Shown here: positions 1 to 64,000 of the stretch, piece after piece
How the letters are laid out: every line of letters begins with the position of its first letter
Numbering within the stretch: position 1 is the stretch's first letter
DNA from: Terriglobia bacterium
Lineage (GTDB): Bacteria; Acidobacteriota; Terriglobia; 20CM-2-55-15
Assembly (NCBI GenBank): GCA_965262675.1
Contig: OZ253554.1
Span: forward strand, 332,747-396,746
Length of the DNA stretch: 64,000 nt
Direction of reading: 5' to 3'
Program-made: the position numbers and the translations under genes
Notes under the pieces: model-generated
Database searches by the model: none
The model's input: only the letters and a program-made list of their open reading frames with translations
Told to the model about the DNA's origin: nothing

Positions 1-111
1 GTTGATAGAACTGGTGCCCCGCACGAAAAACCCGCCCGACCCAACGAACGATGCGGTTTCGATGGAGCATCATTTTTCGGATGAAGCCGCGAATCCGGTC
101 GGGCGTGCCGG

Positions 112-401
112 CGGTGCAGAGTTGGATGGATTCCGGCGGAAGGAACAACGCCGACCGGTAGCGCCGTGTGCGAACCATGTACACGGCAACGGCCCGGCTT
201 CCCGCCTCCAGGGTGGTGTTCATTGACGTATTCTGTTCAACGATGCTCAATTGCCTTCGGTGCCGAGTTGGATGGTTTCCGGGGGAAGGAACAACGCCGA
301 CCGGTAGCGCCGTGTACGGATCGTGTACACGGCAACGGCCCGGTTACCCGCCTCCAGGATGGTGTTCATCGACGTATTCTGTTCAACGATGCTCAATTGC
401 C
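112..401. repeat. Tandem direct repeat, two copies of a 146-bp unit (112..257 and 258..401), each unit internally palindromic
   Basis: Same landmarks recur at a 146-bp period (gagttgg at 119 and 265; ctcaattgcc at 246 and 392). Each unit has a ccgtgt...acacgg hairpin whose loop differs between copies while the stem is kept. No credible ORF. Confidence 0.85.
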
Positions 402-564
402 GTTCCGCATGCCCCGTCCGGATGTCTCTGGCTCGCCTCTCTTGTTACCCCGGCCGGACCCTGCCGGGGCCAACCACCGACCGCTAAACTTTCAGTTTAC
501 GAGAAATCGTGCCTTCCGGTCATGCGTTATCCAATAACAGCCCGTGGCAGAACCCCGCGGAGTT

Positions 565-1203
565 CTACCGCGGGCTCTCGTACGCAGGCCTCAGGGCGTC
601 CAGTTGGTTCAGAAATTCACGCGCACGAGATCGAATCTCACCACGGCCGATCAGATCCGAGATCACGGCTACCGACGACGCTCCGGCATCGAACGCCTCG
701 GCAAGATTCGACAACCCGATCCCTCCGATCGCAACCACTGGAAGGTCGACCGACTTGCAGATCCGGCGCAGCCGGTCGATACCGACTGCCGGAGAGGAAT
801 TCCACTTTGTGGGGGTTTCAAGAATCGGCCCAACCGCGATATAGTCGACCGCCTCCCGTGCTCCGGCCAGTGCCTGTTCCTCGTTGTGCGTCGAAATCCC
901 GACCAGCACGGAATCGCCCACGATTCTACGGGCATCGGCAGGCGGAAGGTCTTCCTGACCCAGATGCACGGCGCCCGCGCCGGCCAGACGGGCGATATCG
1001 GCACGGTCGTTCACGACGACCCGCGCTCCCTCCGGCGCACAAGCGACAATCCTGCCGGCCTGCTCCAACAAACAACCGGATGACGCATTCTTGTTCCGAA
1101 TTTGAATAAGGCGGACTCCTGCGCTGAACAGTTCCGCGGCAATTTCGACAGGGTCGCCGAACGCCGCGTCCGCGATCCCATACAGCCGGGGCAATGGGGT
1201 CAT
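565..1203 (-). CDS. thiE: Thiamine-phosphate synthase
   Basis: 212-aa ORF. N-terminus LYGIAD..., [14 protein letters not shown] and VAIGGI motifs are typical of ThiE TIM-barrel enzymes. The start overlaps the accC stop. Confidence 0.8.
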
Positions 1204-2555
1204 GCCGTCTGTACGAGTTTGGGCAGCAGCGTCTCCAGGAATTGGGTCGAGACGTCACCAGACCGAAAGCGGTCGTTCTCCAACAATTTCAGATGCAGCG
1301 GAATAGTCGTCCGAACGCCTTCAACGATGAAAGTTCGCAAGGCGCGATCCATTCTACGGAGCGCTTCGTCGCGATTCGCACCATGTGAAATGACCTTGGC
1401 GATCATGGAATCGTAATACGGCGGGACATCGTATTCGGCATAGGCGGCCGTGTCCACGCGTACTCCCGGGCCGCCAGGCGGGTGCCAGGCGGTAATTCGT
1501 CCGGGTGACGGTCGTTGCGTAAAGGGATCCTCGGCATTGACCCGGCATTCGATCGCATGTCCCCGGAAGGCCACGTCGTCCTGGCAATGCGGAAGCCGTT
1601 CGGAGGAAGCCACCAGAATCTGTGCCCGCAACAGGTCAATCCCGGTGACGACTTCCGTCACGCCGTGCTCCACCTGTATTCTGGTGTTCATTTCCATGAA
1701 ATAGAAATTCAGATCGCCATCCACCAGAAATTCGATCGTGCCGACGTTGGTATAGCCCAGTTGGAGGACCGCATCCACGACTGCGGCGCCGACCCTGGCG
1801 CGGAGTTCTTCGGTCATGACAACCGAAGGCGCTTCTTCAACGAGTTTCTGGTGCCGGCGCTGAATGCTGCATTCCCGTTCTCCCAAGTGGATCGCGTTGC
1901 CGAACTCGTCGGCCAACACCTGAAACTCGATGTGACGTGGCTTGTCGACAAATTTTTCAAGGTAACAGTCGGCGACTCCGAACGAGGCCTCGGCCTCTCT
2001 TCTGGCGGTTTCGAACGCGGTCCCAAAATCCGCCTTGTCATACACGACACGCATACCCCGGCCGCCGCCGCCTGCGGCCGCCTTGACGATCACGGGAAAA
2101 CCGATTTCCACGGCCACCGATAGCGCGTGGTCCACGTCGACGAGTGGGTCCGAACTGCCCGGAAGAACGGCAAGGCCCGCGCGCGTCATCTCGCGCCGCG
2201 CCCTGGCCTTGTCACCCATGGTTCGAATGCTTTCAGCGGAGGGGCCGATGAACTTGATCCCGCATTCCGCACAAACCTGGGCAAAATGGGGATTCTCGGA
2301 GAGGAACCCATACCCGGGATGGATCGCGTCCGCGTTGGTCACCTCGGCCGCACTGATCACGCCGGGAATGTTCAGGTAGCTCTCGGCGCTTTTCGCCGGG
2401 CCGATACAGATGGCCTCGTCGGCAAACCGAACGTGCAACGCATGCCGATCCGCCTCCGAATACACGGCAACTGTCTGTATGCCCAGTTCCTTGCAGGCGA
2501 AGATGACCCGGAGTGCGATCTCACCCCTGTTGGCAATCAGTACTTTTCTGAACAT
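1200..2555 (-). CDS. accC: Acetyl-CoA carboxylase biotin carboxylase subunit
   Basis: 451 aa starting [29 protein letters not shown]-grasp core ([24 protein letters not shown]). Lies directly downstream of accB. Confidence 0.95.
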
Positions 2556-2579
2556 TGCACGTGGAATTTCGGAAACGAA

Positions 2580-3041
2580 CTACCGGGGCCGGATTGCGAA
2601 AAGCCGTTCGCCATACTCGACCGGGTGGCCATTCTCGACGAATACGCTCAAAACCTCTCCCGAAGATTCAGTCTCGATTTCGTTCATGAGCTTCATCGCT
2701 TCGATGATGCAGACCGTACTGCCTTTCTCCACGATGTCCCCCACGCTGACGAATGGATCGGTATCGGGACCGGGCGCCCGGTAGAACGTACCGACGATTG
2801 GAGAAGTAACGTAGGTCAATCCCGGTTCTTCGCCCGAAGGTTCCGCGGAAGTCACCGACACCACGGGAGGTTCATTCACGGCAGAGGAATCCGGAGCATC
2901 CGCTGAAGCCGGCGACCGGGAACCTCCCTGGGCGGCCCGCTTGATCTTGACCCGGACGCCTGAACGCTCGACTTCAAGCTCCTCGAGCGATGTCTCGGCG
3001 GCAACGATCTGAATGAGTTCCTTGATTTCCTTAAAGTTCAT
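2580..3041 (-). CDS. accB: Biotin carboxyl carrier protein of acetyl-CoA carboxylase
   Basis: 153 aa. Pro/Ala-rich linker, then a biotinyl domain with the [10 protein letters not shown] biotinylation motif. Confidence 0.9.
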
Positions 3042-3147
3042 GGCATTCGGAAGAGTATAACCCAGCCGAGGGACAGGAAAACGGGCGGCCCGCCTCGATA
3101 CGGTGGGTCCGGCGCCCCAGAAGGCGATCGAGCGGCCTCCCGGCTAG

Positions 3148-3355
3148 CCCGCATTTCTCACGAGTTGTCTGCTACAGCGCCGGATCCATCCGCCAGTGCT
3201 GGGGCGCTATATTCCCATTGGAGGCAACCCGCGTGCGGGCATGAGCGCTTGATCCGGCGCGAGGAACGCGCCGCTACGCGCCCGGCGCGAGGAACGCGCC
3301 GTAGCTCTGACGGCGTCTCCGACTCTTCGCGACGAAAACCCGTGAGAAAGGCGGG
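3148..3355 (+). mobile_element. MITE-like element, family A, copy 1 (208 bp)
   Basis: Imperfect ~26-bp TIRs (cccgcatttctcacgagttgtctgc / rc cccgcctttctcacgggttttcgtc). Ends are shared with copies at 28315..28488 and 41865..42039. Flanked by ctag / ccag. Intergenic between accB and pilQ. Confidence 0.75.
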
Positions 3356-3508
3356 CCAGACTCTCTCGACAGGGATGACCCGAACATCCTCGGTGGCAAC
3401 CCGATTCGAAGCATCGGTTCGGGTCGCCAAGTCTTCCGGAATTCGGTCGTTGTCGGTGACGCGCCTATTGGGCTTGGTAATGTACGAAGGTCGTTGAATT
3501 CAACCGGC

Positions 3509-5017
3509 TTACCGAAGCACGGGATCTTCAAGCGTACCGCTGAAGAGCGTGGACTCGCTCTCCAGTTTCTCCGGCAGGAATTCCAGCGGATCGGAGGGCT
3601 TGATGCGCGCGGTGATGAAGAACAGAAGCTCACTGGTACTCTGAACCGTCGAGGTGCTCTTGAACAGGTTTCCGATGAGCGGGATGTCTCCCAAGCCCGG
3701 AATTTGCTTCACGTTCACCGAATCGTTCTCGATCAGGATGCCGCCGACCACCGCCGTGCCCCCATCCGGTATGAGGACGCGAGTGCTCGCATGCTGAGAC
3801 GCCACTGACGGGACGCCAGCGACGGACCGCCCGAAATCCGGACTGCTGTTGACAATTTCCGCCGTAAGAAGGATTGTCCCGGCCTCCGTGATCCGGGGCG
3901 TGACTGTCAAGCTCAGATTGAACGGAATGAACTCCACGCTGATCGTGTTGTTCACATTCGTCTGCACGGGAATCTGTGTGCCCTGCGACACGGTTGCGGG
4001 TTCGTTGTTCTGCGTCACGACGCGGGGACGGGAAAGGAGTTTTGCCGTCCCATTCGCCTCGCCAACCGCAATGATCGCGTCCAGCAGGATATCGCCGCCC
4101 GCTCCGAGCAGGAAAGAGAATCCGGAAGTCGCGGCCGACGGAAAGTTCGCGAACAACGGTAGCGCCCCATCCGCATTCACGGCGGGCGCCGGCGTCCGAA
4201 CAACCGGACTCCCCGTCGTCGGTAAGCCGGTGACGTTGTTCGGGCTGTTGTTCCCGGCAATGAAACCAAGCTGGCTACCGAGTTCCCTCGAAAACGATTT
4301 CGTCGCCGACAGGAGCCGTGCCTCGATTTCCACCTGCTGCGAAGGCGTGTCCAGAAACGCGATGAGCGCCTCGACCCGTGCGAACCGGCTCGGAACGTCC
4401 GTAACGATCAGCGCGTTCCGCCGGGAGTCCTGGATAATTCCGCCACGCTCCGAAAGCAGGTCCGTAATGACGGCGCTTGCTTCGAAGGCGGTCGTGTAGC
4501 TAAGGATGAACGGCCGGGTCTCGAGCGGAACGTTGAGTGCCTGCAATTCGCTGCGTACCCTTCTGGCGTCTTCTTCTGCCTGCAGAACGGTCTGTGGCGC
4601 GATACGAAGAATGTTGCCCTGCAGCCGATAGCCCAGGTCGTTGGTCCTGAGAACGAGGTCCAGAGCCTGATCCCAGGGCACGTTGTTCAGAACCAGCGTG
4701 AGCTGGCCTGCGACGTCTTCGTCGATAATGATGTTGAGTCCGCTCAACTCCGCGATCACACGGAAAAAGTCCCGGAGGTCAGTCTCGACCAGATTGAACG
4801 AAACGACCTCACCGGTGTATTCGGGTTCCAAAACCTGCGCTTCGTCCTGTTGCTCGAACAGGGTTGCCGCCGGCAGCGCCGCACCTCGACCGAAACCCGG
4901 CGGCGGTTGGAAGGGAGTTGTTGGCGCCTGGGCGGCAACAACGGATGTAACAATTGCAATGATGAACATCGGCAGCAGCGATCTCAACACTCGGGTTCCC
5001 ATGGCGAGCACAATCAT
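3509..5017 (-). CDS. pilQ: Type IV pilus secretin PilQ
   Basis: 502 aa. Signal peptide, then a secretin C-terminal domain (VPGLGDIPLIGNLFKS...). Last gene of the pilMNOPQ order. Confidence 0.85.
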   Translation of the reverse strand: MIVLAMGTRVLRSLLPMFIIAIVTSVVAAQAPTTPFQPPPGFGRGAALPAATLFEQQDEAQVLEPEYTGEVVSFNLVETDLRDFFRVIAELSGLNIIIDEDVAGQLTLVLNNVPWDQALDLVLRTNDLGYRLQGNILRIAPQTVLQAEEDARRVRSELQALNVPLETRPFILSYTTAFEASAVITDLLSERGGIIQDSRRNALIVTDVPSRFARVEALIAFLDTPSQQVEIEARLLSATKSFSRELGSQLGFIAGNNSPNNVTGLPTTGSPVVRTPAPAVNADGALPLFANFPSAATSGFSFLLGAGGDILLDAIIAVGEANGTAKLLSRPRVVTQNNEPATVSQGTQIPVQTNVNNTISVEFIPFNLSLTVTPRITEAGTILLTAEIVNSSPDFGRSVAGVPSVASQHASTRVLIPDGGTAVVGGILIENDSVNVKQIPGLGDIPLIGNLFKSTSTVQSTSELLFFITARIKPSDPLEFLPEKLESESTLFSGTLEDPVLR

Positions 5018-5020
5018 CGG

Positions 5021-5536
5021 TCAGACTCCCGAAGCCGCGCTGAGGGGACGCACGACCTCCTCCCTTTCGGCAGGTTCTTGTGCCCCTTCGACAGGCTTTA
5101 CTTCGAAGACCACGGAATCGGATCGGACGCCGGAGATGACCACGTCCAACAATTCGTCACCCGGCCGGGCGACGAATGTCCGGTTTCCGGGCCCCCGGAT
5201 CAGAACGACATTCATTTCACCCTCCGGAGAACTCACCACCCCCACTACCTGCGCTTGGTTCAACAAAATTCCCGAGAGGCCCTGGCGACCCGCGTCCGGA
5301 GGAATAACAGGCGCGGTCTGGACGGCCGTGGTCGGCGGCACCGGATTCACAAAGGGGTCGCGTCGGCCGGGGGCGGCGTATCGATACCCTGGGGGAATGG
5401 CCAACGTATCGAGCGCCACCGCTTCATCCTCGCCTGCCGACACCTGAATGGCCGCTTGGAGGAACCCCGGTTCAAATAGCCCGGCGGACCCGGCCAGCAA
5501 GGGAGCAAGAATGAATACGGCGCAGTACTTCGTCAT
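5021..5536 (-). CDS. pilP: Pilus assembly protein PilP-like lipoprotein
   Basis: Position between pilO and pilQ. Signal/lipobox-like N-terminus from MTKYCAVFILAPLL, RDPF motif. ATGA overlap with the pilO stop at 5533..5536. The longer ORF-track start at 5599 is judged an extension. Confidence 0.55.
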   Translation of the reverse strand: MTKYCAVFILAPLLAGSAGLFEPGFLQAAIQVSAGEDEAVALDTLAIPPGYRYAAPGRRDPFVNPVPPTTAVQTAPVIPPDAGRQGLSGILLNQAQVVGVVSSPEGEMNVVLIRGPGNRTFVARPGDELLDVVISGVRSDSVVFEVKPVEGAQEPAEREEVVRPLSAASGV

Positions 5537-6174
5537 CGGCTCACCTGATTTGGCTGGTTTGGTTGATTGACCTGGCCTGCCCGATCGGCTTGGTCCCACG
5601 CGAGCGACGGTTCTTCATCGCGATAGACGAACGTCGTCGCGGTAAACGTCGCCCCAACCGTGGACTCCGTACCGGGACCGGCGGCCCTCAGGTCGATTCC
5701 CGTAATGTTGACAATACGGCCCAGTTGACGAATCGCATCGAGAAAACTCCCCAGGTTGTGATACGTGGATTGAACCTGGAAATCCCAGGCCATTTCCGAG
5801 TACACATCCCGGTCCACGATAGGCCGGGGCAAGATCCGAACGACGCGCATCGAGGCCGTTTCGGCGATATTGCCGACCTCGCGCAAGATCTCGTCGGTTT
5901 CACGTTCGAGGGGCAGAATCGATTTCAGCCGGGCCAGTTGCTCCTGCAACGCTTCGGTTTCAGCCCGTATTTCAGCCAGTTGCATCCGGCGCTGCACCGC
6001 CTGCGAGATTTCAGCGTCGACCTCGCTCAGCCGATCCTGCCGAGCCTCGATCGCGGCGCCGATAGGCATCAGGAACCGCCACCAGAACAGGCCCAACAGG
6101 GTGCCGGCGGCGCCTGCCACCAGGAGCGCCTGGTAGTACCACTTGAGCCTCTGGAAATCGTTGAAATCCACCAT
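5533..6174 (-). CDS. pilO: Type IV pilus assembly protein PilO
   Basis: 213 aa. Single N-terminal TM helix, coiled coil, and a position between pilN and pilP. Confidence 0.7.
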   Translation of the reverse strand: MVDFNDFQRLKWYYQALLVAGAAGTLLGLFWWRFLMPIGAAIEARQDRLSEVDAEISQAVQRRMQLAEIRAETEALQEQLARLKSILPLERETDEILREVGNIAETASMRVVRILPRPIVDRDVYSEMAWDFQVQSTYHNLGSFLDAIRQLGRIVNITGIDLRAAGPGTESTVGATFTATTFVYRDEEPSLAWDQADRAGQVNQPNQPNQVSR

Positions 6175-6186
6175 CGTTCCAAGACC

Positions 6187-6846
6187 TCAGTGCAACTGGC
6201 CCGGGTTGCCCCGAGCCCCGGCTTCGATACCGCCGCCGTCGTTTTGAGCGCCGCCCCCGGCGCCCGCACTATCTGAACCCGGTGGCGGCGGCACAAATTG
6301 GCAGGTCAGATTGAAGGTGAAATATTCGTTGGCTTCCTGCAGGTTCCCGAAATCGATATTCCGGAAGTAGCCATTGGTTCGAAGCGTCTGGATAAAATCG
6401 GCGAAGGCACTCTGCGACGTCACCGTACCTGCGATGGAAACGTCGGCGTCGGACTGAATCAGCGCCGACAGCCAGATATAGTCGATTCGATCCATCGCGA
6501 GACTCAACTGGTCCAGCACGAGGACTGGACTCGCCTGGTATTTCTGGAGATTTCGGATCGTGTCGACGCGGTTCCGGAGCATGTCACGACGGCTCTCGAA
6601 TATCAGGTTCTCGTCGATTTCGCGCTGAAGCCGATCCCGCTCGGCTGTCGCGGCCGCAATCCGGGATGACAGATCCACCGATTCGGAAATGAGCAACGAC
6701 CGCCCAATCCAACCTCCGACGGCGGCGGCCGCCAGGAATGCCACCCAGAGAACCGTCAAAACGTTGGCCGGGAGGGCGATGCTGAAACCCGCCTTTCTGC
6801 GGCGTGCGGATATTTTCGCCCGCCCGATGAGGTTGATTCGAATCAT
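6187..6846 (-). CDS. pilN: Type IV pilus assembly protein PilN
   Basis: 219 aa starting MIRINLI (the conserved PilN N-terminus that binds PilM), followed by a TM helix. Overlaps the pilM stop. Confidence 0.75.
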   Translation of the reverse strand: MIRINLIGRAKISARRRKAGFSIALPANVLTVLWVAFLAAAAVGGWIGRSLLISESVDLSSRIAAATAERDRLQREIDENLIFESRRDMLRNRVDTIRNLQKYQASPVLVLDQLSLAMDRIDYIWLSALIQSDADVSIAGTVTSQSAFADFIQTLRTNGYFRNIDFGNLQEANEYFTFNLTCQFVPPPPGSDSAGAGGGAQNDGGGIEAGARGNPGQLH

Positions 6847-7889
6847 CCGTCAAACGCCCTCATCGCAAGCCCCACGGCAACCGCCAAGGCGGGACCCGAT
6901 TCCCGGACTCCCGAACCGGCCCTGGAATTCACCTTGAGCGATCTCAAGGGGTCGAGTGTCCGCGCATCGATTCCAAACGCCTCCTGGAACTTGCGGGCAA
7001 TCCTCGGAGCACGGGCACTGCCGCCGGCCAGATAGACCGAAGAAATTTTTTCTTCCGGGTAATTCTCGCTGAAGAAGTCGAATGTCTTCCGGACTTCCAT
7101 GACAAGTGCGTCGGTAACCGAATCCAAGAGGGGCTCAACCATTCCCGCATCGTATATGCCGACCTTTTTTCCGCACTTGAGAGCTTCGGCTTCCTCGAAA
7201 CCCAGTTGAAGTTCCTTCTTCAGGACGTCTGTGTACTGGCGGCCACCGACGGAAACGTCGCGGATAAACAGCGGTATTCCGGCTTTCGCGATATTGATAT
7301 TGGTCAGCGACGCGCCGACGTTGAACAATGCCGCGGTCTCATCCGGACCCGGACTGTAATTGACCTCGAACGCCTGTTGCAGGGCGAATACGTCGATATC
7401 GACCACAATCGGAACCAACCCGGCCATTTCGACGGCATCGGTGGCGTTCCGCACATGGTCCTTCCTGGCCGCGACCAGCACCACTTCCAGACCTCCGCCC
7501 TGGCGTTTCGAAGGACCGATCGCCGCATAATCCAGATTCACTTCCGAAATATCGAAGGGGATGTACTTGTCGGCGTTGTATTCGATCGAGCCAGCCGCTT
7601 CCTCAACCGTGTCCACGGGCAATACCACCCGCTTGACGATCGCGGCGTTACCTGAGACGCCGGTCGCAACGTTCTTTGTCCTGAATTTACCGGCTGCAAA
7701 AACCGACTCGATGGCTTGGGACAGCGCCGCGGAATCGGCGACCGCACCATCGGCCACCACATCCGGGTTCAGGGGCGCCTGGGCAAATCCAATGATCTCG
7801 TATCCCTTCCCGGACCGTGCCAACTCTATCGCCATGACCGAGCTCGACCCGATATCCAGACCGACAAGCGCCTTGTTCCAGCCAAACAT
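6843..7889 (-). CDS. pilM: Type IV pilus assembly ATPase-like protein PilM
   Basis: 348 aa with an actin/FtsA-like fold signature (VGLDIGSSSV..., LAGGSA). First gene of the pil operon. Confidence 0.9.
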   Translation of the reverse strand: MFGWNKALVGLDIGSSSVMAIELARSGKGYEIIGFAQAPLNPDVVADGAVADSAALSQAIESVFAAGKFRTKNVATGVSGNAAIVKRVVLPVDTVEEAAGSIEYNADKYIPFDISEVNLDYAAIGPSKRQGGGLEVVLVAARKDHVRNATDAVEMAGLVPIVVDIDVFALQQAFEVNYSPGPDETAALFNVGASLTNINIAKAGIPLFIRDVSVGGRQYTDVLKKELQLGFEEAEALKCGKKVGIYDAGMVEPLLDSVTDALVMEVRKTFDFFSENYPEEKISSVYLAGGSARAPRIARKFQEAFGIDARTLDPLRSLKVNSRAGSGVRESGPALAVAVGLAMRAFDG

Positions 7890-8087
7890 GGATCACCGGC
7901 CTCTCGATCCACCGGGGCGGCGTCGACCCGTCTCCCGGTGGACCGGCCGGCAACTGGCGTTGCCACCTTCCCTGTCTCTCCACTCGATCGTTTTTCCGGA
8001 TCGTTGAGTTTCCACGTTGAGCGCCTCCTTGAGGTACCCAGACCTGGAGCAATTCTTATGCCAAAAAGGATTCAGGGACGATCCGGC

Positions 8088-8672
8088 TTAGAGAGACTGC
8101 CGGAGCTCGCGAATCATGGAACGAAGTTCGTCCAAACCGCCGACAAGCAGATAGGGTGCGGCGGTCTCGAATTGGAGTTCTTCGACGGGGATCGTCGGTC
8201 GGAGTTGTTCGGAGAGCATCATGGTGAGTTGATCCAACTTGGGCGACATGCGATTGACAAGAGCCAGGATCAGGGTCAACCGTTCGTCCAGAGTCGTCGT
8301 CTCATCGGGTGGATCGAAAATGATCCACAGTCCTTCAGTCTCGCCCCTGACATAGGGGGCGACGTAACGGATGTACGAGATCAGGCGTCCAGCCTGCTCG
8401 TCGAGTTCGCGAGAGCGCTCGGCAATCATGTCCAGTTCATCCGGTGTCAGTTCGGGATCGACCCGAAACGCAACCAGTTCTCCGGATAATTCGAAGAACC
8501 GAAAAGTATCCTCGATAAATCCTTGCAGGCGATCTTGAGCCATCTCCCGCTGAGCTTGCAGCTGCATTTCACGCAACGTGTCCCGATTCTGGATCTGGGC
8601 GCCGTCGACCGGAGGAACCACCGTGAGGATTACCAGGGCTCCGGTCAGGATCGGCATCGTCAGAATACGCAT
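8088..8672 (-). CDS. Hypothetical secreted protein
   Basis: ORF with a signal-peptide-like start MRILTMPILTGALVILTVV. No recognisable domain. The ORF-track start at 8705 lies inside the neighbouring TIR element, so 8672 is preferred. Confidence 0.5.
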   Translation of the reverse strand: MRILTMPILTGALVILTVVPPVDGAQIQNRDTLREMQLQAQREMAQDRLQGFIEDTFRFFELSGELVAFRVDPELTPDELDMIAERSRELDEQAGRLISYIRYVAPYVRGETEGLWIIFDPPDETTTLDERLTLILALVNRMSPKLDQLTMMLSEQLRPTIPVEELQFETAAPYLLVGGLDELRSMIRELRQSL

Positions 8673-8690
8673 CGGTCTCTCCAGGGCGCT

Positions 8691-8965
8691 AGTGTCCTGT
8701 CCCATAAATAACGTGCCTAACGCCGATGGGTCTTGGCCGGCGAGGTCGAGGAACGAGACGGAAGTGGATGCTCATTCATCGCGAACGTCGAGCGACAACG
8801 AGATCGCCGCCAACCCCCATCGGCCCGAAGGGTTCGGGCGGAACGGGACCGTCTTCGTTGTCGTTCCTCCACTCGCAATGCCCGACATTGGCTCGGTCGT
8901 CACTCCTCGAATACGACCCCGTTGCGCTCCGAACGTTAGACGCGCTATTTATGGGACAGGACACT
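8691..8965. mobile_element. MITE-like TIR element, family C (275 bp)
   Basis: 32-bp terminal inverted repeats matching 29/32 (agtgtcctgtcccataaataacgtgcctaacg at 8691..8722 vs rc of 8934..8965). Non-coding interior, intergenic. Confidence 0.7.
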
Positions 8966-9058
8966 TGTATTGCAACCCTCGGCAATAACCTATCAGAATG
9001 GCAATCGATGCAAAAGCCGGATCGCGCCTTCCGAACCCTGTTCAGACACTCTGGCACA

Positions 9059-9928
9059 TCAAACCCATCGATCCTCGACCTCGACACCCTGCCTGTAGAG
9101 TTCTTGCAGCATCGACGTCACCGGACCGGTAACCCGGTATTCGCGGTAATCCACACCGCAAACGGGGGCGATTTCCAAAACGCTGTTGGTGACGAAAACC
9201 TCTTCGACATCGTCAAGAACACTGGGGTCGAGGCGGACTTCGTCTGCATCGAGGCCATTCGAGGCACACAAATTGAGGACGAATGCGCGCGCGCAGCCCG
9301 GAAGAATTCCCGTCTTCAGATCCGGCGTGAGAACTCGCGCTCCGTTGACAAGAAAAATGTTGGCGCCTGAACATTCTCCGATTTTTCCGAAGGAGTCCAA
9401 CAGCAGAGCGTCATCCGCGCCTGCTTCGTTGGCTTCCGCACAGGCGAGTATCGAATTGAGATAGTTCGCATGCTTCGCATGTGCCGGAAGCGCCTCCCCC
9501 GAAATACGGCGTGTCCGAACGGTGGCCAGCCGGATACCAAGCGACCGGCGTTCGGCGACAGTCTCAGGCAGAGGATCGGCGGCCACGACATAGGTCGGGT
9601 CGGTCGCACCCGCGATTCCGGGACCCCGAACGCCGCGGCCGCGCGAAATACTCACACGAACCACCGCGTCGGTGCCGGTCAGGTCGTTCCGCTCCAGGAC
9701 GGCCTGTATATCGTTCGAAATCCTGTCCACCCGATATAGGAACGGCAGGCGAATGGCGGACGCGGATGCTTCGAAACGCCGGTAGTGCGCATCGAGTTGG
9801 AACACATGGCCAAGGTAGGCGCGCATGGTCTCGAAAACGCCATCCCCATACATGAATCCGCGGTCGAAGACCGAGACCCGTGCCTCGTCGGCCGGCACCA
9901 ACCGATCGTTAAGCTGAACCCACGTCAC
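9059..9928 (-). CDS. pabC: Aminodeoxychorismate lyase / class IV aminotransferase
   Basis: 289-aa fold-type IV PLP enzyme (FDRGFMYGDGVFETMRAY...). Translationally coupled to the upstream pabAB fusion. Confidence 0.7.
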   Translation of the reverse strand: MTWVQLNDRLVPADEARVSVFDRGFMYGDGVFETMRAYLGHVFQLDAHYRRFEASASAIRLPFLYRVDRISNDIQAVLERNDLTGTDAVVRVSISRGRGVRGPGIAGATDPTYVVAADPLPETVAERRSLGIRLATVRTRRISGEALPAHAKHANYLNSILACAEANEAGADDALLLDSFGKIGECSGANIFLVNGARVLTPDLKTGILPGCARAFVLNLCASNGLDADEVRLDPSVLDDVEEVFVTNSVLEIAPVCGVDYREYRVTGPVTSMLQELYRQGVEVEDRWV

Positions 9929-11990
9929 CCTTCAACAACTCCCCGGCGCCTTCGGAATACTCCTCGACGGCATCCATCAGCGCTTTCGCCTTCAGCATCG
10001 CTTCGTCGAACTCATCTTCGGGATCGGACAGGGCCACCACACCACCCCCCATCCCCGCGCGGACACGGTCTCCCTTGACCACCATGGTTCGAATCACGAT
10101 GTTCAGATCGGCCGCTCCCGTGAAGGAGAGATACCCCAGCGCCCCGGAGTACACTCCACGCGCGCTCGACTCCAGATCGTCGATGATTTCCATGGTGCGG
10201 ATCTTCGGTGCGCCGGTCATGGAACCCCCGGGAAACGCGCAACGCACGCAGTCGATCGCGTCGTTGTCCGCCCCCAACCGCGACTGAACGGTACTCACCA
10301 GATGGTGAACCGTTTCATAGGATTCCACGGCCATCAGCGAAGGCACCTGAACCGATCCCGTTTGCGCGGTCTGCCCCAGGTCATTTCTCAGCAAGTCCGC
10401 GATCATGAGGTTCTCGGCGCGATTCTTTTCGCTGTTGAGAAGTTCCTCGCGAAGTCGAACGTCCTCTTGAGGGTCATGCGAACGCGGCGCCGTCCCCTTG
10501 ATGGGACGGGACTCCACCGCACCGTCGGGAAGAACCCGCATGAAGCGCTCGGGAGAGGAACAGAGAACTGAAAATTCATCCGTATTCAGGAAAGCCGAGA
10601 AAGGTGCGGGGTTCCGGCGGCGAAGCACGCGGTACAGATCGAACGGATCGCCCTCAAACGGACCCGAGGCCCGGTTAGTAAGACAAACCTGATAGCTTTC
10701 ACCCTCACCAATCTTTTTCAGGGCGAAGTTGACCCCGGCCATATACCGTTCGCGGTCCTGCTCCAGTTCGAACCGGGGTGGAGGACCGGCCCCTGCGTTC
10801 GGTACCGGTATTGCGACCGCCTCCTGCACTCCGGCCGCCGTGGCCGCGATCCAGTCCTCCTCGTCGCCATTGTGTCCGACGGCCACAACGTAACACTCCC
10901 CGCTGGCATGATCGAAGGCCACAAACCTGGAAACGCGAAGGAAGTAGGCATCGGGCAAATCCGAAGTGTGCCGGTACTGCCCTCCGCACTCGCCCTTGAG
11001 TTCGTAACCGAAATAGCCGAGGTAGCCACCGCAGAACTCGAACGGAAGTTCGGAGGAATCCGTCCGGTGCGCGGCCAACGCCGACTGGAGGTAATCGAAG
11101 ATGCTCTCACCGATCGTTTCGACGCCCGCCGGAGTGGCAATCTCCAGTTTTCGATGTCGTGAACGATAGGCAAGGACTTCGTCAGGTTGAGCCGCCATGA
11201 ACGAAAAACGGGACCGTCCGGAAAGCGCCGCATTGCTGTCCAACCATACCGCGGGTCTCTGTCGGCCGAACAACCGTGCAAAGACCGCTTCAGGCCCGGG
11301 TACGCCTGTCAGTTTCCTGAAACGCACGGGCAGAGTCGGCTCTCCCCGGTTCCCACCGCTGTCACGGGAACGGGACCGTCCGGCGGGAACGCTCCGGACC
11401 GGAGGAGTCAGGTACCCCAAGGACAAATCCCTGAAGTTTTCGAAAATGCGTCTTCCGTATTCCGTGGACACCGATTCGGGATGGAATTGAACCCCCCAGA
11501 CCGGTCGGGTCGGATGCCTGAAACCCATCAGGATGCCGTCGTCGGTCTGGGCGGTACCGAGCAATTCGGTTCCCTCCAGCGTCGGCACATGCAGCGAGTG
11601 ATACCGAATGGCAAAGAACGGCGACGGAATACCCGTAAACAGTTCCTCGCCATCGTGGTATATGAAGGACCCTCGGCCGTGCCACGGCGCGGGTGCGGGG
11701 ATCACGCGGGAACCTGCCATCAACGCGATTCCCTGAAAACCCATGCAAATCCCCAGGACCGGACACGAGGCGTAGCGCACGACTTGGCGGCAGACGCCAA
11801 AATCCCGATCACTGCCCGGTGTACCGGGACCCGGCGAGATCACGATGTTGTCGAAATCAAGTCGAATCAACTCGTCGTAAGAAAGCTCGTCGTTCTTGAT
11901 GACAATGGGATCCTCGCCGGTGACGGCGGCAATATCCTGCGCCACGTTGAATGTAAACGAATCGTAGTTATCGATCAGCAAAGCCCGCAT
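9909..11990 (-). CDS. pabAB: Aminodeoxychorismate synthase, fused glutamine amidotransferase (PabA) + chorismate-binding (PabB) domains
   Basis: 693 aa. N-terminal class I GATase (ILGICMGFQ, QFHPES). C-terminal chorismate-utilising domain (PGGSMTGAPK, GVYSGALGY). Its pabC neighbour favours Pab over Trp. Confidence 0.8.
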   Translation of the reverse strand: MRALLIDNYDSFTFNVAQDIAAVTGEDPIVIKNDELSYDELIRLDFDNIVISPGPGTPGSDRDFGVCRQVVRYASCPVLGICMGFQGIALMAGSRVIPAPAPWHGRGSFIYHDGEELFTGIPSPFFAIRYHSLHVPTLEGTELLGTAQTDDGILMGFRHPTRPVWGVQFHPESVSTEYGRRIFENFRDLSLGYLTPPVRSVPAGRSRSRDSGGNRGEPTLPVRFRKLTGVPGPEAVFARLFGRQRPAVWLDSNAALSGRSRFSFMAAQPDEVLAYRSRHRKLEIATPAGVETIGESIFDYLQSALAAHRTDSSELPFEFCGGYLGYFGYELKGECGGQYRHTSDLPDAYFLRVSRFVAFDHASGECYVVAVGHNGDEEDWIAATAAGVQEAVAIPVPNAGAGPPPRFELEQDRERYMAGVNFALKKIGEGESYQVCLTNRASGPFEGDPFDLYRVLRRRNPAPFSAFLNTDEFSVLCSSPERFMRVLPDGAVESRPIKGTAPRSHDPQEDVRLREELLNSEKNRAENLMIADLLRNDLGQTAQTGSVQVPSLMAVESYETVHHLVSTVQSRLGADNDAIDCVRCAFPGGSMTGAPKIRTMEIIDDLESSARGVYSGALGYLSFTGAADLNIVIRTMVVKGDRVRAGMGGGVVALSDPEDEFDEAMLKAKALMDAVEEYSEGAGELLKGDVGSA

Positions 11991-12053
11991 GTACGTTCCA
12001 GTCCGATGAGTATAAACGGATCGGATGAGGTACTATCCCCAATCCAGGGCCAC

Positions 12054-13010
12054 ATGTTTGGAATGATCGTCAAACTCGCCACGTTCGCCTTCCCTTTGTG
12101 GGCCCTTGCCGCAAGCATCCTTGCGCTGTCCCGGCCGGCGGCGTTCACATGGTTCAGCGGTCCGCTGATCCCCCTCGCTCTCGGCGCAATCATGCTGTCG
12201 ATGGGCCTTACACTCCAGGTGGAGGACTTCAAACGGGTGTTGAGGCGACCGCGTCTGGTCGCTCTCGGCGTGGTCCTGCAATACGCGGTCATGCCTCTGC
12301 TCGGCTGGATGGTCGCACGTCTGATGGGGCTTCCCACGCCACTGGCCGTGGGACTGATTCTGGTGTCGTGTTGCCCGGGGGGCGTGGCATCGAACGTCAT
12401 TTCCTATATCGCCAGGGCGGACGTCCCACTTTCAGTCTCGATGACCGCCGTGTCGACACTTCTGTCGGCCGTCATGACACCGGCATTGACTGTCGTTCTC
12501 GCCAGCAGCCGCGTCGATGTGCCGGCGGCGGGACTGCTGATCGACACGGTTCAGGTCGTTATCGTGCCGATTGTCCTGGGCCTCATGCTGCGGCGTTACG
12601 CTCGCAAGGTCACCGACATCGTTCTGCCGGTGGCGCCGCTGATGGCCGTGGTCCTGATCACGTTGATCGTCGCCTCTATCATTGGCGCCAACAGTACCGA
12701 CATTCTCCAATCCGGCCTCCGGCTGGTAATCGCGGTGTTCCTGCTCCATGTTTCCGGATTCTTGCTGGGTTACGGTCTGGCACTGCTTCTTCGCAGCGGG
12801 ATCGTTTCAGCGCGAACGATTTCAGTGGAAGTGGGAATGCAGAACTCCGGGCTTGGAGTCGTCCTGGCAACTCAAAACTTCAGCGACCCTCTGGTTGCGG
12901 TTCCCAGCGCAATCTCCAGCCTGTTCCACTCCCTGATCGGCAGCGTGCTGGCCGGACTCTGGCGGGCATCGGGTCTCGACCCGGGGAAGGGCGGTATCGC
13001 GGACGATTGA
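12054..13010 (+). CDS. Bile acid:sodium symporter (BASS) family transporter
   Basis: Polytopic membrane protein (SCCPGGVASNV motif). The ORF-track frame opens at 11187, but that stretch is antisense to pabAB. ATG at 12054 (or 12006) is the plausible start. Confidence 0.75.
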   Translation: MFGMIVKLATFAFPLWALAASILALSRPAAFTWFSGPLIPLALGAIMLSMGLTLQVEDFKRVLRRPRLVALGVVLQYAVMPLLGWMVARLMGLPTPLAVGLILVSCCPGGVASNVISYIARADVPLSVSMTAVSTLLSAVMTPALTVVLASSRVDVPAAGLLIDTVQVVIVPIVLGLMLRRYARKVTDIVLPVAPLMAVVLITLIVASIIGANSTDILQSGLRLVIAVFLLHVSGFLLGYGLALLLRSGIVSARTISVEVGMQNSGLGVVLATQNFSDPLVAVPSAISSLFHSLIGSVLAGLWRASGLDPGKGGIADD

Positions 13011-13070
13011 CGAAGTCGTTACACTACTTCATCCCGAATTCATTCCTCGAAATTCGGTGGAGATCGATCG

Positions 13071-14138
13071 ATGGCAGAGATTCTGGGTTTAGGCCTGTCC
13101 CACTATCCGCCGCTATGCGGCCTCGACAAGGACATGTCCGGGCTGCTCGGCTGGACGCTCGAGGATCCGGCGATACCGGATGCGGACAAGGATCCAGCCA
13201 ACTGGCCGGAGTCCATGCGTAAGGACTGGAGCACCGACCGGGGCGAGCGGGCGGCGGGCGTGCATCGGGCGCAACTTGTCGCCCAGTTCGATCGGATCAG
13301 GAAGGTGCTGGACGACTTCGCACCCGACGCCATCGTGATGTGGGGAGACGATCAGTACGAGAACTTCCGGGAGGATGTCATTCCCCCCTACACGGTGTGC
13401 GCTTATTCCGATATCGAAGTCCATCCATGGAAGCAGGCCCACAAATCGTCCGCGATGGAAGGAAATCCCAATATATGGAACGAGAGCGGCGACACCGGAT
13501 TCACGATCAAGGGCCGGCCCGATATCGCCCGGCGCCTGGTGGCCGGTCTGCTCGAAGCGGGAATGGATCCGGCATACGCCTACACGCAGTTACATCACCC
13601 CAGCCTCCCTCACGCGTTCCTGAACGCGATGCTTTTCCTGGACTACCACCGGAACGGCTTCGACCACCCGATCATACCGTTCCCCATCAACTGCTACGGA
13701 CGGCGCGTGATCTGTTGCAAGGGGTTCATGACCCGGCTCGACGACAAGTTCGACTTCGATCCCCCCTCGCCGCCACCGAAGCGCTTCATGGAATTGGGCG
13801 CCGCAACCGCGCGGGTCCTGAAAGACAGCCCCTGGCGGATCGCATTGGTGGCCTCGTCGAGTTGGTCCCACGCGTTCCTCTGCGACAAGACCTACCGGAT
13901 GCGACCCGACACGCCGAGCGACGAACGCCTCTATCAAGCGCTTCGCGAAAGCGACTACAGCTTCTGGCGAAACCGGTCCCTGGCCGACATCGAAGACGCC
14001 GGGCAGCATGAAGTCCTGAACTGGTTTCCGCTGATGGGCGCGATGGAGCAACTTGGCGCATCGCTTGAATGGAGCAATTGGGTCGGAACCGACTTGTTCA
14101 ACTCCAACAAGGTGTTCGCGATTTACAACCCAGCCTGA
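13071..14138 (+). CDS. LigB-superfamily (class III) extradiol ring-cleavage dioxygenase-like protein
   Basis: 355 aa. GLGLSHYP near the N-terminus and ASSSWSHAF later resemble the metal-ligand regions of LigB/gallate dioxygenases. Assignment is by motif memory only. Confidence 0.5.
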   Translation: MAEILGLGLSHYPPLCGLDKDMSGLLGWTLEDPAIPDADKDPANWPESMRKDWSTDRGERAAGVHRAQLVAQFDRIRKVLDDFAPDAIVMWGDDQYENFREDVIPPYTVCAYSDIEVHPWKQAHKSSAMEGNPNIWNESGDTGFTIKGRPDIARRLVAGLLEAGMDPAYAYTQLHHPSLPHAFLNAMLFLDYHRNGFDHPIIPFPINCYGRRVICCKGFMTRLDDKFDFDPPSPPPKRFMELGAATARVLKDSPWRIALVASSSWSHAFLCDKTYRMRPDTPSDERLYQALRESDYSFWRNRSLADIEDAGQHEVLNWFPLMGAMEQLGASLEWSNWVGTDLFNSNKVFAIYNPA

Positions 14139-14261
14139 AGCGGGATCAGCCCGCGTTCCCACGGGATGTTCTGTGAAGTTGTCGCGTTTGATAGCTGTGG
14201 CGATCCCATGGCGAAATTGCGACGGAACCCGCTTGTATTGCGGTACTAACGGAGTAACGCC

Positions 14262-14633
14262 ATGAAAAGCAATACATTGGACATCGGCGGCTTCAAGGCC
14301 GTTGTCAACTACGATCCGGACATTGATATGCTCCGTGGGGAATTTATCGGACTGAACGGCGGAGCCGACTTCTACGCCTCCGATATCGAAGGGCTCCGCA
14401 AGGAAGCCGCAACATCCCTGAATGTCTTTCTGGAAGCATGCGAGCGACACGGGATAGAACCCCGCAAGGAATTTTCCGGCAAATTCAATGTCCGCATACC
14501 GCCGGAACTGCACCGGCAGGTGGTAGAAGCTGCAACCGCTGAGGGAAAGAGCTTGAATCGGTGGGTCGGCGACGTGTTGAACGAAGCGGCAGGTCCGGTT
14601 GCCGGATCCCGGATGCGCTCGCAGGACCGGTGA
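14262..14633 (+). CDS. hicB: HicB-family antitoxin with C-terminal RHH domain
   Basis: 123 aa. The N-domain pattern (FKAVVNYDPDIDMLRGEF..., ASDIEGLRKE) and the C-terminal FNVRIPPELHRQVVEAATAEGKSLNRWV ribbon-helix-helix are typical of HicB. Confidence 0.75.
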   Translation: MKSNTLDIGGFKAVVNYDPDIDMLRGEFIGLNGGADFYASDIEGLRKEAATSLNVFLEACERHGIEPRKEFSGKFNVRIPPELHRQVVEAATAEGKSLNRWVGDVLNEAAGPVAGSRMRSQDR

Positions 14634-14670
14634 AGTTGTCGGGCGTCAGCTTTCGTGCTCTGAAAAGTTC

Positions 14671-16890
14671 TCAGACCGCGGCCGGTCCTGGCTCCGGTTC
14701 CGGTTCGTCAGGCCCCTCATCGTCGGAAGCTTCCCCGTCTGCCGGTGAGAACGTCCGGGGCAATTCGACGATCATTTCCGTAAATTCGTCGGGCTCGGAC
14801 TCGACCCGAATACTCCCCCCGTGCTGGCGCACGATATCGCTCGAAAGGGCGAGACCGAGCCCAGTGCCCTTGTCCGTCGGCTTGGTCGTGAAGAACGGAT
14901 TGAATATCTTGTCCAGTACCTCGGGCGGAATCCCGCTCCCGTTGTCGCGAATGCGAACCTCGATGCGATCCTCAATCGACCGGGTCGCGAGCAACAGTGT
15001 CGGCTCGTATTTCGAGGCCCCTTCCTTCTCTTCCCAATCGCGGCGCTTCGCGTCGGTGGCGTAACACGCGTTGCTCACCATGTTCAGAAAGACGCGGCCC
15101 AGGTCTTGCGGAATAACATCGAGTTCCCCAATCTCCGGATCGAATTCCTCCTGGAGGTCGAGGCGAAATTGCGGGTCGTTCGACCTGGCGCTGTGATAGG
15201 CGAGCCGCGCGTGCTCGCCGAGCAGGGCGTTGATGTCGGCCGCCCGCCGTTCGCCCGAGCCCCTGCCCATCATGAGCATGCTCTGGACGATACGATTGGC
15301 ACGTTCGCCGTGTTCGCGGATGCGCTTGAGGTTGCTGGTCAGGTCGCCGCCAATTTCCTGGATCAACCCCGGTTCGTCCCCGTTTTGCCCGCCGCCCTCG
15401 GCGGGAGTCTCCCCCACTTCCTCCAGCAGTTCCTCAAGCAATTCCTCGGAGACTTCAGCAAAGTTCTTGATGAAATTCAGCGGGTTTCTGATCTCGTGAG
15501 CGACGCCCGCCGTCAGTTCGCCAAGCGCCGCCAGTTTCTCTTGCATGACGATCTGGTCTTGCGCCCGTTCCAGGTCGCCCAGCGCGGTTTCGAGTTGTTC
15601 ATTCTTGCCCCTGAGCTCTTCAGCCAGCTTCTCAACCAGGTTCAGACGCTGCACCTCCAACGCATTGCGGCGGAAGTGTTCGAGCGCCGTGGCCATCTCC
15701 GCGACTTCATCGCGTCCGTCGATCACAACCTTCTCTTCGAGATCACCGGCCGCCATGCGTTGCATCCGAACCGACAGGCGTCCAAGCCGGCGCAAAAGCA
15801 CACGTCCTACGAACAGCCATGAGATCAGCACCGCCCCGACGACACTGATGCCGCTTAACGCGAGCAGGAGATTGCGTCCCGTGAGCATCGCCTGCCCTGA
15901 AACCATGGTTGCGTCTTCGGCGCTCGCACGGGCCGCAACCACCACGTCTTCAGCCTCGACCAGGAGTTCGCTGGCGAGGTCGCGATTGTCCGCGATCAGA
16001 GCCTGCTGGTTCCGGGCGAGTTCAAGTTCGCGCACCCGTAAATCGAAGATCCCATCGGGTCCGATTCCCAACTCGATCAACCGCTCGAAGAGAGGCTCGA
16101 TTTCAGCGCGCAACGGGGTCGCGCCAAGCGCCCCCAAACGCCGTTCTATGCCATTGGCCGTCGCCTCGAAACGCTCCCGTTCCGGCTCGAGCAAGGGAGC
16201 GTCCGAAATATTGAACGCGGTGGCAAGAAGTTGCGTTCCGCTGTCGGCATCCGCCTTCAACTCGGCCAGGAATCGGTAACGGTTGAGTTCCTCTTCGGAA
16301 AAGTGTTGGGCGCGGGGCGCGGGCGGTTCGCCAAGATCGCGATAGCCCGTCATCGCAAAAAACAACTGGTCGTCGATCGCGGGAACCAGGATGCCGGTCA
16401 ACTCGTCCCGCAACGACGCCAGTTCGGCGCGGCGTTCCTCTCGCAGGTCGATCACCTCGAAACGAGTCAACACCGTGTCATTGATGGCTTCGATGTTCGG
16501 AATCAGCGCGTTCCCGATTTCGCGAATGGCGCTGGAGCGCACATCGTCGTCCTCTCGCAGCGTCAATGCATCCAATTCCGCCTCGAAGGCCGTCCTGTCC
16601 TCCGCGATCTCGTCGGTGATCTCGGTCAGTTCCTCAGGGGTTGCGGCCACGGTCAGGCTGGGTGCGGCAGCCACAAGGGCGCCGCTTTGCTGGACGACCC
16701 CAAAGGCGGCCACCAAGGCCGGTACACTCTCCTCGTTTACCTGGCTCTGGGCATCGCCGACCCGGTCGAATGAAATCCAGCCAATGAGACTCGCACTGAA
16801 GGTGAGGGCAACGGCGCCACCGATACCCAGGTACAGTTGGGTCGAAATTCGGAAGCGTCTATCGAACAGGCCTTTCAACTGGTCGATCAC
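14671..16890 (-). CDS. Sensor histidine kinase (large periplasmic domain, HAMP, HisKA, HATPase)
   Basis: 739 aa. Two TM segments flank a ~300-aa extracytoplasmic region. H-box AHEIRNPLNFI, plus N and G boxes (NACYAT, DNGSGI, GTGLGL). Confidence 0.9.
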   Translation of the reverse strand: MIDQLKGLFDRRFRISTQLYLGIGGAVALTFSASLIGWISFDRVGDAQSQVNEESVPALVAAFGVVQQSGALVAAAPSLTVAATPEELTEITDEIAEDRTAFEAELDALTLREDDDVRSSAIREIGNALIPNIEAINDTVLTRFEVIDLREERRAELASLRDELTGILVPAIDDQLFFAMTGYRDLGEPPAPRAQHFSEEELNRYRFLAELKADADSGTQLLATAFNISDAPLLEPERERFEATANGIERRLGALGATPLRAEIEPLFERLIELGIGPDGIFDLRVRELELARNQQALIADNRDLASELLVEAEDVVVAARASAEDATMVSGQAMLTGRNLLLALSGISVVGAVLISWLFVGRVLLRRLGRLSVRMQRMAAGDLEEKVVIDGRDEVAEMATALEHFRRNALEVQRLNLVEKLAEELRGKNEQLETALGDLERAQDQIVMQEKLAALGELTAGVAHEIRNPLNFIKNFAEVSEELLEELLEEVGETPAEGGGQNGDEPGLIQEIGGDLTSNLKRIREHGERANRIVQSMLMMGRGSGERRAADINALLGEHARLAYHSARSNDPQFRLDLQEEFDPEIGELDVIPQDLGRVFLNMVSNACYATDAKRRDWEEKEGASKYEPTLLLATRSIEDRIEVRIRDNGSGIPPEVLDKIFNPFFTTKPTDKGTGLGLALSSDIVRQHGGSIRVESEPDEFTEMIVELPRTFSPADGEASDDEGPDEPEPEPGPAAV

Positions 16891-16896
16891 GGTCGA

Positions 16897-18141
16897 TCAC
16901 GGCTGGGGCTGACGCGGCAGCGTCACGATTGGATGGTACCGGCCATCGTTGCCGATAACGGTGAGAAAAACGGCATCCGAACCCTGGGTGTCTCCGTCGC
17001 CAAAACGGAGTTCGAACCCATCAAGGTCAATGACGCCCGCATGGCGCAAGCTTTCCAGAAAACATTCGCGGCCAAGTTCCCGGCCGCAGAGCTCAAGGGC
17101 GACAATGGCCATTCGGCCGGCCAGATAACCTTCAAGGGAGACAAAACCGGGCGCCGCGCCGGGCGCATACGCCGCCAGGTCGCGGCGGTAAGCTACCGCC
17201 ACGGGAGGCGTGTCCGCTGTCGGAAAAGGGACTACCTGAGTGACGATGACTCCAGCACCGGCGGCCCCAAGCTCGCCAATCAATGCATTGCTGCCCACGA
17301 ACGAGATCGTCACGAAGACTGGGTCGAACGCCGTGAACCGGGCCCAGCCAATCAGGGCCGCGACTGGCTGATAGGCGCCAACAACGATCACCGCTTCGGG
17401 GTTGGCGCTCCGTACCTCCAGCAGCGCCGTTTTTATCGCCGTCGTATTTCGGGGATACACCCCGACGGCCGCCAGTTCCAGATCACGCCGCTCGAGTGCC
17501 GCCAGAACGCCGAGGTAGCCCGCCCGCCCGAAGGTATCGTCCTGGTACACGATTGCGATACGGTCGATACCTAGGTCCTGGATCAGGCGATCGACCATCG
17601 TCTCGGTCTCCTGAAAATAGGAGGCGCGCAGGTTGATGACATTGGTCCATTGCGCATCGCGCAGGAAGGGAGCGCCGGTAAAGGGCGCAACATAGGGAAC
17701 GCCCGCCTCAGCGGCGATCGGGGTGGCGGAACGCGAAGTTGGCGTGCCCACTGCGCCGATCAGCGCAAAAACCTCCTCGTCCGCGATCAACCTGCGTGTG
17801 TTGGAAATGGCCGCTTCCGGCTCGTAGGCATCGTCGAGGGCGATCAACTCGAGTCGGCGTCCATGAACGCCGCCGCGTTCATTCGCCGCGTTGAAGGCGG
17901 CTTCAATCCCGAGACGCATGTTCTCGCCCAGTTCCTGGGCGGGACCGCTGAAGGCGGCGGACTGGCCAAAAAGAACACGTTGAGGAAAAATGCCGGGAAC
18001 CGTCAGGTCTTCGGACACACTGTCGTCGGAAGCCGTGCCTTCGGACGCCTGATTCTCGACCACCTGGCCAATCGACACCGGGCAAAGTATCGCACCGATG
18101 ACCAGTAGAAGCGCCAACCGGGTTCGGAGCGACCCGGTCAT
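16897..18141 (-). CDS. Periplasmic substrate-binding protein, LivJ/branched-chain amino acid (type I PBP) family
   Basis: 414 aa. Signal peptide and the typical FGQSAAFSGPA...LG motif of Leu/Ile/Val-binding-type proteins. Confidence 0.75.
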   Translation of the reverse strand: MTGSLRTRLALLLVIGAILCPVSIGQVVENQASEGTASDDSVSEDLTVPGIFPQRVLFGQSAAFSGPAQELGENMRLGIEAAFNAANERGGVHGRRLELIALDDAYEPEAAISNTRRLIADEEVFALIGAVGTPTSRSATPIAAEAGVPYVAPFTGAPFLRDAQWTNVINLRASYFQETETMVDRLIQDLGIDRIAIVYQDDTFGRAGYLGVLAALERRDLELAAVGVYPRNTTAIKTALLEVRSANPEAVIVVGAYQPVAALIGWARFTAFDPVFVTISFVGSNALIGELGAAGAGVIVTQVVPFPTADTPPVAVAYRRDLAAYAPGAAPGFVSLEGYLAGRMAIVALELCGRELGRECFLESLRHAGVIDLDGFELRFGDGDTQGSDAVFLTVIGNDGRYHPIVTLPRQPQP

Positions 18142-18605
18142 TTGTCCCCCCCGCTCCTCCGCTTTACCAGGGTCAGATGGTTCCTGTCCCCTTCCCGGCG
18201 ATACCGCGCCTCGTCCATCATCGTCCGCACCAGATGGACGCCCAATCCGCCTATGGGCCTGTCTTCAACGCTCGAATCGAGATCGGGCGCGGGAGCGTCC
18301 CTCAGCGGGTCGAATGGGCGACCGTGGTCCATGAACTCGATCGTAACCGAATCGGCATCCGAAACAACTTCGATTCGGACATCATGATCGGCGCCGTCGC
18401 TGTCCCCGTCGGGGGGATCGCCCGAAAGGCCGTCGGCGAAACCGTACTTCATGATGTTGAGTCCCATTTCCTCAAACACCAGCTTGATCTGAAATTCGAG
18501 CGCAGGCGACCAGTTTTCGGCCGCGGCGAATTCCTCTATCGCAGCGTCGATGCGCGTGAGTTCACCGAGATCCGACGCCATGCTCAATGACAGTTTCGCG
18601 CTCAC
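18138..18605 (-). CDS. Anti-sigma regulatory factor-type Ser/Thr kinase (RsbW/SpoIIAB-like HATPase)
   Basis: 155 aa. EEMGLNIMKYGF and GGLGVHLVRTMMD motifs of the HATPase_c_2 family. Overlaps its neighbours in an operon. Confidence 0.75.
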   Translation of the reverse strand: MSAKLSLSMASDLGELTRIDAAIEEFAAAENWSPALEFQIKLVFEEMGLNIMKYGFADGLSGDPPDGDSDGADHDVRIEVVSDADSVTIEFMDHGRPFDPLRDAPAPDLDSSVEDRPIGGLGVHLVRTMMDEARYRREGDRNHLTLVKRRSGGDK

Positions 18606-19768
18606 TGGTTTGATCCGCCACGGTAGAGTGTCAGGCAGGTAATGTCGTCGAATTGGGGGGCATCGCCTGCGAAGGCTTTTACGGCGCGAAAAACATCCGT
18701 GGTCGCTTTCTGCGCGTCGCTCGGCGGCGAATCCTCGAAAACTTCCTGCAAACGGGCGACACCGAACTGGTCCTGCCTGACGTCCTCGGCTTCCGTCACG
18801 CCGTCAGTATAAAGTACGATGGCGTCGCCGGGCGAGAGGGTTATGGCGCTCCTTTCGAATTCAAAATCCGGGGCCACACCGAGGGCGATTCCCGTGGGTA
18901 GGGGAAGCAGTGCGGAGGCGCCTTCGGCACGGACGACAAGCGGCGGATTGTGCCCGCCATTGGCATACTCGAACTCCCCGGTCGTCGGATCGAAAATCGC
19001 GAATAATAGAGTAACGAACATCGCGGCTTCGTTGTTCTCCTCGAGCAAATTGTTGACTTCGCGCAACACCTCGCTGGGGCCCGACCGGACCAGAGCCGAA
19101 CTCCTGAGCAGCGTGTAGCTGGACATCATGAAAAGTGCGGCGGGCACGCCCTTGCCCGAGACATCGGCAACCGCGATGCCGATACGTCCATCCGGCAAGT
19201 TCAAGACATCGAAGAAATCGCCGCCCACGTCGCGGGCCGGCTCCATGCTCCCGAACAACTGGTAATCGGAATCGTTGTGGAAATCGGTGGGCAGGATCGA
19301 CTGCTGCATCTTGTTGGCCAGGTCGAGTTCGTTCTTCAACACAATCAACTTGTCGCGCGATTCCAGGGCCTCACGCCAGAGGGCAAGGTGGGCGAGGGTT
19401 CGCTCTATGGTAATTCGCAAATCCTCGAAGTCGATCGGCTTGGTGACGAAGTCGAAAGCGCCCCTGTTCATTGCCCCGCGAATGTTCTGCATGTCGCCAT
19501 ACGCCGAGACGATCACGGCACGGACATTGGGATCGACCGAGGGGATTTGCTCAAGCAAGGTCAGCCCGTCCATCACCGGCATGTTGATGTCCGAGAGGAC
19601 CATATCGATTTCGTTGTCCTCGCTCAGGCGTTCCAGCGCCTCGGCGCCATTGTGGGCGAAAACGAACGCGTAGCGGCCGCGGCGAATCTCACGGCGCATG
19701 CGCTGAAGCACGAGGAATTCGAGATCGGGCTCGTCATCGACCACGAGGATCTTGTGCGGCTCCGCCAT
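18602..19768 (-). CDS. Response regulator receiver fused to a PP2C (SpoIIE/RsbU-type) phosphatase
   Basis: 388 aa. The REC domain (ILVVDDEPD...DMVLSDINMP) is followed by a PP2C domain (GGDFFDV, YTDGVTEA). Confidence 0.9.
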   Translation of the reverse strand: MAEPHKILVVDDEPDLEFLVLQRMRREIRRGRYAFVFAHNGAEALERLSEDNEIDMVLSDINMPVMDGLTLLEQIPSVDPNVRAVIVSAYGDMQNIRGAMNRGAFDFVTKPIDFEDLRITIERTLAHLALWREALESRDKLIVLKNELDLANKMQQSILPTDFHNDSDYQLFGSMEPARDVGGDFFDVLNLPDGRIGIAVADVSGKGVPAALFMMSSYTLLRSSALVRSGPSEVLREVNNLLEENNEAAMFVTLLFAIFDPTTGEFEYANGGHNPPLVVRAEGASALLPLPTGIALGVAPDFEFERSAITLSPGDAIVLYTDGVTEAEDVRQDQFGVARLQEVFEDSPPSDAQKATTDVFRAVKAFAGDAPQFDDITCLTLYRGGSNQ

Positions 19769-19831
19769 CAGCGCCTTCCCTCGGATTTCGTGCGCGCGAG
19801 CGCCGGGGGTTCCAATTCGGTACCCGTTACC

Positions 19832-20170
19832 TCAAGCATCGAAGGAAGCGAGCACGTCGGCCCGCGATGGGTGGATCGAAATGAGCCTGTCGAACCCGCT
19901 GATCTCGAAGACCTCCCTGATCTGATCCGAAAGGGAGCAGAGCGCAAACTTGGCGTTCTGTCTGTGAAGGTTCTTTGCGATCAGAAGGATGGCCCGAAGC
20001 CCCGCACTGCTGATGTACAAAAGATTCTCGAAATCGATGATCAAGGCGTGGTCGCTATCCTCGACCGCGGTCCTGATCGACCGTTCGAACTCGAGAGCAT
20101 TGGTGCCGTCGATACGTCCGCTCACTCGGGCAGACAAGACGCCGTCTTCCCTCTCAGTGGTCAAATCCAT
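19832..20170 (-). CDS. STAS-domain anti-sigma-factor antagonist (RsbV/SpoIIAA-like)
   Basis: 112 aa. DFENLLYISSAGLRAILL contains the phosphorylatable Ser context. Confidence 0.85.
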   Translation of the reverse strand: MDLTTEREDGVLSARVSGRIDGTNALEFERSIRTAVEDSDHALIIDFENLLYISSAGLRAILLIAKNLHRQNAKFALCSLSDQIREVFEISGFDRLISIHPSRADVLASFDA

Positions 20171-20269
20171 AGCTATTTTCCCTCAAGGTCATACCTGTTC
20201 CAGTCGTGCTTCTCGGTTCCACCTACTCCCCGCATTCAATCTTGTTGCGCCAGAATCCGCGCCCGGTAC

Positions 20270-21699
20270 TCACTCGTCCATCTCGGGCATCAGTACAAAT
20301 TCGGGATAGGCCTCGATGCCCAATTCCCCCACGTCCTGACCCATGGCCTCGACATTCGGCGAAACGCGCGTTCCGAGCGTCTTGTCGATGAGCACCCACG
20401 TCAGCATCGTGGTCCCGAACACCGTGACCCCGATGGCCAGAATACCCGAAATCTGGACGAAAAGGTTGCCGCCGGCCACAATGCAAACCGCCAACGTTCC
20501 CCAGATACCGGAAAAAAGATGGGCCGGAATCGCGCCCACGACGTCATCGATTTTGAAGTACTCCAATACCTTCAGGCCGGCAACCGATATCCCGCCGCCG
20601 ACCGCGCCGATAACGATGGCCCAATAGTGTTCGACGATGTCGGGCCCGGCGGTAATCGCCACCAGGCCGGCAATGGCGCCGTTCAGGCCCGCAAGTAGAT
20701 CGACGCGCCCCAGAATGGGCCGCGACAAGGAAATGGCGGCCATGACTCCCGCGGCCGCGGCGAGATTGGTGTTAACCAGGATGTTGCTGATTGCCACCGC
20801 GTCGACGACGCCGCCCAGGGCAAGTTGCGATCCCCCGTTAAAACCGAACCAACCCATCCAGAGGATGAACACACCAAGGGTCACGGCGGGCACATTCGAC
20901 GGCGGGGTCGGCTTGACCGTTCCGTCTTGGCGGAACTTGCCCTTCCGCGCCCCAATGACGATCGCACCCGACAGCGCCGCCCAACCGCCGGTCGAGTGAA
21001 CGATGGTCGATCCGGCGAAGTCCTGAAAGCCCATTGCGTAAAGCCAGCCTTCACCCCATGTCCAGGCGCCGACGAGAGGATAAATAATTGCCGTCAGTAC
21101 GATGGTGAACACGAAGAAGGACCAGAGCTTTGCCCGTTCGGCCAGGGCGCCGGACACGATCGAGGCGGTCGTCGCGACGAAAACCATCTGGAAAAACCAG
21201 TCGGACATCTTGGCATGGCCGGTCTCGATCACCGCGGTGGCGGCTTGCTCTCCACCATCGAGGAGCGCAATCTCGTCACCCGATGTCCCGTACAGGAACG
21301 TCAACGACCCGAACCAGCCGCGGGGTCGACATCGACGTACATGATGTTGTAGCCGATCAGATAGAACGTCAGCCCGGCGATGGAATAGAGACCGATGTTC
21401 TTCAGACAGATCACCGACGCATTCTTGGTGCGCACGGAACCGGTCTCGAGCATGGTGAAACCCGCGGCCATCCACATCACCAGCGCGCCCCAAATGAGAA
21501 ACGAAAAGCTGTTCAGAACGAATTGCGTTTCTTCGTCGATGGCCGCTTGCACCTGCGGCGGGAAGAGCGCCAGGAAAACGATGGCCGCGACGCCACCGAA
21601 GGCCACCGCGCGGCGGTACCGGCCGCTGGAAGCAGAAAGAGCCGAAAGGGCATTTTGGATTCTTTTCATTTTGCCTTTTCTCCCCCTCCCAATCCGCAT
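20270..21699 (-). pseudogene. amt: Ammonium transporter (Amt family), interrupted by a frameshift near 21301..21345
   Basis: The N-terminal TM1-2 region (FLIWGALVMWMAAGFTMLETGSVRTKN...IGYNIMY) is in ORF 21301..21699. The rest (GWFGS..., FQMVFVATTASIVSGALAERAKLW, DFAGSTIVH, LWMGWFGFNGGS) is in a different frame in ORF 20270..21493. Confidence 0.85.
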
Positions 21700-22082
21700 C
21701 GACGCGTCGAAATTGCCGCTATCCCCGGACGATATCGGGGCAGTTTAGCAAGCTGAACCGGCATCCAACACACACATCCTGTCGGCCGCGCGATCAGTTC
21801 GCGAAACAACTCGTTCACACGGCGCCATCGGCTCGATTTCCGGGTTGAGTGGAGCCACTATAATCAAGCCGCTGAATTGTGTGCAAGGTTTTGTCGAGCC
21901 AGGATCGCCGACAGCAAACGTACACGAAAACCTTCGAGGGCAACCGTTTCAGAATGTGTGGCTGGTGTAGGGTCCGGTGGATAGCGAGTTTGACGTTTGG
22001 AGCGAAACCGGGCCGTCTTTCGGGGAGTTCACTACCCGACTTGGTTAGCGTACACGCCGGCAGTTACCTGAACTGTTCTATC

Positions 22083-22514
22083 CTACGGATCGACCGGCAA
22101 TTCCCCAGTGACCTGCACGACAACGCTACGATTCCGCGGACGGGTGTCGAAATCGACAAAAACCACCTGTTGCCATGTGCCCAGCATCAAGTGGCCCTCG
22201 GCGAACGGAATCGTCAGCGACGGTTTGAGCAAAGCCGCGCGAATATGACTCGACCCGTTGTCGTCGCCCCAGGTTTCATGATGATGGTAGTCGGGGCCCT
22301 CGGGGATCAGCCTGTCAAAAAACTCCCGCAAGTCACGAACGAGTCCCGGTTCGAACTCGACGGTTGTGATGCCCCCGGTGGATCCGGGGACGAACGCAAG
22401 CACCTGACCATGCTCCATGCCGCTGTCTGAAACCGCTCGCTGGAGGTTTGGCGTGATGTCGTGGATGTCGCAGTGACCCTCGGTAGTCAGTTCAATCGAT
22501 GTTGTTTGGATCAT
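22083..22514 (-). CDS. YjbQ/UPF0047 family protein (secondary thiamine-phosphate synthase-like)
   Basis: 143 aa from MIQTTSIELTTEGHCDIHDIT, with HIRAALL and VVFVDFD motifs. The upstream part of the 258-aa ORF looks non-coding. Confidence 0.75.
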   Translation of the reverse strand: MIQTTSIELTTEGHCDIHDITPNLQRAVSDSGMEHGQVLAFVPGSTGGITTVEFEPGLVRDLREFFDRLIPEGPDYHHHETWGDDNGSSHIRAALLKPSLTIPFAEGHLMLGTWQQVVFVDFDTRPRNRSVVVQVTGELPVDP

Positions 22515-22597
22515 ACTTCCGGGCAGCCGACCGGCACGCGACGTTCGGATTGAGTTGGAAGGGACCGTCACTCGCTGCCCCTTGGGTTGACCCTCTC

Positions 22598-23875
22598 CTA
22601 GTCCTCGATCTGTGCGCCTTCGCTCTCGATAAAGTCTTCCAGCCCGTCGGTGGAGCCGTTGACGCTTTCGAACATGGCTGTCAGCGCCGCCAGAACCTGC
22701 GGTTCCGGATGTTCCAGATATACCGCCCGGGCGAGAGCCGACAGCGTTCCCTCGAGATCCCGGTTCGCGTTGGATGCCAGGGCCAGATTGTAGTAGAGGA
22801 ACGGGTCGGTCGGCATTGCGCCCAGTGCCGCCCGGAATGCGTCGGCCGCGCCAGTCCATTCCTCGAGTTGAAAATGGATCATCCCGAGTGTCGTGTTGAC
22901 CTCGCTGAGAAGCCCCGCTTTTTCGTCGTCGTTGAACTGGTTTCCGTCCGGTCCGTCAAGAAACACTATCATCTGCTGCACCGCATCCGTGGCATATGCC
23001 TTTGCACTCTCGAGATCGGACCCGGGTTGTTCCGACATGATCAGCGCCGTGGCTCTGAGCACATCGAGGTCGTCCGGCGTCACCGCAAGAATCGCTTCGC
23101 CATATTCGACCAGCTTCTCCAGATCGCCCGCATCTTCGTAGCCGACCCGAAGAGTGTGAAGGACAAACAGATCGTCCGGGGTGATTTCCAGAATCTCCTC
23201 ACCGTACTCGACGACCTGGTCGAAGTTATCTTCTTCCTGGGTGCCCTCCAGCAAGGTGTGGAGCACAAACAAGCGGCCTTCCTGGCTCTGTTGAACAGCC
23301 TGTTGGTATTCCGGCGTGCCATCATCTCCGACCGCACGCAAGAGTTCCAGGGCTTCGGCCTGGGCATTGAGGGCCAATTCGCCATATTCATCGACGAGGT
23401 CGTTATCGCCTTCGGCTCTGTATGCGGCGACGATGGACTGGTAGAAGAGGGCCTCCCGATTTGCCAAGGTAAAGCGCACGGCTGGAAGTTCCTCGACACT
23501 GGACGGGTCGTCGATGAAATTGAGTTTGGAAGTCAGAAAATGATCCTGGGCTTCGATGGCCCTCAGGACAACGTCGAGGATGTTTTCCGCGTCATGTTGC
23601 AACTCACCGCGGGCCAGCCATTCCTGGTACAGAACAAGGTGCCTGTATTCGCTGTCGAAGTAATCGGCGAAGAAGTCGTTGGCGGCACGCAGGCGATTGA
23701 TCGCCGTCGAGGCGTTCTGAACCGTGAAGTAACTGTCCTGCTCCGCCTGCGACCGTGGCCTCGGCTGCACAGGAGCTTCGGGGCTGGGGCGAATCACTGC
23801 CTGCTGGGCGACTGCTATTTCCGACGCGGCGAGTCCTGTCAGCACCAGTACGAGCGCGGCCTGTCTGATCCTCAT
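22598..23875 (-). CDS. Secreted TPR-like repeat protein
   Basis: 425 aa. Signal peptide MRIRQAALVLVLTGLAASEIAVAQQ, acidic helical-repeat composition. Confidence 0.55.
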   Translation of the reverse strand: MRIRQAALVLVLTGLAASEIAVAQQAVIRPSPEAPVQPRPRSQAEQDSYFTVQNASTAINRLRAANDFFADYFDSEYRHLVLYQEWLARGELQHDAENILDVVLRAIEAQDHFLTSKLNFIDDPSSVEELPAVRFTLANREALFYQSIVAAYRAEGDNDLVDEYGELALNAQAEALELLRAVGDDGTPEYQQAVQQSQEGRLFVLHTLLEGTQEEDNFDQVVEYGEEILEITPDDLFVLHTLRVGYEDAGDLEKLVEYGEAILAVTPDDLDVLRATALIMSEQPGSDLESAKAYATDAVQQMIVFLDGPDGNQFNDDEKAGLLSEVNTTLGMIHFQLEEWTGAADAFRAALGAMPTDPFLYYNLALASNANRDLEGTLSALARAVYLEHPEPQVLAALTAMFESVNGSTDGLEDFIESEGAQIED

Positions 23876-23943
23876 TTCGGGTATCTCCTCAAGATTTCAG
23901 AATTGCAGTGTGAATGGTAGGAAAATACCGAACGTGCAGTCAA

Positions 23944-26079
23944 TCAATCTCGTCGGCGCGAAGCCAACAAGGCGCCGCGACATTGCCACCGGGGTGTGCG
24001 GTCCCCAGGCAATATGCAAGGCTCGGGGAAGCGCTCGGCGACGACGTGGAAATCGAGGCGTCCGATGACGCTCCCGTCCCCCGCCAACCGGCAGGACCAT
24101 TTTATTGTCCCGCCTCGGGACGCGGGATGAGGAAGATCGCGTAGGTTGGAAGGGGATCGGCGCGTCGCGGGGTTGCGGGAGACGCGTAAAGGGGGCCGCT
24201 TGCAGGCGTCGCATGGCGTCTTCGTGCCCGGCGGGCACAGGTGTCCAGCGGCGCGTCGCGCCCGATTCCGCAGGGATGTCGGGGGGGGGCAGGCTGTGGG
24301 GGCATTCAGGATGGCGTCGAGGGCATCCTGCGCGCGGGCGGCATAATGACGGTTGGCCTCGGGCAGGTAGCGGAAGCGCCCCTGGCAGCGCACGATGGCG
24401 ATGGCGGCGTTGGTGAGGCAGGCGAGATTGCGCGGCAAGTGGCGCACATAGGCCCGGCAACGGTCTTCATCGTAGGTGAAGTCGCGGACGTAGTGCAGAC
24501 GGTTTTCGATGTGCCAGTGATTCCGGACCAGGGCCAGGAGTTGCTCGGGACTGGCGCGCTCCGCATCCAGCGAGGTCAGGCAAAAGGTCACCTCGACGCT
24601 GCGCGCGCCGGTCTTGACGGTCTCGCGCTCCCGTTCGATGCGCATCGCCTGGCGGCGTCCATAGAGGTTGGCGTAACCGTCCCAGGGGGTGTCGGAGAGG
24701 TCGATGGCGGCGCAACGGCGGCGCTCGATGCGGCCATGGGCCTTCTCGAGGGTTTCGTGCGAGGGCGCGGCGCTCCAGTCGACCGACCGGAGGTCGTCAT
24801 GCATCGTGGGCTGGTTGTCCTTGATCGCGGTGACGACGTAGTCGGCGTGACACTGGTCGAGCAGGCAGCGGGCGGTGTCCTGTTGGGCATGCATCGCGTC
24901 GAGGGTGACGGTGCGTCCGGCGAGGTCGAGGCCGCCCGACAGGTCGCGCACGGCGGGGATTTCATTGGTCTTGTCGTCGATCTCTTTCTGACCCAGGACC
25001 AGGCCGGAGCCGTGCTCGACCGCCGCGACCATCATCCGGCGCCCGTGCCCGGTCTGCGCCGAGGCGCCGCGCAGGTCCTTCCCGTCCATGGCCACCGGGG
25101 CGTGAGCGGCGCTGTACTGGCCGGCCCACCGGCCGATGGCGTTGTCGAGGGTCTCGGGCGGAAGCGCCGCGAGGATGTTGTGGAAGGTGGTGATCGAGGG
25201 CGCGGTGTAGCGCTGCTTCGAGGGGCTGTAGAAGGCGCCCACGGCCTGGAGTTGCTCCTGGCTGAGCAGGCGGGCGAACTGCGCAAAGGCGGTCACCCCG
25301 CGGTAGCCGGCCAGGCGGGCCGCGACGGCGAGCGTCAGCACGGTGTGGAGCGGGTAGCGCTTGCCCCGGGCGCGGCGCCGCTCGGGCACTTCGCCCAGGC
25401 GCTCGAACAGGCTGCGCAGACGCGGCGCGGCCATGGGCGCGGTTCGGGGTTCACCGTGCCACGAGGCCGGCGTCTCGGTCTGGCTCAGCGCCTCGGCGGC
25501 ATGGCCGGTGAGTTCGAACACGAAGATCTCCTTGGGTTGGCCGTGATGGCGCCAGCGCGCCGCGCCGCCGGGCTCCCGGGCATAGCCGCGGGTCCGGCCC
25601 AGCCAGCGCCAGTTCGACGCGCGGTAGCAGGTCCCGGCAAAGCGGGCCGGATCCACGAACGTCTCTGCCAGCAAGACGGGGTAGCCGTGCGCCGCCTGCA
25701 TGTCCTGCGACAGCCGCCGCAGGCTCAGACCCAGCGCCCGCGAGGCCAGATTGGGCACCGTGCGCGGCGTCAGGATGACGAAGCGCGCGTTGTTGGCGAT
25801 CAGATGCAAGCGCTGGAACTGCTGCTCCGCGCTCCAGCCGATCCAGCGGTCGCGCGCGGCCAGCTTGAACGCGCCCGGCTGCCAGCCGATCAGCGCAAGC
25901 CAGGTCGAGCCCAGCGTCGCGACGTGGCGCAAGCCCTTCCCGAACACGCCATGAAACGGCAGGTAGTGATGGGCCGCCACCAGCCTGTCCCAGCGCCGGT
26001 GTTCCTCCGCGCCCCAGGTCGGACGCACCGCCACTGCCCGCAGATCAATATCGCAACCCTGTGCCGGTGGCCCTCCCAT
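23944..26079 (-). CDS. ISAs1-family DDE transposase with N-terminal DUF4338 (DruA-like) domain
   Basis: 711 aa. The N-terminal ~200 aa (WDRLVAAHHYL..., LIGWQPGAFKLAARDRWIGW, LIANNARFVIL, YRASNW) resemble DUF4338. The remainder has the H-repeat/ISAs1 transposase signature (GKRYPLHTVLTLAVAARLAG, MDGKDLRGA, LDAMHAQ, RNHWHIENRLHYVRDFTYDEDR). The ORF has no stop inside the IS and runs 148 nt into flanking DNA. Confidence 0.8.
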   Translation of the reverse strand: MGGPPAQGCDIDLRAVAVRPTWGAEEHRRWDRLVAAHHYLPFHGVFGKGLRHVATLGSTWLALIGWQPGAFKLAARDRWIGWSAEQQFQRLHLIANNARFVILTPRTVPNLASRALGLSLRRLSQDMQAAHGYPVLLAETFVDPARFAGTCYRASNWRWLGRTRGYAREPGGAARWRHHGQPKEIFVFELTGHAAEALSQTETPASWHGEPRTAPMAAPRLRSLFERLGEVPERRRARGKRYPLHTVLTLAVAARLAGYRGVTAFAQFARLLSQEQLQAVGAFYSPSKQRYTAPSITTFHNILAALPPETLDNAIGRWAGQYSAAHAPVAMDGKDLRGASAQTGHGRRMMVAAVEHGSGLVLGQKEIDDKTNEIPAVRDLSGGLDLAGRTVTLDAMHAQQDTARCLLDQCHADYVVTAIKDNQPTMHDDLRSVDWSAAPSHETLEKAHGRIERRRCAAIDLSDTPWDGYANLYGRRQAMRIERERETVKTGARSVEVTFCLTSLDAERASPEQLLALVRNHWHIENRLHYVRDFTYDEDRCRAYVRHLPRNLACLTNAAIAIVRCQGRFRYLPEANRHYAARAQDALDAILNAPTACPPPTSLRNRARRAAGHLCPPGTKTPCDACKRPPLRVSRNPATRRSPSNLRDLPHPASRGGTIKWSCRLAGDGSVIGRLDFHVVAERFPEPCILPGDRTPRWQCRGALLASRRRD

Positions 26080-26172
26080 GACGGATACTCTGCCACATCG
26101 AAAACAAAATAGCCAGCTCCGGATTCAACCAGGGCTGCCGAAAACCGCCGAACGAACAATAAAATGGCCCTG
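24092..26172 (-). mobile_element. ISAs1-family insertion sequence (2,081 bp) with 17-bp TIRs and a 10-bp target site duplication
   Basis: Left end caggaccattttattgt (24092..24108). Right end rc cagggccattttattgt (26156..26172), matching 16/17. Identical cgccaaccgg flanks at 24082..24091 and 26173..26182. Encodes an ISAs1-type transposase. Confidence 0.85.
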
Positions 26173-26250
26173 CGCCAACCGGCAGCCCGGTTGAAAATGC
26201 CCGCCAATTGTGGGACATTAGAGAGTCAGCAGGCAGGTCCCCACTAACCT

Positions 26251-26529
26251 ATGGCACTCCGAAACGAATTCGTTGAATACATGACCGAGAAAGTCATCGA
26301 AGAACTCATTGAGCGAGAGTTCATCGAACTCCCCGAGGACTTCTCGATCAAGGAGACCATTTATGCGGCGGTCAGCGACGAGGTCACCGTCGAAGATCGA
26401 CTCAACCAGGAAGTCCGGCAATTGCTGAACGAGTATGGAAATCAGATGAATGACATCGGGGCGTCCTACCAGGAAACGTTCAAGCTGATTAAACGAAAGC
26501 TCGTTCGGGAACGTAAGTTGGTCATATGA
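26251..26529 (+). CDS. DUF507 family protein
   Basis: 92 aa. Paralogous to and overlapping the next ORF. Acidic N-terminus and LVRE-type C-terminus as in DUF507 pairs. Confidence 0.6.
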   Translation: MALRNEFVEYMTEKVIEELIEREFIELPEDFSIKETIYAAVSDEVTVEDRLNQEVRQLLNEYGNQMNDIGASYQETFKLIKRKLVRERKLVI

Positions 26530-26840
26530 GACTGTCCAGGGAGAAGATCAACATCCTGTCGCACCGGGTGGCCGACACGCTTGCCGAAATCGACGAGGTG
26601 ACGTTCAGGGAAGACCGCAATACGATCCGGCTGCAGGTCTTGCAGATAATCAACAAGTGGCTCGGCAAGGAAGCCGAGATGGACCGCGCCGCCCGTCACA
26701 AGATCGAATCGCAGGCCAAACCCATTCCCGAGGGCAGTCAGGAATGGGACATCCTTTACAAGAAGTATTACGAAGAAGAATTGCAACGACTCACGGGCCG
26801 CTCGATGGCGGGCCCACGTGAAACCCATCGGCACTTCTGA
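26526..26840 (+). CDS. DUF507 family protein
   Basis: 104 aa starting MRLSREKINILSHRVADTL..., typical of DUF507. Confidence 0.65.
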   Translation: MRLSREKINILSHRVADTLAEIDEVTFREDRNTIRLQVLQIINKWLGKEAEMDRAARHKIESQAKPIPEGSQEWDILYKKYYEEELQRLTGRSMAGPRETHRHF

Positions 26841-26863
26841 TCCGCTTCCCTTCCACTTTTCCG

Positions 26864-28114
26864 TTAACGGGCACCCATTTCGCTTGCCAATATCACGGCT
26901 TCAGCGATTTCTTTCATCGTTCGGCGGGTCTTCATGCTCTGCTGGCGCAACCGCTTGTATGCTTCGGCCTCATCGAGGTTGAACTGCTGCTGTAGCACGC
27001 TCTTGGCCCGATCCACGAACTTGCGCGCTTCCAGAGCCTGTTCCCGGGCTTCCACTTCGGTCGCAAGGTTGGTGTTCTCGATCGCCAATGCGGCCTGATC
27101 GCAAACCGTGGTCAGGACCCGCATGTCGTCTTCGGAAAACACCCGCTCTTCGTCCGAGTAGACGTTGATGACCCCAATGACCTTTTCCCTGGCAATCATC
27201 GGCAGCGAGACCAGTGCCCGGACACCTTCCCGTTTTGCCAACTCGGGGTAACGGTAGCCTTCCTCCCGAGTCACGTCCTTCACCCTGAGAGGCTTGGCCT
27301 GCTTGACCACTTTCGAGACCAGGCTCCTGCCGATCTTCAGATTGGGCCGCTTCCAGTATTCCGGGCTCGAGCACTTGGCGGCCTTCAACACCAGTTCGTT
27401 CTTTTTCTGATCGACGAGCATGATCGAACAGACCTTTGCGGACATCGTCTGGCCGATCATGTTGACGATCAACTGGAGCATTTCGTCGAGATAACGTCCT
27501 GAAGCCGTGATCTGTCCGATCTCGGCGACAGTCGAAAGCTGTTGGGTCCGCCTGTTCGCTTCATCGTAGAGTTGCGCGTTGCGGATGGCCCCGCCCACCT
27601 GGTGCCCGATAATGGACATCATCGTCAATTCGCGTTCGGTGTGCCGGTGACCCTTGCGATGCTGAACGTTGATCACGCCAACCACCCGTTCCGGCGAAAC
27701 CACGATCGGTACCGACAAGAAGGCTTCGTACTTGTCTTCCGGAAGATTGTTGAACAACTTGAACCGTTCGTCCCGGCCCGCGTTCCGGGATATCGCCACT
27801 GTCTCGGCGTTCTCCGCCACCCAACCGGTAATGCCTTCGCCGACCTTCACAGCGATTCGTCCAATGAGTCGGGGATGCGGATTCTTCGACGCGCGCAGAA
27901 ACAGGTACTTTTCCGACTCGTCTTCGTCCTGAAGGTAGAGTAAGCAGGAATCGCACTGGGTCACGTCGACCACCAGTTCGACGATCTCCTTGAGCACCTG
28001 ATCCAGGTCGAGCGTACAACTGATGGACTGACTGATCTGTTGCAGGATCTTGAGTTCCTGGCCGATCAGGTCCAGTGTCTTCGGAACGTCGGTCGAAGAG
28101 TTTGTGCGCGGCAT
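26864..28114 (-). CDS. GAF-GAF-ANTAR RNA-binding antiterminator-type regulator
   Basis: 416 aa from MPRTNSS. Two GAF domains, then a C-terminal ANTAR domain (ALEARKFVDRAKSVLQQQFNLDEAEAYKRLRQQSMKTRRTMKEIAEAV). The ORF-track start at 28321 overlaps a MITE and is rejected. Confidence 0.8.
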   Translation of the reverse strand: MPRTNSSTDVPKTLDLIGQELKILQQISQSISCTLDLDQVLKEIVELVVDVTQCDSCLLYLQDEDESEKYLFLRASKNPHPRLIGRIAVKVGEGITGWVAENAETVAISRNAGRDERFKLFNNLPEDKYEAFLSVPIVVSPERVVGVINVQHRKGHRHTERELTMMSIIGHQVGGAIRNAQLYDEANRRTQQLSTVAEIGQITASGRYLDEMLQLIVNMIGQTMSAKVCSIMLVDQKKNELVLKAAKCSSPEYWKRPNLKIGRSLVSKVVKQAKPLRVKDVTREEGYRYPELAKREGVRALVSLPMIAREKVIGVINVYSDEERVFSEDDMRVLTTVCDQAALAIENTNLATEVEAREQALEARKFVDRAKSVLQQQFNLDEAEAYKRLRQQSMKTRRTMKEIAEAVILASEMGAR

Positions 28115-28314
28115 AGACGATCGCCTCGAAGAATTGCACGTTTCGAGGAGAGGCGCAAGCCGCCGCAGCGAGGGATTCCGGGAAAGAGGCCTCTTCGAGG
28201 AGAACACCGCCGTGATCCGTCCCGTCCGGTTCATGGCGAGGGAAACTGCTCGGCCGCGCCCTGGCCGGCGTCGAGGAACCGCGCGCTCCACTCTGCGCCT
28301 TTCAACCGTCCTAA

Positions 28315-28488
28315 CCCGCATTTCTCATGAGTTGTCTGCTGCAGCGCCGGATCCATCCGCGAGGAACGCGCCCTGACGCGCTTGATCCGGCGCGACGAAC
28401 GCGCCGCTACGCGCCCGGCGCGGGGAACGCGCCGTAGCTCTGACGGCGTCTCCGACCCTTCGCGACGAAAACCCGTGAGAAAGGCGGG
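28315..28488 (+). mobile_element. MITE-like element, family A, copy 2 (174 bp)
   Basis: Same termini as copy 1. Perfect 4-bp duplication ctaa at 28311..28314 and 28489..28492. The interior holds three ggcgcgNggaacgcgcc-type GC hairpins. Confidence 0.8.
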
Positions 28489-28534
28489 CTAAGCCTCGTG
28501 TCGGGTTATCCTGTCGGTATGAGGGTATCCGCAC

Positions 28535-29242
28535 ATGCGTAGGGATTCCGCTATTGCCGCGTCAGCGCTTCTGCTTGTTGTGGCCTGGGCGGGCTGGTCG
28601 TACTGGACCGATGGCCTGATCGGCATTCTCTTGGGCACCGGACTGAGTTCGGCTCAGAAAATCGAAGCGATGCGCGCTTTTTTTGACGGTTGGGGCCCCT
28701 TCGCCCCGGTCATGTACGTCCTCATCGTCGTCGTCGAGGCCGTTGTCGCGCCGATCCCAGGTGCGATTCTCTACCTGCCTGGCGGAATGATCTTCGGGGG
28801 GTTCTGGGGCGGCACACTCTCGCTGATCGGCAACATTGTCGGCGCCGGAACGTGTTGCTTCCTGGCGCGCACCATTCTGGGGAGAACCTGGAGCAAGGAA
28901 TTCTTCAGTGAAGGAAAGCTTCGGAACGCGCAAGATTTCATCCTGAAGCACGGCATCCTGAGCATTGCCCTGCTTCGAGTGAATCCCCTGACATCCTCGG
29001 ACATCGTGTCCTACGCCGCCGGCCTGACTCCTCTCTCGACCGCCACAGTGATGATCGGTTCGGGAATCGGCATGCTCCCGCTCTGCTACGCCCAGGCCTA
29101 TCTGTCGATGGGGCTCTTCACGATGTTTCCCTGGCTGATCTGGCCGCTCGCCGTCGGTTGCGCCGCCTATGTCATCGTGGGGGCCGTGGCCATCTGGAAA
29201 CTCCGGCTCCCCCGCACCGGCACCGAAGAAATCCCGGGTTAG
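28535..29242 (+). CDS. TVP38/TMEM64 (DedA-related, SNARE-associated) family membrane protein
   Basis: 235-aa polytopic membrane protein. LPGGMIFG and RVNPLTSSDIVSYAAGLT motifs. Confidence 0.7.
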   Translation: MRRDSAIAASALLLVVAWAGWSYWTDGLIGILLGTGLSSAQKIEAMRAFFDGWGPFAPVMYVLIVVVEAVVAPIPGAILYLPGGMIFGGFWGGTLSLIGNIVGAGTCCFLARTILGRTWSKEFFSEGKLRNAQDFILKHGILSIALLRVNPLTSSDIVSYAAGLTPLSTATVMIGSGIGMLPLCYAQAYLSMGLFTMFPWLIWPLAVGCAAYVIVGAVAIWKLRLPRTGTEEIPG

Positions 29243-30381
29243 ACGGGGCACAACGCCTGACCGATATCGTCGATCAGATCGTCGGCGTGTTCGATTCCGA
29301 CGGAGAGCCGAATCAGGTCATCGGGCGTCGTGGATGCCGGACCTTCGCTGGTGGCCCGATGTTCAATGAGACTCTCCACGCCTCCAAGCGATGTCGCGCG
29401 CACGAAGAGTTCGGCGCGCCCGACCGTCGCCAGAGCGGCATCCTGTCCTCCTCGCACACGGAACGAAACGATGGCGCCGAACCCGGACATCTGCCGTGCG
29501 GCAACGTCGTGACCGGGATGAGCTTCAAGGCCCGGATAGTAGACCTCGGACACGTTGGGATGCCTGGAAAGCATTTCCGCCAGCCTGGCGGCATTCGCGG
29601 TCTGAACGGCGATCCGGCATGCAAGCGTTCTCAGGCCACGCAGGATCAGCCAGGAATTGAACGGAGACAACGCCGCTCCCAACTCGATCAGCGTGCGTTG
29701 CACCGTCTCGTAAAACGCGTCGTCGGTCCGCAGGGCAAGGCACCCCCCCAACACGTCGCTATGGCCGCCAAAGTACTTGGACGCGGAGTGCAGAACGATG
29801 TCCGCGCCGTGTTCGATCGGCCGCTGCAGAACCGGAGTGGCGAAGGTGTTGTCCACCAGCAGTCGAGCGCCGGCCGAGTGAGCCAGATCGGCGGTCCTCC
29901 GAATGTCCGTGATACGCATGGTTGGATTCGACGGCGTTTCGGCCCAGACAAGGGCGGTATTCGGACGAATCCGCGTGCCAAGCTCTTCGGAATCACTGAC
30001 ATCCACCCGTTCGATGTCGATGCCCCATCTGGCGCCGTACTCCGATGCCGCGACGCCTACCCCGAAATAGCAGTCTTTGGCCATCAGCACATGATCTCCG
30101 GGCGAAAGCGACTGCATGACGGCTGAAGCGGCGGCCATTCCCGATGCGAACGCCAAGGCCGCACGAGCCCCTTCGAGGTCGGCCACGGCCTGCTGCAGAT
30201 GCTCCTGGTTCGGGTTGGAATACCGCGTGTAGAAGTAGTTACCGATGAGTTCGCTCCCGGCATCCCGGCCAAAGGTGGTCGACATACTGATCGGCGGCGA
30301 AACCTCACCCGTACGCGAATCGATGGGCGGGCCGCAGCGGACTGCGCGAGTTTCGAGTTTCCTGGGTTTGGTGAATTTCAT
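29239..30381 (-). CDS. PLP-dependent transsulfuration enzyme (cystathionine gamma-synthase / beta-lyase family)
   Basis: 380 aa. SASKYFGGHSD contains the PLP lysine. Cys/Met-metabolism PLP family layout. Confidence 0.85.
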   Translation of the reverse strand: MKFTKPRKLETRAVRCGPPIDSRTGEVSPPISMSTTFGRDAGSELIGNYFYTRYSNPNQEHLQQAVADLEGARAALAFASGMAAASAVMQSLSPGDHVLMAKDCYFGVGVAASEYGARWGIDIERVDVSDSEELGTRIRPNTALVWAETPSNPTMRITDIRRTADLAHSAGARLLVDNTFATPVLQRPIEHGADIVLHSASKYFGGHSDVLGGCLALRTDDAFYETVQRTLIELGAALSPFNSWLILRGLRTLACRIAVQTANAARLAEMLSRHPNVSEVYYPGLEAHPGHDVAARQMSGFGAIVSFRVRGGQDAALATVGRAELFVRATSLGGVESLIEHRATSEGPASTTPDDLIRLSVGIEHADDLIDDIGQALCPV

Positions 30382-30446
30382 GCGTGGACCTCGTTCAACC
30401 TCACTCTAACCGCCGAATCTCGTCAGTGCAAAGGGCGGGCACTATA

Positions 30447-31010
30447 ATGGATGGAATGACCCGGCGCCTGCAGATGTTCGTTTCGTTCTGGGCCTATCCG
30501 CTTCTGGGGGCCGTCCTGATCTACGTTGGACGCCAATTCGATTCGCGCGGAAACAATATCGAGTATTTCTGGCCTGTCGCGTCAGGCATTCTGTTGTGGA
30601 CTCTGATCGAGTATCTGCTTCACCGCTTCGTGTTTCATCCGCGTCTCGATTCGGCCCGGATCGAACGCATGGCCCATGAACTCCACGGCAAACACCATCG
30701 CGATCCTCGAAACCCTCACAAGATACTGGCTTCCATCTCGATGTCGCTCCCAATATCGGCGTTGATCTTCGGCGCCGTCTGGTTGGGGACGGGTGATTTA
30801 TTCACTTCGACCGGAGTGATCTGTGGGGTATGGACGGGATTCCTCTATTACGAATCGGTTCACTATCGGCTGCACACGTCGAATGCGTCCGGGCTGCTCG
30901 GTTATCAGCGGCGCTGGCACTTTCACCATCATTTTGTGAACGGCAGCGTTTGTTTCGGCGTCACGACGCCACTCTGGGACGCGGTGTTCGGAACCTTGAG
31001 ACGGAAGTAG
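30447..31010 (+). CDS. Fatty acid hydroxylase / sterol desaturase superfamily membrane protein
   Basis: His-box motifs HRFVFH, HGKHHRDP, HYRLH and HFHHHF. Start taken at the ATG overlapping a TATAAT-like box. Confidence 0.7.
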   Translation: MDGMTRRLQMFVSFWAYPLLGAVLIYVGRQFDSRGNNIEYFWPVASGILLWTLIEYLLHRFVFHPRLDSARIERMAHELHGKHHRDPRNPHKILASISMSLPISALIFGAVWLGTGDLFTSTGVICGVWTGFLYYESVHYRLHTSNASGLLGYQRRWHFHHHFVNGSVCFGVTTPLWDAVFGTLRRK

Positions 31011-31191
31011 TCCGGCGCTCATCCATTCTTGCCGCACCAACTTCCTGCGAAATCGATAGATCGGGCAGGTTCGATGATTCAAGAACTCAAGTGGCGGTAC
31101 TACTGCGCACGAAAGCTGGATATGCGAGATCGGACGATGGCCGGTGCGCCCTGGGAGCGCGAGCGTCTGGCATTCCGGTCGGCGCCAAGCG

Positions 31192-32058
31192 TTACCGCGG
31201 TTCGCCCGGGGACTCCTCGGGGATGTCGGCCAGGCGTTCCTTGATTCGTCGAAAATCCGAGAAATTGTCGACAAACGAGGGCGGCAAGTCGCCCAACCGC
31301 CGGATCTCATCGGCGACGTCAGCGGCGCGGTTCTCCGGATTGGGATGGCTGCTGAAGAACTCCGCGCCCCGGCCCCCGCCCTCAGCCGCGAGTTTCTCGA
31401 AGAATTCGGGCATCCCGGTGGGGTCGTAGCCGGCGTCGTACAAGATCTGGGCGCCCAGCAGGTCCGCCTGTCTTTCGGCATCGCGCGAGTACCTGAGAAA
31501 CAGGGAGTTGGCCGCAAATCCGCCGGCCACCTCAGTCACAATCGACGCGACACCTCCTCCTCCAAATATTCCTCCAAGAATGGACAGCGGCGCCTGAGCG
31601 AGTTGGGATTTGGACGCCTGATTAGTGCCGTGACGGAGTGCCACGTGAGCGATCTCGTGAGCCAGCACTCCAGCGACTTCCGCCTCGCGGTCGGCCTCTT
31701 CAAGGATTCCGCGGTTCAGATAGATAGGCCCCCCGGGGAGCGCAAAGGCGTTGATCGCGGTGTCGTTGACGAGCGTGAATCGATAGGGGTATCGATAACC
31801 CGGCGCTTCGAGGGCAAGTTGCTGCCCGATACGATTCACGTACTCGGCCAGGATCTCATCGCCGATGGTGTCGAGATCGGATTCGGTCCGTTCGATGAAC
31901 TGCCGCCCGATCGCGATGTCATCTTCGGGCGAATACAAATTGAAGCCCGGTTCCAGTTCGGTCCGCTGGGCAAGCGCCTGTGGAATCGCGAACCCAAAAG
32001 CCAGCAACGCGGTGGTCAACGTTGACAACGGCGCCCTTCTGCATGCAACGAAACTCAT
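31192..32058 (-). CDS. M48 family zinc metalloprotease (secreted/periplasmic)
   Basis: 288 aa. Signal peptide, HEIAHVALRH (HExxH), downstream E ligand region. Confidence 0.8.
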   Translation of the reverse strand: MSFVACRRAPLSTLTTALLAFGFAIPQALAQRTELEPGFNLYSPEDDIAIGRQFIERTESDLDTIGDEILAEYVNRIGQQLALEAPGYRYPYRFTLVNDTAINAFALPGGPIYLNRGILEEADREAEVAGVLAHEIAHVALRHGTNQASKSQLAQAPLSILGGIFGGGGVASIVTEVAGGFAANSLFLRYSRDAERQADLLGAQILYDAGYDPTGMPEFFEKLAAEGGGRGAEFFSSHPNPENRAADVADEIRRLGDLPPSFVDNFSDFRRIKERLADIPEESPGEPR

Positions 32059-32125
32059 TCGACTACTCTCACCCCGCGAAACTCCGGGACCGCATGAAAT
32101 CGGCCCCCGCCTCGATTACCCCCCG

Positions 32126-33505
32126 CTAGTGAATCCGGCATACGGTCTTGATGTTGACGAATTCCCTGATTCCATAGCTGGACAATTCCCGTCCGTACCC
32201 CGATTCCTTGATCCCTCCAAATGGTAACCGAGGGTCGGAGCGTACGAAACCATTGATGAAGCAGTTGCCCGCTTCCAGAGACGCGACCACCCGGTCGGCT
32301 TGTCTGGCGTCGGAGGTATACACGGCGGCCCCAAGGCCGAACACGGTGTCGTTAGCGACACGAACGGCCTCGGCCTCGTCGGCGACCGGAATGATCGCGG
32401 CGACAGGTCCGAACAGTTCCTCGTCGTAGGCGGGCATCCCCCGGGTCACATCCGTCAGCACGGTGGGCGGGTACAGTGCGCCTGGGCCGTCGGGGATCGA
32501 TCCGCCGAGTAAAAGGCGCGCTCCGGCCCGGGTGCTGCGAAGGACCTGGGCGTGGAGTTCGTCCCGAAGGTCGTGACGTGCCTGCGGTCCCAGCTTCGTC
32601 GCCTCGTCGAGAGGATCGCCAAGTTTCCGGCTCGACATCTCCGCGACAAAAAGCTCTTCGAATTGTTCTCGAATCGATTCGAGCACGATAAACCGCTTCG
32701 CGGCCACGCAGCTCTGCCCCGCGTTGACCAGGCGCGCGAACGCGCAATCGGCGGCAGTTCGGCCAAGTTCGACGTCGTCCAGGATCAGGTAGGGATCGCT
32801 GCCTCCCAACTCCAGAACTGTCTTCTTGAGGGCGGCGCCCGCCCGGGCTGCCACGGCCTTTCCGGCCGGTGTGCTGCCGGTCAAGGTGACGGCCCGAATC
32901 CGGGGATCCTCGATCAGCATTCCGACGCGGGATCCCGGAACGAGTACCGTGTTAAAGACTCCGGGTTCGAGACCCGCCCGGTCGAAAACGTCCGCAATCG
33001 CCAAGGCACAACCCGAAACGTTGGATGCGTGTTTCAGGATGACCGTATTCCCGGACATCAGGGTCGGGGCCGCGAATCGAAACACCTGCCAGAACGGGAA
33101 ATTCCATGGCATGACCGCGAGAATCACGCCCAGTGGTTCGAAAACAACCTGACTCGACACGGCCTTGGTTTCGACAGACTCCGCTTCGAGAAAGGCCCGG
33201 GCGTTATCGGCGTAATACTCCAGCACCCAAGCGCATTTCCTCGACTCGGAACGACCTTGCGCAACCGGCTTGCCCATTTCCCGGGCCATGAGTTCAGCGA
33301 ACGCCTGCTCCTCATCACGAAGGATTGCCGCGGCCCGGCGCATCCGATCGGCCCGGGCATCGAAGCTGCGCATCCGCCAGTTCCTGAACGCCTGATGGGC
33401 CGATGCGATCGCTTCGGTCACCGCCTCGGGAGAGTGTTCTTCGTAGGTCCCGATTGTCCTTCCGGTGTAGGGGTTGATGGATTCGATGGGCAAACCAGCC
33501 TCCAA
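32126..33505 (-). CDS. NAD(P)-dependent aldehyde dehydrogenase, succinate-semialdehyde dehydrogenase-like
   Basis: 459 aa. ELGGSDP and the catalytic Cys context (NAGQSCVAAKRF). The start is a TTG; an alternative TTG lies 12 nt downstream behind a GGAGG. Confidence 0.8.
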   Translation of the reverse strand: MEAGLPIESINPYTGRTIGTYEEHSPEAVTEAIASAHQAFRNWRMRSFDARADRMRRAAAILRDEEQAFAELMAREMGKPVAQGRSESRKCAWVLEYYADNARAFLEAESVETKAVSSQVVFEPLGVILAVMPWNFPFWQVFRFAAPTLMSGNTVILKHASNVSGCALAIADVFDRAGLEPGVFNTVLVPGSRVGMLIEDPRIRAVTLTGSTPAGKAVAARAGAALKKTVLELGGSDPYLILDDVELGRTAADCAFARLVNAGQSCVAAKRFIVLESIREQFEELFVAEMSSRKLGDPLDEATKLGPQARHDLRDELHAQVLRSTRAGARLLLGGSIPDGPGALYPPTVLTDVTRGMPAYDEELFGPVAAIIPVADEAEAVRVANDTVFGLGAAVYTSDARQADRVVASLEAGNCFINGFVRSDPRLPFGGIKESGYGRELSSYGIREFVNIKTVCRIH

Positions 33506-33605
33506 AATATTTTAGTTAAATTTCCTATTTTTTTATGACTTAAGTTTGTTAATAGAAACTATTACTTTAACTATAGTGGTTGGCCGCCCAGACGAGGAAC
33601 TCCAC

Positions 33606-34535
33606 TCAGGCGGGTGGATCCACAACGACGTCTTCGTAAGGCGGACGCGTGCTGAGCATTCCGGTCGCGGTAAAGACTTCCTGGGCCTGATGGTAGTATT
33701 CCTTTGAGATCGCCGGATCCCGGCTCCAGCAACCCAGCCCCTTGTAGGACGCGACACTCGAAGACAAGACGCCCAGATTTACGCCCTTGAAATACGGCGA
33801 GATCATCGCGGCGATCTTTCCCGCCGGCCCGCCGATGGCCCAGGCAAGAGCGTTTCTGTAACCTCGCATGAACGCCCGGGCAGTTTCCGTCTCCAGGAAA
33901 GCCGGGTCCGCCGAAAGGGAGCTGAACGCCACCGGTGGCATCGCCTCCCCAACCGAGGCCACGACGTGCCCCACGCCGTCCCGCAACAGCTGCTGGGGCG
34001 CCGGTCCTTGCTGGTGGCAAAAATCTCCCTGCCCGTCCCGGAAGGCCGCATCCATCGCGCCCGGAGCCCCGGCATCGATGATCTCTACGCGGTCCCAGTC
34101 GACGCCTTGCTGTTGGGCGGCATACCGCAGCATCGCGAGCGGCTGAGGACCATGATCGGCAACAATGGACCGCCCCTCGAGTCGTTTCCAGTCGAACGGA
34201 CCACTGTCATGCGTACTGCTGTGAGTGGTCACCGAAAGGCCGCCGGTCCCCCGGGCAACGATCCAGAAACCGTCGCGCTGGTTGATCTGTGCGAAGTGGA
34301 CCGGGAGGTTGCGGATGCCCTTCTCTATCCGGGACCAGTTCGACGAGACCGCCGATTGAATGATCTCGATTTCGCCATTCCGCAGCATCGCCAGCGCGTC
34401 CCGATCGGGTTCCTTCACGAGATATTCGGCTTCGAGTCCTTCCTTTCGCAAAAAACCTCCGGCAACGGCTGCAATGACCGGTGTGTAGAACGTGGCATGC
34501 CGCATCATCAGGATGCGCACTCGTGCAGATGGCAT
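33606..34535 (-). CDS. NMT1/THI5-like (nitrate/sulfonate/bicarbonate-type) substrate-binding protein
   Basis: 309 aa from MPSARVRILMMRHATFYTP. The upstream 101 codons of the ORF look non-coding. Confidence 0.55.
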   Translation of the reverse strand: MPSARVRILMMRHATFYTPVIAAVAGGFLRKEGLEAEYLVKEPDRDALAMLRNGEIEIIQSAVSSNWSRIEKGIRNLPVHFAQINQRDGFWIVARGTGGLSVTTHSSTHDSGPFDWKRLEGRSIVADHGPQPLAMLRYAAQQQGVDWDRVEIIDAGAPGAMDAAFRDGQGDFCHQQGPAPQQLLRDGVGHVVASVGEAMPPVAFSSLSADPAFLETETARAFMRGYRNALAWAIGGPAGKIAAMISPYFKGVNLGVLSSSVASYKGLGCWSRDPAISKEYYHQAQEVFTATGMLSTRPPYEDVVVDPPA

Positions 34536-34873
34536 CGACGGAAACCCTCCCTTGGCAGCCAGTGGCAGAACGCGGCGGGGCTCTGCGGCACGTTGCCAGC
34601 CTCCTACCTTACCGGAATCGATGGTCTGGGGACAATTCGGCGTTGGCCCGGAACGATCTTCATAGGACGGGAGTCGGACGGAACAATCCAAAAAAACGAA
34701 CGTTCGCCGGGGGCCCTTCGATCGGCACGCGGTTGTCCCACCATCGAATGTGAGTGAACTTTCAGGTTCCCGGGGAGGTATTCCAATTGAAATTCGGCTT
34801 TCCCCCTCCCGTGTTTCCTCGCCGACGGACCGACGCACTTTGTTGTTAATACTCCACGGGATACCCTGTCTAA

Positions 34874-35440
34874 ATGGATGGAAACAGATCGATGGCAGAT
34901 ACAGATCTTGTTCAGGTCCTTCCCGATCGCGGCAACGCCGTCGACGGCACTGTCGAGGAACTATTCATCGAGCACTACGATCTGGTCTATCGCATTGCCT
35001 ATCGCGTTACCGGAAACGCGACCGACGCCGAAGACGTGCTCCAGACTCTTTTCATGCGAATGGTGAAGAAAGGACCGGTAAAGATCGAGAGCGGGTGGCC
35101 TGCCTATCTTCGGCGCGCCGCGGTCAATATTTCTCTCGACGTGGTCCGGAAACGGGCCCGATCGGTGCCGCTGGGCGAAATGGATGCCTGGGTAAGATCT
35201 TCGGCGCCCGACGCGCATCGAACGCATCAGAGCCTTGAACTGGGAGACCGTTTGCGTCGCGCGCTGGCCGACATGAATCCCACGGCGGCGGGGATGTTCG
35301 TTCTGCGGCACGTCGAGGGATACAGCAACCGGGAGATCGCGCGAATGAACGGCACGTCGAGCGGTTCGGTCGCAGTCACGCTTTTTCGGGCACGACGCCT
35401 GCTTCGCAGATCGTTGCGGAGTTTCCGTGGAGGTCGCTGA
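34874..35440 (+). CDS. ECF (sigma-70 family group IV) RNA polymerase sigma factor
   Basis: 188 aa. Region 2 (FIEHYDLVYRIAYRVTGNATDAEDVLQTLF) and region 4 (EGYSNREIARMNGTSSGSVAVTLFRARRLL). Confidence 0.9.
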   Translation: MDGNRSMADTDLVQVLPDRGNAVDGTVEELFIEHYDLVYRIAYRVTGNATDAEDVLQTLFMRMVKKGPVKIESGWPAYLRRAAVNISLDVVRKRARSVPLGEMDAWVRSSAPDAHRTHQSLELGDRLRRALADMNPTAAGMFVLRHVEGYSNREIARMNGTSSGSVAVTLFRARRLLRRSLRSFRGGR

Positions 35441-38124
35441 TGGACGCACGAAAATCAGATTCCGATTCGATCGGAAAGACCGATCTCGATCGGGCGGTCG
35501 AAGATGTAAAGCGCACGGCCCCCCAACCGCATGAGGTTGAGGAGGCCGCGGCTCGTGTGTGGGCCCGCGTTTCCGGGTCCGGCAACGAAGCCGGCCGGAT
35601 GGAATTTCTCCCCGAGCCCGAAACGCTCCGGAATTGTGACGACTATCGATCGCTGATTGAACGCTACCTCGCAGGCCGGCTTGGCCGTGCGCGTGTGTTG
35701 CTGCTCGAAGACCATGCCAGCGAATGTCTGGGTTGTCGAAAATCCATTTCCGAAGCCCGACGCAAGTCGCCGGTGAAAACGGCGGCGTTTCGGGGTGGCG
35801 GACCGGCGTTGAACCGGGCCTGGGCCGGGGCGGCTCTTGCCGCAGTCATTCTCGTTGGATTCATCGCTGGCGGTGGCGGACTGGTTCGTCAGTTGATCTT
35901 CCCTGTCGACGTTTCGGCGTCAGTACAAACAGTGCGGGGCCGGCTGTTCCGAGTCGCCGGGATGGATCTTGTCGCTCTTCGACCCGGTGAGGGAATCGGG
36001 GCTCGGGAATCGATTCGGACGGCCCGGGATTCCGGTGCCGTACTGGAGTTGACCGATGGCAGCACGATCGAAATGAGGGAGCGTTCCGAACTGCGACTGG
36101 TCGCCGCAAACGATGGCGTCCGTATTCAGTTGAAACGCGGAAGCGTGATCGTCGAAGCGACACCGCAAGGTTCGGGGCATCTTTACCTGTCGACGGACGA
36201 TGTCGACGTTGCCGCGATCGGAACCATCTTTTCGGTCAGCGAGGGCGTCAAGGGCGCTCGCATTTCCGTGATCGAGGGCGAAGTCCGTGTCGAACAGGGA
36301 GCACTGACTCGGTCGCTTTCGCCGGGACAGCAATTCAACAGTTCCAAATCGTTGACCGTCGTGCCGATCGAAGAGGAAATCGGTTGGAGTCAGACCAGTG
36401 ACGAATATCTTGCCCTGACGATAGCGCTTTCAGGAATGCAGGAAGGGCAGGAAGGAATGACCGCGGCTGCCGAAAGTCCGGATCTGCGCTATTCTTCGAT
36501 GCTGCTCGACTTGGCGCCTTCGGACACGCACGTGTACGTGGCGTTTCCCAACTTGGCCCGCACCGTTTCCAGTGCCTACGATGTTTTCATGACTCGCATC
36601 CAGGACAACCCGGTGACACGCGATTGGTGGAATCAGCTCCGTGAATCCGGCGGGGAGGGCGCGCAGTTTTCCGAGGAGACGCTGGAAACCATGATGGGTT
36701 ACCTGAGCTCGTTTTCAGGACAGATTGGCGATGAGATCGTTCTGACCCTGAGCGGTGAAGGTCCCGACCCGGTGGTGCTGGTCCAGGTGCGAAACCCGAA
36801 TCTTGTGACCGATGTCCTGCGTGGAATTGCGGCATTGGCTGAAGACCCGAATGACCTTCGAGTATTTTCTGGCCCGGACGAACTGGCGGCCGATGAAGGC
36901 CCAGGAACCGGGCTGCTGGCGTACATCGGTGGCGGCCTCATGGCACTCTCCGCCTCCCGCGGGATGCTGTTGGATGTCGTCGAGGCGCAGTCCGGTGGAA
37001 GCGCATTCACGGCCAGCAGCTTTCATCGATCCCTCGCCTCCATCTATTCCGAGGGAACCGACTGGCTTCTGGCGGCGGATCTGGACGGAATCGGGAGTCG
37101 GATCGACGAAAATATCGTCGAGGGTGATGGGGGCCGGCAGGATGAAGCCAACGCCGCAGTCGGATCGTTGCTTGGAATCGACAGCGTGAACGACCTGTTT
37201 GTCGACTACAGGTCCGGCGGCGGACAGGCGACCGCGCGCGCCGCGGTGACATTCAATCGGCCCCGAACCGGAATCGCATCCTGGATTGCCGAACCCGGGC
37301 CGATGGCCGGCCTGGACTTTGTTTCCGCCGAGGTGCTCGCAGTGGCTTCTGCACTGACCCGCGATGCCGGTTCCATCGTTTCCGAGATCTTCGCGGGCTT
37401 GCAGGGGATCGATCCGGATGGCTGGAACGGCATTGTGGAGTTTCAGCGGGAACACCGATTCGATCTCGAGTATAACGTCGCGGCGGCCCTTGGCGGCGAG
37501 TTCGTGCTGGCCCTGGACGGTCCTGTACTTCCGACACCCTCATGGAAGGCGGTGATCGAGGTGTACAACTGGGCGGTATTGCAGAACGCGATCGAACGGC
37601 TGGTCTTTGAGTTCAACCTTGCCAGTGTGGACGAAGGCGGCCCGCAACTGGAGTTGCTGGCCGAGAGTGCGGGCGGCCGTATCGACTACGTCCTTCGACA
37701 AGCCGATGGCGGTCCCGAGGTACACTACGCCTTCGTGGGCGGTTACATGGTCGTTGGACCCAGCCAGGCTCTGCTGAACCAGTCGATTCAGTACTACGAG
37801 ACACAATCGAACCTGAGCAACTCCACCGCATTCCGGGCACTGTTCCCGGCAGGCAGCCAGAATGACTGCTCGGCAGTCTTGTATGGGAACATGGGTTCAA
37901 TTGCATCTTCGCTTTCCGGCTTCATCCCCGAATCGGTCGACCTTGAAGAGGGCCAACTCGAAGCGGTCCTGAACATGACGACCGAAACTTCGCCGACGCT
38001 GGCATGCGTGATTGCCGAGGACGACCGGATTCTCGCGATGAATGCAGGCGATTCCCCTTTCGGCATCGTCGCAATGGGTGGACTTGGCGCCTTGATGGCT
38101 CGCTTCGGCGACCTCCCCGAATAG
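35440..38124 (+). CDS. Anti-sigma factor: zf-HC2 N-domain, TM helix, FecR-like domain, ~600-aa extracytoplasmic domain of unknown function
   Basis: 894 aa. TGATG overlap with the sigma gene. [12 protein letters not shown] zinc-finger anti-sigma motif and a TM helix ([21 protein letters not shown]). A FecR-like beta region follows ([29 protein letters not shown]). The long C-terminal region has no motif I can name with certainty. Confidence 0.75.
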
Positions 38125-38232
38125 GTCGACGACATCCCGCCTTCGGTATGACTGTGCGGACGCCGGGTGTTTTTTTGAACAAAACCGCTCCCGCGGCGTA
38201 CGCTAAGCCAGAACCGGTACGAATTTCCACCG

Positions 38233-39195
38233 ATGCCACCAACACCGAACATTGGAATGCCCTCGATCGAACTGGACCATCTGAGCGTGAATCTCGGCGG
38301 GAGGACGATCCTCGACGACCTTGACGGGCCGCTTTCGGGGCGAGTGACCGGGTTGCTCGGCCCGAACGGAGCCGGCAAGAGCACGCTGATGCAGACGCTG
38401 CTAGGCTTCTACAAACCCCATTCCGGCACGGCCCGGATTCTGGGCCTGGATATTCGTTCCGACATCAAGGACATCCGCCACCGCATCGGATTCATGCCTG
38501 AAAACGACGCATTCGTTTCGGGAATGAGCGCCATTCGTCTGGTTCGGATGATGGGTGAACTCTCCGGCCTGCCCCGGCACGTGGCGCTGGAACGCGCCCA
38601 CGAAATCCTGTTCTTTCTGGGATTGGGCGAGGCGCGTTATCGGAACGTGGAAACCTATTCACTCGGCATGAAGCAGTTGGCGAAGCTGGCGGTGGCAACG
38701 GTGCATGGCCCGCAAATGCTGATTCTCGATGAGCCGACCAACGGACTCGACGCCGTTGCGCGCGGCCGGATGATCGAAATCATCCTGAAGATTCGCGACA
38801 GCGGCCACACTCAGGTGCTTCTGTCCTCGCACCTGCTTCGGGACGTCGAAGAATGCTGCGATGAGGTCCTTATCCTGAAAGACGGCCGCGTCGTCGTTTC
38901 GACGAATTTGGAAGCGGAACGCCGGACGAATCGGAAATTTCTGAATCTTGAAGTCCACGGCAACCTCGAAGCCTTTGTCCAGGAGGCGGACGAACGCGGT
39001 TGCGAATCGGCGGTCAACGGAAGCCGGAAACTCAAGATGATCCTTCCCGAAGAGGTGGAAGTTCGGGACCTCTACCGAATGGCGGCTGGATGCGGCGTGG
39101 AGATTCGACGACTGAGCGCGAAACGGGATTCGCTCGAAGAGATCTTCATGAAAGCGATGGAAACCCCCGATGGCCATTTACAGACAAAGCTATAA
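38233..39195 (+). CDS. ABC transporter ATP-binding protein
   Basis: Walker [10 protein letters not shown], signature YSLGMKQ, Walker [12 protein letters not shown]. Confidence 0.9.
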
Positions 39196-40039
39196 AGCGT
39201 ACGAAGGCAGACTGACGCACCCGGCGGGACGATTTTGGATCCTGGGCCGATTTGCCGTTCGCGAAACCTTTGCCAACCGGACCACGCTGATTCTCTTCAT
39301 GGCTTCGTTCGTTCCGATGCTCGGAGGCGGGAGCGCCATCTATCTGAGCCACAACCTGGGTGCCTTGCTTGCCCTCGATGTCCCCCTTCAGGGCTTCATT
39401 CCGATCAACGGATTGTTCTTTGCGACGATCATGGGAATCCAGTCGACCCTGTCTTTTTTCATCGCGGCACTCGCGGGGCCGGGCCTGATTTCTCCCGACC
39501 TGACCAATGGGGCGCTTCCGTTGTACCTGAGCCGCCCATTCAGCCGGGCCGAGTACACGCTGGGGAAGTTTTCGGTGCTGGCGCTGCTGATCTCGGCGAT
39601 CACGTGGATTCCCGGACTGTTCCTGTTCCTGTTGCAGTCCAGTCTCGCCGGTGGCGGCTGGTTTGCCGCCAACCTGCGAATCGCCGCGGCGATATTCGTG
39701 GGGTCCTGGGCATGGATTCTGACCGTGTCGTTGATGGCCCTCGCCCTGTCCGCGTGGGTCCGGTGGCGATCGGTGGCCGGTGGGCTCCTGTTCTTCGTAT
39801 TCTTTGCGAGTGCGGGATTCGGCGCGGTGTTCAACGGAATCATGGGAACCCAGTGGGGCGCCATGTTGAGCCTGACGCAGGTAATCGGGGGCTTGTGGGA
39901 GTGGCTCTTTATCGGATCGATTTCGCCCCTGACCTATCCTCTTCCGCTCTGGAGCGCCTGGCTGTCGCTGGCGGCGGTTTGGGGAGTCAGTCTTCTGTTG
40001 CTTGGACGCAAGGTCCGTGCGTACGAGGTCGTCCGATGA
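39170..40039 (+). CDS. ABC-2-type transporter permease
   Basis: 289 aa, 6 predicted TM helices, overlaps both neighbouring ATPase genes. Confidence 0.7.
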
Positions 40040-40998
40040 CTTCGCCGGCGGCCGCGCCCTCTTCGGACATCGTCCTCACGCGCCTTTCAAGGTTCTATGG
40101 AGAAATACTCGGCGTCAACAAGGTCAACCTCAGCATGGCCCCGGGCATCACGAGCCTCGTCGGTCCGAACGGCTCCGGAAAGACGACCCTGATGAATCTC
40201 ATCGCGGGATTGCTCCAGCCGACCGCGGGTTCCGTTCGCGTCCACGGTTTTTCGCCATCCGAAGCCGAGTCCTTCTACCCTCTCATCGGCTATTGCACCC
40301 AGTTCGATACTTTTCCGAAGAACGTCACGGGTTTCAATCTCGTGAACTCCTTGCTCTCCCTGCACGGGTGGACCGCACGAGACACGCACGACCGCGCATG
40401 GGAGGCGCTCGACCGCGTGGGCATTGCCGACGCCGCGCACCGAAAGGTGGCCGGATACAGCAAGGGAATGCGGCAACGGGTGAAGCTCGCAACGGCCATC
40501 GGTCACGATCCCAAGGTACTCATTCTGGACGAACCGTTGAACGGGCTGGACCCCATGGCGCGAGCCGAGTTCATCGATCTGTTCCAGAGGCGGGCGTCGG
40601 AGGGCCACCACGTCATCGTTTCGAGCCACATTCTTCACGAAGTGGACATGATCTCGGACCAGGTCGTCATGATGAGTCACGGCTACGTGGTCGCCGAAGG
40701 ACAGATTCAGGCGGTACGTCAAGAAATCGCGGAACATCCCAGCACCATACTGGTCCGGTGCGATCGTCCCGCGATGGTGGCCGCAAGATTCTTCTCCTGC
40801 GATCACGTTGTCGAGGCACGAATCAACGACGACGCCGATGGCGTCCTGATCCGCACGCGGAACACCGACGATTTCTATCGCGTCCTGAACGAAATTGTCG
40901 TTGCCGAGAACCTCGCCGTCCAGACCGTTGTCCCAACCGACGAAGACATGCACTCGGTGTACAACTACCTGATCGGAACGAACGGACAGACCCAATGA
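40036..40998 (+). CDS. ABC transporter ATP-binding protein (second copy)
   Basis: ATG at 40036 within the longer ORF-track frame. Walker A GPNGSGKTT, signature YSKGMRQR, Walker B LILDEPLNGLD. Confidence 0.9.
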   Translation: MTSPAAAPSSDIVLTRLSRFYGEILGVNKVNLSMAPGITSLVGPNGSGKTTLMNLIAGLLQPTAGSVRVHGFSPSEAESFYPLIGYCTQFDTFPKNVTGFNLVNSLLSLHGWTARDTHDRAWEALDRVGIADAAHRKVAGYSKGMRQRVKLATAIGHDPKVLILDEPLNGLDPMARAEFIDLFQRRASEGHHVIVSSHILHEVDMISDQVVMMSHGYVVAEGQIQAVRQEIAEHPSTILVRCDRPAMVAARFFSCDHVVEARINDDADGVLIRTRNTDDFYRVLNEIVVAENLAVQTVVPTDEDMHSVYNYLIGTNGQTQ

Positions 40999-41825
40999 AC
41001 GTGTTCACCACAATCGACTGGGGTCTCCTGGGGCGGCAGGTCGTTCGCGTCGCCCGTTTCGAGTTGTTGAAAATGGTGTCCTCACGACGCTGGTTGGGCG
41101 GCGCAATTGCGATCGGGGCGCCGCTGGTCCTTATGGGGATTGCACTGATCCGGGGTGCGGCAGACGTCTCGCCGGTGTCGGAGGTCAGCACGGTTTACGC
41201 CGTCATGTTTCAGACGTACATCCTGCGCCTTGCCATCTTCTTCGCGGCGGCAGACACCTTTTCACGGCTCTACCGGGGCGAGATAATGGAGAAGACACTT
41301 CATTACTATCTCCTGTCGCCGGTTCGCCGTGAGGCGATTCTGTTGGGCAAGTATCTGGCCGGAATCCTTCAGATGACTGTCATCTTCGTGCCCGGCGTGA
41401 TCGTGTGGCACTTCATGATCTTCATGCTTTCCGGGCGGCGCGCCGTCGAAACTCATTTCCTGGCGGGCGACGGCATATTCCACACGATAACCTACGCCGG
41501 TGTCGCCTTCCTTGCCTGTGTCGGTTACGGCGCGGTCTTCATGTTGTTCGGTCTCGTTGCCCGGAATCCCTTTTTGCCGGCCGCGTTGCTGCTCGGATGG
41601 GAATCCGTGAACATATTCCTTCCGGCGGCGTTTCAGAAGATCAGCATCATTCACTACCTTCAGTCGATATGTCCGGTTCCGATTCCCTTCGGTCCACTGG
41701 CGGTCATTACCGCACCGGCCTCTCCATGGGTATCGGTGCCGGGGATGTTCCTGGTGACGTTTGCCGTCATGGTACTGGCTGCGTACTGGATGCGACGTGC
41801 CGAAGTCAGCTACACCAACGACTGA
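40995..41825 (+). CDS. ABC-2-type transporter permease (second copy)
   Basis: 276 aa from MNVFTTIDWGLLGRQ. Polytopic. ATGA overlap with the preceding ATPase gene. Confidence 0.7.
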   Translation: MNVFTTIDWGLLGRQVVRVARFELLKMVSSRRWLGGAIAIGAPLVLMGIALIRGAADVSPVSEVSTVYAVMFQTYILRLAIFFAAADTFSRLYRGEIMEKTLHYYLLSPVRREAILLGKYLAGILQMTVIFVPGVIVWHFMIFMLSGRRAVETHFLAGDGIFHTITYAGVAFLACVGYGAVFMLFGLVARNPFLPAALLLGWESVNIFLPAAFQKISIIHYLQSICPVPIPFGPLAVITAPASPWVSVPGMFLVTFAVMVLAAYWMRRAEVSYTND

Positions 41826-41864
41826 CACGAACGACCGCGCTCAATCGCCCGGCGGCGGGATTAG

Positions 41865-42039
41865 CCCGCTTTTCTCACGGGTTTTCGTCGCGAAGAGTCG
41901 GAGACGCCGTCAGAGCAAGGCGCGCGCCCGGAGGGCACCGGAGGCGTACTTGACGGTACGTCGAGGAGCCCGACGAAGCGGAACGCAGCACTGGCGGATG
42001 GATCCGGCGCTGTAGCAGACAACTCGTGAGCAAGGCGGG
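41865..42039 (-). mobile_element. MITE-like element, family A, copy 3 (175 bp, inverted relative to copies 1 and 2)
   Basis: Both conserved ends are present in reverse orientation, and the central part is unrelated to copies 1 and 2. Flanks are ttag / taag. Confidence 0.75.
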
Positions 42040-42097
42040 TAAGGCCCATTGGCGCTCGTAGGGCGATCCTGCGGGGTTTTGCCATGGGCTGCTATGA
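42040..42097 (-). repeat. REP-like short repeat, family B
   Basis: About 80% identical over ~58 nt to 45880..45937. The core gcagcccgtgg(c/t)agaaccc also occurs at 536..575 (as a palindrome), 34556..34587 and 60174..60200. Confidence 0.65.
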
Positions 42098-42177
42098 TGC
42101 GGGTCGTCGGAATTGTCCAAGAAGACGTTGATCGGGAAACGTCGACAAAGAAATCGAAGAGGAAATTGAAGGAGTGG

Positions 42178-43089
42178 ATGCGTATGCGGGTCGGAATGGT
42201 CGGACTCGGAAAGATGGGCGCCGGTCTCGTGCGGCGACTGCGAGACGGTGGACACTCGGCGGTCGGATTCGACGCCGTTCCATCGGTCGGAACCAGCCTC
42301 GCAGCCGAAGGAATTCAGACCGTCGGTTCCCTCTCGGCCTTGGTCGATGCGCTTCCTTCGCCGGTAATCTGGTTGATGGTCCCAGCCGGCTCGGCGGTCG
42401 ATCGCTGCATCGACGAACTGACCCCGCTACTGGGTCCCGATGCCGTTCTGATCGATGGAGGAAACTCCAACTACAAGCAGACAATCGAGCGGCACGCGCG
42501 CGTGAAGGCATCGGGAATTCCATTCCTGGACGTGGGAACCAGCGGAGGCATCTGGGGCGCCGCCAATGGGTATTGCCTGATGGTGGGTGGGGAAACCGCG
42601 GTCGTTGAGCGTGTCCGGCCGATCTTCGAGACGCTGGCGCCGTCGCCGACGCGGGGTTGGGGCCATGTCGGCCCGGGCGGCGCCGGCCACTACGTCAAGA
42701 TGATCCACAACGGCATCGAGTACGGCATGATGCAGGCCTATGCCGAAGGATTCGCACTGCTCGAACGGCGTACGGAATTCGATCTCGACCTGGCCGGGAT
42801 CGCTGACATCTGGAGTCGTGGCAGCGTTGTCCGATCATGGCTTCTGGAACTGACCGCCGCCGCACTCAAGGCCGATCCGGACCTTTCCGGCGTCAGCCCG
42901 CGGGTCGACGACTCGGGGGAGGGCCGCTGGATGGTTGCCGAGGCGATCGACCTTGACGTTGCGGCGCCGGTCATCACGCTCGCACTGATCTCGCGCCTGC
43001 AGTCCCGTGACCCCGATTCATTTTCGAACCGCATGCTGTCGGCGATGCGCCGCGAGTTCGGCGGTCATGCGGTCGATCCGGAATCGTGA
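42178..43089 (+). CDS. gnd: 6-phosphogluconate dehydrogenase (decarboxylating), short-chain Gnd-like
   Basis: About 303 aa from MRMRVGMVGLGKMG behind a GAAGGAG SD. Motifs GGNSNY, GTSGGIWG and HYVKMIHNGIEYG. Confidence 0.85.
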   Translation: MRMRVGMVGLGKMGAGLVRRLRDGGHSAVGFDAVPSVGTSLAAEGIQTVGSLSALVDALPSPVIWLMVPAGSAVDRCIDELTPLLGPDAVLIDGGNSNYKQTIERHARVKASGIPFLDVGTSGGIWGAANGYCLMVGGETAVVERVRPIFETLAPSPTRGWGHVGPGGAGHYVKMIHNGIEYGMMQAYAEGFALLERRTEFDLDLAGIADIWSRGSVVRSWLLELTAAALKADPDLSGVSPRVDDSGEGRWMVAEAIDLDVAAPVITLALISRLQSRDPDSFSNRMLSAMRREFGGHAVDPES

Positions 43090-44522
43090 CCAGATCTCGG
43101 GTTCTGGCGCTCGATCTCGCGTCAGGCGGGGTGACGGCGAGCCTTGTCGGCAAGGACCTGCGTCCGGTATCCACGGGCAATGCCCCCTGGACGTTCGTAC
43201 CCGAGGGCTCCGGCACGGGCACGCTTTCGCTTGGGGTCGTACTCGATACGGTCGCATGCGCCGTTCGAAGCGGCATGGCCCATCACCCGCCCCCCGAACT
43301 GATCGTGCTCTCTTCGATGATGCACACACTGGCGATCGTCTCGGTCGAGGGTAAACCGCTCAGTCCGGTATTCACGTGGAACGACCGCCGCGGCGGTGCG
43401 CCCGTCGCGGGAATAGCCGATAGGTTGGGCAACTACAGGGAACGAACGGGTTGCCACTTCCATCCGTCCTTTCCGGCGTACAAGTTGGCTTGGCTCCGCG
43501 GCGCCGGATCCGAATGGCTCAATCGCGAGTTTCGCATTGCCTCAGTTCGGAGCTGCGTCCAGGGCGTCCTGACCGGCATCTGGTCGGAAGACGTGTCCAC
43601 GGCATCGGCCTCCGGCCTGCTGGAACTGGACTCCAGACAGTGGGACCGGGTGACGCTGGATGTCCTTGGAATCGATGCCGCCCGACTCCCGCCTCTAATC
43701 GATTGCCAACAGATCGCGGGACGGCTTTCCCGGAAGTGGGCCGGGCGGCTCGGCTTGCCCGATGGATGCCCCGTTGTTGCGGGCGCCGGCGACGGGTTTC
43801 TCGCCACGACCGGTTCCGGGTGCGACACCGACAGGCGCGTCGCCGTCACTCTGGGGACAACCGCGAGCGTCCGGCGGTTCGTCACCTCCTCGGCCACGGG
43901 AAGCGATCCACGCACCTTCTGTTATCGATACGGCGACGGACGGTTCCTGTCCGGGTGCGCGGGCAACAACGGGGGCAACGTCCTTGAATGGGCGTCGCAT
44001 GCACTGGGTCCAATCGGGGATGACGAATCCGGCGATTCTCCCCCACTGTTCCTTCCCTTCCTGCTCGGCGAACGGACGCCCTTCTGGGATGCAACGCTCC
44101 ATCCCCGTTGGGTCGGCGTTGACGAATCGACTCTTTCGGATCTTCGAGGCGCCGTGATCGAAAGCCAGGCCTTCCAGCTTGCGGTTTATCTCGAGTTGAC
44201 AACCCGCGGCGCGGCGGCGCGTCCGGAGGCACTGCTTCTTTCGGGTAACGGTTTCAGCCACGCCCCCATCGCAGGGAAGCTCGCGGCTCTTGTGGGGATG
44301 CCCGTACTGGAGCCGACGCAACCGGGGCTGGCCACCATCAGGGGCGCGGCGCGTTGCGGATTCGGTGCAATGGGCGAGGATACCCACAATGACGTGGAGC
44401 GCCTGGTGGATGAAGCGGCGGCGATCGAGCCCGTCGGAACTCCGGGTCTCGACGAACGGTATGGGCGATTCAGGGATCTCTACCTGGATCTCGATTCGGA
44501 TCGCGAACCCGCCCGGGATTGA
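43086..44522 (+). CDS. gntK: FGGY-family carbohydrate kinase, gluconokinase-like
   Basis: 478 aa with FGGY N- and C-domain patterns. Coupled to gnd by an overlapping stop/start. Confidence 0.65.
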   Translation: MTRSRVLALDLASGGVTASLVGKDLRPVSTGNAPWTFVPEGSGTGTLSLGVVLDTVACAVRSGMAHHPPPELIVLSSMMHTLAIVSVEGKPLSPVFTWNDRRGGAPVAGIADRLGNYRERTGCHFHPSFPAYKLAWLRGAGSEWLNREFRIASVRSCVQGVLTGIWSEDVSTASASGLLELDSRQWDRVTLDVLGIDAARLPPLIDCQQIAGRLSRKWAGRLGLPDGCPVVAGAGDGFLATTGSGCDTDRRVAVTLGTTASVRRFVTSSATGSDPRTFCYRYGDGRFLSGCAGNNGGNVLEWASHALGPIGDDESGDSPPLFLPFLLGERTPFWDATLHPRWVGVDESTLSDLRGAVIESQAFQLAVYLELTTRGAAARPEALLLSGNGFSHAPIAGKLAALVGMPVLEPTQPGLATIRGAARCGFGAMGEDTHNDVERLVDEAAAIEPVGTPGLDERYGRFRDLYLDLDSDREPARD

Positions 44523-44532
44523 TCGGGCAGGA

Positions 44533-44558
44533 AAAAAGGGCGGCCCGATGGCCGCCCT
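44533..44558 (-). terminator. Rho-independent terminator for the minus-strand dehydrogenase gene (hairpin shared with convergent gntK)
   Basis: gggcggcc-cgat-ggccgccc stem-loop. On the minus strand it is followed by TTTTTT. Confidence 0.7.
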
Positions 44559-44579
44559 TCATCCAAATGGCCGCATGTC

Positions 44580-45743
44580 CTATTCGGAATAGCTGATACG
44601 GTACAGAACGCCCTGAATGTCATCGGAAACCAGCAGCGAGCCGTCCGCGAGTTGGAGGATGTCGGAGGGGCGGCCCGCGACCTCGCTTCCATCGAAAAAG
44701 CCGTCGGCAAATACTTCCTGCCCCGAGGTGTAACCGTCCTGAACCCGAACAACGGCAATCCGGTAGCCAAGCGGGACGCTACGGTTCCACGAACCGTGCT
44801 CGGCGACGAAGATCTGGTTCCGGTAGTCGGCCGGAAACATATCCCCGGTGTAGAACGTCATGCCGATCGCGGCGACGTGCGGGCCCATCTTCGCGGCCGG
44901 CGGCCGGTAGTCGGCGCACGAATGCCCCTCGCCCAGTTCAGGATCGAGGAGATCGCCCTGATGACAATATGGGAAGCCGAAATGCTGCCCCCGGGCCGTC
45001 GCATGGTTGAGTTCATCACTGGGGATGTTGTCGCCGAGCATGTCCCGGCCATTGTCCGAGAACCAGAGCGATCCGTCCGAGGGGTCGAATGCCAGGCCGA
45101 CGGAGTTGCGTACGCCGCGCGCGTACACCTCGAATTCCGAACCATCGGGGCTCATCCGCGTAATCGTGGCAAACGGATCGTCTCTTTCACACACGTTGCA
45201 GGGCCCGCCAACCGGTACGTAGAGCATTCCGTCGGGGCCGAATTCAAGATACTTCCAACTGTGATTGATCCCGTCGACTGGCATGTCGCGTACCAGTACC
45301 GGCTCGGGCGGGTCATCGAGATTACTCAAAATGTTGTCGTAGCGCGTGATCCTGTTGTTCTCGCCTACGAAGAGGGTACCGTCACGGAAGGCCACGCCAT
45401 GCGGGACGGTCAGACCGTCGAGGATCGTCATCACCTCATCCGCAGTTCCGTCGTTGTCGGTGTCCCGGACCGCGTAGATGTTTCCGATATCCGGGTTCCC
45501 CGCGAACAATCCGAAGCTGCCGACAAAGACCGTGCCGTCGTCGGCCAGTGCCATCTGACGGGCCGCGGGCAAACCTTCGGCGTAAACCTCGATCTCGAAG
45601 CCCGGAGGCAGAGAGACCTTTTCGAGAGCGATTGGCGGCGGCGGGCCACCCCGCTGGGCTTGGGCGGGAACCGCCGTGAGAGCGATCGTGGTAACGGCCA
45701 GGGTCAGAATGACGTGAACGGCGACTGTCGAGTTGGATTTCAT
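44580..45743 (-). CDS. PQQ-dependent sugar (glucose/sorbosone) dehydrogenase, soluble beta-propeller type
   Basis: Signal peptide from MKSNSTVAVHVILTLAV. Motifs HGVAF, PCNVC, NSVGLAFDP and DELN...G.HFGFPYC. Confidence 0.8.
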   Translation of the reverse strand: MKSNSTVAVHVILTLAVTTIALTAVPAQAQRGGPPPPIALEKVSLPPGFEIEVYAEGLPAARQMALADDGTVFVGSFGLFAGNPDIGNIYAVRDTDNDGTADEVMTILDGLTVPHGVAFRDGTLFVGENNRITRYDNILSNLDDPPEPVLVRDMPVDGINHSWKYLEFGPDGMLYVPVGGPCNVCERDDPFATITRMSPDGSEFEVYARGVRNSVGLAFDPSDGSLWFSDNGRDMLGDNIPSDELNHATARGQHFGFPYCHQGDLLDPELGEGHSCADYRPPAAKMGPHVAAIGMTFYTGDMFPADYRNQIFVAEHGSWNRSVPLGYRIAVVRVQDGYTSGQEVFADGFFDGSEVAGRPSDILQLADGSLLVSDDIQGVLYRISYSE

Positions 45744-45879
45744 CGAGCAGGAAACCTCCGGATGTATTTTGAACCAGAGATGATAGCTGCCGCCGCGGAG
45801 CTTCTCCAAGGTCTTTCATTGAATCGTGCACCGTGCCCGGCACGCGACGGTTCAGATTGAAACGATGGTATAACCGACG

Positions 45880-45937
45880 GCGGGGCCAATGGCGCACGTA
45901 ACGCGATCCCTGCAGGGTTCTACCACGGGCTGCTATG
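45880..45937 (-). repeat. REP-like short repeat, family B
   Basis: See 42040..42097. Intergenic between the dehydrogenase and the mscS-like gene. Confidence 0.65.
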
Positions 45938-46846
45938 GTGGAAAGCGGTGGTATCGACACCGTGATTCCATCGGCCCGTTGCCGCCGATCGCGGCTACCT
46001 TGCAATGCCGTCTCACGGGCGGAATGGAAGACGCCGGATGCCGCAGTTCTTTCAGGAAACGCTGACCGACCTCTATGCCGGGTACAGGAGTATCTGCCCA
46101 CGGCAATTACGGCATTACTGCTGGCGCTGGCCGGATTGGCTCTGGCCGCTATCCTCCGTGCCCTGCTCACACGATTGGTGGCCGGCATCGTCAGGCGCCT
46201 GGCAGCCAACAGAAAATATGGCCCGAGCGTGGCCTTGCCCGTACTGGACTCGCTGCCGCGCCTGGCCGGCGGCATCGTGTTCTGGCTCACGTTGCTGATA
46301 TTCGGATCAGCCGCGCTCGAACGTCTCGATTTCCAGATTTTCGCCGGGTTGCTGGGTCAGTTCACCGAGTATCTCCCGAACGTGTTTCTGGCGATGATGG
46401 TTCTGTTTGCCGGTCTTGCCGGAGGGCGCTTCGCCCGCCAGACCGCGACTTCGGCCCTCGGTGCCGCCAGTATCGGGGGAACCGAACTTATCGGCCGCCT
46501 GTGCCAGGCTTCCATCGTTCTGGTCGCCGCCGGCATGGCCGCGGATCAGATCGGCGTGGACAGTACCTTCATGATGTTGATCGTTGGAATCGGGCTCGGC
46601 ACGACCCTGGGCGGCATGGCCCTGGCTTTCGGAATCGGTTCCGGACCGGTCGTCGCCAACATCATCGCCTCCTACTACGTCCGGCGGATGTATCGTGCCG
46701 GCCTCAACGTTCGGATCGGAACGCTCGAAGGGCGCATTATCGAGATCCGGCCAACCACTGTCGCGCTCGACACTCCGGACGGGCGCCTGCAGGTTCCTTG
46801 CCGCCGCTTCATCGATGACGTGTCGGTGCTGTTGAGGGAATCGTGA
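45935..46846 (+). CDS. Mechanosensitive-channel-related membrane protein (conserved-TM-helix repeats + MscS beta-domain-like C-terminus); N-terminus probably in another frame
   Basis: Repeated (E)YLPxxxxAxxxLxxG helices and C-terminal IGTLEGRIIEIRPTTVALDTPDGRLQVP. The first ~50 codons of this frame look non-coding. A typical N-terminus MPQFFQETLTDLYAGY starts at 46038 in a different frame. Confidence 0.6.
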   Translation: MVESGGIDTVIPSARCRRSRLPCNAVSRAEWKTPDAAVLSGNADRPLCRVQEYLPTAITALLLALAGLALAAILRALLTRLVAGIVRRLAANRKYGPSVALPVLDSLPRLAGGIVFWLTLLIFGSAALERLDFQIFAGLLGQFTEYLPNVFLAMMVLFAGLAGGRFARQTATSALGAASIGGTELIGRLCQASIVLVAAGMAADQIGVDSTFMMLIVGIGLGTTLGGMALAFGIGSGPVVANIIASYYVRRMYRAGLNVRIGTLEGRIIEIRPTTVALDTPDGRLQVPCRRFIDDVSVLLRES

Positions 46847-47026
46847 GCAGCCTGCCGGCGCAGTTGGCTCTCGGCTTTCTGGATGCCCATCCATCCGAAG
46901 CGGCACGCGTACTTGGAGAACTTGGGCCGGCAGAGGCGGCGAGCATCCTGTCTTCGGTTGAACCCCAAACCGCGGCGCGCGTTCTGGGCGCCATGGTCTC
47001 ACCCGAGATCCGGCGTTGTCTCGAAC
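46843..47026 (+). pseudogene. MgtE-N/CBS-domain protein, 5' part (61 codons), truncated by the insertion at 47027
   Basis: The reading frame continues exactly at 55812 once 47027..55811 is removed. Confidence 0.85.
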
Positions 47027-47619
47027 TGTTGCCGATCACGAGAAACCGCGGTTTTTTGAACACGCGCCGATCAATCATGAACGTCTCGCGGGAGCCCTGG
47101 GACGGCCCAGTCGCCGTTGAGGAGGACGAAAGTCGGCGAAGGGGTCAATCCAGGCGCTGTGACGCAGGCATTTCACGCACTGAGACAGAGGCAGGCGCTC
47201 GTGATCGCGCGAGTTCGTGACCGAACGCACAGGCTGATGCGTCACTCCTGCCCGGGACTGGCGTCTTGGATACTCTCGCTGGCGCAACGAATGGCACAGC
47301 TTTCCCTTCGGAGACGCTTGATAGCGGCGACCAGCGGCGCGGACGTGCTGTTGTCGCATCCTCTGTCTACAGGCAACGCTGCAGTAGCGCTGTCCGCGAT
47401 CACAGCCCAAGCAGATCGTGAACATCACACCGCAGCTTGGGTCACAACATGAACGTAGTCTAACGCCGTCCGACAGGTCATCTACTCTGGAGATGGGCAT
47501 ACGTGCCACGATAACCCACGCAGGAATCGTCTTGTATCGAGAACGCGCCTTCGGCGCGGATGATGATGTCAAAAACCGGCGAGAGTCCAAAAAACTTCAC
47601 TTTCTGATGATCGCTTACA
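47027..47619 (-). mobile_element. 593-bp TIR element, copy 1
   Basis: The 45-bp ends match 32/45 (tgttgccgatcacgagaaaccgcggttttttgaac... vs rc tgtaagcgatcatcagaaagtgaagttttttggac...). Carries one 171-codon Cys-rich ORF. Confidence 0.8.
47075..47590 (-). CDS. Cys-rich (two CxxC-type clusters) hypothetical protein encoded inside the 593-bp element
   Basis: 171 codons (probable start MPISRV at 47500). Contains CCDPSCGVMFTICLGCDRGQRYCSVACRQR and CVKCLRH. An identical copy lies at 55260..55775. Confidence 0.5.
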   Translation of the reverse strand: MDSRRFLTSSSAPKARSRYKTIPAWVIVARMPISRVDDLSDGVRLRSCCDPSCGVMFTICLGCDRGQRYCSVACRQRMRQQHVRAAGRRYQASPKGKLCHSLRQREYPRRQSRAGVTHQPVRSVTNSRDHERLPLSQCVKCLRHSAWIDPFADFRPPQRRLGRPRAPARRS

Positions 47620-48560
47620 AGCGTTTCGAACCGGGTGCAGCGGCTCCCTTCGAGCTTGCGGAACGGGCGGGCATTGAGCCGGTCCAACAGTTCCGCGATC
47701 GCTTCATTCAGAGCCCCCAGACTGAAGAACCTGCGTTTGCGCAGTCCGGCCAGTATCCACCGCTCGACGACAAGCACCCCCGCCTCGGCCTTGGCCTTAT
47801 CCCGGGGTTTACGCACCCGCGCCGGAATGACGGCGATGCCGTAATGGGCGGCCATGTCCCGATAGGTGGGATTCAGATCCGGTTCGTACCGGCAGGGACG
47901 CCGGACCGCGCTCTTCAGGTTGTCCGGGACCACCAGTGCGGGGGCTCCCCCAAAGAACTCCAGCGCACGCACGTGAGAGCCGATCCAACAGGCCAGATCC
48001 TGGCTCCAGGTCGCTTCGGCGAACGTATAATTGCTGGCCCCCAGGACGGCCACGAAGATCGAGGCCTCCTGGATCGTCCCCGTCTTCGAATCCACGACGG
48101 GAACCTTCGGGCCCGCATAATCGACAAACAGCTTTTCTCCGGCCCGGTGTTCCTGCCGCAGGACCACGTCGAGCTTTCCTCTCCACTGCCGATAGAGCTC
48201 GCAGAACCGGCTGTAGGCATATCCATCCGGATTCGATTGCTTGTACTCCTGCCAGAGCCATTGCACCGTGACATGCTTGTGGCGGCGCAATTCGTCGTGG
48301 ATTGCCGCCCAATTCGGCGCCGGACGATCCGGAGCCCGCGTCGCCCGCGGTGGAAACAGTCGCGCCTCCAGCCCCGATTCATCCACGCCCTCGGGCAACG
48401 GCCATTCCACACCCGCCGCCGCGGCCCGGCGGATATAATCGCTGACCGTGCCGTGGTTGATCCCACAACTGCGGGCGACCTGTCGGTGACCTAGCCCCAG
48501 TTCGAATTTGAGTCGTAGAACTTCTTTGATCTTTCGCATGGACAATCTCTTTGCGGGCAT
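47620..48560 (-). pseudogene. istA: IS21-family transposase IstA, C-terminally truncated
   Basis: N-terminal HTH (MRKIKEVLRLKFELGLGHRQVARSCGINHGTV) and DDE region (LFVDYAG..., VVPDNLKSAV). Homology ends at ...RFETL, where the sequence becomes the 593-bp repeat. No istB is present. Confidence 0.8.
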
Positions 48561-48747
48561 GTGCTTTCCCTCCTTGACCCAAAGGGAAAACAGTACCCGC
48601 CGGTTGTCCAGCGTCGCTATCGGCCGCTTCGATTCCGGAGCATCTCATCCACCATTCCGACCGGCACCCAAAAACTGGATGGCTTCGCGTCGGAATCGCT
48701 GGATGCTTTCCCTCGAAATCGCTGAATGACTTGCTCCGGAATACGCA
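47620..48747 (-). mobile_element. IS21-family IS fragment: left end plus the 5' ~940 bp of istA
   Basis: The minus-strand end tgcgtattccgg... (48747) is followed by reiterated cagcgattTcga / cagcgattCcga motifs and then istA. It is cut at 47619/47620 by the 593-bp element. Confidence 0.7.
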
Positions 48748-48897
48748 GGTGGTGCGGGGCAGGCTGCATAGCGCCAGCAGCCGCGCCATGAAGCCCAGAT
48801 CGGCGTCTGTTTCGCTGGCCTCGACAAACTGGTTCACCTGATCGAAGCGGGTGAAGTGGTGGCGCGCTTGGGGCATTAGCTTGTCATGCTTCGGCAT
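48748..48897 (-). pseudogene. N-terminal ~50-codon fragment of a plasmid RepA_C-like replication protein, cut by the IS21 end
   Basis: MPKHDKLMPQARHHFTRFDQVNQFVEASETDADLGFMARLLALCSLPRT, followed by IS21 terminal sequence. The family assignment is from memory of the GF.AR....LP motif only. Confidence 0.35.
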
Positions 48898-48968
48898 GGC
48901 CTTTCCTCTTACTCGGTCTTCATTCCAGATCAGGTCCGAATCAGAACAGGGAAGGCTATACTGACCAG

Positions 48969-49271
48969 ATGAGCCAAGAATCCGTCATCATCATGGCGAT
49001 CATCGGGATAATCGTGACTATCATCGGAACTGGTATTGGCCTTGCCGCCGTCCTTGTTCTTGGACAAAGGGCGCTACGTAGGGATATCGCAGACCGGAGC
49101 GAGAGCACGCGGAAAGACATTGCCGCACTGGGTGAGCGCGTGGGTAAGGTGGAGTTAGGTTTGGTTGATCGCATAGGCAAGCTGGAAAGCACCCTCGGCG
49201 ACCGTATATCCAAGGTTGAAGGCTTGTTCGAGGGCTTCACAAAATCTGCGCCGCAATCCACGCCTCAGTGA
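48969..49271 (+). CDS. Small membrane-anchored coiled-coil protein (hypothetical)
   Basis: 100 aa. One N-terminal TM helix (VIIMAIIGIIVTIIGTGIGLAAVLVL), then reiterated ERVGKVE / DRIGKLE / DRISKVE heptads. Lower GC than its surroundings. Confidence 0.5.
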   Translation: MSQESVIIMAIIGIIVTIIGTGIGLAAVLVLGQRALRRDIADRSESTRKDIAALGERVGKVELGLVDRIGKLESTLGDRISKVEGLFEGFTKSAPQSTPQ

Positions 49272-49297
49272 GACGCACTCACTCTATCGCCTGAAAA

Positions 49298-52200
49298 TCA
49301 CTGGATCACCGGAACCACCGGCAGGGTGGTGAAGATGTGGTTGCCGGGGTCCATTTCCAGGGCTACGGCCGTAAACAGCCCCTCCCCTGTCGCGGCGCAG
49401 CGCACCGACCCCGAGAAGTCGGACGTATCGGCGGCGAGGAACGCCTGGTCGATGAACCAGGCCGTCTGCCCGTTGGCCGCAAGAGGGATGCTGGCGGCGT
49501 CGCGCAACACGCCCTCTTTCCTCAATTCGCACCGCACCAGCCCCGGACTCGATTCCAGGTTGTGGAGCGCGACCCCCGTCGTGATTCCTCCCTCCTGGCG
49601 GCGCACCGGGAAGAGGGCGTCGCTGAGGGGGAGGCTGGCCCCCACCCCGGCCACCCCGAAGTCGGGGTGGTCAAAGCGGAGCATCCCGCCGATGGGACCG
49701 TCCGAAACCACCTTCACCGATCCCGACAGCAGTTCCCCCCGCCCATGAGTCGAGATCGTGAGCACTCCCAGCGGCTCCATCTCGGTGCGGACCGTCAGCG
49801 CGCCGTCCTCGGTGACCTCCAGATTGTCCGTGATGTCCACCACCGATTCGGCGGCAATCGGATTGCCCGCGGTGTCGTAGAAATAAATAACGGGACGGGT
49901 CGGAGGGATCACCGTATGAAACGGGGTGAGGGGAGGACCGCTCGGCCGCGTCTCCAGGTTCACGAACACCAGATCGGTGATCCAGGGACCGGTGGTATAA
50001 TGCGCAAACTCCACAGCAGTCTGCTTGTTTCCGCTTCCCATCCCGTTGGCAAAATGCGCAAAGCCCAGAGTGGTCGCCTCGGGCCGTCCCCGGTTCACCT
50101 CCACCACCGGCAGCGTGGTGAAGGTGCGGGTGCCGGGATCCATTTCCAGGGCCACGGCGCTGAACCGCCTGCGGCCGGGCGCGGCGCATCGCACCGACCC
50201 CACAAAGTCCGATGTATCGGTCGCGGTGAACACCTCTTCGATGAACCCGGAGGTCTGGCCGTTGGCCTCCAGAAGGATCTCCACCTCTTCGAGCGCGACG
50301 CCCCCGCGCATCAGTCGGCAACGCACCCCCATCGGTTCCTCTCCCAAGTTGTGCAGCGCCGCCGCCGTCGTGACTCCTCCCTCCTGGCGGCGAGCCGGGA
50401 AGATGACATCCCGGACGGGGGGGCTGGCCCCCACCCCGGCCACCCCTATCTCCGGGACGTTATAGCGCACACCGCCGCCGATGGGACTCGAGACCACCTT
50501 CACCGATCCCGACACCGGCTCCCCTCGTCCGTGGGTTGAAATCGTGAGTTCGCCCAGGGGCTCCATCTCCGTTCGAACGGTCAGGCTGCCGTCCTCCGCG
50601 ATCTCCAGATCGTCCATGAGATCCACCACCGATTCCGGGTCGATGAGATGGCCCATCTGATCGTAAAAGTAGAGGGCTGGCTGGATCGGATGGGTGGACA
50701 GATTCAGGAGCACCAGATCGGAGGTGATGCCGGTCCCATTGGCGAAATGCGCAAAGTCCAGAACCACCGGCAGCGTGGCCTCGGCCCGGTTGGAAGCCCG
50801 GCTCTCGCCGATCCGGTTCACCGCCCGCACCTGGAAGACGTAGACCGTGCTGTTGGTGAGGCCGGTGACCGTATGGGTAGTGTGGGTGGAGCCGATGGAT
50901 ATCCACCTTCCCTCCCCGTTGATCCGGTACTCGTAACGCCGGATCGCAGAGCCGCCGTCGTCCTCCGGCGCGTCCCAGGCCAGCACGGCCTCGCCGATCC
51001 CGCCCGCCGCCGTCAGGTTCCGGGGCGCCTCCGGCGCCGTCAGTCGCGGGCCGCCACCTCCACCACCGCCGCCAGGTGGCCGTGTAGCGCCGCAGACGGA
51101 CCCTCGAAAAGTGATCGTCGCCAACCACGCCTGAAATGCAGTATCCGCCGGCGCACACAAATTGGTCGACCGTATATCCAACACCGAGAGTTGTGACAGC
51201 GCCGACAGGGTTAGCGGGAGGGGCTCGCTCAACATATTCTCGTTGAGATACAGGATCTGGAGGTTGGTCAGATTCCCCAGCACAGCCGGAATCGTCCCGC
51301 TCAACGTATTGCTCCAGAGAGACAGCCTCTGGAGATTCGTCAAGTCCCCCAGCTCGGCCGGGATCGCCCCGCTCAACATATTCTCGTTGAGATACAGGAA
51401 CTGGAGACTGGTCAAGTCCCCCAGCTCGGCCGGAATCGTCCCGCTCAACGTATTCCGGGAGAGATACAGCCTCTGGAGACTGGTCAAGTCCCCCAGCTCG
51501 GCCGGGATCGCCCCGCTCAACATATTCTCGTTGAGATACAGGAACTGGAGACTGGTCAAGTCCCCCAGCTCGGCCGGAATCGTCCCGCTCAACGTATTGC
51601 TCCAGAGAGACAGCCTCTGGAGATTGGTCAAGTCCCCCAGCTCGGCCGGGATCGCCCCGCTCAACATATTCTCGTTGAGATACAGGAACTGGAGACTGGT
51701 CAAGTCCCCCAGCTCGGCCGGAATCGTCCCGCTCAACGTATTCCGGGAGAGATACAGCCTCTGGAGACTGGTCAAGTCCCCCAGCTCGGCCGGGATCGCC
51801 CCGCTCAACATATTCTCGTTGAGATACAGGAACTGGAGACTGGTCAAGTCCCCCAGCTCGGCCGGAATCGTCCCGCTCAACGTATTGCTCCAGAGAGACA
51901 GCCTCTGGAGATTGGTCAAGTCCCCCAGCTCGGCCGGGATCGCCCCGCTCAACATATTCTCGTTGAGATACAGGAACTGGAGACTGGTCAAGTCCCCCAG
52001 CTCGGCCGGAATCGTCCCGCTCAACATATTCCGGGAGAGATACAGGAACTGGAGACTGGTCAAGTCCCCCAGCTCGGCCGGAATCGTCCCGCTCAACATA
52101 TTCCGGGAGAGATACAGGAACTGGAGACTGGTCAAGTCCCCCAGCTCGGCCGGAATCGTCCCGCTCAACGTATTGCTCCAGAGATACAGCTGCTGGAGGT

Positions 52201-52873
52201 TGGTCAGATTCCCCAGCTCGGCCGGGATCTCCCCGCTCAACTTATTGGCTTGGAAATACAGGTGCCGGAGGTTGGTCAAGTCGCCCAGTTCAGCCGGAAT
52301 CGTCCCGCTCAACCCATTGGCGTAGAGATACAGGATCTGGAGGTGGGTCAAGTCCCCCAGCTCGACCGGGATCGTCCCGCTCAACGTATTCTGGGAGAGA
52401 GACAGCTGCTGGAGGCTGGTCATATTCCCAAGCTCGACCGGGATCGTCCCGCTCAACATATTCTGGTCGAGTGCCAGGACCAGGAGGCTGGTCATATTCC
52501 CAAGCTCGACCGGGATCGTCCCGCTCAACATATTCTGCATGAGAAACAGCTTCTGGAGGTGGGTCAAGTCCCCCAGCGCCGCCGGGATCGTCCCGCTCAA
52601 CTCATTCTGGATGAGAGACAGCTGCACGACGCGGCCGTTTGCGTCCGTGCGGGTCCCGTACCATTCCGAGAGGGCCTCAGTGCTCAACCAGTTGGTGTTG
52701 TTCGTCCAGTTCGCACCGCCGGTCGCGTTGTAGAGCGCCACCAGCGCCGCCCGGTCCGTCTCCACGCTGCCCTGTGCGTGGGCGTTTCCACCGGTCAGAA
52801 GGAGGAAGGCCGCGAAGACGAAGACAGCGCACTTGCGCCCGTCATGGGAGTTGGAAGCGATGTCCTGCCTCAA
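49298..52873 (-). CDS. Secreted leucine-rich-repeat protein: signal peptide, LRR N-cap, ~20 plant-type 24-aa LRRs, poly-Gly linker, FN3 domain, two paralogous ~200-260-aa C-terminal domains
   Basis: 1,191 aa. Signal peptide KCAVFVFAAFLLLTGGNAHA; cap DRAALVALYNATGGANWTNNTNWLS..LSEWYG; LRR unit LxxLxxLxLxxNxLSGxIPxELGxLTx; FN3 (PRNLTAA...YEYRI...TGLTNSTVYVFQVRAVN). The C-terminal duplicated module starts at FAHFANG and ends at FTTLPVV. The start codon is TTG. Confidence 0.9.
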   Translation of the reverse strand: MRQDIASNSHDGRKCAVFVFAAFLLLTGGNAHAQGSVETDRAALVALYNATGGANWTNNTNWLSTEALSEWYGTRTDANGRVVQLSLIQNELSGTIPAALGDLTHLQKLFLMQNMLSGTIPVELGNMTSLLVLALDQNMLSGTIPVELGNMTSLQQLSLSQNTLSGTIPVELGDLTHLQILYLYANGLSGTIPAELGDLTNLRHLYFQANKLSGEIPAELGNLTNLQQLYLWSNTLSGTIPAELGDLTSLQFLYLSRNMLSGTIPAELGDLTSLQFLYLSRNMLSGTIPAELGDLTSLQFLYLNENMLSGAIPAELGDLTNLQRLSLWSNTLSGTIPAELGDLTSLQFLYLNENMLSGAIPAELGDLTSLQRLYLSRNTLSGTIPAELGDLTSLQFLYLNENMLSGAIPAELGDLTNLQRLSLWSNTLSGTIPAELGDLTSLQFLYLNENMLSGAIPAELGDLTSLQRLYLSRNTLSGTIPAELGDLTSLQFLYLNENMLSGAIPAELGDLTNLQRLSLWSNTLSGTIPAVLGNLTNLQILYLNENMLSEPLPLTLSALSQLSVLDIRSTNLCAPADTAFQAWLATITFRGSVCGATRPPGGGGGGGGPRLTAPEAPRNLTAAGGIGEAVLAWDAPEDDGGSAIRRYEYRINGEGRWISIGSTHTTHTVTGLTNSTVYVFQVRAVNRIGESRASNRAEATLPVVLDFAHFANGTGITSDLVLLNLSTHPIQPALYFYDQMGHLIDPESVVDLMDDLEIAEDGSLTVRTEMEPLGELTISTHGRGEPVSGSVKVVSSPIGGGVRYNVPEIGVAGVGASPPVRDVIFPARRQEGGVTTAAALHNLGEEPMGVRCRLMRGGVALEEVEILLEANGQTSGFIEEVFTATDTSDFVGSVRCAAPGRRRFSAVALEMDPGTRTFTTLPVVEVNRGRPEATTLGFAHFANGMGSGNKQTAVEFAHYTTGPWITDLVFVNLETRPSGPPLTPFHTVIPPTRPVIYFYDTAGNPIAAESVVDITDNLEVTEDGALTVRTEMEPLGVLTISTHGRGELLSGSVKVVSDGPIGGMLRFDHPDFGVAGVGASLPLSDALFPVRRQEGGITTGVALHNLESSPGLVRCELRKEGVLRDAASIPLAANGQTAWFIDQAFLAADTSDFSGSVRCAATGEGLFTAVALEMDPGNHIFTTLPVVPVIQ
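51269..52141 (-). repeat. Near-identical higher-order tandem repeat inside the LRR gene (72-bp LRR units organised in a 288-bp, 4-LRR super-unit, about 3 copies)
   Basis: The protein block [FLYLNENMLSGAIPAELGDLTN][LQRLSLWSNTLSGTIPAELGDLTS][LQFLYLNENMLSGAIPAELGDLTS][LQRLYLSRNTLSGTIPAELGDLTS] recurs verbatim. The opposite-strand ORF 51162..52325 shows the same exact periodicity. Confidence 0.9.
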
Positions 52874-52886
52874 TTGTGCCGTGTCC

Positions 52887-52975
52887 TCTTGGCTCTTGGC
52901 TCTTGGCTCTTGGCTCTTGGCTCTTGGCTCTTGGCTCTTGGCTCTTGGCTCTTGGCTCTTGGCTCTTGGCTCTTG
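52887..52975 (-). repeat. Heptanucleotide microsatellite (GCCAAGA on the minus strand; tcttggc on plus), 12 full copies + 5 nt
   Basis: Perfect 7-bp period from 52887 to 52970 (84 nt), then tcttg. It ends 14 nt upstream of the LRR start codon. Confidence 0.95.
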
Positions 52976-53096
52976 TGATAGGGTGGACGGACTGGCATTT
53001 CATTTGTCAAGCTCTTATTGGAATATTCGACAACGTGGTTCTACAGTCCTAACCCGGCGTAGCCGGAACCAAACAGGAATCCGGTAAGATGCCGGA

Positions 53097-54620
53097 ATGA
53101 GTATCGAACTGCTGACCGACCGGTACGCGAAACAGATCGCGGGAACGATTTCCTGCTACGACCGAATGCTACTCTTCGGGACGCTTCCGCAGATTTGCTA
53201 CGCGGAAGGGATGACCTCACTGTTGTACTCCCGCAATATCCGCATCTTCGATTATCCGCGCTTTGCGGAGCCATTCCGGAATCGGATCCGGGACAACGCC
53301 CATAAACTGGCATCCGATCACGGCATCGAGATCGAACACATCCGTAAGAAGAACTTCCGTAAGGAAGACAGGATTCGGAAGATCATCGCCGAGCGCGGCG
53401 ACGAGCCGGGCCTGGTGGCGATCTTCTCGGCCATGGAGCCGTGCGCGACGTTCAAGCCGTGGCATAACAAACAGTCTGGAAAAACGTACTTGATCTCGGA
53501 TCGGAGTAAGTGCCTGCACTATTACTTCTACTTCCTCGATGAAGAACTGGGCCTGTGCTATGTGCGCGTACCCACATGGTTGCCGTGCCGTCTACAAGTC
53601 TATTTCAACGGTCATAACTGGCTGGCCCTCCAGTTGAAACGCCGGCGCATTCCCTATCGGATGCTGGACAATGCCTTCGCCCACATCGGCGACTGGAGTC
53701 GGGCGCAAGAGATCGCCGACCGCCTGGAGGCCCGCCGCATCCACGAAAGATTGGATCGGTTTGCCCGTCAGTATTGCCCCATCATCGAACACTTCGATCT
53801 CGTGTATCACTGGAGTCTGAACCAATGCGAATACGCCACCGATGCGGTGTTCCGCCGGCAGGCCGATCTTGGGCCCATTTACGCCAATCTCACCCGCACG
53901 GCGATTCATACCGTCAAGCCCGATAACATCGCCACGTTTCTCGACCGCAAACTCCACCCCAATTACCAGGATGAAATGGGCAACCGTTTCAACATCCGAA
54001 TCGAAGGCGCCCGTATCAAACACACCATGGGACCGGTTTCATTGAAGCTCTATGACAAATCCGGCCTCATTCTCCGCATCGAGACCACCGTCAACGACGT
54101 GTCCTTTTTCAAGCACTACCGGAAGGTAGAACATCGCAACGGCGCCTGCGAAACCAAGTGGGCTCCCATGCGGAAAACCATCTACAGCCTGCCCCCACTG
54201 GCCGAACTGCTGACCGCCGCCAATCGCCGCTATCTGCAGTTCCTGTCGACCATCGAGGATCCCCGCGTCGGCCACCACAACATCGAGAAGCTCTCCCGCA
54301 CCGTCCGCGAAAACCTCCGCTCCCATCGCGGCTTCAACTTCTTCGACGCCGAAGACCAACTCCTGTTTGAAACCATCGCCCGTGGCGAGTTCAACATCAG
54401 CGGCTTTCAGAACAAAACTCTTCGACGCCACCTCTCTCACAAAACTTCCCCGCAAGTCTCCCGCATGCTCAAATGTCTCCGCGCCCATGGTCTCATCAAG
54501 AAGATTGGCCGCACTTACAAGTACTACCTCACCCTCTTCGGTAAACAAGTCATCGTCACCGGATTGAAACTCAAACATCTCGTCATCTTTCCTCAACTCG
54601 CTTTGCCTTCTACTCCATGA
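53097..54620 (+). CDS. Conserved-looking hypothetical protein (507 aa) with a possible C-terminal winged-helix
   Basis: Long ORF of clearly lower GC, divergent from the LRR gene. No catalytic motif recognised. The C-terminus (SRMLKCLRAHGLIKKIGRTYKYYLTLFGKQVI) looks like a MarR-type wHTH. Confidence 0.6.
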   Translation: MSIELLTDRYAKQIAGTISCYDRMLLFGTLPQICYAEGMTSLLYSRNIRIFDYPRFAEPFRNRIRDNAHKLASDHGIEIEHIRKKNFRKEDRIRKIIAERGDEPGLVAIFSAMEPCATFKPWHNKQSGKTYLISDRSKCLHYYFYFLDEELGLCYVRVPTWLPCRLQVYFNGHNWLALQLKRRRIPYRMLDNAFAHIGDWSRAQEIADRLEARRIHERLDRFARQYCPIIEHFDLVYHWSLNQCEYATDAVFRRQADLGPIYANLTRTAIHTVKPDNIATFLDRKLHPNYQDEMGNRFNIRIEGARIKHTMGPVSLKLYDKSGLILRIETTVNDVSFFKHYRKVEHRNGACETKWAPMRKTIYSLPPLAELLTAANRRYLQFLSTIEDPRVGHHNIEKLSRTVRENLRSHRGFNFFDAEDQLLFETIARGEFNISGFQNKTLRRHLSHKTSPQVSRMLKCLRAHGLIKKIGRTYKYYLTLFGKQVIVTGLKLKHLVIFPQLALPSTP

Positions 54621-54770
54621 CTCCCCATCATTTTCTGCCTCGAATGGTCAGAATCCGAATATAGAGGTACTAAATCTTTACGCAGAGGTAGTGAAAATAC
54701 ATCGTATCATGGCCGTGCGGACCTGCTTTGGAATGACGACCGATTAAGTGACGCGCCTACGGCTCTGATA

Positions 54771-55196
54771 TCAGCGCCCGCGCCATCCTGAATCCCTCTC
54801 TAGTCCGGGTTCCAGCTTCGGACGCGCCGCTTCCGCCGCTCGCTCGAGCTGCCACGCCTCGGACCAATTCTGCTCCTTCCACTCCTTCCCCAACTCCCGC
54901 TCGCTCCGCGTCTGCTCCTTGGACAACTCGGGATCGAGGGAGCGAATAAACGCGACCCTTCCGTGGGTGATGACCTTCTCCTGCTTTTCCCGCCTTTCCT
55001 TAAACGCGGCCCTGGACTGCTCCATCACCGCCTTCCATCGCTGCTCTTTCTCAGCCTCCCGCCGCACCGCTTCTGCCTCGGCCTTGCGCCATGCGTCCAG
55101 TCGCTCTTTCGACTTCCGTTGCACCTCCGCCCGGTACTCCGGGTCTTCTGCATACCGCCTCTGCTGCTCGGCCTCCCGCCGCTTGTACATCACCAT
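54771..55196 (-). CDS. Highly charged Arg/Glu/Lys-rich coiled-coil hypothetical protein
   Basis: 141 aa. Starts 16 bp from the inner end of 593-bp element copy 2, in the same orientation as its Cys-rich ORF. Confidence 0.4.
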   Translation of the reverse strand: MVMYKRREAEQQRRYAEDPEYRAEVQRKSKERLDAWRKAEAEAVRREAEKEQRWKAVMEQSRAAFKERREKQEKVITHGRVAFIRSLDPELSKEQTRSERELGKEWKEQNWSEAWQLERAAEAARPKLEPGLERDSGWRGR

Positions 55197-55211
55197 GAAC
55201 CGCTCCTCTCT

Positions 55212-55804
55212 TGTTGCCGATCACGAGAAACCGCGGTTTTTTGAACACGCGCCGATCAATCATGAACGTCTCGCGGGAGCCCTGGGACGGCCCAGTCGCC
55301 GTTGAGGAGGACGAAAGTCGGCGAAGGGGTCAATCCAGGCGCTGTGACGCAGGCATTTCACGCACTGAGACAGAGGCAGGCGCTCGTGATCGCGCGAGTT
55401 CGTGACCGAACGCACAGGCTGATGCGTCACTCCTGCCCGGGACTGGCGTCTTGGATACTCTCGCTGGCGCAACGAATGGCACAGCTTTCCCTTCGGAGAC
55501 GCTTGATAGCGGCGACCAGCGGCGCGGACGTGCTGTTGTCGCATCCTCTGTCTACAGGCAACGCTGCAGTAGCGCTGTCCGCGATCACAGCCCAAGCAGA
55601 TCGTGAACATCACACCGCAGCTTGGGTCACAACATGAACGTAGTCTAACGCCGTCCGACAGGTCATCTACTCTGGAGATGGGCATACGTGCCACGATAAC
55701 CCACGCAGGAATCGTCTTGTATCGAGAACGCGCCTTCGGCGCGGATGATGATGTCAAAAACCGGCGAGAGTCCAAAAAACTTCACTTTCTGATGATCGCT
55801 TACA
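55212..55804 (-). mobile_element. 593-bp TIR element, copy 2 (identical to 47027..47619)
   Basis: Identical sequence at an offset of 8185. Confidence 0.8.
55260..55775 (-). CDS. Cys-rich hypothetical protein (second identical copy)
   Basis: Its 171-aa translation is identical to that of 47075..47590. Confidence 0.5.
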   Translation of the reverse strand: MDSRRFLTSSSAPKARSRYKTIPAWVIVARMPISRVDDLSDGVRLRSCCDPSCGVMFTICLGCDRGQRYCSVACRQRMRQQHVRAAGRRYQASPKGKLCHSLRQREYPRRQSRAGVTHQPVRSVTNSRDHERLPLSQCVKCLRHSAWIDPFADFRPPQRRLGRPRAPARRS

Positions 55805-55811
55805 CTCGAAC

Positions 55812-56485
55812 GTATGGACACGGAGGTGTCGAGCGCGATACTCGCGGCACTTCCAACTGGAACCGCCGTATCGGTGCTCGCAACCCTGTACCCGGAAGCC
55901 CGCGCCCCTCTGATTGACGGCCTCCCCGCGCGCGTCCGGCACGGGTTCCGCCGCCGCCTGGAGTTTCCCGCCGGTACGGTTGGACGCCTCATGGAGTCCG
56001 CCGTGAACGTCATCGGGGAGGATTTCTCACGCGACTCGGCGCGCGATTCCTTTCGAGCGACGGATGCGCCTTATCTGTACGTCGTCGATTCGCAGCAGAG
56101 ATTGGCGGGGGTTCTGGCGCGCCGGGATCTGGAGGATCCACGCGAACGCCCCCTCGGCGAGATCGTCGTCCACAATCCCGTTTCCCTGCTCGCGACGCTG
56201 GAATGGGAAACGGCTCGTGAGCACGTGGCGTGGAAGGAGTTCGACGTGCTTCCCGTGGTGGACCGGGAGGGCTGCCTGATCGGAACCTTGCGTCACAAGC
56301 AGGTGCGGCGAACCGAAGGCGCTGCCTGGAACAGTGACTTCGTCCCGAGTTCGGGTCTGGATACGCTGTTCAGTCTGGAGGAAGCCTATTGTGCGGGCCT
56401 CTGGGAAGTGATTGGCTCGATGACCGAGGACGGCGAACTCCCGAGGACCGCACGTATGGATCCGGAGTCGGGACGGACATCATGA
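55812..56485 (+). pseudogene. MgtE-N/CBS-domain protein, 3' part (continues from 47026)
   Basis: MgtE N-domain-like helices (AILAALPTGTAVSVLATL) and a CBS pair (YLYVVDSQQRLAGVLARRDL; VLPVVDREGCLIGTL). No TM domain. The stop overlaps the mgtE start. Confidence 0.8.
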
Positions 56486-57777
56486 CCGCGCCGGAAGGCC
56501 GGATCGTCGAGCGGTTCGCGGACCTGTATCCCGATGAGGTCGCGCGCATCATGGAGTCTTTCAGCCCGGAAGAGAATGCCAAAGTGATGGACGAGACTGC
56601 TCCCGCGAGAGCGTTCGAGGTTATCCGGCGGCTGACGCTGCATGCCGGCGCCGAAGTTCTGCAGCGCCTGGATTCCGGGCATGCCTCAAGGATCGTCGAA
56701 CTGCTCGAACCCAATCGAGCCGCGGCGCTGCTGCTGCGCATTCCCGAAGAAGCCTTGTCGCGGATACTCGACGGCGCCTCTTCCGGATGTCAGCGAGAAC
56801 TGCGCATGTCCATGGAATACCCCCCCGACAGCGGTGGCCACCTGATGGACCCGTCGGTGATGACGATGTTCCCTGAAGCCACCGTCGAACAGGCCCTGGA
56901 TTGCGTGCGGGGACTGTTTCCCAAGCGCGTCGTCGACGTCTTTCTGGTCGATCCAGACGGGGTGTTGGAGGGCGCCGTACATCTTCAGGATATCGCGACC
57001 TCCAAGCCGGGAACCCGCCTTTCCGAGATCGCCGCCAGCGGCGCCCCACGAGTTCGCGATACGGCAACGCGCGAAGAGGTGGTCGAAGAAGCCGAAGCCC
57101 ACAAGGTGTCGAGTCTTCCGGTTGTCGACTTTTCGGACCGGGTAATTGGCGTGATCCGTCACGAGAACCTGATGCAAACCGTCGAACGGGAAGCCAGTTC
57201 CGATATCCAGACAATGGTCGGCGTCAGCAAGGAGGAGCGCGCACTATCGAGCGTCGGGTTCGTCGTCAGGAAACGACTGCCCTGGTTGCAGATCAATCTG
57301 GCCACGGCGTTCGTCGCGGCTTCGGTGGTCGGTTTGTTCGAAGAAACCATCGCCGGTTTCACGGCCCTGGCTGTCATGCTGCCCGTCGTGGCGGGTCAGT
57401 CCGGCAACACCGGCGCACAGGCACTTGCGGTGATCATGCGCGGGCTGTCCCTGCGCGAAATCACTCCGCGCCAGGCGCCGAAGGTCCTGACAAAGGAAGT
57501 CACCGTGGCGATTCTCAATGGTATCGCTGTCGCGGCCATCACCGGCACCGGCGTCCTGTTCTGGTACGGATCAATCGGTCTGGCCGGGGTTACCGCGGTT
57601 GCGATGGTGCTGTCGATGGCGTGCGCGGGGTTGGCCGGGGCGGCGATCCCCCTGCTTCTGCAAAGGCTCGGCCAGGATCCCGCACAATCGTCCTCGATTG
57701 TTCTGACGACGGTGACCGACGTCACAGGTTTCTTCAGCTTCCTCGGTCTGGCAACTATTTTTTCGTCTTTCCTGTAG
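56482..57777 (+). CDS. mgtE: Magnesium transporter MgtE (N-domain, CBS pair, 5-TM channel domain)
   Basis: 431 aa from MTAPEGRIVERF. The TM domain contains PVVAGQSGNTGAQAL and the C-terminal DVTGFFSFLGLA. Confidence 0.9.
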   Translation: MTAPEGRIVERFADLYPDEVARIMESFSPEENAKVMDETAPARAFEVIRRLTLHAGAEVLQRLDSGHASRIVELLEPNRAAALLLRIPEEALSRILDGASSGCQRELRMSMEYPPDSGGHLMDPSVMTMFPEATVEQALDCVRGLFPKRVVDVFLVDPDGVLEGAVHLQDIATSKPGTRLSEIAASGAPRVRDTATREEVVEEAEAHKVSSLPVVDFSDRVIGVIRHENLMQTVEREASSDIQTMVGVSKEERALSSVGFVVRKRLPWLQINLATAFVAASVVGLFEETIAGFTALAVMLPVVAGQSGNTGAQALAVIMRGLSLREITPRQAPKVLTKEVTVAILNGIAVAAITGTGVLFWYGSIGLAGVTAVAMVLSMACAGLAGAAIPLLLQRLGQDPAQSSSIVLTTVTDVTGFFSFLGLATIFSSFL

Positions 57778-58003
57778 CGGCAAGCCGCACGGCTCCGGTG
57801 CGGCAGGCCGCACGGCTCGTGTACCGGCTAGCTGCGGGGCGGCGTCCAACAGCCCCAACCATCGGCCGGACGCAACGCAGGAACGTGTCTTGGGCGCGAT
57901 TCTCACCAATCGTGCGAAACGGCTATAATGGACCCTCGCCGCAGGGGGTGTCGCAACGACGCCTCACGCGAGCGGAACGCGGAAGGGGTCTTCTGCAGGA
58001 GGA

Positions 58004-58600
58004 TTGGGTTTTATGGTTGTACTTCCGCGAAGCGAGATCAAGCGGACCCGGGTTGCCGGAGTATTGACTTGTATTCTTGCCGTCTTTGTCGTCGCCAACA
58101 TTCTGTCCCGGTTCGGCGGCGCCACCGAAATCGTCCGCATCGGCATGTTTCTGCTGGCGCTCGTCGCGATATCGGCCCTCGTTCTGTCCGTGCTGCAGAT
58201 TTTGGCTTACCGCAAGAACAGCCAAGCCATAATCTTCCACGAAGGCGACCGTTTCATCATCGCCACCAACTTCCTTCATGAAGGCTACAAGCTTCGTTTC
58301 TTCCGCGACGTCTTGAACGAAAAGGTTACAAGCTTCACCGATTCGGAACGCGACCAATGGAGCGTGCTGGAACGAGTCGGATTCCACGCCGTCTTCAATG
58401 TGGGCGGCGTTCGGAAAACGGTACTCCTGCCTCTCTGTTTCATGGTGTTCGACGAGGTTTTCGTCGCCGACCATTTGCGGCGATGGGACTACTTCAATTC
58501 CATGAACACGTCGGAACCAACGTTTTCGGACCGCGGAATCGGCCCGTTCGATCTCGACACGGTCATTCCTCAGAGCCAGTCCGGCCCATCGTCATCCTGA
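58004..58600 (+). CDS. Hypothetical membrane protein
   Basis: 198 aa, two N-terminal TM helices, no recognised domain. Confidence 0.45.
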   Translation: MGFMVVLPRSEIKRTRVAGVLTCILAVFVVANILSRFGGATEIVRIGMFLLALVAISALVLSVLQILAYRKNSQAIIFHEGDRFIIATNFLHEGYKLRFFRDVLNEKVTSFTDSERDQWSVLERVGFHAVFNVGGVRKTVLLPLCFMVFDEVFVADHLRRWDYFNSMNTSEPTFSDRGIGPFDLDTVIPQSQSGPSSS

Positions 58601-59052
58601 GTCTTCAGCCCCGACCAGACACGCTCCAGCAACGCACCAACAACTCCACCCACCCAGTACCACTGAAACGTTCCGATCGAGAGTACGACGCCGGCGGTCA
58701 GGGTCGCCATTGGAACCGATCCGACGCCTGCGGCATCCAGGATGGCCAGCAAGCCCAGCAACGCCACGGCGGAAAGCGTGTCGAACAGAAAGAGAACCTG
58801 CCAGAACTCATTGCTGTTCATAATGAATACGTCCAGCGAAACGGCGCCGAAAAGCCGATCCGTCGACCGGTAATCGATCCAGGTCAGCACGAAGGCGCCG
58901 GCGGTAAACAGGACGTGAGCGCATGCCGAGGACCAACCGACCCGCCGCCAGAAGACGCGATCCCGCATCCCGAAGAGGTCGAACCAGAGGAGCAGGTGGT
59001 AGAGACCGAATATCAGCAGCGGAGGCAGAATCAGGGTTGGCAGGTATCGCAT
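58570..59052 (-). CDS. Hypothetical polytopic membrane protein
   Basis: 160 aa, four hydrophobic segments, convergent with and overlapping the previous ORF. Confidence 0.45.
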   Translation of the reverse strand: MRYLPTLILPPLLIFGLYHLLLWFDLFGMRDRVFWRRVGWSSACAHVLFTAGAFVLTWIDYRSTDRLFGAVSLDVFIMNSNEFWQVLFLFDTLSAVALLGLLAILDAAGVGSVPMATLTAGVVLSIGTFQWYWVGGVVGALLERVWSGLKTQDDDGPDWL

Positions 59053-59111
59053 GAATGGGAGGAGGTTAACCGAATTGCCCCTTGTCCGCTAGTGTAGGTA
59101 GTATAGGGGCG

Positions 59112-60173
59112 ATGCGCAGAAACGTCGTAACGGCTGCTCTTTTCTGTTTGTGGATCGTTGTCCCATCGTTCGCCCACGAATTCTCGACCAGCTACTCGGA
59201 AATCCACGTCGTTGGATCCGATGTCGATATCGGGTTTACGATCGATGTCGCCGAACTGCACAACGGCCCCCTGATCGATACCGATCTTGACGGCGAGGCC
59301 ACGGCGGCGGAACTGGACGCATCCATCGAAGTGTTCACATCCGCGATAACCGAGAACTACCGGGTATCGCTACCGGACGCCGATCCCGCCGCGGCGGAGC
59401 GAACCGGCTACGAGTTCGTCTCCCCCAACATCGTCCGCCTCGCACTGAGCTATCGATTCGGCCGGGAAGCCACCGATCTCAACGTTTTCTCGTCACTCGA
59501 TCGGATCACGCAGGACAATCATCGGCACGTGTTGCAAATTGGCGAAGGCAACCAGATACGCTACACCGTCCTCAGCCGCGACAATCCCGAGGTCGACATC
59601 GACTACACGATGGGCATTCCCGTCTGGGTCACGCTATATGAATTCGCGGTTCTGGGGATCGAACATATTTTCACGGGTTACGACCATCTGGCATTCCTGG
59701 TGGCACTGCTGCTGGCGACCTCAACGCTTCGGTCGCTGGTAAAGATCGTCACGGCCTTCACCGTCGGTCACAGCGTGACGTTGGCCCTGGCAACGCTGGG
59801 TGTGGTCGCCGTTCCCTCACGTCTCATCGAAAGCCTCATCGCGTTGAGCATCGCCTACGTCGCGATAGAGAATTTCCTCGGACGCCAGTTGGTGCACCGC
59901 TGGTTGGTTACCTTCCTGTTCGGGCTGATCCACGGTTTCGGATTTTCGAACGTCCTGCGGGAGTTCGGTCTCACGTCGGGACGCCTGGCCGTGTCGCTGT
60001 TTTCGTTCAACGCCGGCGTCGAACTGGGCCAGATCGCCTTCGTGGCGCTGGTTTTCCCGCTGCTCTGGTATCTGGGTCGATCCAGGTGGAAGGAGCACGT
60101 CGTTTCCGGAGCGTCGATCGTGGTCATGTGCCTGGGGTTCTACTGGCTGGTGCAACGGGCGATATTCGGTTAG
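59112..60173 (+). CDS. HupE/UreJ-family membrane protein with an N-terminal periplasmic domain
   Basis: Signal peptide MRRNVVTAALFCLWIVVPSFAHE. C-terminal GYDHLAFLVALLL, GHSVTLAL and HGFGFS motifs. Confidence 0.7.
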   Translation: MRRNVVTAALFCLWIVVPSFAHEFSTSYSEIHVVGSDVDIGFTIDVAELHNGPLIDTDLDGEATAAELDASIEVFTSAITENYRVSLPDADPAAAERTGYEFVSPNIVRLALSYRFGREATDLNVFSSLDRITQDNHRHVLQIGEGNQIRYTVLSRDNPEVDIDYTMGIPVWVTLYEFAVLGIEHIFTGYDHLAFLVALLLATSTLRSLVKIVTAFTVGHSVTLALATLGVVAVPSRLIESLIALSIAYVAIENFLGRQLVHRWLVTFLFGLIHGFGFSNVLREFGLTSGRLAVSLFSFNAGVELGQIAFVALVFPLLWYLGRSRWKEHVVSGASIVVMCLGFYWLVQRAIFG

Positions 60174-60235
60174 CAACCCGTGGCAGAACCCTGCCAATTT
60201 TTATCCTGAAACCTCTTTTCTCTCCAGATGACCTC

Positions 60236-61342
60236 ATGAAGAAACAGGCAATTTTCATATTGTTGATGACACTGGCTCTGTCTGCCCCGGCAAGGGCGGA
60301 CGAACTCGTCTTGAGCAACGGCGACCGTGTTTCAGGCGCAATCGTCGGGCTCGAAAACAATGAACTGAGCATCGAGTCTCCCTTTCTGGGAACTGTAACC
60401 GCCGATTGGGAAGCGATCCGGCGGATTCAGTCCGAGGCGTCCTTGTACCTGGAATTCTCCGACGATCGACTCGTCGTCGGCGCCGTCGTCATCGATGACG
60501 CCAATGTCACCGTCCGGACCGCAAACGCCGGAATCGTCGAAATGCCGCGCTCGGCGATCATCGCGATCCGTTCCCAATCCCGCCAGGACGCCCTCCAGGC
60601 AGAACTCGACCGCTCACTCAACCCGGGGCCGGCGGATCTCTGGTCCGCCAGCATCGATGGCGCTCTGAGCCTGGCCACGGGGAACGCGGAGACTCGAAAC
60701 GTCAATCTGGGACTGCTGACCGCGCGGACGGCGCCGCGCAACCGGACAAGTTTCTATCTGACCTCCCTGTTTTCGAGCAATTCGACGCGCGGGCAGACCT
60801 TGACAACGGCGAACGCCGTCCGTGGAGGCGGTCGTTATGAAATGGACATGAGCGACCGGATCTTCACGTTCGGATTCTCCGATCTGGAGTTCGACCGTTT
60901 CCAGGACCTGAACCTTCGGCTTGTCCTGGGAGGAGGCGTAGGTCTCACTCTGGTCGACAATGCCCGCGGCGCCCTTCAGATTTTCGGGGGCGGATCATCC
61001 AATCAGGAATTCTTCACGTCCGGCGTTCGCCGAAAATCCGGGGAAGCGGTTATGGGGGAGGAATGGACCTATCGCCTCAACAACCTGACATCGTTCACCG
61101 AGCGGCTCGCGGCGTATTCCAACCTGAGTAACCGCGGCCAGTACCGAGTGAACTTCGACTCCACGGCAACCACCCGCCTGAACAGCTGGTTGAGCTGGCA
61201 GGTCACGTTGAGCGACCGCTTCCTCAGCAATCCGCAACCCGGCAGAAAGCGGAACGATCTACTGTTCACAACGGGCATTCGCATTACGCTTGGCGAAGGA
61301 AACGTGGGGCCGGTGGGGCCAGGCGATATCGACTTTCAGTAG
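60236..61342 (+). CDS. DUF481 (YdiY-like) outer-membrane beta-barrel protein
   Basis: Signal peptide MKKQAIFILLMTLALSAPARA. N-terminal LSNGDRVSG motif and alternating beta-strand pattern. The C-terminus ends in a G-rich tail rather than the classic Phe. Confidence 0.65.
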   Translation: MKKQAIFILLMTLALSAPARADELVLSNGDRVSGAIVGLENNELSIESPFLGTVTADWEAIRRIQSEASLYLEFSDDRLVVGAVVIDDANVTVRTANAGIVEMPRSAIIAIRSQSRQDALQAELDRSLNPGPADLWSASIDGALSLATGNAETRNVNLGLLTARTAPRNRTSFYLTSLFSSNSTRGQTLTTANAVRGGGRYEMDMSDRIFTFGFSDLEFDRFQDLNLRLVLGGGVGLTLVDNARGALQIFGGGSSNQEFFTSGVRRKSGEAVMGEEWTYRLNNLTSFTERLAAYSNLSNRGQYRVNFDSTATTRLNSWLSWQVTLSDRFLSNPQPGRKRNDLLFTTGIRITLGEGNVGPVGPGDIDFQ

Positions 61343-61382
61343 CAACCCGGGCCCGGGACTTCGTCTCTTGAGGCTCCCCGCC

Positions 61383-63182
61383 TTACTTCCTGCGATCATT
61401 CGGATCGAGATACCGTTTTCGGAGGCAGAAACTGTTCGGTGTGACTTCGATGAGTTCGTCGTGACGAACGAATTCGATGGCTTCTTCGAGGGACATTCTT
61501 CGAGGCGGTACAAGCTTTTCAAAGTTGTCGGCCGTCGACGAACGCATGTTGGTGAGTTTCTTTTCCTTGGTTATGTTGACGTCCAGATCGGCGTCGCGGC
61601 TGTTTTCGCCGACGATCATTCCGCCGTAGACCTCTTCGGTGGGCCCCACGAACAACTCGCCCCGTTCCTGAAGGTTCAGGATCGCGTAGCCGGTGACGCG
61701 GCCCGCCCGGTCCGCGACCAGCGCTCCGGTGGTCCGATGGACAATGTTCCCGGCCCAGGGACGGTATCCCAGAAAGATGTGAGTCAGGATCCCCGTGCCC
61801 TTGGTGTCGGTCAGAAACTCGGTTCGGTAACCGATGAGACCGCGGCTGGGAATCTCGAATTCGAGGCGAACCCGCCCCGAGCCATGATTGACCATCTTCA
61901 CCATCGCGCCCTTGCGGGTTCCCAGCTTCTGAACGACCGTTCCCATGTATTCTTCGGCCACGTCAATCAGGGCCGTCTCGAAGGGTTCGTGTTTCTGCCC
62001 CTGCACGGTCCGTGTCAGGACCTGCGGCATACCCACGGCCAGTTCATGGCTTTCACGGCGCATCTGCTCGATCAGAATCGCCATCTGCAATTCCCCTCGG
62101 CCGTAAACGACGAAACTATCCGGAGTATCCGTCGCCTCGACACGCATTGAGAGGTTGGTCGCCGCCTCTTTTTCGAGGCGGTCCCGCAAGTGCCGCGAGG
62201 TGACGTATTGCCCCACCTTGCCGCTGAACGGCGAGTCGTTGATTCGAAATTCCATCGACATGGTGGGTTCGTCGATCGAGATCGGCTTGAGCGGATGAGG
62301 CGTCTCACCGTCGGCAATGGTTTCTCCCAGGCCGATGCCTGTCATTCCGGCGATCGCGACGATATCTCCGGGGCCCGCCTCCACTACTTCAACGCGGTCG
62401 AGACCTTCGTAAACGAACAAGGCCGTAACACGGGCCGGTGTCTGAGGTTCGTCCCGGTGGCACAGCGTAACCGCCGTCTCGTTCCCGAGCGTCCCCTGGA
62501 TCACCCGGCCGATGGCCAACGGGCCTCGATAGGCATCGGGCTGCACGTTTGTGATCAGGACCTGAAGCGAATCTTCGGCCCCGCCCGACGGTGGCGGAAC
62601 GTGATCGAGAATCGTGTCGAATAGCAACCGAAAATCGCCCAGTGGCGCGTTGGGGTCCGAGCCGCACTTCCCTTCGCGCGCGATCGAGTAGATGACGGGG
62701 AACTCGACCTGCGCGTCGTTTGCGTCCAAATCGATAAAGAGATCGTAGATCTCGTCCAACACTTGTTCCGGGCGCGCATCCCGGCGGTCGATCTTGTTGA
62801 TGACGACGATCGCGGGCAATTCCAGTTCTAGCGCCTTGGCCAGCACGAAACGTGTTTGCGGCAGCGGCCCCTCGGCCGCATCCACCAGCAGCATTATCCC
62901 GTCCACCATCCGCAGGGTCCGCTCCACCTCGCCGCCGAAATCGGCATGGCCCGGAGTATCGACGATGTTGATCTTGACCTCGCCGAAGCGCACGGCGGTG
63001 TTCTTGGCCATGATCGTGATGCCCTTCTCGCGTTCAAGGTCCATGGAGTCCAGAACCCGCTCCCGAACTTCCTGGTTCACGCGGAAAGTGCCGCTTTGCC
63101 ATAGCATCGCATCCACCAGCGTGGTCTTGCCGTGGTCCACATGCGCCACGATGGCGATGTTTCTGAGGTTTTTGGCGATCAC
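61383..63182 (-). CDS. typA: Translational GTPase TypA/BipA
   Basis: 599 aa with a GTG start. [25 protein letters not shown] and NKID G-motifs. EF-G-like domains follow. Confidence 0.95.
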
Positions 63183-63430
63183 TGTCTATTGGGTGGCCAC
63201 TTGGAAGAGGGGTGAAAAGAGGGGGTGTGCAAGGCTCGAACTCGTGACCTTTCGGGTGTTAATCCAATCTGGGCGTTTTTCGCCGGTTTTCGACTCTTAC
63301 TCGACTCATGAACAGGTCTGGGCGTCTCTCGCAGGTTAACAGCTTTTCGAATCAATCGTCTGACGCCCCATTCCGTACGTGACGACTATCGGTGGGTTTC
63401 CTGTGTCTTGGCTGCTCTTGTCACAAACAG

Positions 63431-63555
63431 TTCATGCGGTCAACTAACGTGCCAATTCATGCGGCCAAACCACGTGCTAATTCATGCGGCCAAACCACGT
63501 GCTAATTCATGCGGCCAAACCACGTGCTAATTCATGCGGCCAACTCATGTGCTGT
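63431..63555 (+). repeat. Five tandem copies of a 25-bp unit (ttcatgcggccaaaccacgtgctaa)
   Basis: The three central copies are identical (63456..63530) and the outer two are degenerate. Each has a cacgtg palindrome. Intergenic, ~250 bp upstream of typA. Confidence 0.9.
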
Positions 63556-63816
63556 CGACACACCCGGCAAAAATTTGTTGCCTCACTCGGCAATCTATAA
63601 TAGTTTGGTCCTACTGAAGCCAGATCAGGCTCCAAGCCGCCGCGTTTTCACCGTGACGGTAGCGGAGTTACATCGTTGATTGGCTGGTGATTGGATACGC
63701 TAACAGGGGCCGCACCGAAACACTCATCAATCATGCTGCCGCCGGATCAAGTACCCACGCATCCAACCAATCGTTTATCCGCGAATCATTTCATTGACTT
63801 CCAAAACGAGGAAAAG

Positions 63817-63842
63817 ACGCACGAAGTTTTCTGTGCGTTTTT
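63817..63842 (+). terminator. Candidate rho-independent terminator
   Basis: acgcacgaa-gtt-ttc(t)gtgcgt stem-loop followed by a T-run. No annotated plus-strand gene lies upstream. Confidence 0.5.
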
Positions 63843-64000
63843 CCCGCTAGCGGGGCCGATGTGCAGTCTGCCGTGGTTGAACTGAACGAATCGGCAACGG
63901 TACGCCGGGCGAATCGTCATCGGCTGGTCGCCACTTCGACCGTCCGAAGGAGATTCCAAGCACCTCTCGGGGGTGGTTTCGAAACAAGGAAGAAATCTGG

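What the first reader, a model, noticed from the sequence alone, without database searches (positions are those of the whole stretch)
47020..55811. 8.8-kb mobile insertion with 593-bp identical direct terminal repeats and a 7-bp TSD splits an MgtE-N/CBS gene
Seen directly: 47027..47619 and 55212..55804 are identical, in direct orientation. The heptamer ctcgaac sits immediately outside both outer ends (47020..47026 and 55805..55811). Deleting 47027..55811 joins codon 61 of ORF 46843 to ORF 55814 in frame (...EIRRCLE-R-MDTEVSS...), restoring a 285-aa MgtE-N + CBS protein whose stop overlaps the start of mgtE. The two inner junctions have no matching duplications, so the whole unit appears to have arrived in one event. 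It is either a composite transposon or an unresolved replicative cointegrate of a circular element carrying one copy. The interior supports a plasmid or mobile origin: an IS21 stump, a RepA-like stump, lower-GC genes and a eukaryote-like LRR protein. The insertion should be polar on the downstream mgtE.
Basis: partly seen in the sequence, partly recalled or inferred. Interest (0 to 1): 0.78.

Follow-up and report, generated by a model that had tools for sequence, protein, structure and literature searches.

The report
Gene split by mini-IS21 composite transposon
An 8.8-kb block of foreign DNA, bounded by two identical 593-bp miniature relatives of the IS21 jumping gene, has jumped into a magnesium-transport operon. 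The insertion is an ordinary kind of event, but the miniature element belongs to a large, apparently undescribed family that keeps one small zinc-finger gene.

Summary
47027-47619 and 55212-55804 are identical 593-bp direct repeats. CTCGAAC flanks both outer ends. Removing 47027-55811 restores a 285-aa MgtE_N/CBS gene. Two metagenome contigs, 95-98% identical to the flanks, carry that gene intact with CTCGAAC present once, so the 7-bp duplication is real.

The repeats are discrete mobile elements with ~45-bp terminal inverted repeats (TGT...ACA). Solo copies of ~530-615 bp occur elsewhere with 5-8-bp duplications. Full-length relatives of 3.1-3.4 kb share these ends and encode ORF1 (zinc finger), IstA, IstB and ORF4, so they belong to the IS21 family. 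The short form keeps only ORF1, which is under purifying selection (dN/dS 0.2-0.45). The ORF1 family has no Pfam or NCBIfam model.

The best reading is one IstA/IstB-catalysed insertion, supplied in trans, of a composite unit bounded by two mini-IS21 copies. This includes the IS21 replicon-fusion variant. Homologous recombination into a solo copy, or an assembly loop, cannot be excluded without reads.

The interior is a mosaic of mobile debris plus an LRR surface-protein gene. The "RepA-like stump" is not supported. Inside the insertion sits a 1,627-bp unit encoding a 507-aa protein from a very large uncharacterised family.

The parts
46843..47026 (+). 5' fragment (codons 1-61) of the interrupted MgtE_N/CBS gene. 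Its GTG start overlaps the stop of the upstream mscS-like gene (45935-46846).
   Evidence: intact orthologues in L085/L086
47020..47026 (.). Left copy of the 7-bp target-site duplication CTCGAAC
   Evidence: present once in the empty sites L085/L086
47027..47619 (-). Left copy of the 593-bp miniature IS21-family element. TIRs are TGTTGCCGATCACGAG... and ...CTGATGATCGCTTACA. ORF1 is on the minus strand.
47075..47590 (-). ORF1, a Cys-rich basic protein (171 aa as listed; likely true start is Met31 at 47500). Motif: CxxxxC...CxxCDRGQRYCxxxCR...AGRRYQ...VTHQ...CxxC..W.DPF.
47620..48747 (-). Stump of an unrelated IS21-family element (ISSpu5-like). It has a probable left end near 48747 and istA codons 1 to about 313, cut off by the left mini-IS copy. 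There is no istB.
48748..48897 (-). Orphan 5' gene fragment (about 50 codons) cut by the IS21 stump.
48969..49271 (+). 100-aa predicted membrane/coiled-coil protein with no family hit
49298..52873 (-). 1191-aa secreted-type protein: about 20 plant-specific-type 24-residue LRRs, one fn3 domain and two ~260-aa C-terminal repeats. This is the main cargo gene.
52886..52975 (.). (CTCTTGG)x12.9 perfect heptanucleotide microsatellite, 13 bp upstream of the LRR gene start
53047..54673 (+). Discrete 1,627-bp unit carrying a 507-aa ORF (53097-54620). It has no TIRs and no duplication, and a hairpin CCGGCGTAGCCGG at its left end. It is probably an uncharacterised mobile element nested in the cargo.
54771..55196 (-). 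141-aa highly charged ORF with no family hit
55212..55804 (-). Right copy of the 593-bp miniature IS21-family element, identical to the left copy and in the same orientation (ORF1 at 55260-55775, minus strand)
55805..55811 (.). Right copy of the 7-bp target-site duplication CTCGAAC
55812..56485 (+). 3' fragment of the interrupted MgtE_N/CBS gene (an ORF is callable from ATG 55814)
56482..57777 (+). mgtE (431 aa). Its start overlaps the stop of the interrupted gene as ATGA. It is the downstream gene of the operon and probably suffers polarity.

Best explanation
The 8,778-bp unit (47027-55804) is a compound transposon. Its two arms are identical, directly oriented copies of a 593-bp non-autonomous miniature derivative of an IS21-family insertion sequence. 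The parent type has the layout TIR-ORF1(zinc finger)-istA-istB-ORF4-TIR and is about 3.3 kb long. The miniature form keeps both ~45-bp TIRs and ORF1 only.

An IstA transposase with its IstB helper ATPase, made by a full-length relative elsewhere in the cell, synapsed the outer TIR of the left copy with the outer TIR of the right copy. It then integrated everything between them into codon 61/62 of the MgtE_N/CBS gene in one event, with a 7-bp staggered cut. The same product arises if those two ends were first abutted on a circular donor, which is the classical IS21 tandem-junction or 'replicon fusion' route. I treat that as a sub-variant of the same event.

The insertion destroys the MgtE_N/CBS gene. 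It probably also uncouples mgtE from its operon promoter.

Shown: the structure, the TSD, the empty site, the family assignment of the arms, the existence of full-length relatives with near-identical ends, and the same TSD range in solo copies.

Inferred: trans-mobilisation, the single-step origin, and the polarity on mgtE.
For: - Identical 593-bp arms and a 7-bp duplication at the outer ends only.
- The empty site in L085/L086 holds CTCGAAC once and an intact gene.
- The arm is a discrete element. It aligns end to end (1-593) at 82-86% to solo ~600-bp copies in unrelated contigs, and L004 has its own 7-bp TSD inside a creatininase gene.
- Of 41 elements delimited in GTDB genomes, 27 are 529-694 bp, one is 1,023 bp and 13 are 3.1-3.4 kb. 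All have TGT...ACA ends. TSDs of 5-8 bp occur in both size classes.
- The long forms encode IstA (NF033546, 240 bits against a cut-off of 160) and IstB (NF038214, 215 bits against 200).
- Long elements whose TIRs are near-identical to the window's TIR exist: L095, L107, L109, L101 and L114.
- The 593-bp element maps to the 5' ~540 nt plus the 3' TIR of the long forms.
- IstA acts on both single and tandem IS21 ends, and a cointegrase isoform specialises in tandems (PMC10122671).
- Miniature TIR elements are known to mobilise intervening DNA as composite-like transposons (TIMEs, PMC4133298).
Against: - No full-length partner lies in the 64-kb window, and the rest of the genome could not be searched.
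- The same 8.8-kb unit was not found at a second site. The inner-junction 30-mer is absent from the JGI metagenome contigs, so movement as a unit is inferred from a single insertion.
- Homologous recombination into a pre-existing solo copy would give the identical sequence.
- No read data are available to exclude an assembly loop through the repeat.
- IstA/IstB activity on this element's ends has not been tested.
Confidence: 0.62

Rival explanations
1. Two steps. A solo 593-bp mini-IS21 first inserted into the gene and made the 7-bp TSD. Later a circular DNA carrying another identical copy (a plasmid, an excised circle or a deletion product) integrated by RecA-dependent homologous recombination within the 593 bp. 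This gives TSD-copy-interior-copy-TSD.
For: The predicted sequence is identical to what is observed. Solo insertions of this element with 5-8-bp TSDs are common. 593 bp of perfect identity is ample for RecA.
Against: A simple donor, in which the circle's copy is itself a clean insertion, predicts matching 5-8-bp duplications at the two inner junctions. They differ: AGCGTTT versus CCTCTCT. The donor would therefore need a prior rearrangement. No solo-occupied site was seen in the relatives, which carry the empty site.
Confidence: 0.15
2. Assembly artefact. A solo mini-IS21 really sits in the gene, but the assembler threaded a loop (copy-interior-copy) through the repeat node. The 7.6-kb interior would really belong to an 8,185-bp circle or to another locus bounded by the same repeat.
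For: The two copies are 100% identical. The repeat is longer than short reads. Members of this family typically break assemblies, and many homologues sit alone on 0.6-2-kb contigs. The interior has no link to the flanks other than through the repeat.
Against: The window is one contiguous 64-kb sequence with normal synteny on both sides. Most assemblers break at such a node rather than resolve it. The inner junctions are unique sequences. None of this is decisive without reads.
Confidence: 0.15
3. The 593-bp element is autonomous. ORF1, the ~140-170-aa zinc-finger protein, would itself be a novel minimal transposase that moved the composite.
For: ORF1 is intact in most short copies and is under purifying selection, with dN/dS 0.2-0.45. 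Short forms mostly form a deep group of their own in a crude NJ tree. The family is large: 3,470 representatives at 50% identity. No known domain was found.
Against: The short forms share TIRs, TGT...ACA tips and the 5-8-bp TSD range with long forms that carry bona fide IstA/IstB. This is the signature of IstA/IstB chemistry. The predicted fold is a zinc ribbon plus two helices with no candidate catalytic core. The invariant residues are Cys, Arg, Gly, Tyr and Gln plus a single Asp, so there is no DDE or HUH pattern.
Confidence: 0.05
4. IS26-type (IS6 family) or Tn3-type replicative cointegrate left unresolved.
For: Direct repeats of the element with a TSD at the outer ends is the canonical cointegrate structure.
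Against: The arms are IS21-family derivatives, not IS6 or Tn3. No IS6 or Tn3 transposase or resolvase was detected among the interior ORFs scanned. IS21 reaches the same structure without replication, through abutted ends (PMC10122671; Reimmann & Haas work cited there, taken from background knowledge).
Confidence: 0.03

Closest known systems
IS21 family insertion sequences (IS21, IS5376, IS100, ISSpu5; IstA DDE transposase plus IstB AAA+ helper)
   Same: Full-length relatives of the 593-bp arm encode IstA and IstB above NCBIfam cut-offs. Their termini are 5'-TG...CA-3' with long TIRs. Their TSDs fall in the 4-8-bp range of the family. A product with directly repeated copies flanking foreign DNA is what IS21 tandem-mediated replicon fusion yields (background knowledge of Reimmann & Haas).
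   Different: The parent subgroup carries two extra conserved ORFs. ORF1 is a zinc-finger protein upstream of istA. ORF4 lies downstream of istB, reads through the right TIR and stops at the TAA of the terminal TAACA. Prototypical IS21 members are described as having two ORFs (PMC10122671). The arms here lack istA and istB altogether.
MITEs and mobile insertion cassettes (MICs): non-autonomous IS derivatives mobilised in trans (ISfinder/ISsaga usage, PMC3129680)
   Same: The element is small (593 bp), has IS-type TIRs and a TSD, has no transposase gene, occurs in many copies and breaks assemblies.
   Different: It is not non-coding as a MITE is. It retains one gene of the parent IS, and that gene is conserved under purifying selection across a deep radiation of short elements. 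Unlike a typical MIC, the retained gene is native to the IS rather than a foreign passenger.
Composite-like transposons built by miniature elements (TIMEs of the Tn3 family, PMC4133298) and classical compound transposons (Tn9, Tn10)
   Same: Two copies of a terminal element bracket unrelated cargo. The unit carries a single TSD at its outer ends. The arms can be non-autonomous and served in trans.
   Different: The arms come from IS21 rather than Tn3, IS1 or IS10, and they carry an ORF. Movement of this unit has been seen at only one site.
IS26 (IS6 family) cointegrates and translocatable units
   Same: Directly repeated IS copies flank a captured segment, with a TSD only at the outer ends.
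   Different: The transposase family and chemistry differ. No IS6 transposase was detected among the ORFs scanned.

Membership tests
IS21 family (the 593-bp arm as a member or derivative) | Encodes the IstA DDE transposase | tested here: not met
   The arm has no istA; its only ORF is the 171-aa zinc-finger protein. Full-length relatives with the same ends do encode it: NF033546, 240 bits against a cut-off of 160. The arm is therefore a derivative, not an autonomous member.
IS21 family (the 593-bp arm as a member or derivative) | Encodes the IstB AAA+ helper | tested here: not met
   Absent from the arm. Present in the long relatives: NF038214, 215 bits against a cut-off of 200.
IS21 family (the 593-bp arm as a member or derivative) | Terminal inverted repeats ending 5'-TG...CA-3' | tested here: met
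   The ends are TGTTGCC... and ...GCTTACA, with about 30 of 43 positions matching between the arms. All 41 delimited relatives show the same tips.
IS21 family (the 593-bp arm as a member or derivative) | Target-site duplication of 4-8 bp | tested here: met
   7 bp here, verified against the empty site. Solo short and long relatives show 4-8 bp.
IS21 family (the 593-bp arm as a member or derivative) | Ends shared with an autonomous IstA/IstB element, as trans-mobilisation requires | tested here: met
   L095, L107, L109 and L101 match positions 15-45 of the window's TIR at 93.5% (29 of 31), and L114 has a similar TIR. All carry ORF1-istA, with istB-ORF4 where the contig allows. Not shown for the host genome itself.
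IS21 family (the 593-bp arm as a member or derivative) | Multiple subterminal transposase-binding repeats (L1/L2, R1/R2) | tested here: inconclusive
   A near-invariant block ACATCATCCGCGCCGAAGGCGCG lies 55-78 nt from the ORF1-proximal end. No clear second copy of the terminal repeat was identified.
MITE | Small TIR element with a TSD and no coding capacity | tested here: not met
   The size, TIR and TSD criteria are met. However, ORF1 is conserved, with dN/dS 0.2-0.45, and is intact in most short copies.
Mobile insertion cassette (MIC) | IS-type TIRs bracketing gene(s) but no transposase | tested here: met
   Caveat: the retained gene is the parent IS's own first ORF, not a foreign passenger.
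Compound (composite) transposon | Two copies of one IS-type element flank the cargo, with a TSD at the outer ends only | tested here: met
Compound (composite) transposon | The unit is found at more than one site, or its transposition has been observed | tested here: inconclusive
   The inner-junction 30-mer was not found in the JGI metagenome contigs. Other collections were not searchable for it.
IS21 tandem-mediated replicon fusion (cointegrate) | The interior is a complete replicon with a replication gene or origin | tested here: not met
   No replication protein was detected in the interior. The 'RepA-like' fragment has no Pfam or plasmid match. A non-replicating circle remains possible.
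IS6/IS26 cointegrate | IS6-family transposase in the repeated element | tested here: not met
   The arm's ORF has no IS6 or DDE hit. Its full-length relatives belong to the IS21 family.

The most novel reading that the evidence does not exclude
The ~530-615-bp ORF1-only elements may not be sporadic deletion products. They may be an old, self-perpetuating lineage of 'semi-autonomous' parasites of IS21-type elements. In this reading they keep a zinc-finger DNA-binding protein because it is needed to recruit, or out-compete for, the IstA/IstB of resident full-length elements. In the extreme form, ORF1 would itself be a minimal new transposase, which would make this the smallest autonomous bacterial IS. 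A second novelty is nested in the same insertion. The 1,627-bp unit with its 507-aa protein has no TIRs, no TSD and no known domain, and at least 7,900 90%-identity clusters were found, mostly on contigs of only 1.6-3 kb. It may represent a very abundant, undescribed class of mobile element.
Probability: 0.3. Interest if true: 0.75.

Novelty: new variant of a known kind. Interest (0 to 1): 0.42.

Why it matters
The insertion itself is a textbook-type event. It knocks out a magnesium-transport accessory gene and probably silences mgtE, while delivering an LRR surface protein.

The wider value lies in what the arms reveal. There is a large subgroup of IS21-family elements, mostly in Acidobacteriota, with two extra conserved genes. 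There is also an abundant miniature lineage that keeps only the zinc-finger gene under selection.

- The miniature lineage is a tractable case for asking what accessory proteins do in IS21 transposition.
- It also bears on how non-autonomous elements persist.
- It shows that such elements can move 7.6 kb of cargo.
- For annotation, neither ORF1 nor the 507-aa protein has a model in Pfam or NCBIfam, so these elements are invisible to standard pipelines and fragment metagenome assemblies.

Tried and rejected
- Is the 593-bp arm a deleted copy of the adjacent IS21 stump? Rejected. The stump's left end (TGCGTATTCCGG...) differs from the arm's TIRs, and its IstA is only 29% identical to the IstA of the arm's full-length relatives.
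- IS66-like ends (GTAAGCG) with an 8-bp TSD? Rejected. Shifting the boundaries by 1 bp destroys the duplication (reasoned), and the relatives encode IstA/IstB.
- Two independent chromosomal insertions? Rejected. The empty-site contigs lack the whole interior and the gene is continuous there.
- Exact-sequence look-ups of window proteins (ORF1, MgtE, the 507-aa protein) and of P0001 returned nothing, so the source genome and its other copies could not be examined.
- Pfam, NCBIfam and PHROGs scans, a PDB sequence search and Foldseek for ORF1 gave no significant hit.
- The same searches for the 507-aa protein gave only a weak C-terminal winged-helix signal.
- The 'RepA-like' fragment had no Pfam hit at E<=10 and no tblastn hit in 72,556 plasmids.
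- The 593-bp element has no match in PLSDB plasmids.
- The inner-junction 30-mer has no match in the JGI metagenome contigs.
- The promoter and terminator scans gave counts no higher than shuffled controls, so nothing can be said from them about read-through into mgtE.
- Literature searches for an IS21 with a zinc-finger ORF, or for IS21-derived MITEs, found nothing relevant. The Berger & Haas review and the Reimmann & Haas paper are not held.


Full report
OBSERVATION

The two stretches 47027-47619 and 55212-55804 are identical over 593 bp, in direct orientation. Identity stops abruptly at both ends. The heptamer CTCGAAC lies immediately outside both outer ends, at 47020-47026 and 55805-55811. 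The chance of such a match at fixed positions is about 8e-5. The two inner flanks, AGCGTTT and CCTCTCT, are unrelated. Joining 47026 to 55812 gives an in-frame 285-aa protein with MgtE_N and CBS signatures.

The gene sits in a translationally coupled operon:
- The stop of an mscS-like gene overlaps its GTG start at 46843.
- Its own stop overlaps the ATG of mgtE at 56482.

EMPTY SITE

The restored protein has 90%-identical, full-length homologues of 285 and 284 aa in two ENA metagenome contigs. These contigs, L085 and L086, are 95.7-97.7% identical in nucleotide sequence to the window on both sides. They show the same gene order: GSDH-like, mscS-like, MgtE_N/CBS, mgtE, then the 195-aa and 160-aa genes.

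The left-flank alignment ends at L086 position 2975 and the right-flank alignment begins at 2969. The sequence there reads GGCGTTGT-CTCGAAC-GGATGGAC, with the heptamer present once. The 7-bp repeat is therefore a genuine target-site duplication, and the whole of 47027-55804 is an insertion.

WHAT THE 593-BP REPEATS ARE

Each copy has imperfect terminal inverted repeats of about 45 bp: TGTTGCCGATCACGAGAAACCGCGGTTTTTTGAACACGCGCCG and TGTAAGCGATCATCAGAAAGTGAAGTTTTTTGGACTCTCGCCG. Each also carries, on the minus strand, an ORF of 171 aa that is Cys-rich and very basic.

The ORF1 protein:
- It has no Pfam, NCBIfam or PHROGs model.
- It has clear homologues at 46-99% identity. They share an invariant core, C-x2-C-D-R-G-Q-R-Y-C-x3-C ... 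A-G-x-R-Y-Q, plus well-conserved V-T-H-Q and C-x2-C ... W-x-x-P-F motifs.
- A profile search finds 3,470 representatives at 50% identity with E<=1e-3, nearly all 130-250 aa long.

Evidence that the arm is a discrete mobile element:
- The whole 593 bp aligns end to end with ~600-bp stretches in unrelated contigs, at 86% in L001-L003 and 82% in L004.
- The L004 copy sits inside a creatininase gene, flanked by its own 7-bp duplication CCGAGAG in locus orientation.

THE PARENT FAMILY

A scan of GTDB species genomes found more than 516 loci encoding relatives of ORF1. Most are in Acidobacteriota (Bryobacterales, Acidobacteriaceae, Solibacteraceae), with some in Myxococcota, Burkholderiales and Planctomycetota.

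I delimited elements by their TIRs, which gave 41 elements with a bimodal size distribution:
- 27 elements of 529-694 bp
- one element of 1,023 bp
- 13 elements of 3,093-3,398 bp

All begin TGT and end ACA. Target duplications of 5-8 bp occur in both size classes.

The long elements have the layout ORF1 (zinc finger, ~155 aa), IstA (498 aa), IstB (261 aa), ORF4 (~130 aa).
- IstA scores 240 bits on NF033546 against a cut-off of 160.
- IstB scores 215 bits on NF038214 against a cut-off of 200.
- ORF4 reads through the right TIR and stops at the TAA of the terminal ...GCTAACA.
- In most short elements ORF1 is fused to that same tail, so its stop lies 2 or 9 nt from the tip.

The window's element maps to the first ~540 nt and the last ~45 nt of the long forms. 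It is thus an internally deleted, non-autonomous derivative of an IS21-family element that retains only ORF1.

A second scan, using an 18-mer from the window's TIR, recovered long ORF1-istA(-istB-ORF4) elements with near-identical TIRs. L095 is 3,288 bp; the others are L107, L109, L101 and L114. Autonomous partners with matching ends therefore exist in nature. None lies in the window, and I could not search the rest of the host genome.

ORF1 IS MAINTAINED BY SELECTION

Among short elements, ORF1 is intact at 148-224 aa in 21 of the 28 short copies scored, the window's own included. Pairwise dN/dS is 0.20-0.45 over aa identities of 46-85%. In a crude neighbour-joining tree, the short elements mostly form deep groups separate from the long ones, with a few exceptions.

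An AlphaFold model has pLDDT 65 overall and above 80 for residues 41-110. It shows two beta-hairpins bearing the first four cysteines, followed by two long helices. Foldseek finds nothing significant; zinc fingers such as YacG appear only at E around 7. I infer a zinc-ribbon nucleic-acid-binding accessory protein. No catalytic motif is evident.

A near-invariant block, ACATCATCCGCGCCGAAGGCGCG, contains a GCGCC/GGCGC hairpin. It lies 55-78 nt from the ORF1-proximal end in both size classes. This block explains the apparently conserved 'SSAPKA' at the listed N-terminus. The true start is probably Met31, at 47500.

HOW THE 8.8-KB UNIT AROSE

The structure is TSD-arm-7,592 bp-arm-TSD, with arms in direct orientation and no matching inner duplications. 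This is what one integration event gives when it uses the outer end of each arm. Two routes lead to it:
- a compound transposon moving as a unit, or
- the IS21 route, in which the two ends are first abutted on a circular donor and the whole circle is integrated (replicon fusion).

IstA is known to act on both single and tandem ends, and a cointegrase isoform favours tandems (PMC10122671). Miniature elements of another family, the TIMEs, have been shown experimentally to mobilise intervening plasmid DNA in this way (PMC4133298). The 7-bp duplication matches what solo copies of this very subfamily make.

I give this explanation 0.62. The alternatives:
- Homologous recombination of a circle into a pre-existing solo arm gives the same sequence. 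It needs a donor whose own arm lacks a clean TSD, because the inner flanks differ. I give it 0.15.
- An assembly loop through the repeat cannot be excluded without reads. I give it 0.15.
- An autonomous element with ORF1 as transposase is unlikely, given the ends and TSD shared with IstA/IstB elements. I give it 0.05.
- A literal replicative IS6- or Tn3-type cointegrate does not fit the family assignment. I give it 0.03.

THE INTERIOR

From left to right:
- A stump of an unrelated IS21 element (ISSpu5-like, 69% nt). It comprises its left end and istA codons 1 to about 313, cut by the left arm.
- About 50 codons of a gene that this IS21 had interrupted. I found no Pfam hit at E<=10 and no plasmid match for it.
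- A 100-aa membrane protein.
- A 1,191-aa protein with about 20 plant-specific-type LRRs, an fn3 domain and two C-terminal repeats. Its DNA contains 144-bp double units up to 96% identical.
- A perfect (CTCTTGG)x12.9 tract, 13 bp upstream of the LRR gene's start.
- A 1,627-bp unit carrying a 507-aa ORF.
- A 141-aa charged ORF.

No replication gene was found. GC content is 0.55-0.56 only for the 507-aa unit and for 48.7-49.3 kb. The LRR gene, at 0.63, matches the flanks at 0.61-0.62. The interior is best described as a mosaic of mobile-element debris plus one surface-protein gene. A plasmid origin is not demonstrated.

THE 507-AA UNIT (SIDE FINDING)

53047-54673 is 97% identical to L089 1425-3051, and identity stops sharply at both ends. 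It is 72.6% identical to L090 from the same left boundary. The unit has no TIRs and no flanking duplication. Its left end carries the hairpin CCGGCGTAGCCGG.

The protein family is very large. At least 7,937 clusters at 90% identity reach E<=1e-20 among only 8,000 candidates scored. Among the 120 best hits listed, almost all are 504-513 aa and about 70% identical to the query, and most sit on contigs of 1.6-3 kb, which is the signature of a repeat that breaks assemblies. There is no Pfam or NCBIfam hit. Public annotations call it 'HTH domain-containing' or 'ArsR family regulator'. Structure prediction (pLDDT 61) identifies only a C-terminal winged helix. It looks like an abundant, uncharacterised mobile element. 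I did not establish its mechanism.

CONSEQUENCES

The MgtE_N/CBS gene is split at codon 61/62. mgtE is now 9.4 kb from its operon's upstream genes. ORF1 of the right arm points away from mgtE, and the promoter scan is uninformative. Polarity on mgtE is therefore likely but inferred.

COMPARISON AND NOVELTY

The event belongs to known kinds: a compound transposon, or an IS21-type fusion product, bounded by non-autonomous IS derivatives. Several features appear new. I found no description of any of them in the literature searched, and neither Pfam nor NCBIfam has a model for ORF1 or ORF4.
- The IS21 subgroup has two extra conserved ORFs.
- A widespread miniature lineage keeps the zinc-finger ORF under selection. 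It therefore fails the 'non-coding' criterion for a MITE and fits a MIC only loosely.
- This lineage can carry 7.6 kb of cargo.

ISfinder could not be consulted, so prior curation there cannot be excluded.

I rate the finding a new variant of a known kind, with interest 0.42.

Noticed in passing
window 53047-54673 (ORF 53097-54620, + strand); L089 1425-3051; L090 about 4951-6503: A discrete 1,627-bp unit encodes a 507-aa protein. It has no TIRs and no TSD, and a left-end hairpin CCGGCGTAGCCGG. The protein family has at least 7,937 clusters at 90% identity. The 120 best hits are ~70% identical to the query, almost all 504-513 aa, and mostly alone on contigs of 1.6-3 kb. There is no Pfam or NCBIfam model; only a C-terminal winged helix is recognisable. 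It is probably an abundant, undescribed mobile element. In L089 and L090 it lies next to a divergent DUF772/DDE_Tnp_1_6 transposase.
   Followed up: partly
window 52886-52975: A perfect (CTCTTGG)x12.9 heptanucleotide microsatellite lies 13 bp upstream of the start of the 1,191-aa LRR gene (minus strand, start at 52873). It is a candidate slipped-strand phase-variation switch for that surface protein.
   Followed up: no
window 51226-52622: The LRR gene contains 9.7 copies of a 144-bp double unit (two 24-residue LRRs), with copies up to 96% identical. This suggests recent expansion or ongoing recombination within the repeat array.
   Followed up: no
window 47542-47564 and 55727-55749; the same position in L005-L068 elements: The block ACATCATCCGCGCCGAAGGCGCG (with a GCGCC/GGCGC hairpin) is near-invariant. 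It lies 55-78 nt inside the ORF1-proximal end of both the short and long elements and is more conserved than the TIR itself. It may be a second IstA site, an operator for ORF1, or an RNA element.
   Followed up: partly
L046 2980-3375, L058 3407-3784 and most short elements: In this IS21 subgroup the last ORF reads through the right TIR and stops at the TAA of the terminal ...GCTAACA. In the short elements ORF1 is fused in frame to that same tail (...VQKT.F..DR*). The deletion that made the short form preserved this frame.
   Followed up: partly
L105 5062-5133: An apparent 72-bp 'micro' element consists of little more than two facing TIR halves of the same family. It lies about 1.6 kb from a 608-bp mini copy (2898-3505).
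   Followed up: no
L001-L003 5876-6474: A 599-bp solo copy, 86% identical to the window's element, has no target duplication (ACTGGAG versus GCAACGT in window orientation). This suggests a rearrangement or recombination between copies at that locus.
   Followed up: no
L087 (Paraburkholderia phytofirmans plasmid pOLGA1, NZ_CP014580.1, 252808-254322): A 51%-identical homologue of the 507-aa protein, annotated as an ArsR-family regulator, lies between two separately annotated c-type cytochrome genes. It may be an insertion that splits a single cytochrome gene.
   Followed up: no

Follow-up and report, generated by a model that had tools for sequence, protein, structure and literature searches.

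The LRR gene and its genomic surroundings

The window, by which we mean the whole 64-kb stretch of DNA analysed here, lies in a 5.54-Mb contig. Its taxonomic placement by TypA was ambiguous, since the top matches, at 73-77% identity, were to MAGs labelled Rhodothermales, Nitrospirales, Thermodesulfobacteriota, and Binatia. As summarized in Table 1, its minus strand was found to carry a gene for a large secreted protein, which is preceded by a heptanucleotide tract and a short leader, and an insertion-sequence-like element was located upstream of the leader. The 1191-aa ORF is intact, and its product gave Pfam matches to LRR_1, LRR_14 and LRR_8 as well as to fn3. The signal peptide was predicted from its n, h and c regions and an AXA site, all of which were read by eye. 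The LRR array (51226..52622) was shown to consist of 72-nt and 144-nt DNA repeats with 83-87% identity. In addition, the number of LRRs was observed to vary between gene copies that share an apparently circular contig (P0274, 883 aa; P0310, 1108 aa), which gives this gene another way of varying in length besides the tract.

Table 1. Coordinates of the features identified at the LRR locus
Feature	Coordinates	Strand	Basis
Plasmid RepA_C-type gene, 5' fragment, downstream of the LRR gene	48750..48897	minus	blastn
Gene for a 1191-aa secreted protein with ~19 plant-type LRRs, one FN3 and a duplicated C-terminal domain of ~260 aa	49298..52873	minus	Pfam, DNA repeats
Predicted signal peptide, MRQDIASNSHDGRK-CAVFVFAAFLLLTGG-NAHA/QG (slash, cleavage position)	52775..52873	minus	translation
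TTGA, TTG start of the LRR ORF overlapping the TGA of the upstream ORF (ATG 52998 / TTG 53010)	52870..52873	minus	ORF list
AAGAGGA purine box from the last partial unit, possible Shine-Dalgarno sequence 11 nt before the TTG	52884..52890	minus	sequence; function inferred
Heptanucleotide tract, slippage-prone element, (AAGAGCC)x12 + AAGAG, 12.71 units	52886..52974	minus	sequence read, TRF
Leader head, GCTTGACAA and a 30-nt spacer with ATG 53003..53001 and ATG 52998..52996	52975..53012	minus	family comparison
Insertion-sequence-like element with ORF 53097..54620 (507 aa)	53048..54674	plus	relatives, alignment of copies

The C-terminal 600 aa of the LRR protein had 1776 relatives at E <= 1e-10, nearly all from ENA metagenome assemblies; among the 120 matches listed, identity ranged from 63 to 76%, and the N-terminal heads varied. 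An exact-protein look-up of the LRR protein and of the 507-aa ORF returned 0 matches, and so did exact flank patterns searched in metagenome_contigs and genome_contigs; a further assembly of the same strain did not emerge from these look-ups. The homologous loci described below were reached by protein-based routes only, and DNA was fetched around several of the relatives.

The insertion-sequence-like element is ~1.63 kb long with a single ORF, and its right end was placed at ~54674 from the aligned copies. What appears to be a divergent intergenic region arose because this element was inserted 37 nt upstream of the TTGACA motif of the leader. As many as 156 relatives of the 507-aa ORF were confirmed in Acidobacteriota, Chloroflexota, Gammaproteobacteria, Nitrospirota and other phyla, in some genomes as multiple copies, and many of them reside on contigs of 1.5 to 3 kb. 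The protein matched no Pfam family, NCBIfam family or solved structure, apart from a weak C-terminal winged-helix signal, and its single-sequence AlphaFold model had a pLDDT of 32. The element has no terminal inverted repeats, and its left end bears a hairpin (CCGGC-GTA-GCCGG). The 507-aa ORF may represent an undescribed transposase family. The heptanucleotide tract was also considered as a terminal or subterminal repeat of the element; this was rejected, as the left end at 53048 lies 72 bp away from the tract, and 120 loci with the same heptamer did not have flanking genes in common. The element is not part of the switch discussed below.

On the other side of the LRR gene, the RepA_C fragment showed 79-90% identity by blastn to the starts of RepA_C genes located after the LRR gene in five homologous loci (L201, L202, L207, L325, and L328). 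A 360-aa ORF (47478..48560) matched the rve integrase core domain and can be read as an IS21-like remnant that truncates the RepA_C fragment. Furthermore, a perfect 593-bp direct repeat (47027..47619 and 55212..55804) brackets an 8.2-kb segment holding the IS21-like remnant, the RepA_C fragment, the LRR gene, the tract, and the insertion-sequence-like element. Given the RepA_C fragment, the 593-bp repeats, and the size of the contig, the LRR gene looks like plasmid cargo integrated into a chromosome, and the arrangement of the repeats suggests integration or rearrangement of such cargo. The window copy, being chromosomal, adjacent to an insertion sequence, and diverged in its spacer, may be poorly transcribed or decaying. 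Elsewhere in the window, a 25-nt tandem repeat of 4.5 copies (63431..63543), a 146-nt repeat of 2 copies (112..401), and 2 kb of 68-73% G+C against ~60% elsewhere (24001..26000) were recorded.

The heptanucleotide tract and its reading frames

The tract is a perfect, non-random tandem repeat with a unit length not divisible by 3, and it has the length needed for slippage. The (GCCAAGA)x12 array described in the initial annotation was confirmed at 52887..52970, ending 14 nt before TTG 52873 in the minus-strand reading. Tandem Repeats Finder reported 52886..52975 with a period of 7, 12.9 copies, 100% matches, and 0 indels and, together with a pattern search, revealed it to be the sole long heptamer array within the window. 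When a two-unit pattern with at most one mismatch was searched, 11 overlapping matches were obtained versus 0 in 100 dinucleotide-preserving shuffles.

The frames around the tract, as assigned in the initial annotation, held up against the ORF list and frame bookkeeping. The LRR frame is open upstream as far as a TGA at 53002..53000 and contains no ATG, GTG, or TTG before TTG 52873. ATG 53003 opens a 53-codon ORF (52842..53003), and the ORF of ATG 52998 stops at the TGA 52872..52870 that overlaps the TTG start, a frame and stop that it shares with TTG 53010. From its distance of 130 nt to the TTG, ATG 53003 comes into frame after a loss of one unit or a gain of two, and ATG 52998, at 125 nt, after a gain of one unit or a loss of two; since ATG 53003 occupies the third frame, every gain or loss of units other than in multiples of 3 would join one or the other ATG to the LRR ORF. 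In the window copy with its 12 full units, both upstream ATGs are out of frame and the TTG start lies 3' of the tract. Because the upstream starts are all out of frame, the LRR protein of the window, if made, must start at the TTG. The TTGA overlap there is compatible with termination-reinitiation, and the sequence at the overlap, CAATTGAG, is kept in the window, L201, L205, L207, and L330, L206 having CAATTGCG.

Tract length among homologous loci

The family comparison set comprised 13 loci, 10 of which were independent (Table 2). Eight distinct tract lengths, from 1.7 to ~18 units, were found among these 10 loci, with both in-frame and out-of-frame alleles present. In-frame loci accounted for 4/10, which is near the one third expected without selection. 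Expressed as full units, n was 1 mod 3 in 4/10 loci, 0 mod 3 in 6/10, and 2 mod 3 in 0/10; the absence of the last class among ten loci has a probability of (2/3)^10 = 0.017 in what is a post hoc test. In the subfamily of the window, this n = 2 mod 3 class is the one whose upstream ORF would run on past the TTG. In favour of a switch, the gene calls of family members with an unexpanded tract use that same upstream ATG in frame (P0025, P0079, P0191, and others); against it, for P0312 the gene caller took a downstream start despite an upstream ATG in frame.

Table 2. Heptamer tracts of the ten independent loci, in order of length
Locus	Units	Tract variant	Frame of the upstream start
L206	1.71		ATG in frame
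L201	3.71		ATG out of frame
L207	3.71	GAGAGCC variant unit	out of frame
L204	6.71	GAGAGCC variant unit	out of frame
L328	6.71		ATG out of frame
L326	9.71		ATG out of frame, GTG in frame
L330	10.71		ATG in frame
Window (WIN)	12.71		out of frame
L325	13.71		ATG in frame
L205	18.43	two 6-nt units included	in frame

The decisive comparison was provided by two pairs of near-identical alleles, each of which differs by exactly 7 units. Upstream, the identity between L201 and L330 is 99.3% over 1 kb, and downstream it is 98.5% over 600 nt. These two loci carry 3.71 and 10.71 units, respectively; the ATG directly after TTGACA is out of frame in the former and in frame in the latter (MERGIGSQNHKSQEPRAKSQEPRAKSQEPRAKSQEDMAQLRQDIAS...). 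Likewise, L325 (13.71 units) and L328 (6.71 units) share an upstream flank of 99.9% identity. The reading frame of the ATG continues across the tract as far as the signal peptide in L325 (P0274); in L328, the ORF of the same ATG ends after 32 codons, and the gene call starts inside the signal peptide (P0309, MFLSVDNALAQ). In the subfamily of this second pair (P0274/P0207), the stretch from the tract to the hydrophobic core of the signal peptide contained no ATG, GTG, or TTG, and thus a complete signal peptide from a canonical start requires translation of the tract. The proposal of the initial annotation that the tract is a slipped-strand switch is therefore backed by natural alleles of 1.7 to ~18 units, with the ATG in and out of frame within both pairs. 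The (AKSQEPR)n-type leader it had predicted was found in the gene calls P0121, P0274, and P0207 and in the reading frame of L330.

As for the context of these loci, plasmid genes were identified in seven family contexts, in the form of RepA_C together with MobA/MobL, MobC/NikA-like, MazE/PemK, or Tn3-type genes. Four family contig names end in "_c", which was taken to denote circularity, and a repeated gene order within the contigs agrees with it. Most of the retrieved family members reside on contigs that bear plasmid genes, and four of these contigs seem to be circular.

These alleles indicate that translational phase variation by slippage is probably the working mechanism of the tract, which would act as a hypermutable contingency locus. 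Replication slippage would add or remove 7-nt units, and as 7 is not divisible by 3, each unit change would reset the frame between the starts that follow TTGACA and the signal-peptide ORF. At n = 1 mod 3 in full units, the conserved upstream ATG would be fused to this ORF, yielding a pre-protein with (KSQEPRA)n ahead of the signal peptide, and in the other length classes the upstream ORF would end early. In the window, at n = 12, LRR translation would proceed from the TTG behind AAGAGGA, possibly by termination-reinitiation. Judging from the aligned loci, the recurrent expansion and contraction of the tract, always at the same position of the conserved leader, is genuine; slippage as its cause, a high switching rate, and an effect on the level or export of the protein are presumed from it. 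A point against a switch is that the TTG after the tract, or the ATG in its place in L201 and L330, would make the protein possible at any tract length, and because this conserved TTG start follows the tract, the ON/OFF behaviour of the window copy is putative.

The conserved leader

All 13 family loci listed (10 independent) were found to share the same order of elements, namely an invariant GCTTGACAA, a spacer that places the start of the tract 29-30 nt after TTGACA, the heptamer tract, and the signal-peptide ORF. The spacer of the window matches that of L201 at 17/30 positions when counted by hand. The AAGAGGA box is kept in the window, L201, L205, L206, and L330, and reads GAGAGGA in L207. 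In the subfamily of the window, which is recognized by the leader peptide ...TAQLRQDIAS..., a conserved TTG with AAGAGGA before it lies 12 nt after the tract, and at 3 nt past the tract an ATG is found in L201 and L330 but ACG in the window. On the 5' side of the upstream ATG, a GGAG, AGAG, or AGGG box was observed at a distance of 7-8 nt.

A similar module was also encountered in a different gene context. On the reverse strand of L078 (CBDCKF010000002.1, a Terriglobia MAG), at ~2026..2219, AAGAGCTTGACA is followed by ~30 nt and (AAGAGCC)22.7, and the module precedes an unrelated long ORF with its own signal peptide. The leader module may thus not be limited to the LRR/FN3 family. We tentatively consider, as a broader possibility that we hold with considerable doubt, that GCTTGACAA, 30 nt, and (AAGAGCC)n constitute a portable contingency cassette, which would serve as a three-state translational switch for a very large family of eukaryote-like surface proteins with LRR, FN3, or other heads, encoded on small mobilisable plasmids in uncultured bacteria of the environment. 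In the first state, the long leader would be fused; in the second, the TTGA overlap would couple an upstream ORF to the TTG; and in the third, an upstream ORF would overrun the start. The third length class missing from the ten loci and the L078 module both hint at such a cassette.

Phase variation of translation is not the only role that a tract at this site might play. Tract length could instead modulate the 5' UTR, in the manner of hmw1A: transcription would be driven by a promoter with TTGACA as its -35 element and begin near the first unit, the TTG (in L201 and L330, the ATG) would always be the start codon, and the number of units would tune mRNA stability or translation efficiency. We regard this explanation as unlikely. 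The invariance of TTGACA would suit it, and so would the position of the tract, as 29-30 nt further on is approximately where a sigma-70 transcript starts; in L206, L325, and L326, moreover, a hairpin between the upstream gene and TTGACA has the look of a terminator followed by a promoter. The promoter itself, however, was not found: a sigma-70 scan of the window detected none, and no -10 element was present at 16-19 nt from TTGACA in any family locus, which makes a sigma-70 promoter with TTGACA as the -35 element doubtful. Consequently, of the promoter alternative raised in the initial annotation, the perfect TTGACA at 53010..53005 stands and the -10 element at canonical spacing is missing. 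TTGACA may rather act as the spacer of a ribosome-binding site, as judged from its position between the GGAG/AGAG box and the upstream ATG. The conservation of the TTG and its AAGAGGA box is likewise in line with a constant start behind a 5' UTR, and in H. influenzae the heptamer in the 5' UTR of hmw1A does set the expression level (PMC12721329). Against this, the leader RNA was predicted to be unusually unstructured: the 211-nt leader gave an MFE of -46.1 kcal/mol versus a shuffle mean of -58.1 (z = +2.88), with 199/200 shuffles folding at least as well, and a hairpin of the hmw type was accordingly rejected. A search of the window and the leader for known RNA families was also negative. Furthermore, in the P0274/P0207 subfamily, which has no start after the tract, the tract must be translated.

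The repeat unit in other genomes

Arrays of at least 4 units of the AAGAGCC heptamer were detected in >120 species-level genomes with G+C contents of 30 to 73%, scattered across distant phyla and next to unrelated genes. In viral contigs, the target heptamer occurred at 13 loci, compared with 12, 8, and 3 for three control heptamers of the same composition. The idea of GCCAAGA as a special or horizontally spread unit was rejected on these grounds, namely the unrelated flanking genes and the nearly equal frequency of control heptamers. Side by side with the AAGAGCC arrays, other heptamer arrays were seen at ~22 per Mb versus 1.3 per Mb in unrelated loci. In two Terriglobales MAGs, a syntenic gene whose N-terminus is the same in both has (AAGAGCC)6 (L011) or (AAGAGCC)4 (L104) at 0 or 6 nt ahead of its ATG, respectively; CAGTACC-type heptamers precede both arrays.

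As recounted in the part of MacGregor 2015 (PMC4679880) that cites Mrazek 2007, heptanucleotide repeats are the most abundant class of 5-11 nt repeats in most genomes, the repeat-richest genomes included Burkholderia, Xanthomonas, actinobacteria, and cyanobacteria, and the function of long simple-sequence repeats was left open. In view of the repeat-rich genomes described there, the remark in the initial annotation that such loci were not known from high-GC environmental lineages proved too strong. The uncommon part of the present locus is the direct allelic evidence of frame consequences, and not heptamer arrays as such.

The abundance of heptamer arrays beside unrelated genes, the similar counts of control heptamers in viral contigs, and the rank of heptamers as the commonest class of long simple-sequence repeats in that same account of Mrazek 2007 (PMC4679880) would all be expected if the tract were a neutral mutational by-product, with the leader of the chromosomal copy, cut off by an insertion sequence, being a relic; the diverged spacer of the window and the insertion sequence 37 nt upstream point in the same direction. 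Such an origin seems improbable to us, because expansion recurs at the same leader site in several subfamilies while the flanks remain 99% identical, the frame consequences are real in the subfamily lacking a downstream start, no locus among ten falls in the n = 2 mod 3 class (0.017, post hoc), and the 1191-aa ORF has stayed intact. That tract length merely reflects assembly or sequencing error is very hard to credit, for although repeat lengths are prone to misassembly and several comparison contigs have a coverage of only 2x to 5x, the tract of the window is perfect and sits in a 5.54-Mb contig, the alleles differ by whole 7-nt units, contig coverage is 13.6x for one allele and 17-18x for others, and duplicates within one contig or sample agree (L207/L208, L326/L327, and L328/L329).

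Comparison with known systems

The closest analogue of the LRR locus is neuO of E. coli K1, where the 5' coding region contains (AAGACTC)n and the gene is switched ON by unit numbers divisible by 3, and for which alleles of 3-53 units, about one third of them in frame, were reported in 64 genomes (PMC13001214). The two loci resemble each other in having a similar heptanucleotide (AAGACTC versus AAGAGCC) between a start codon and the gene body, in allowing full-length translation in one of three length classes over a wide range of alleles, and in that a heptad peptide results from the repeat whichever frame is read. They differ in the product, which is an O-acetyltransferase in one case and a secreted LRR/FN3 protein in the other, and in the carrier, since neuO is borne by a phage (the CUS-3 prophage) in a pathogen, whereas the LRR family comes from uncultured bacteria and mainly from contigs that carry plasmid genes. 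In addition, the window has a second start (TTG) after the tract, overlapped by the stop of the upstream ORF, and switching is putative here. Homology to the NeuO/CUS-3 context was ruled out by the LRR and fn3 domains of the protein and by the plasmid replication and mobilisation genes around it; the LRR locus is analogous, and not homologous, to neuO, hmw1A, and the opa systems.

In hmw1A and hmw2A of Haemophilus influenzae, (ATCTTTC)n repeats of naturally variable number lie in the 5' UTR and form a long hairpin that is cleaved by RNase III (PMC12721329). As in the LRR locus, a heptamer array is thus positioned upstream of a gene for a large secreted adhesin-like protein. Unlike the hmw leader with its hairpin, the leader studied here is predicted to be unstructured, and the tract lies inside an ORF in the sister loci instead of a 5' UTR.

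In the opa genes of Neisseria, CTCTT repeats are located in the region coding for the leader peptide. The likeness is that each member of a surface-protein multigene family has a frame-shifting repeat where its export leader is encoded; the opa unit is a pentamer instead of a heptamer, and opa genes are chromosomal, belong to a host-restricted pathogen, and have no conserved second start codon after the repeat. Opa phase variation is listed in a review (PMC11868660). Among environmental bacteria, TAACTGA repeats were described in Beggiatoaceae and cyanobacteria, where tandem heptamers likewise stand just upstream of start codons in non-pathogens (PMC4679880). Those arrays are numerous in each genome and have no known function as far as that source relates it from Mrazek 2007 (PMC4679880), in contrast to the single array within the 64-kb window, which occupies a fixed leader site and has in-frame and out-of-frame alleles.

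Implications for the LRR/FN3 family

Heptanucleotide switches as such are already known from neuO and hmw1A, and what is unusual in the present case is the setting: a plasmid-associated and very large family of eukaryote-like surface proteins in uncultured environmental bacteria. Contingency loci have usually been discussed as a signature of host-adapted pathogens. The same contingency logic is now met in the leader of a very large secreted LRR/FN3 family from uncultured environmental bacteria, whose in-frame and out-of-frame alleles can already be seen in public long-read assemblies. For the annotation of this family, it follows that the start codon assigned to a gene, and whether its N-terminus looks truncated, depends on how long the tract is in the molecule that happened to be sequenced. 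If expression follows tract length, small plasmids would supply stochastic switching of surface proteins in environmental communities, and if the leader indeed is a portable cassette, this would amount to plasmid-level bet-hedging of surface display outside any pathogen.
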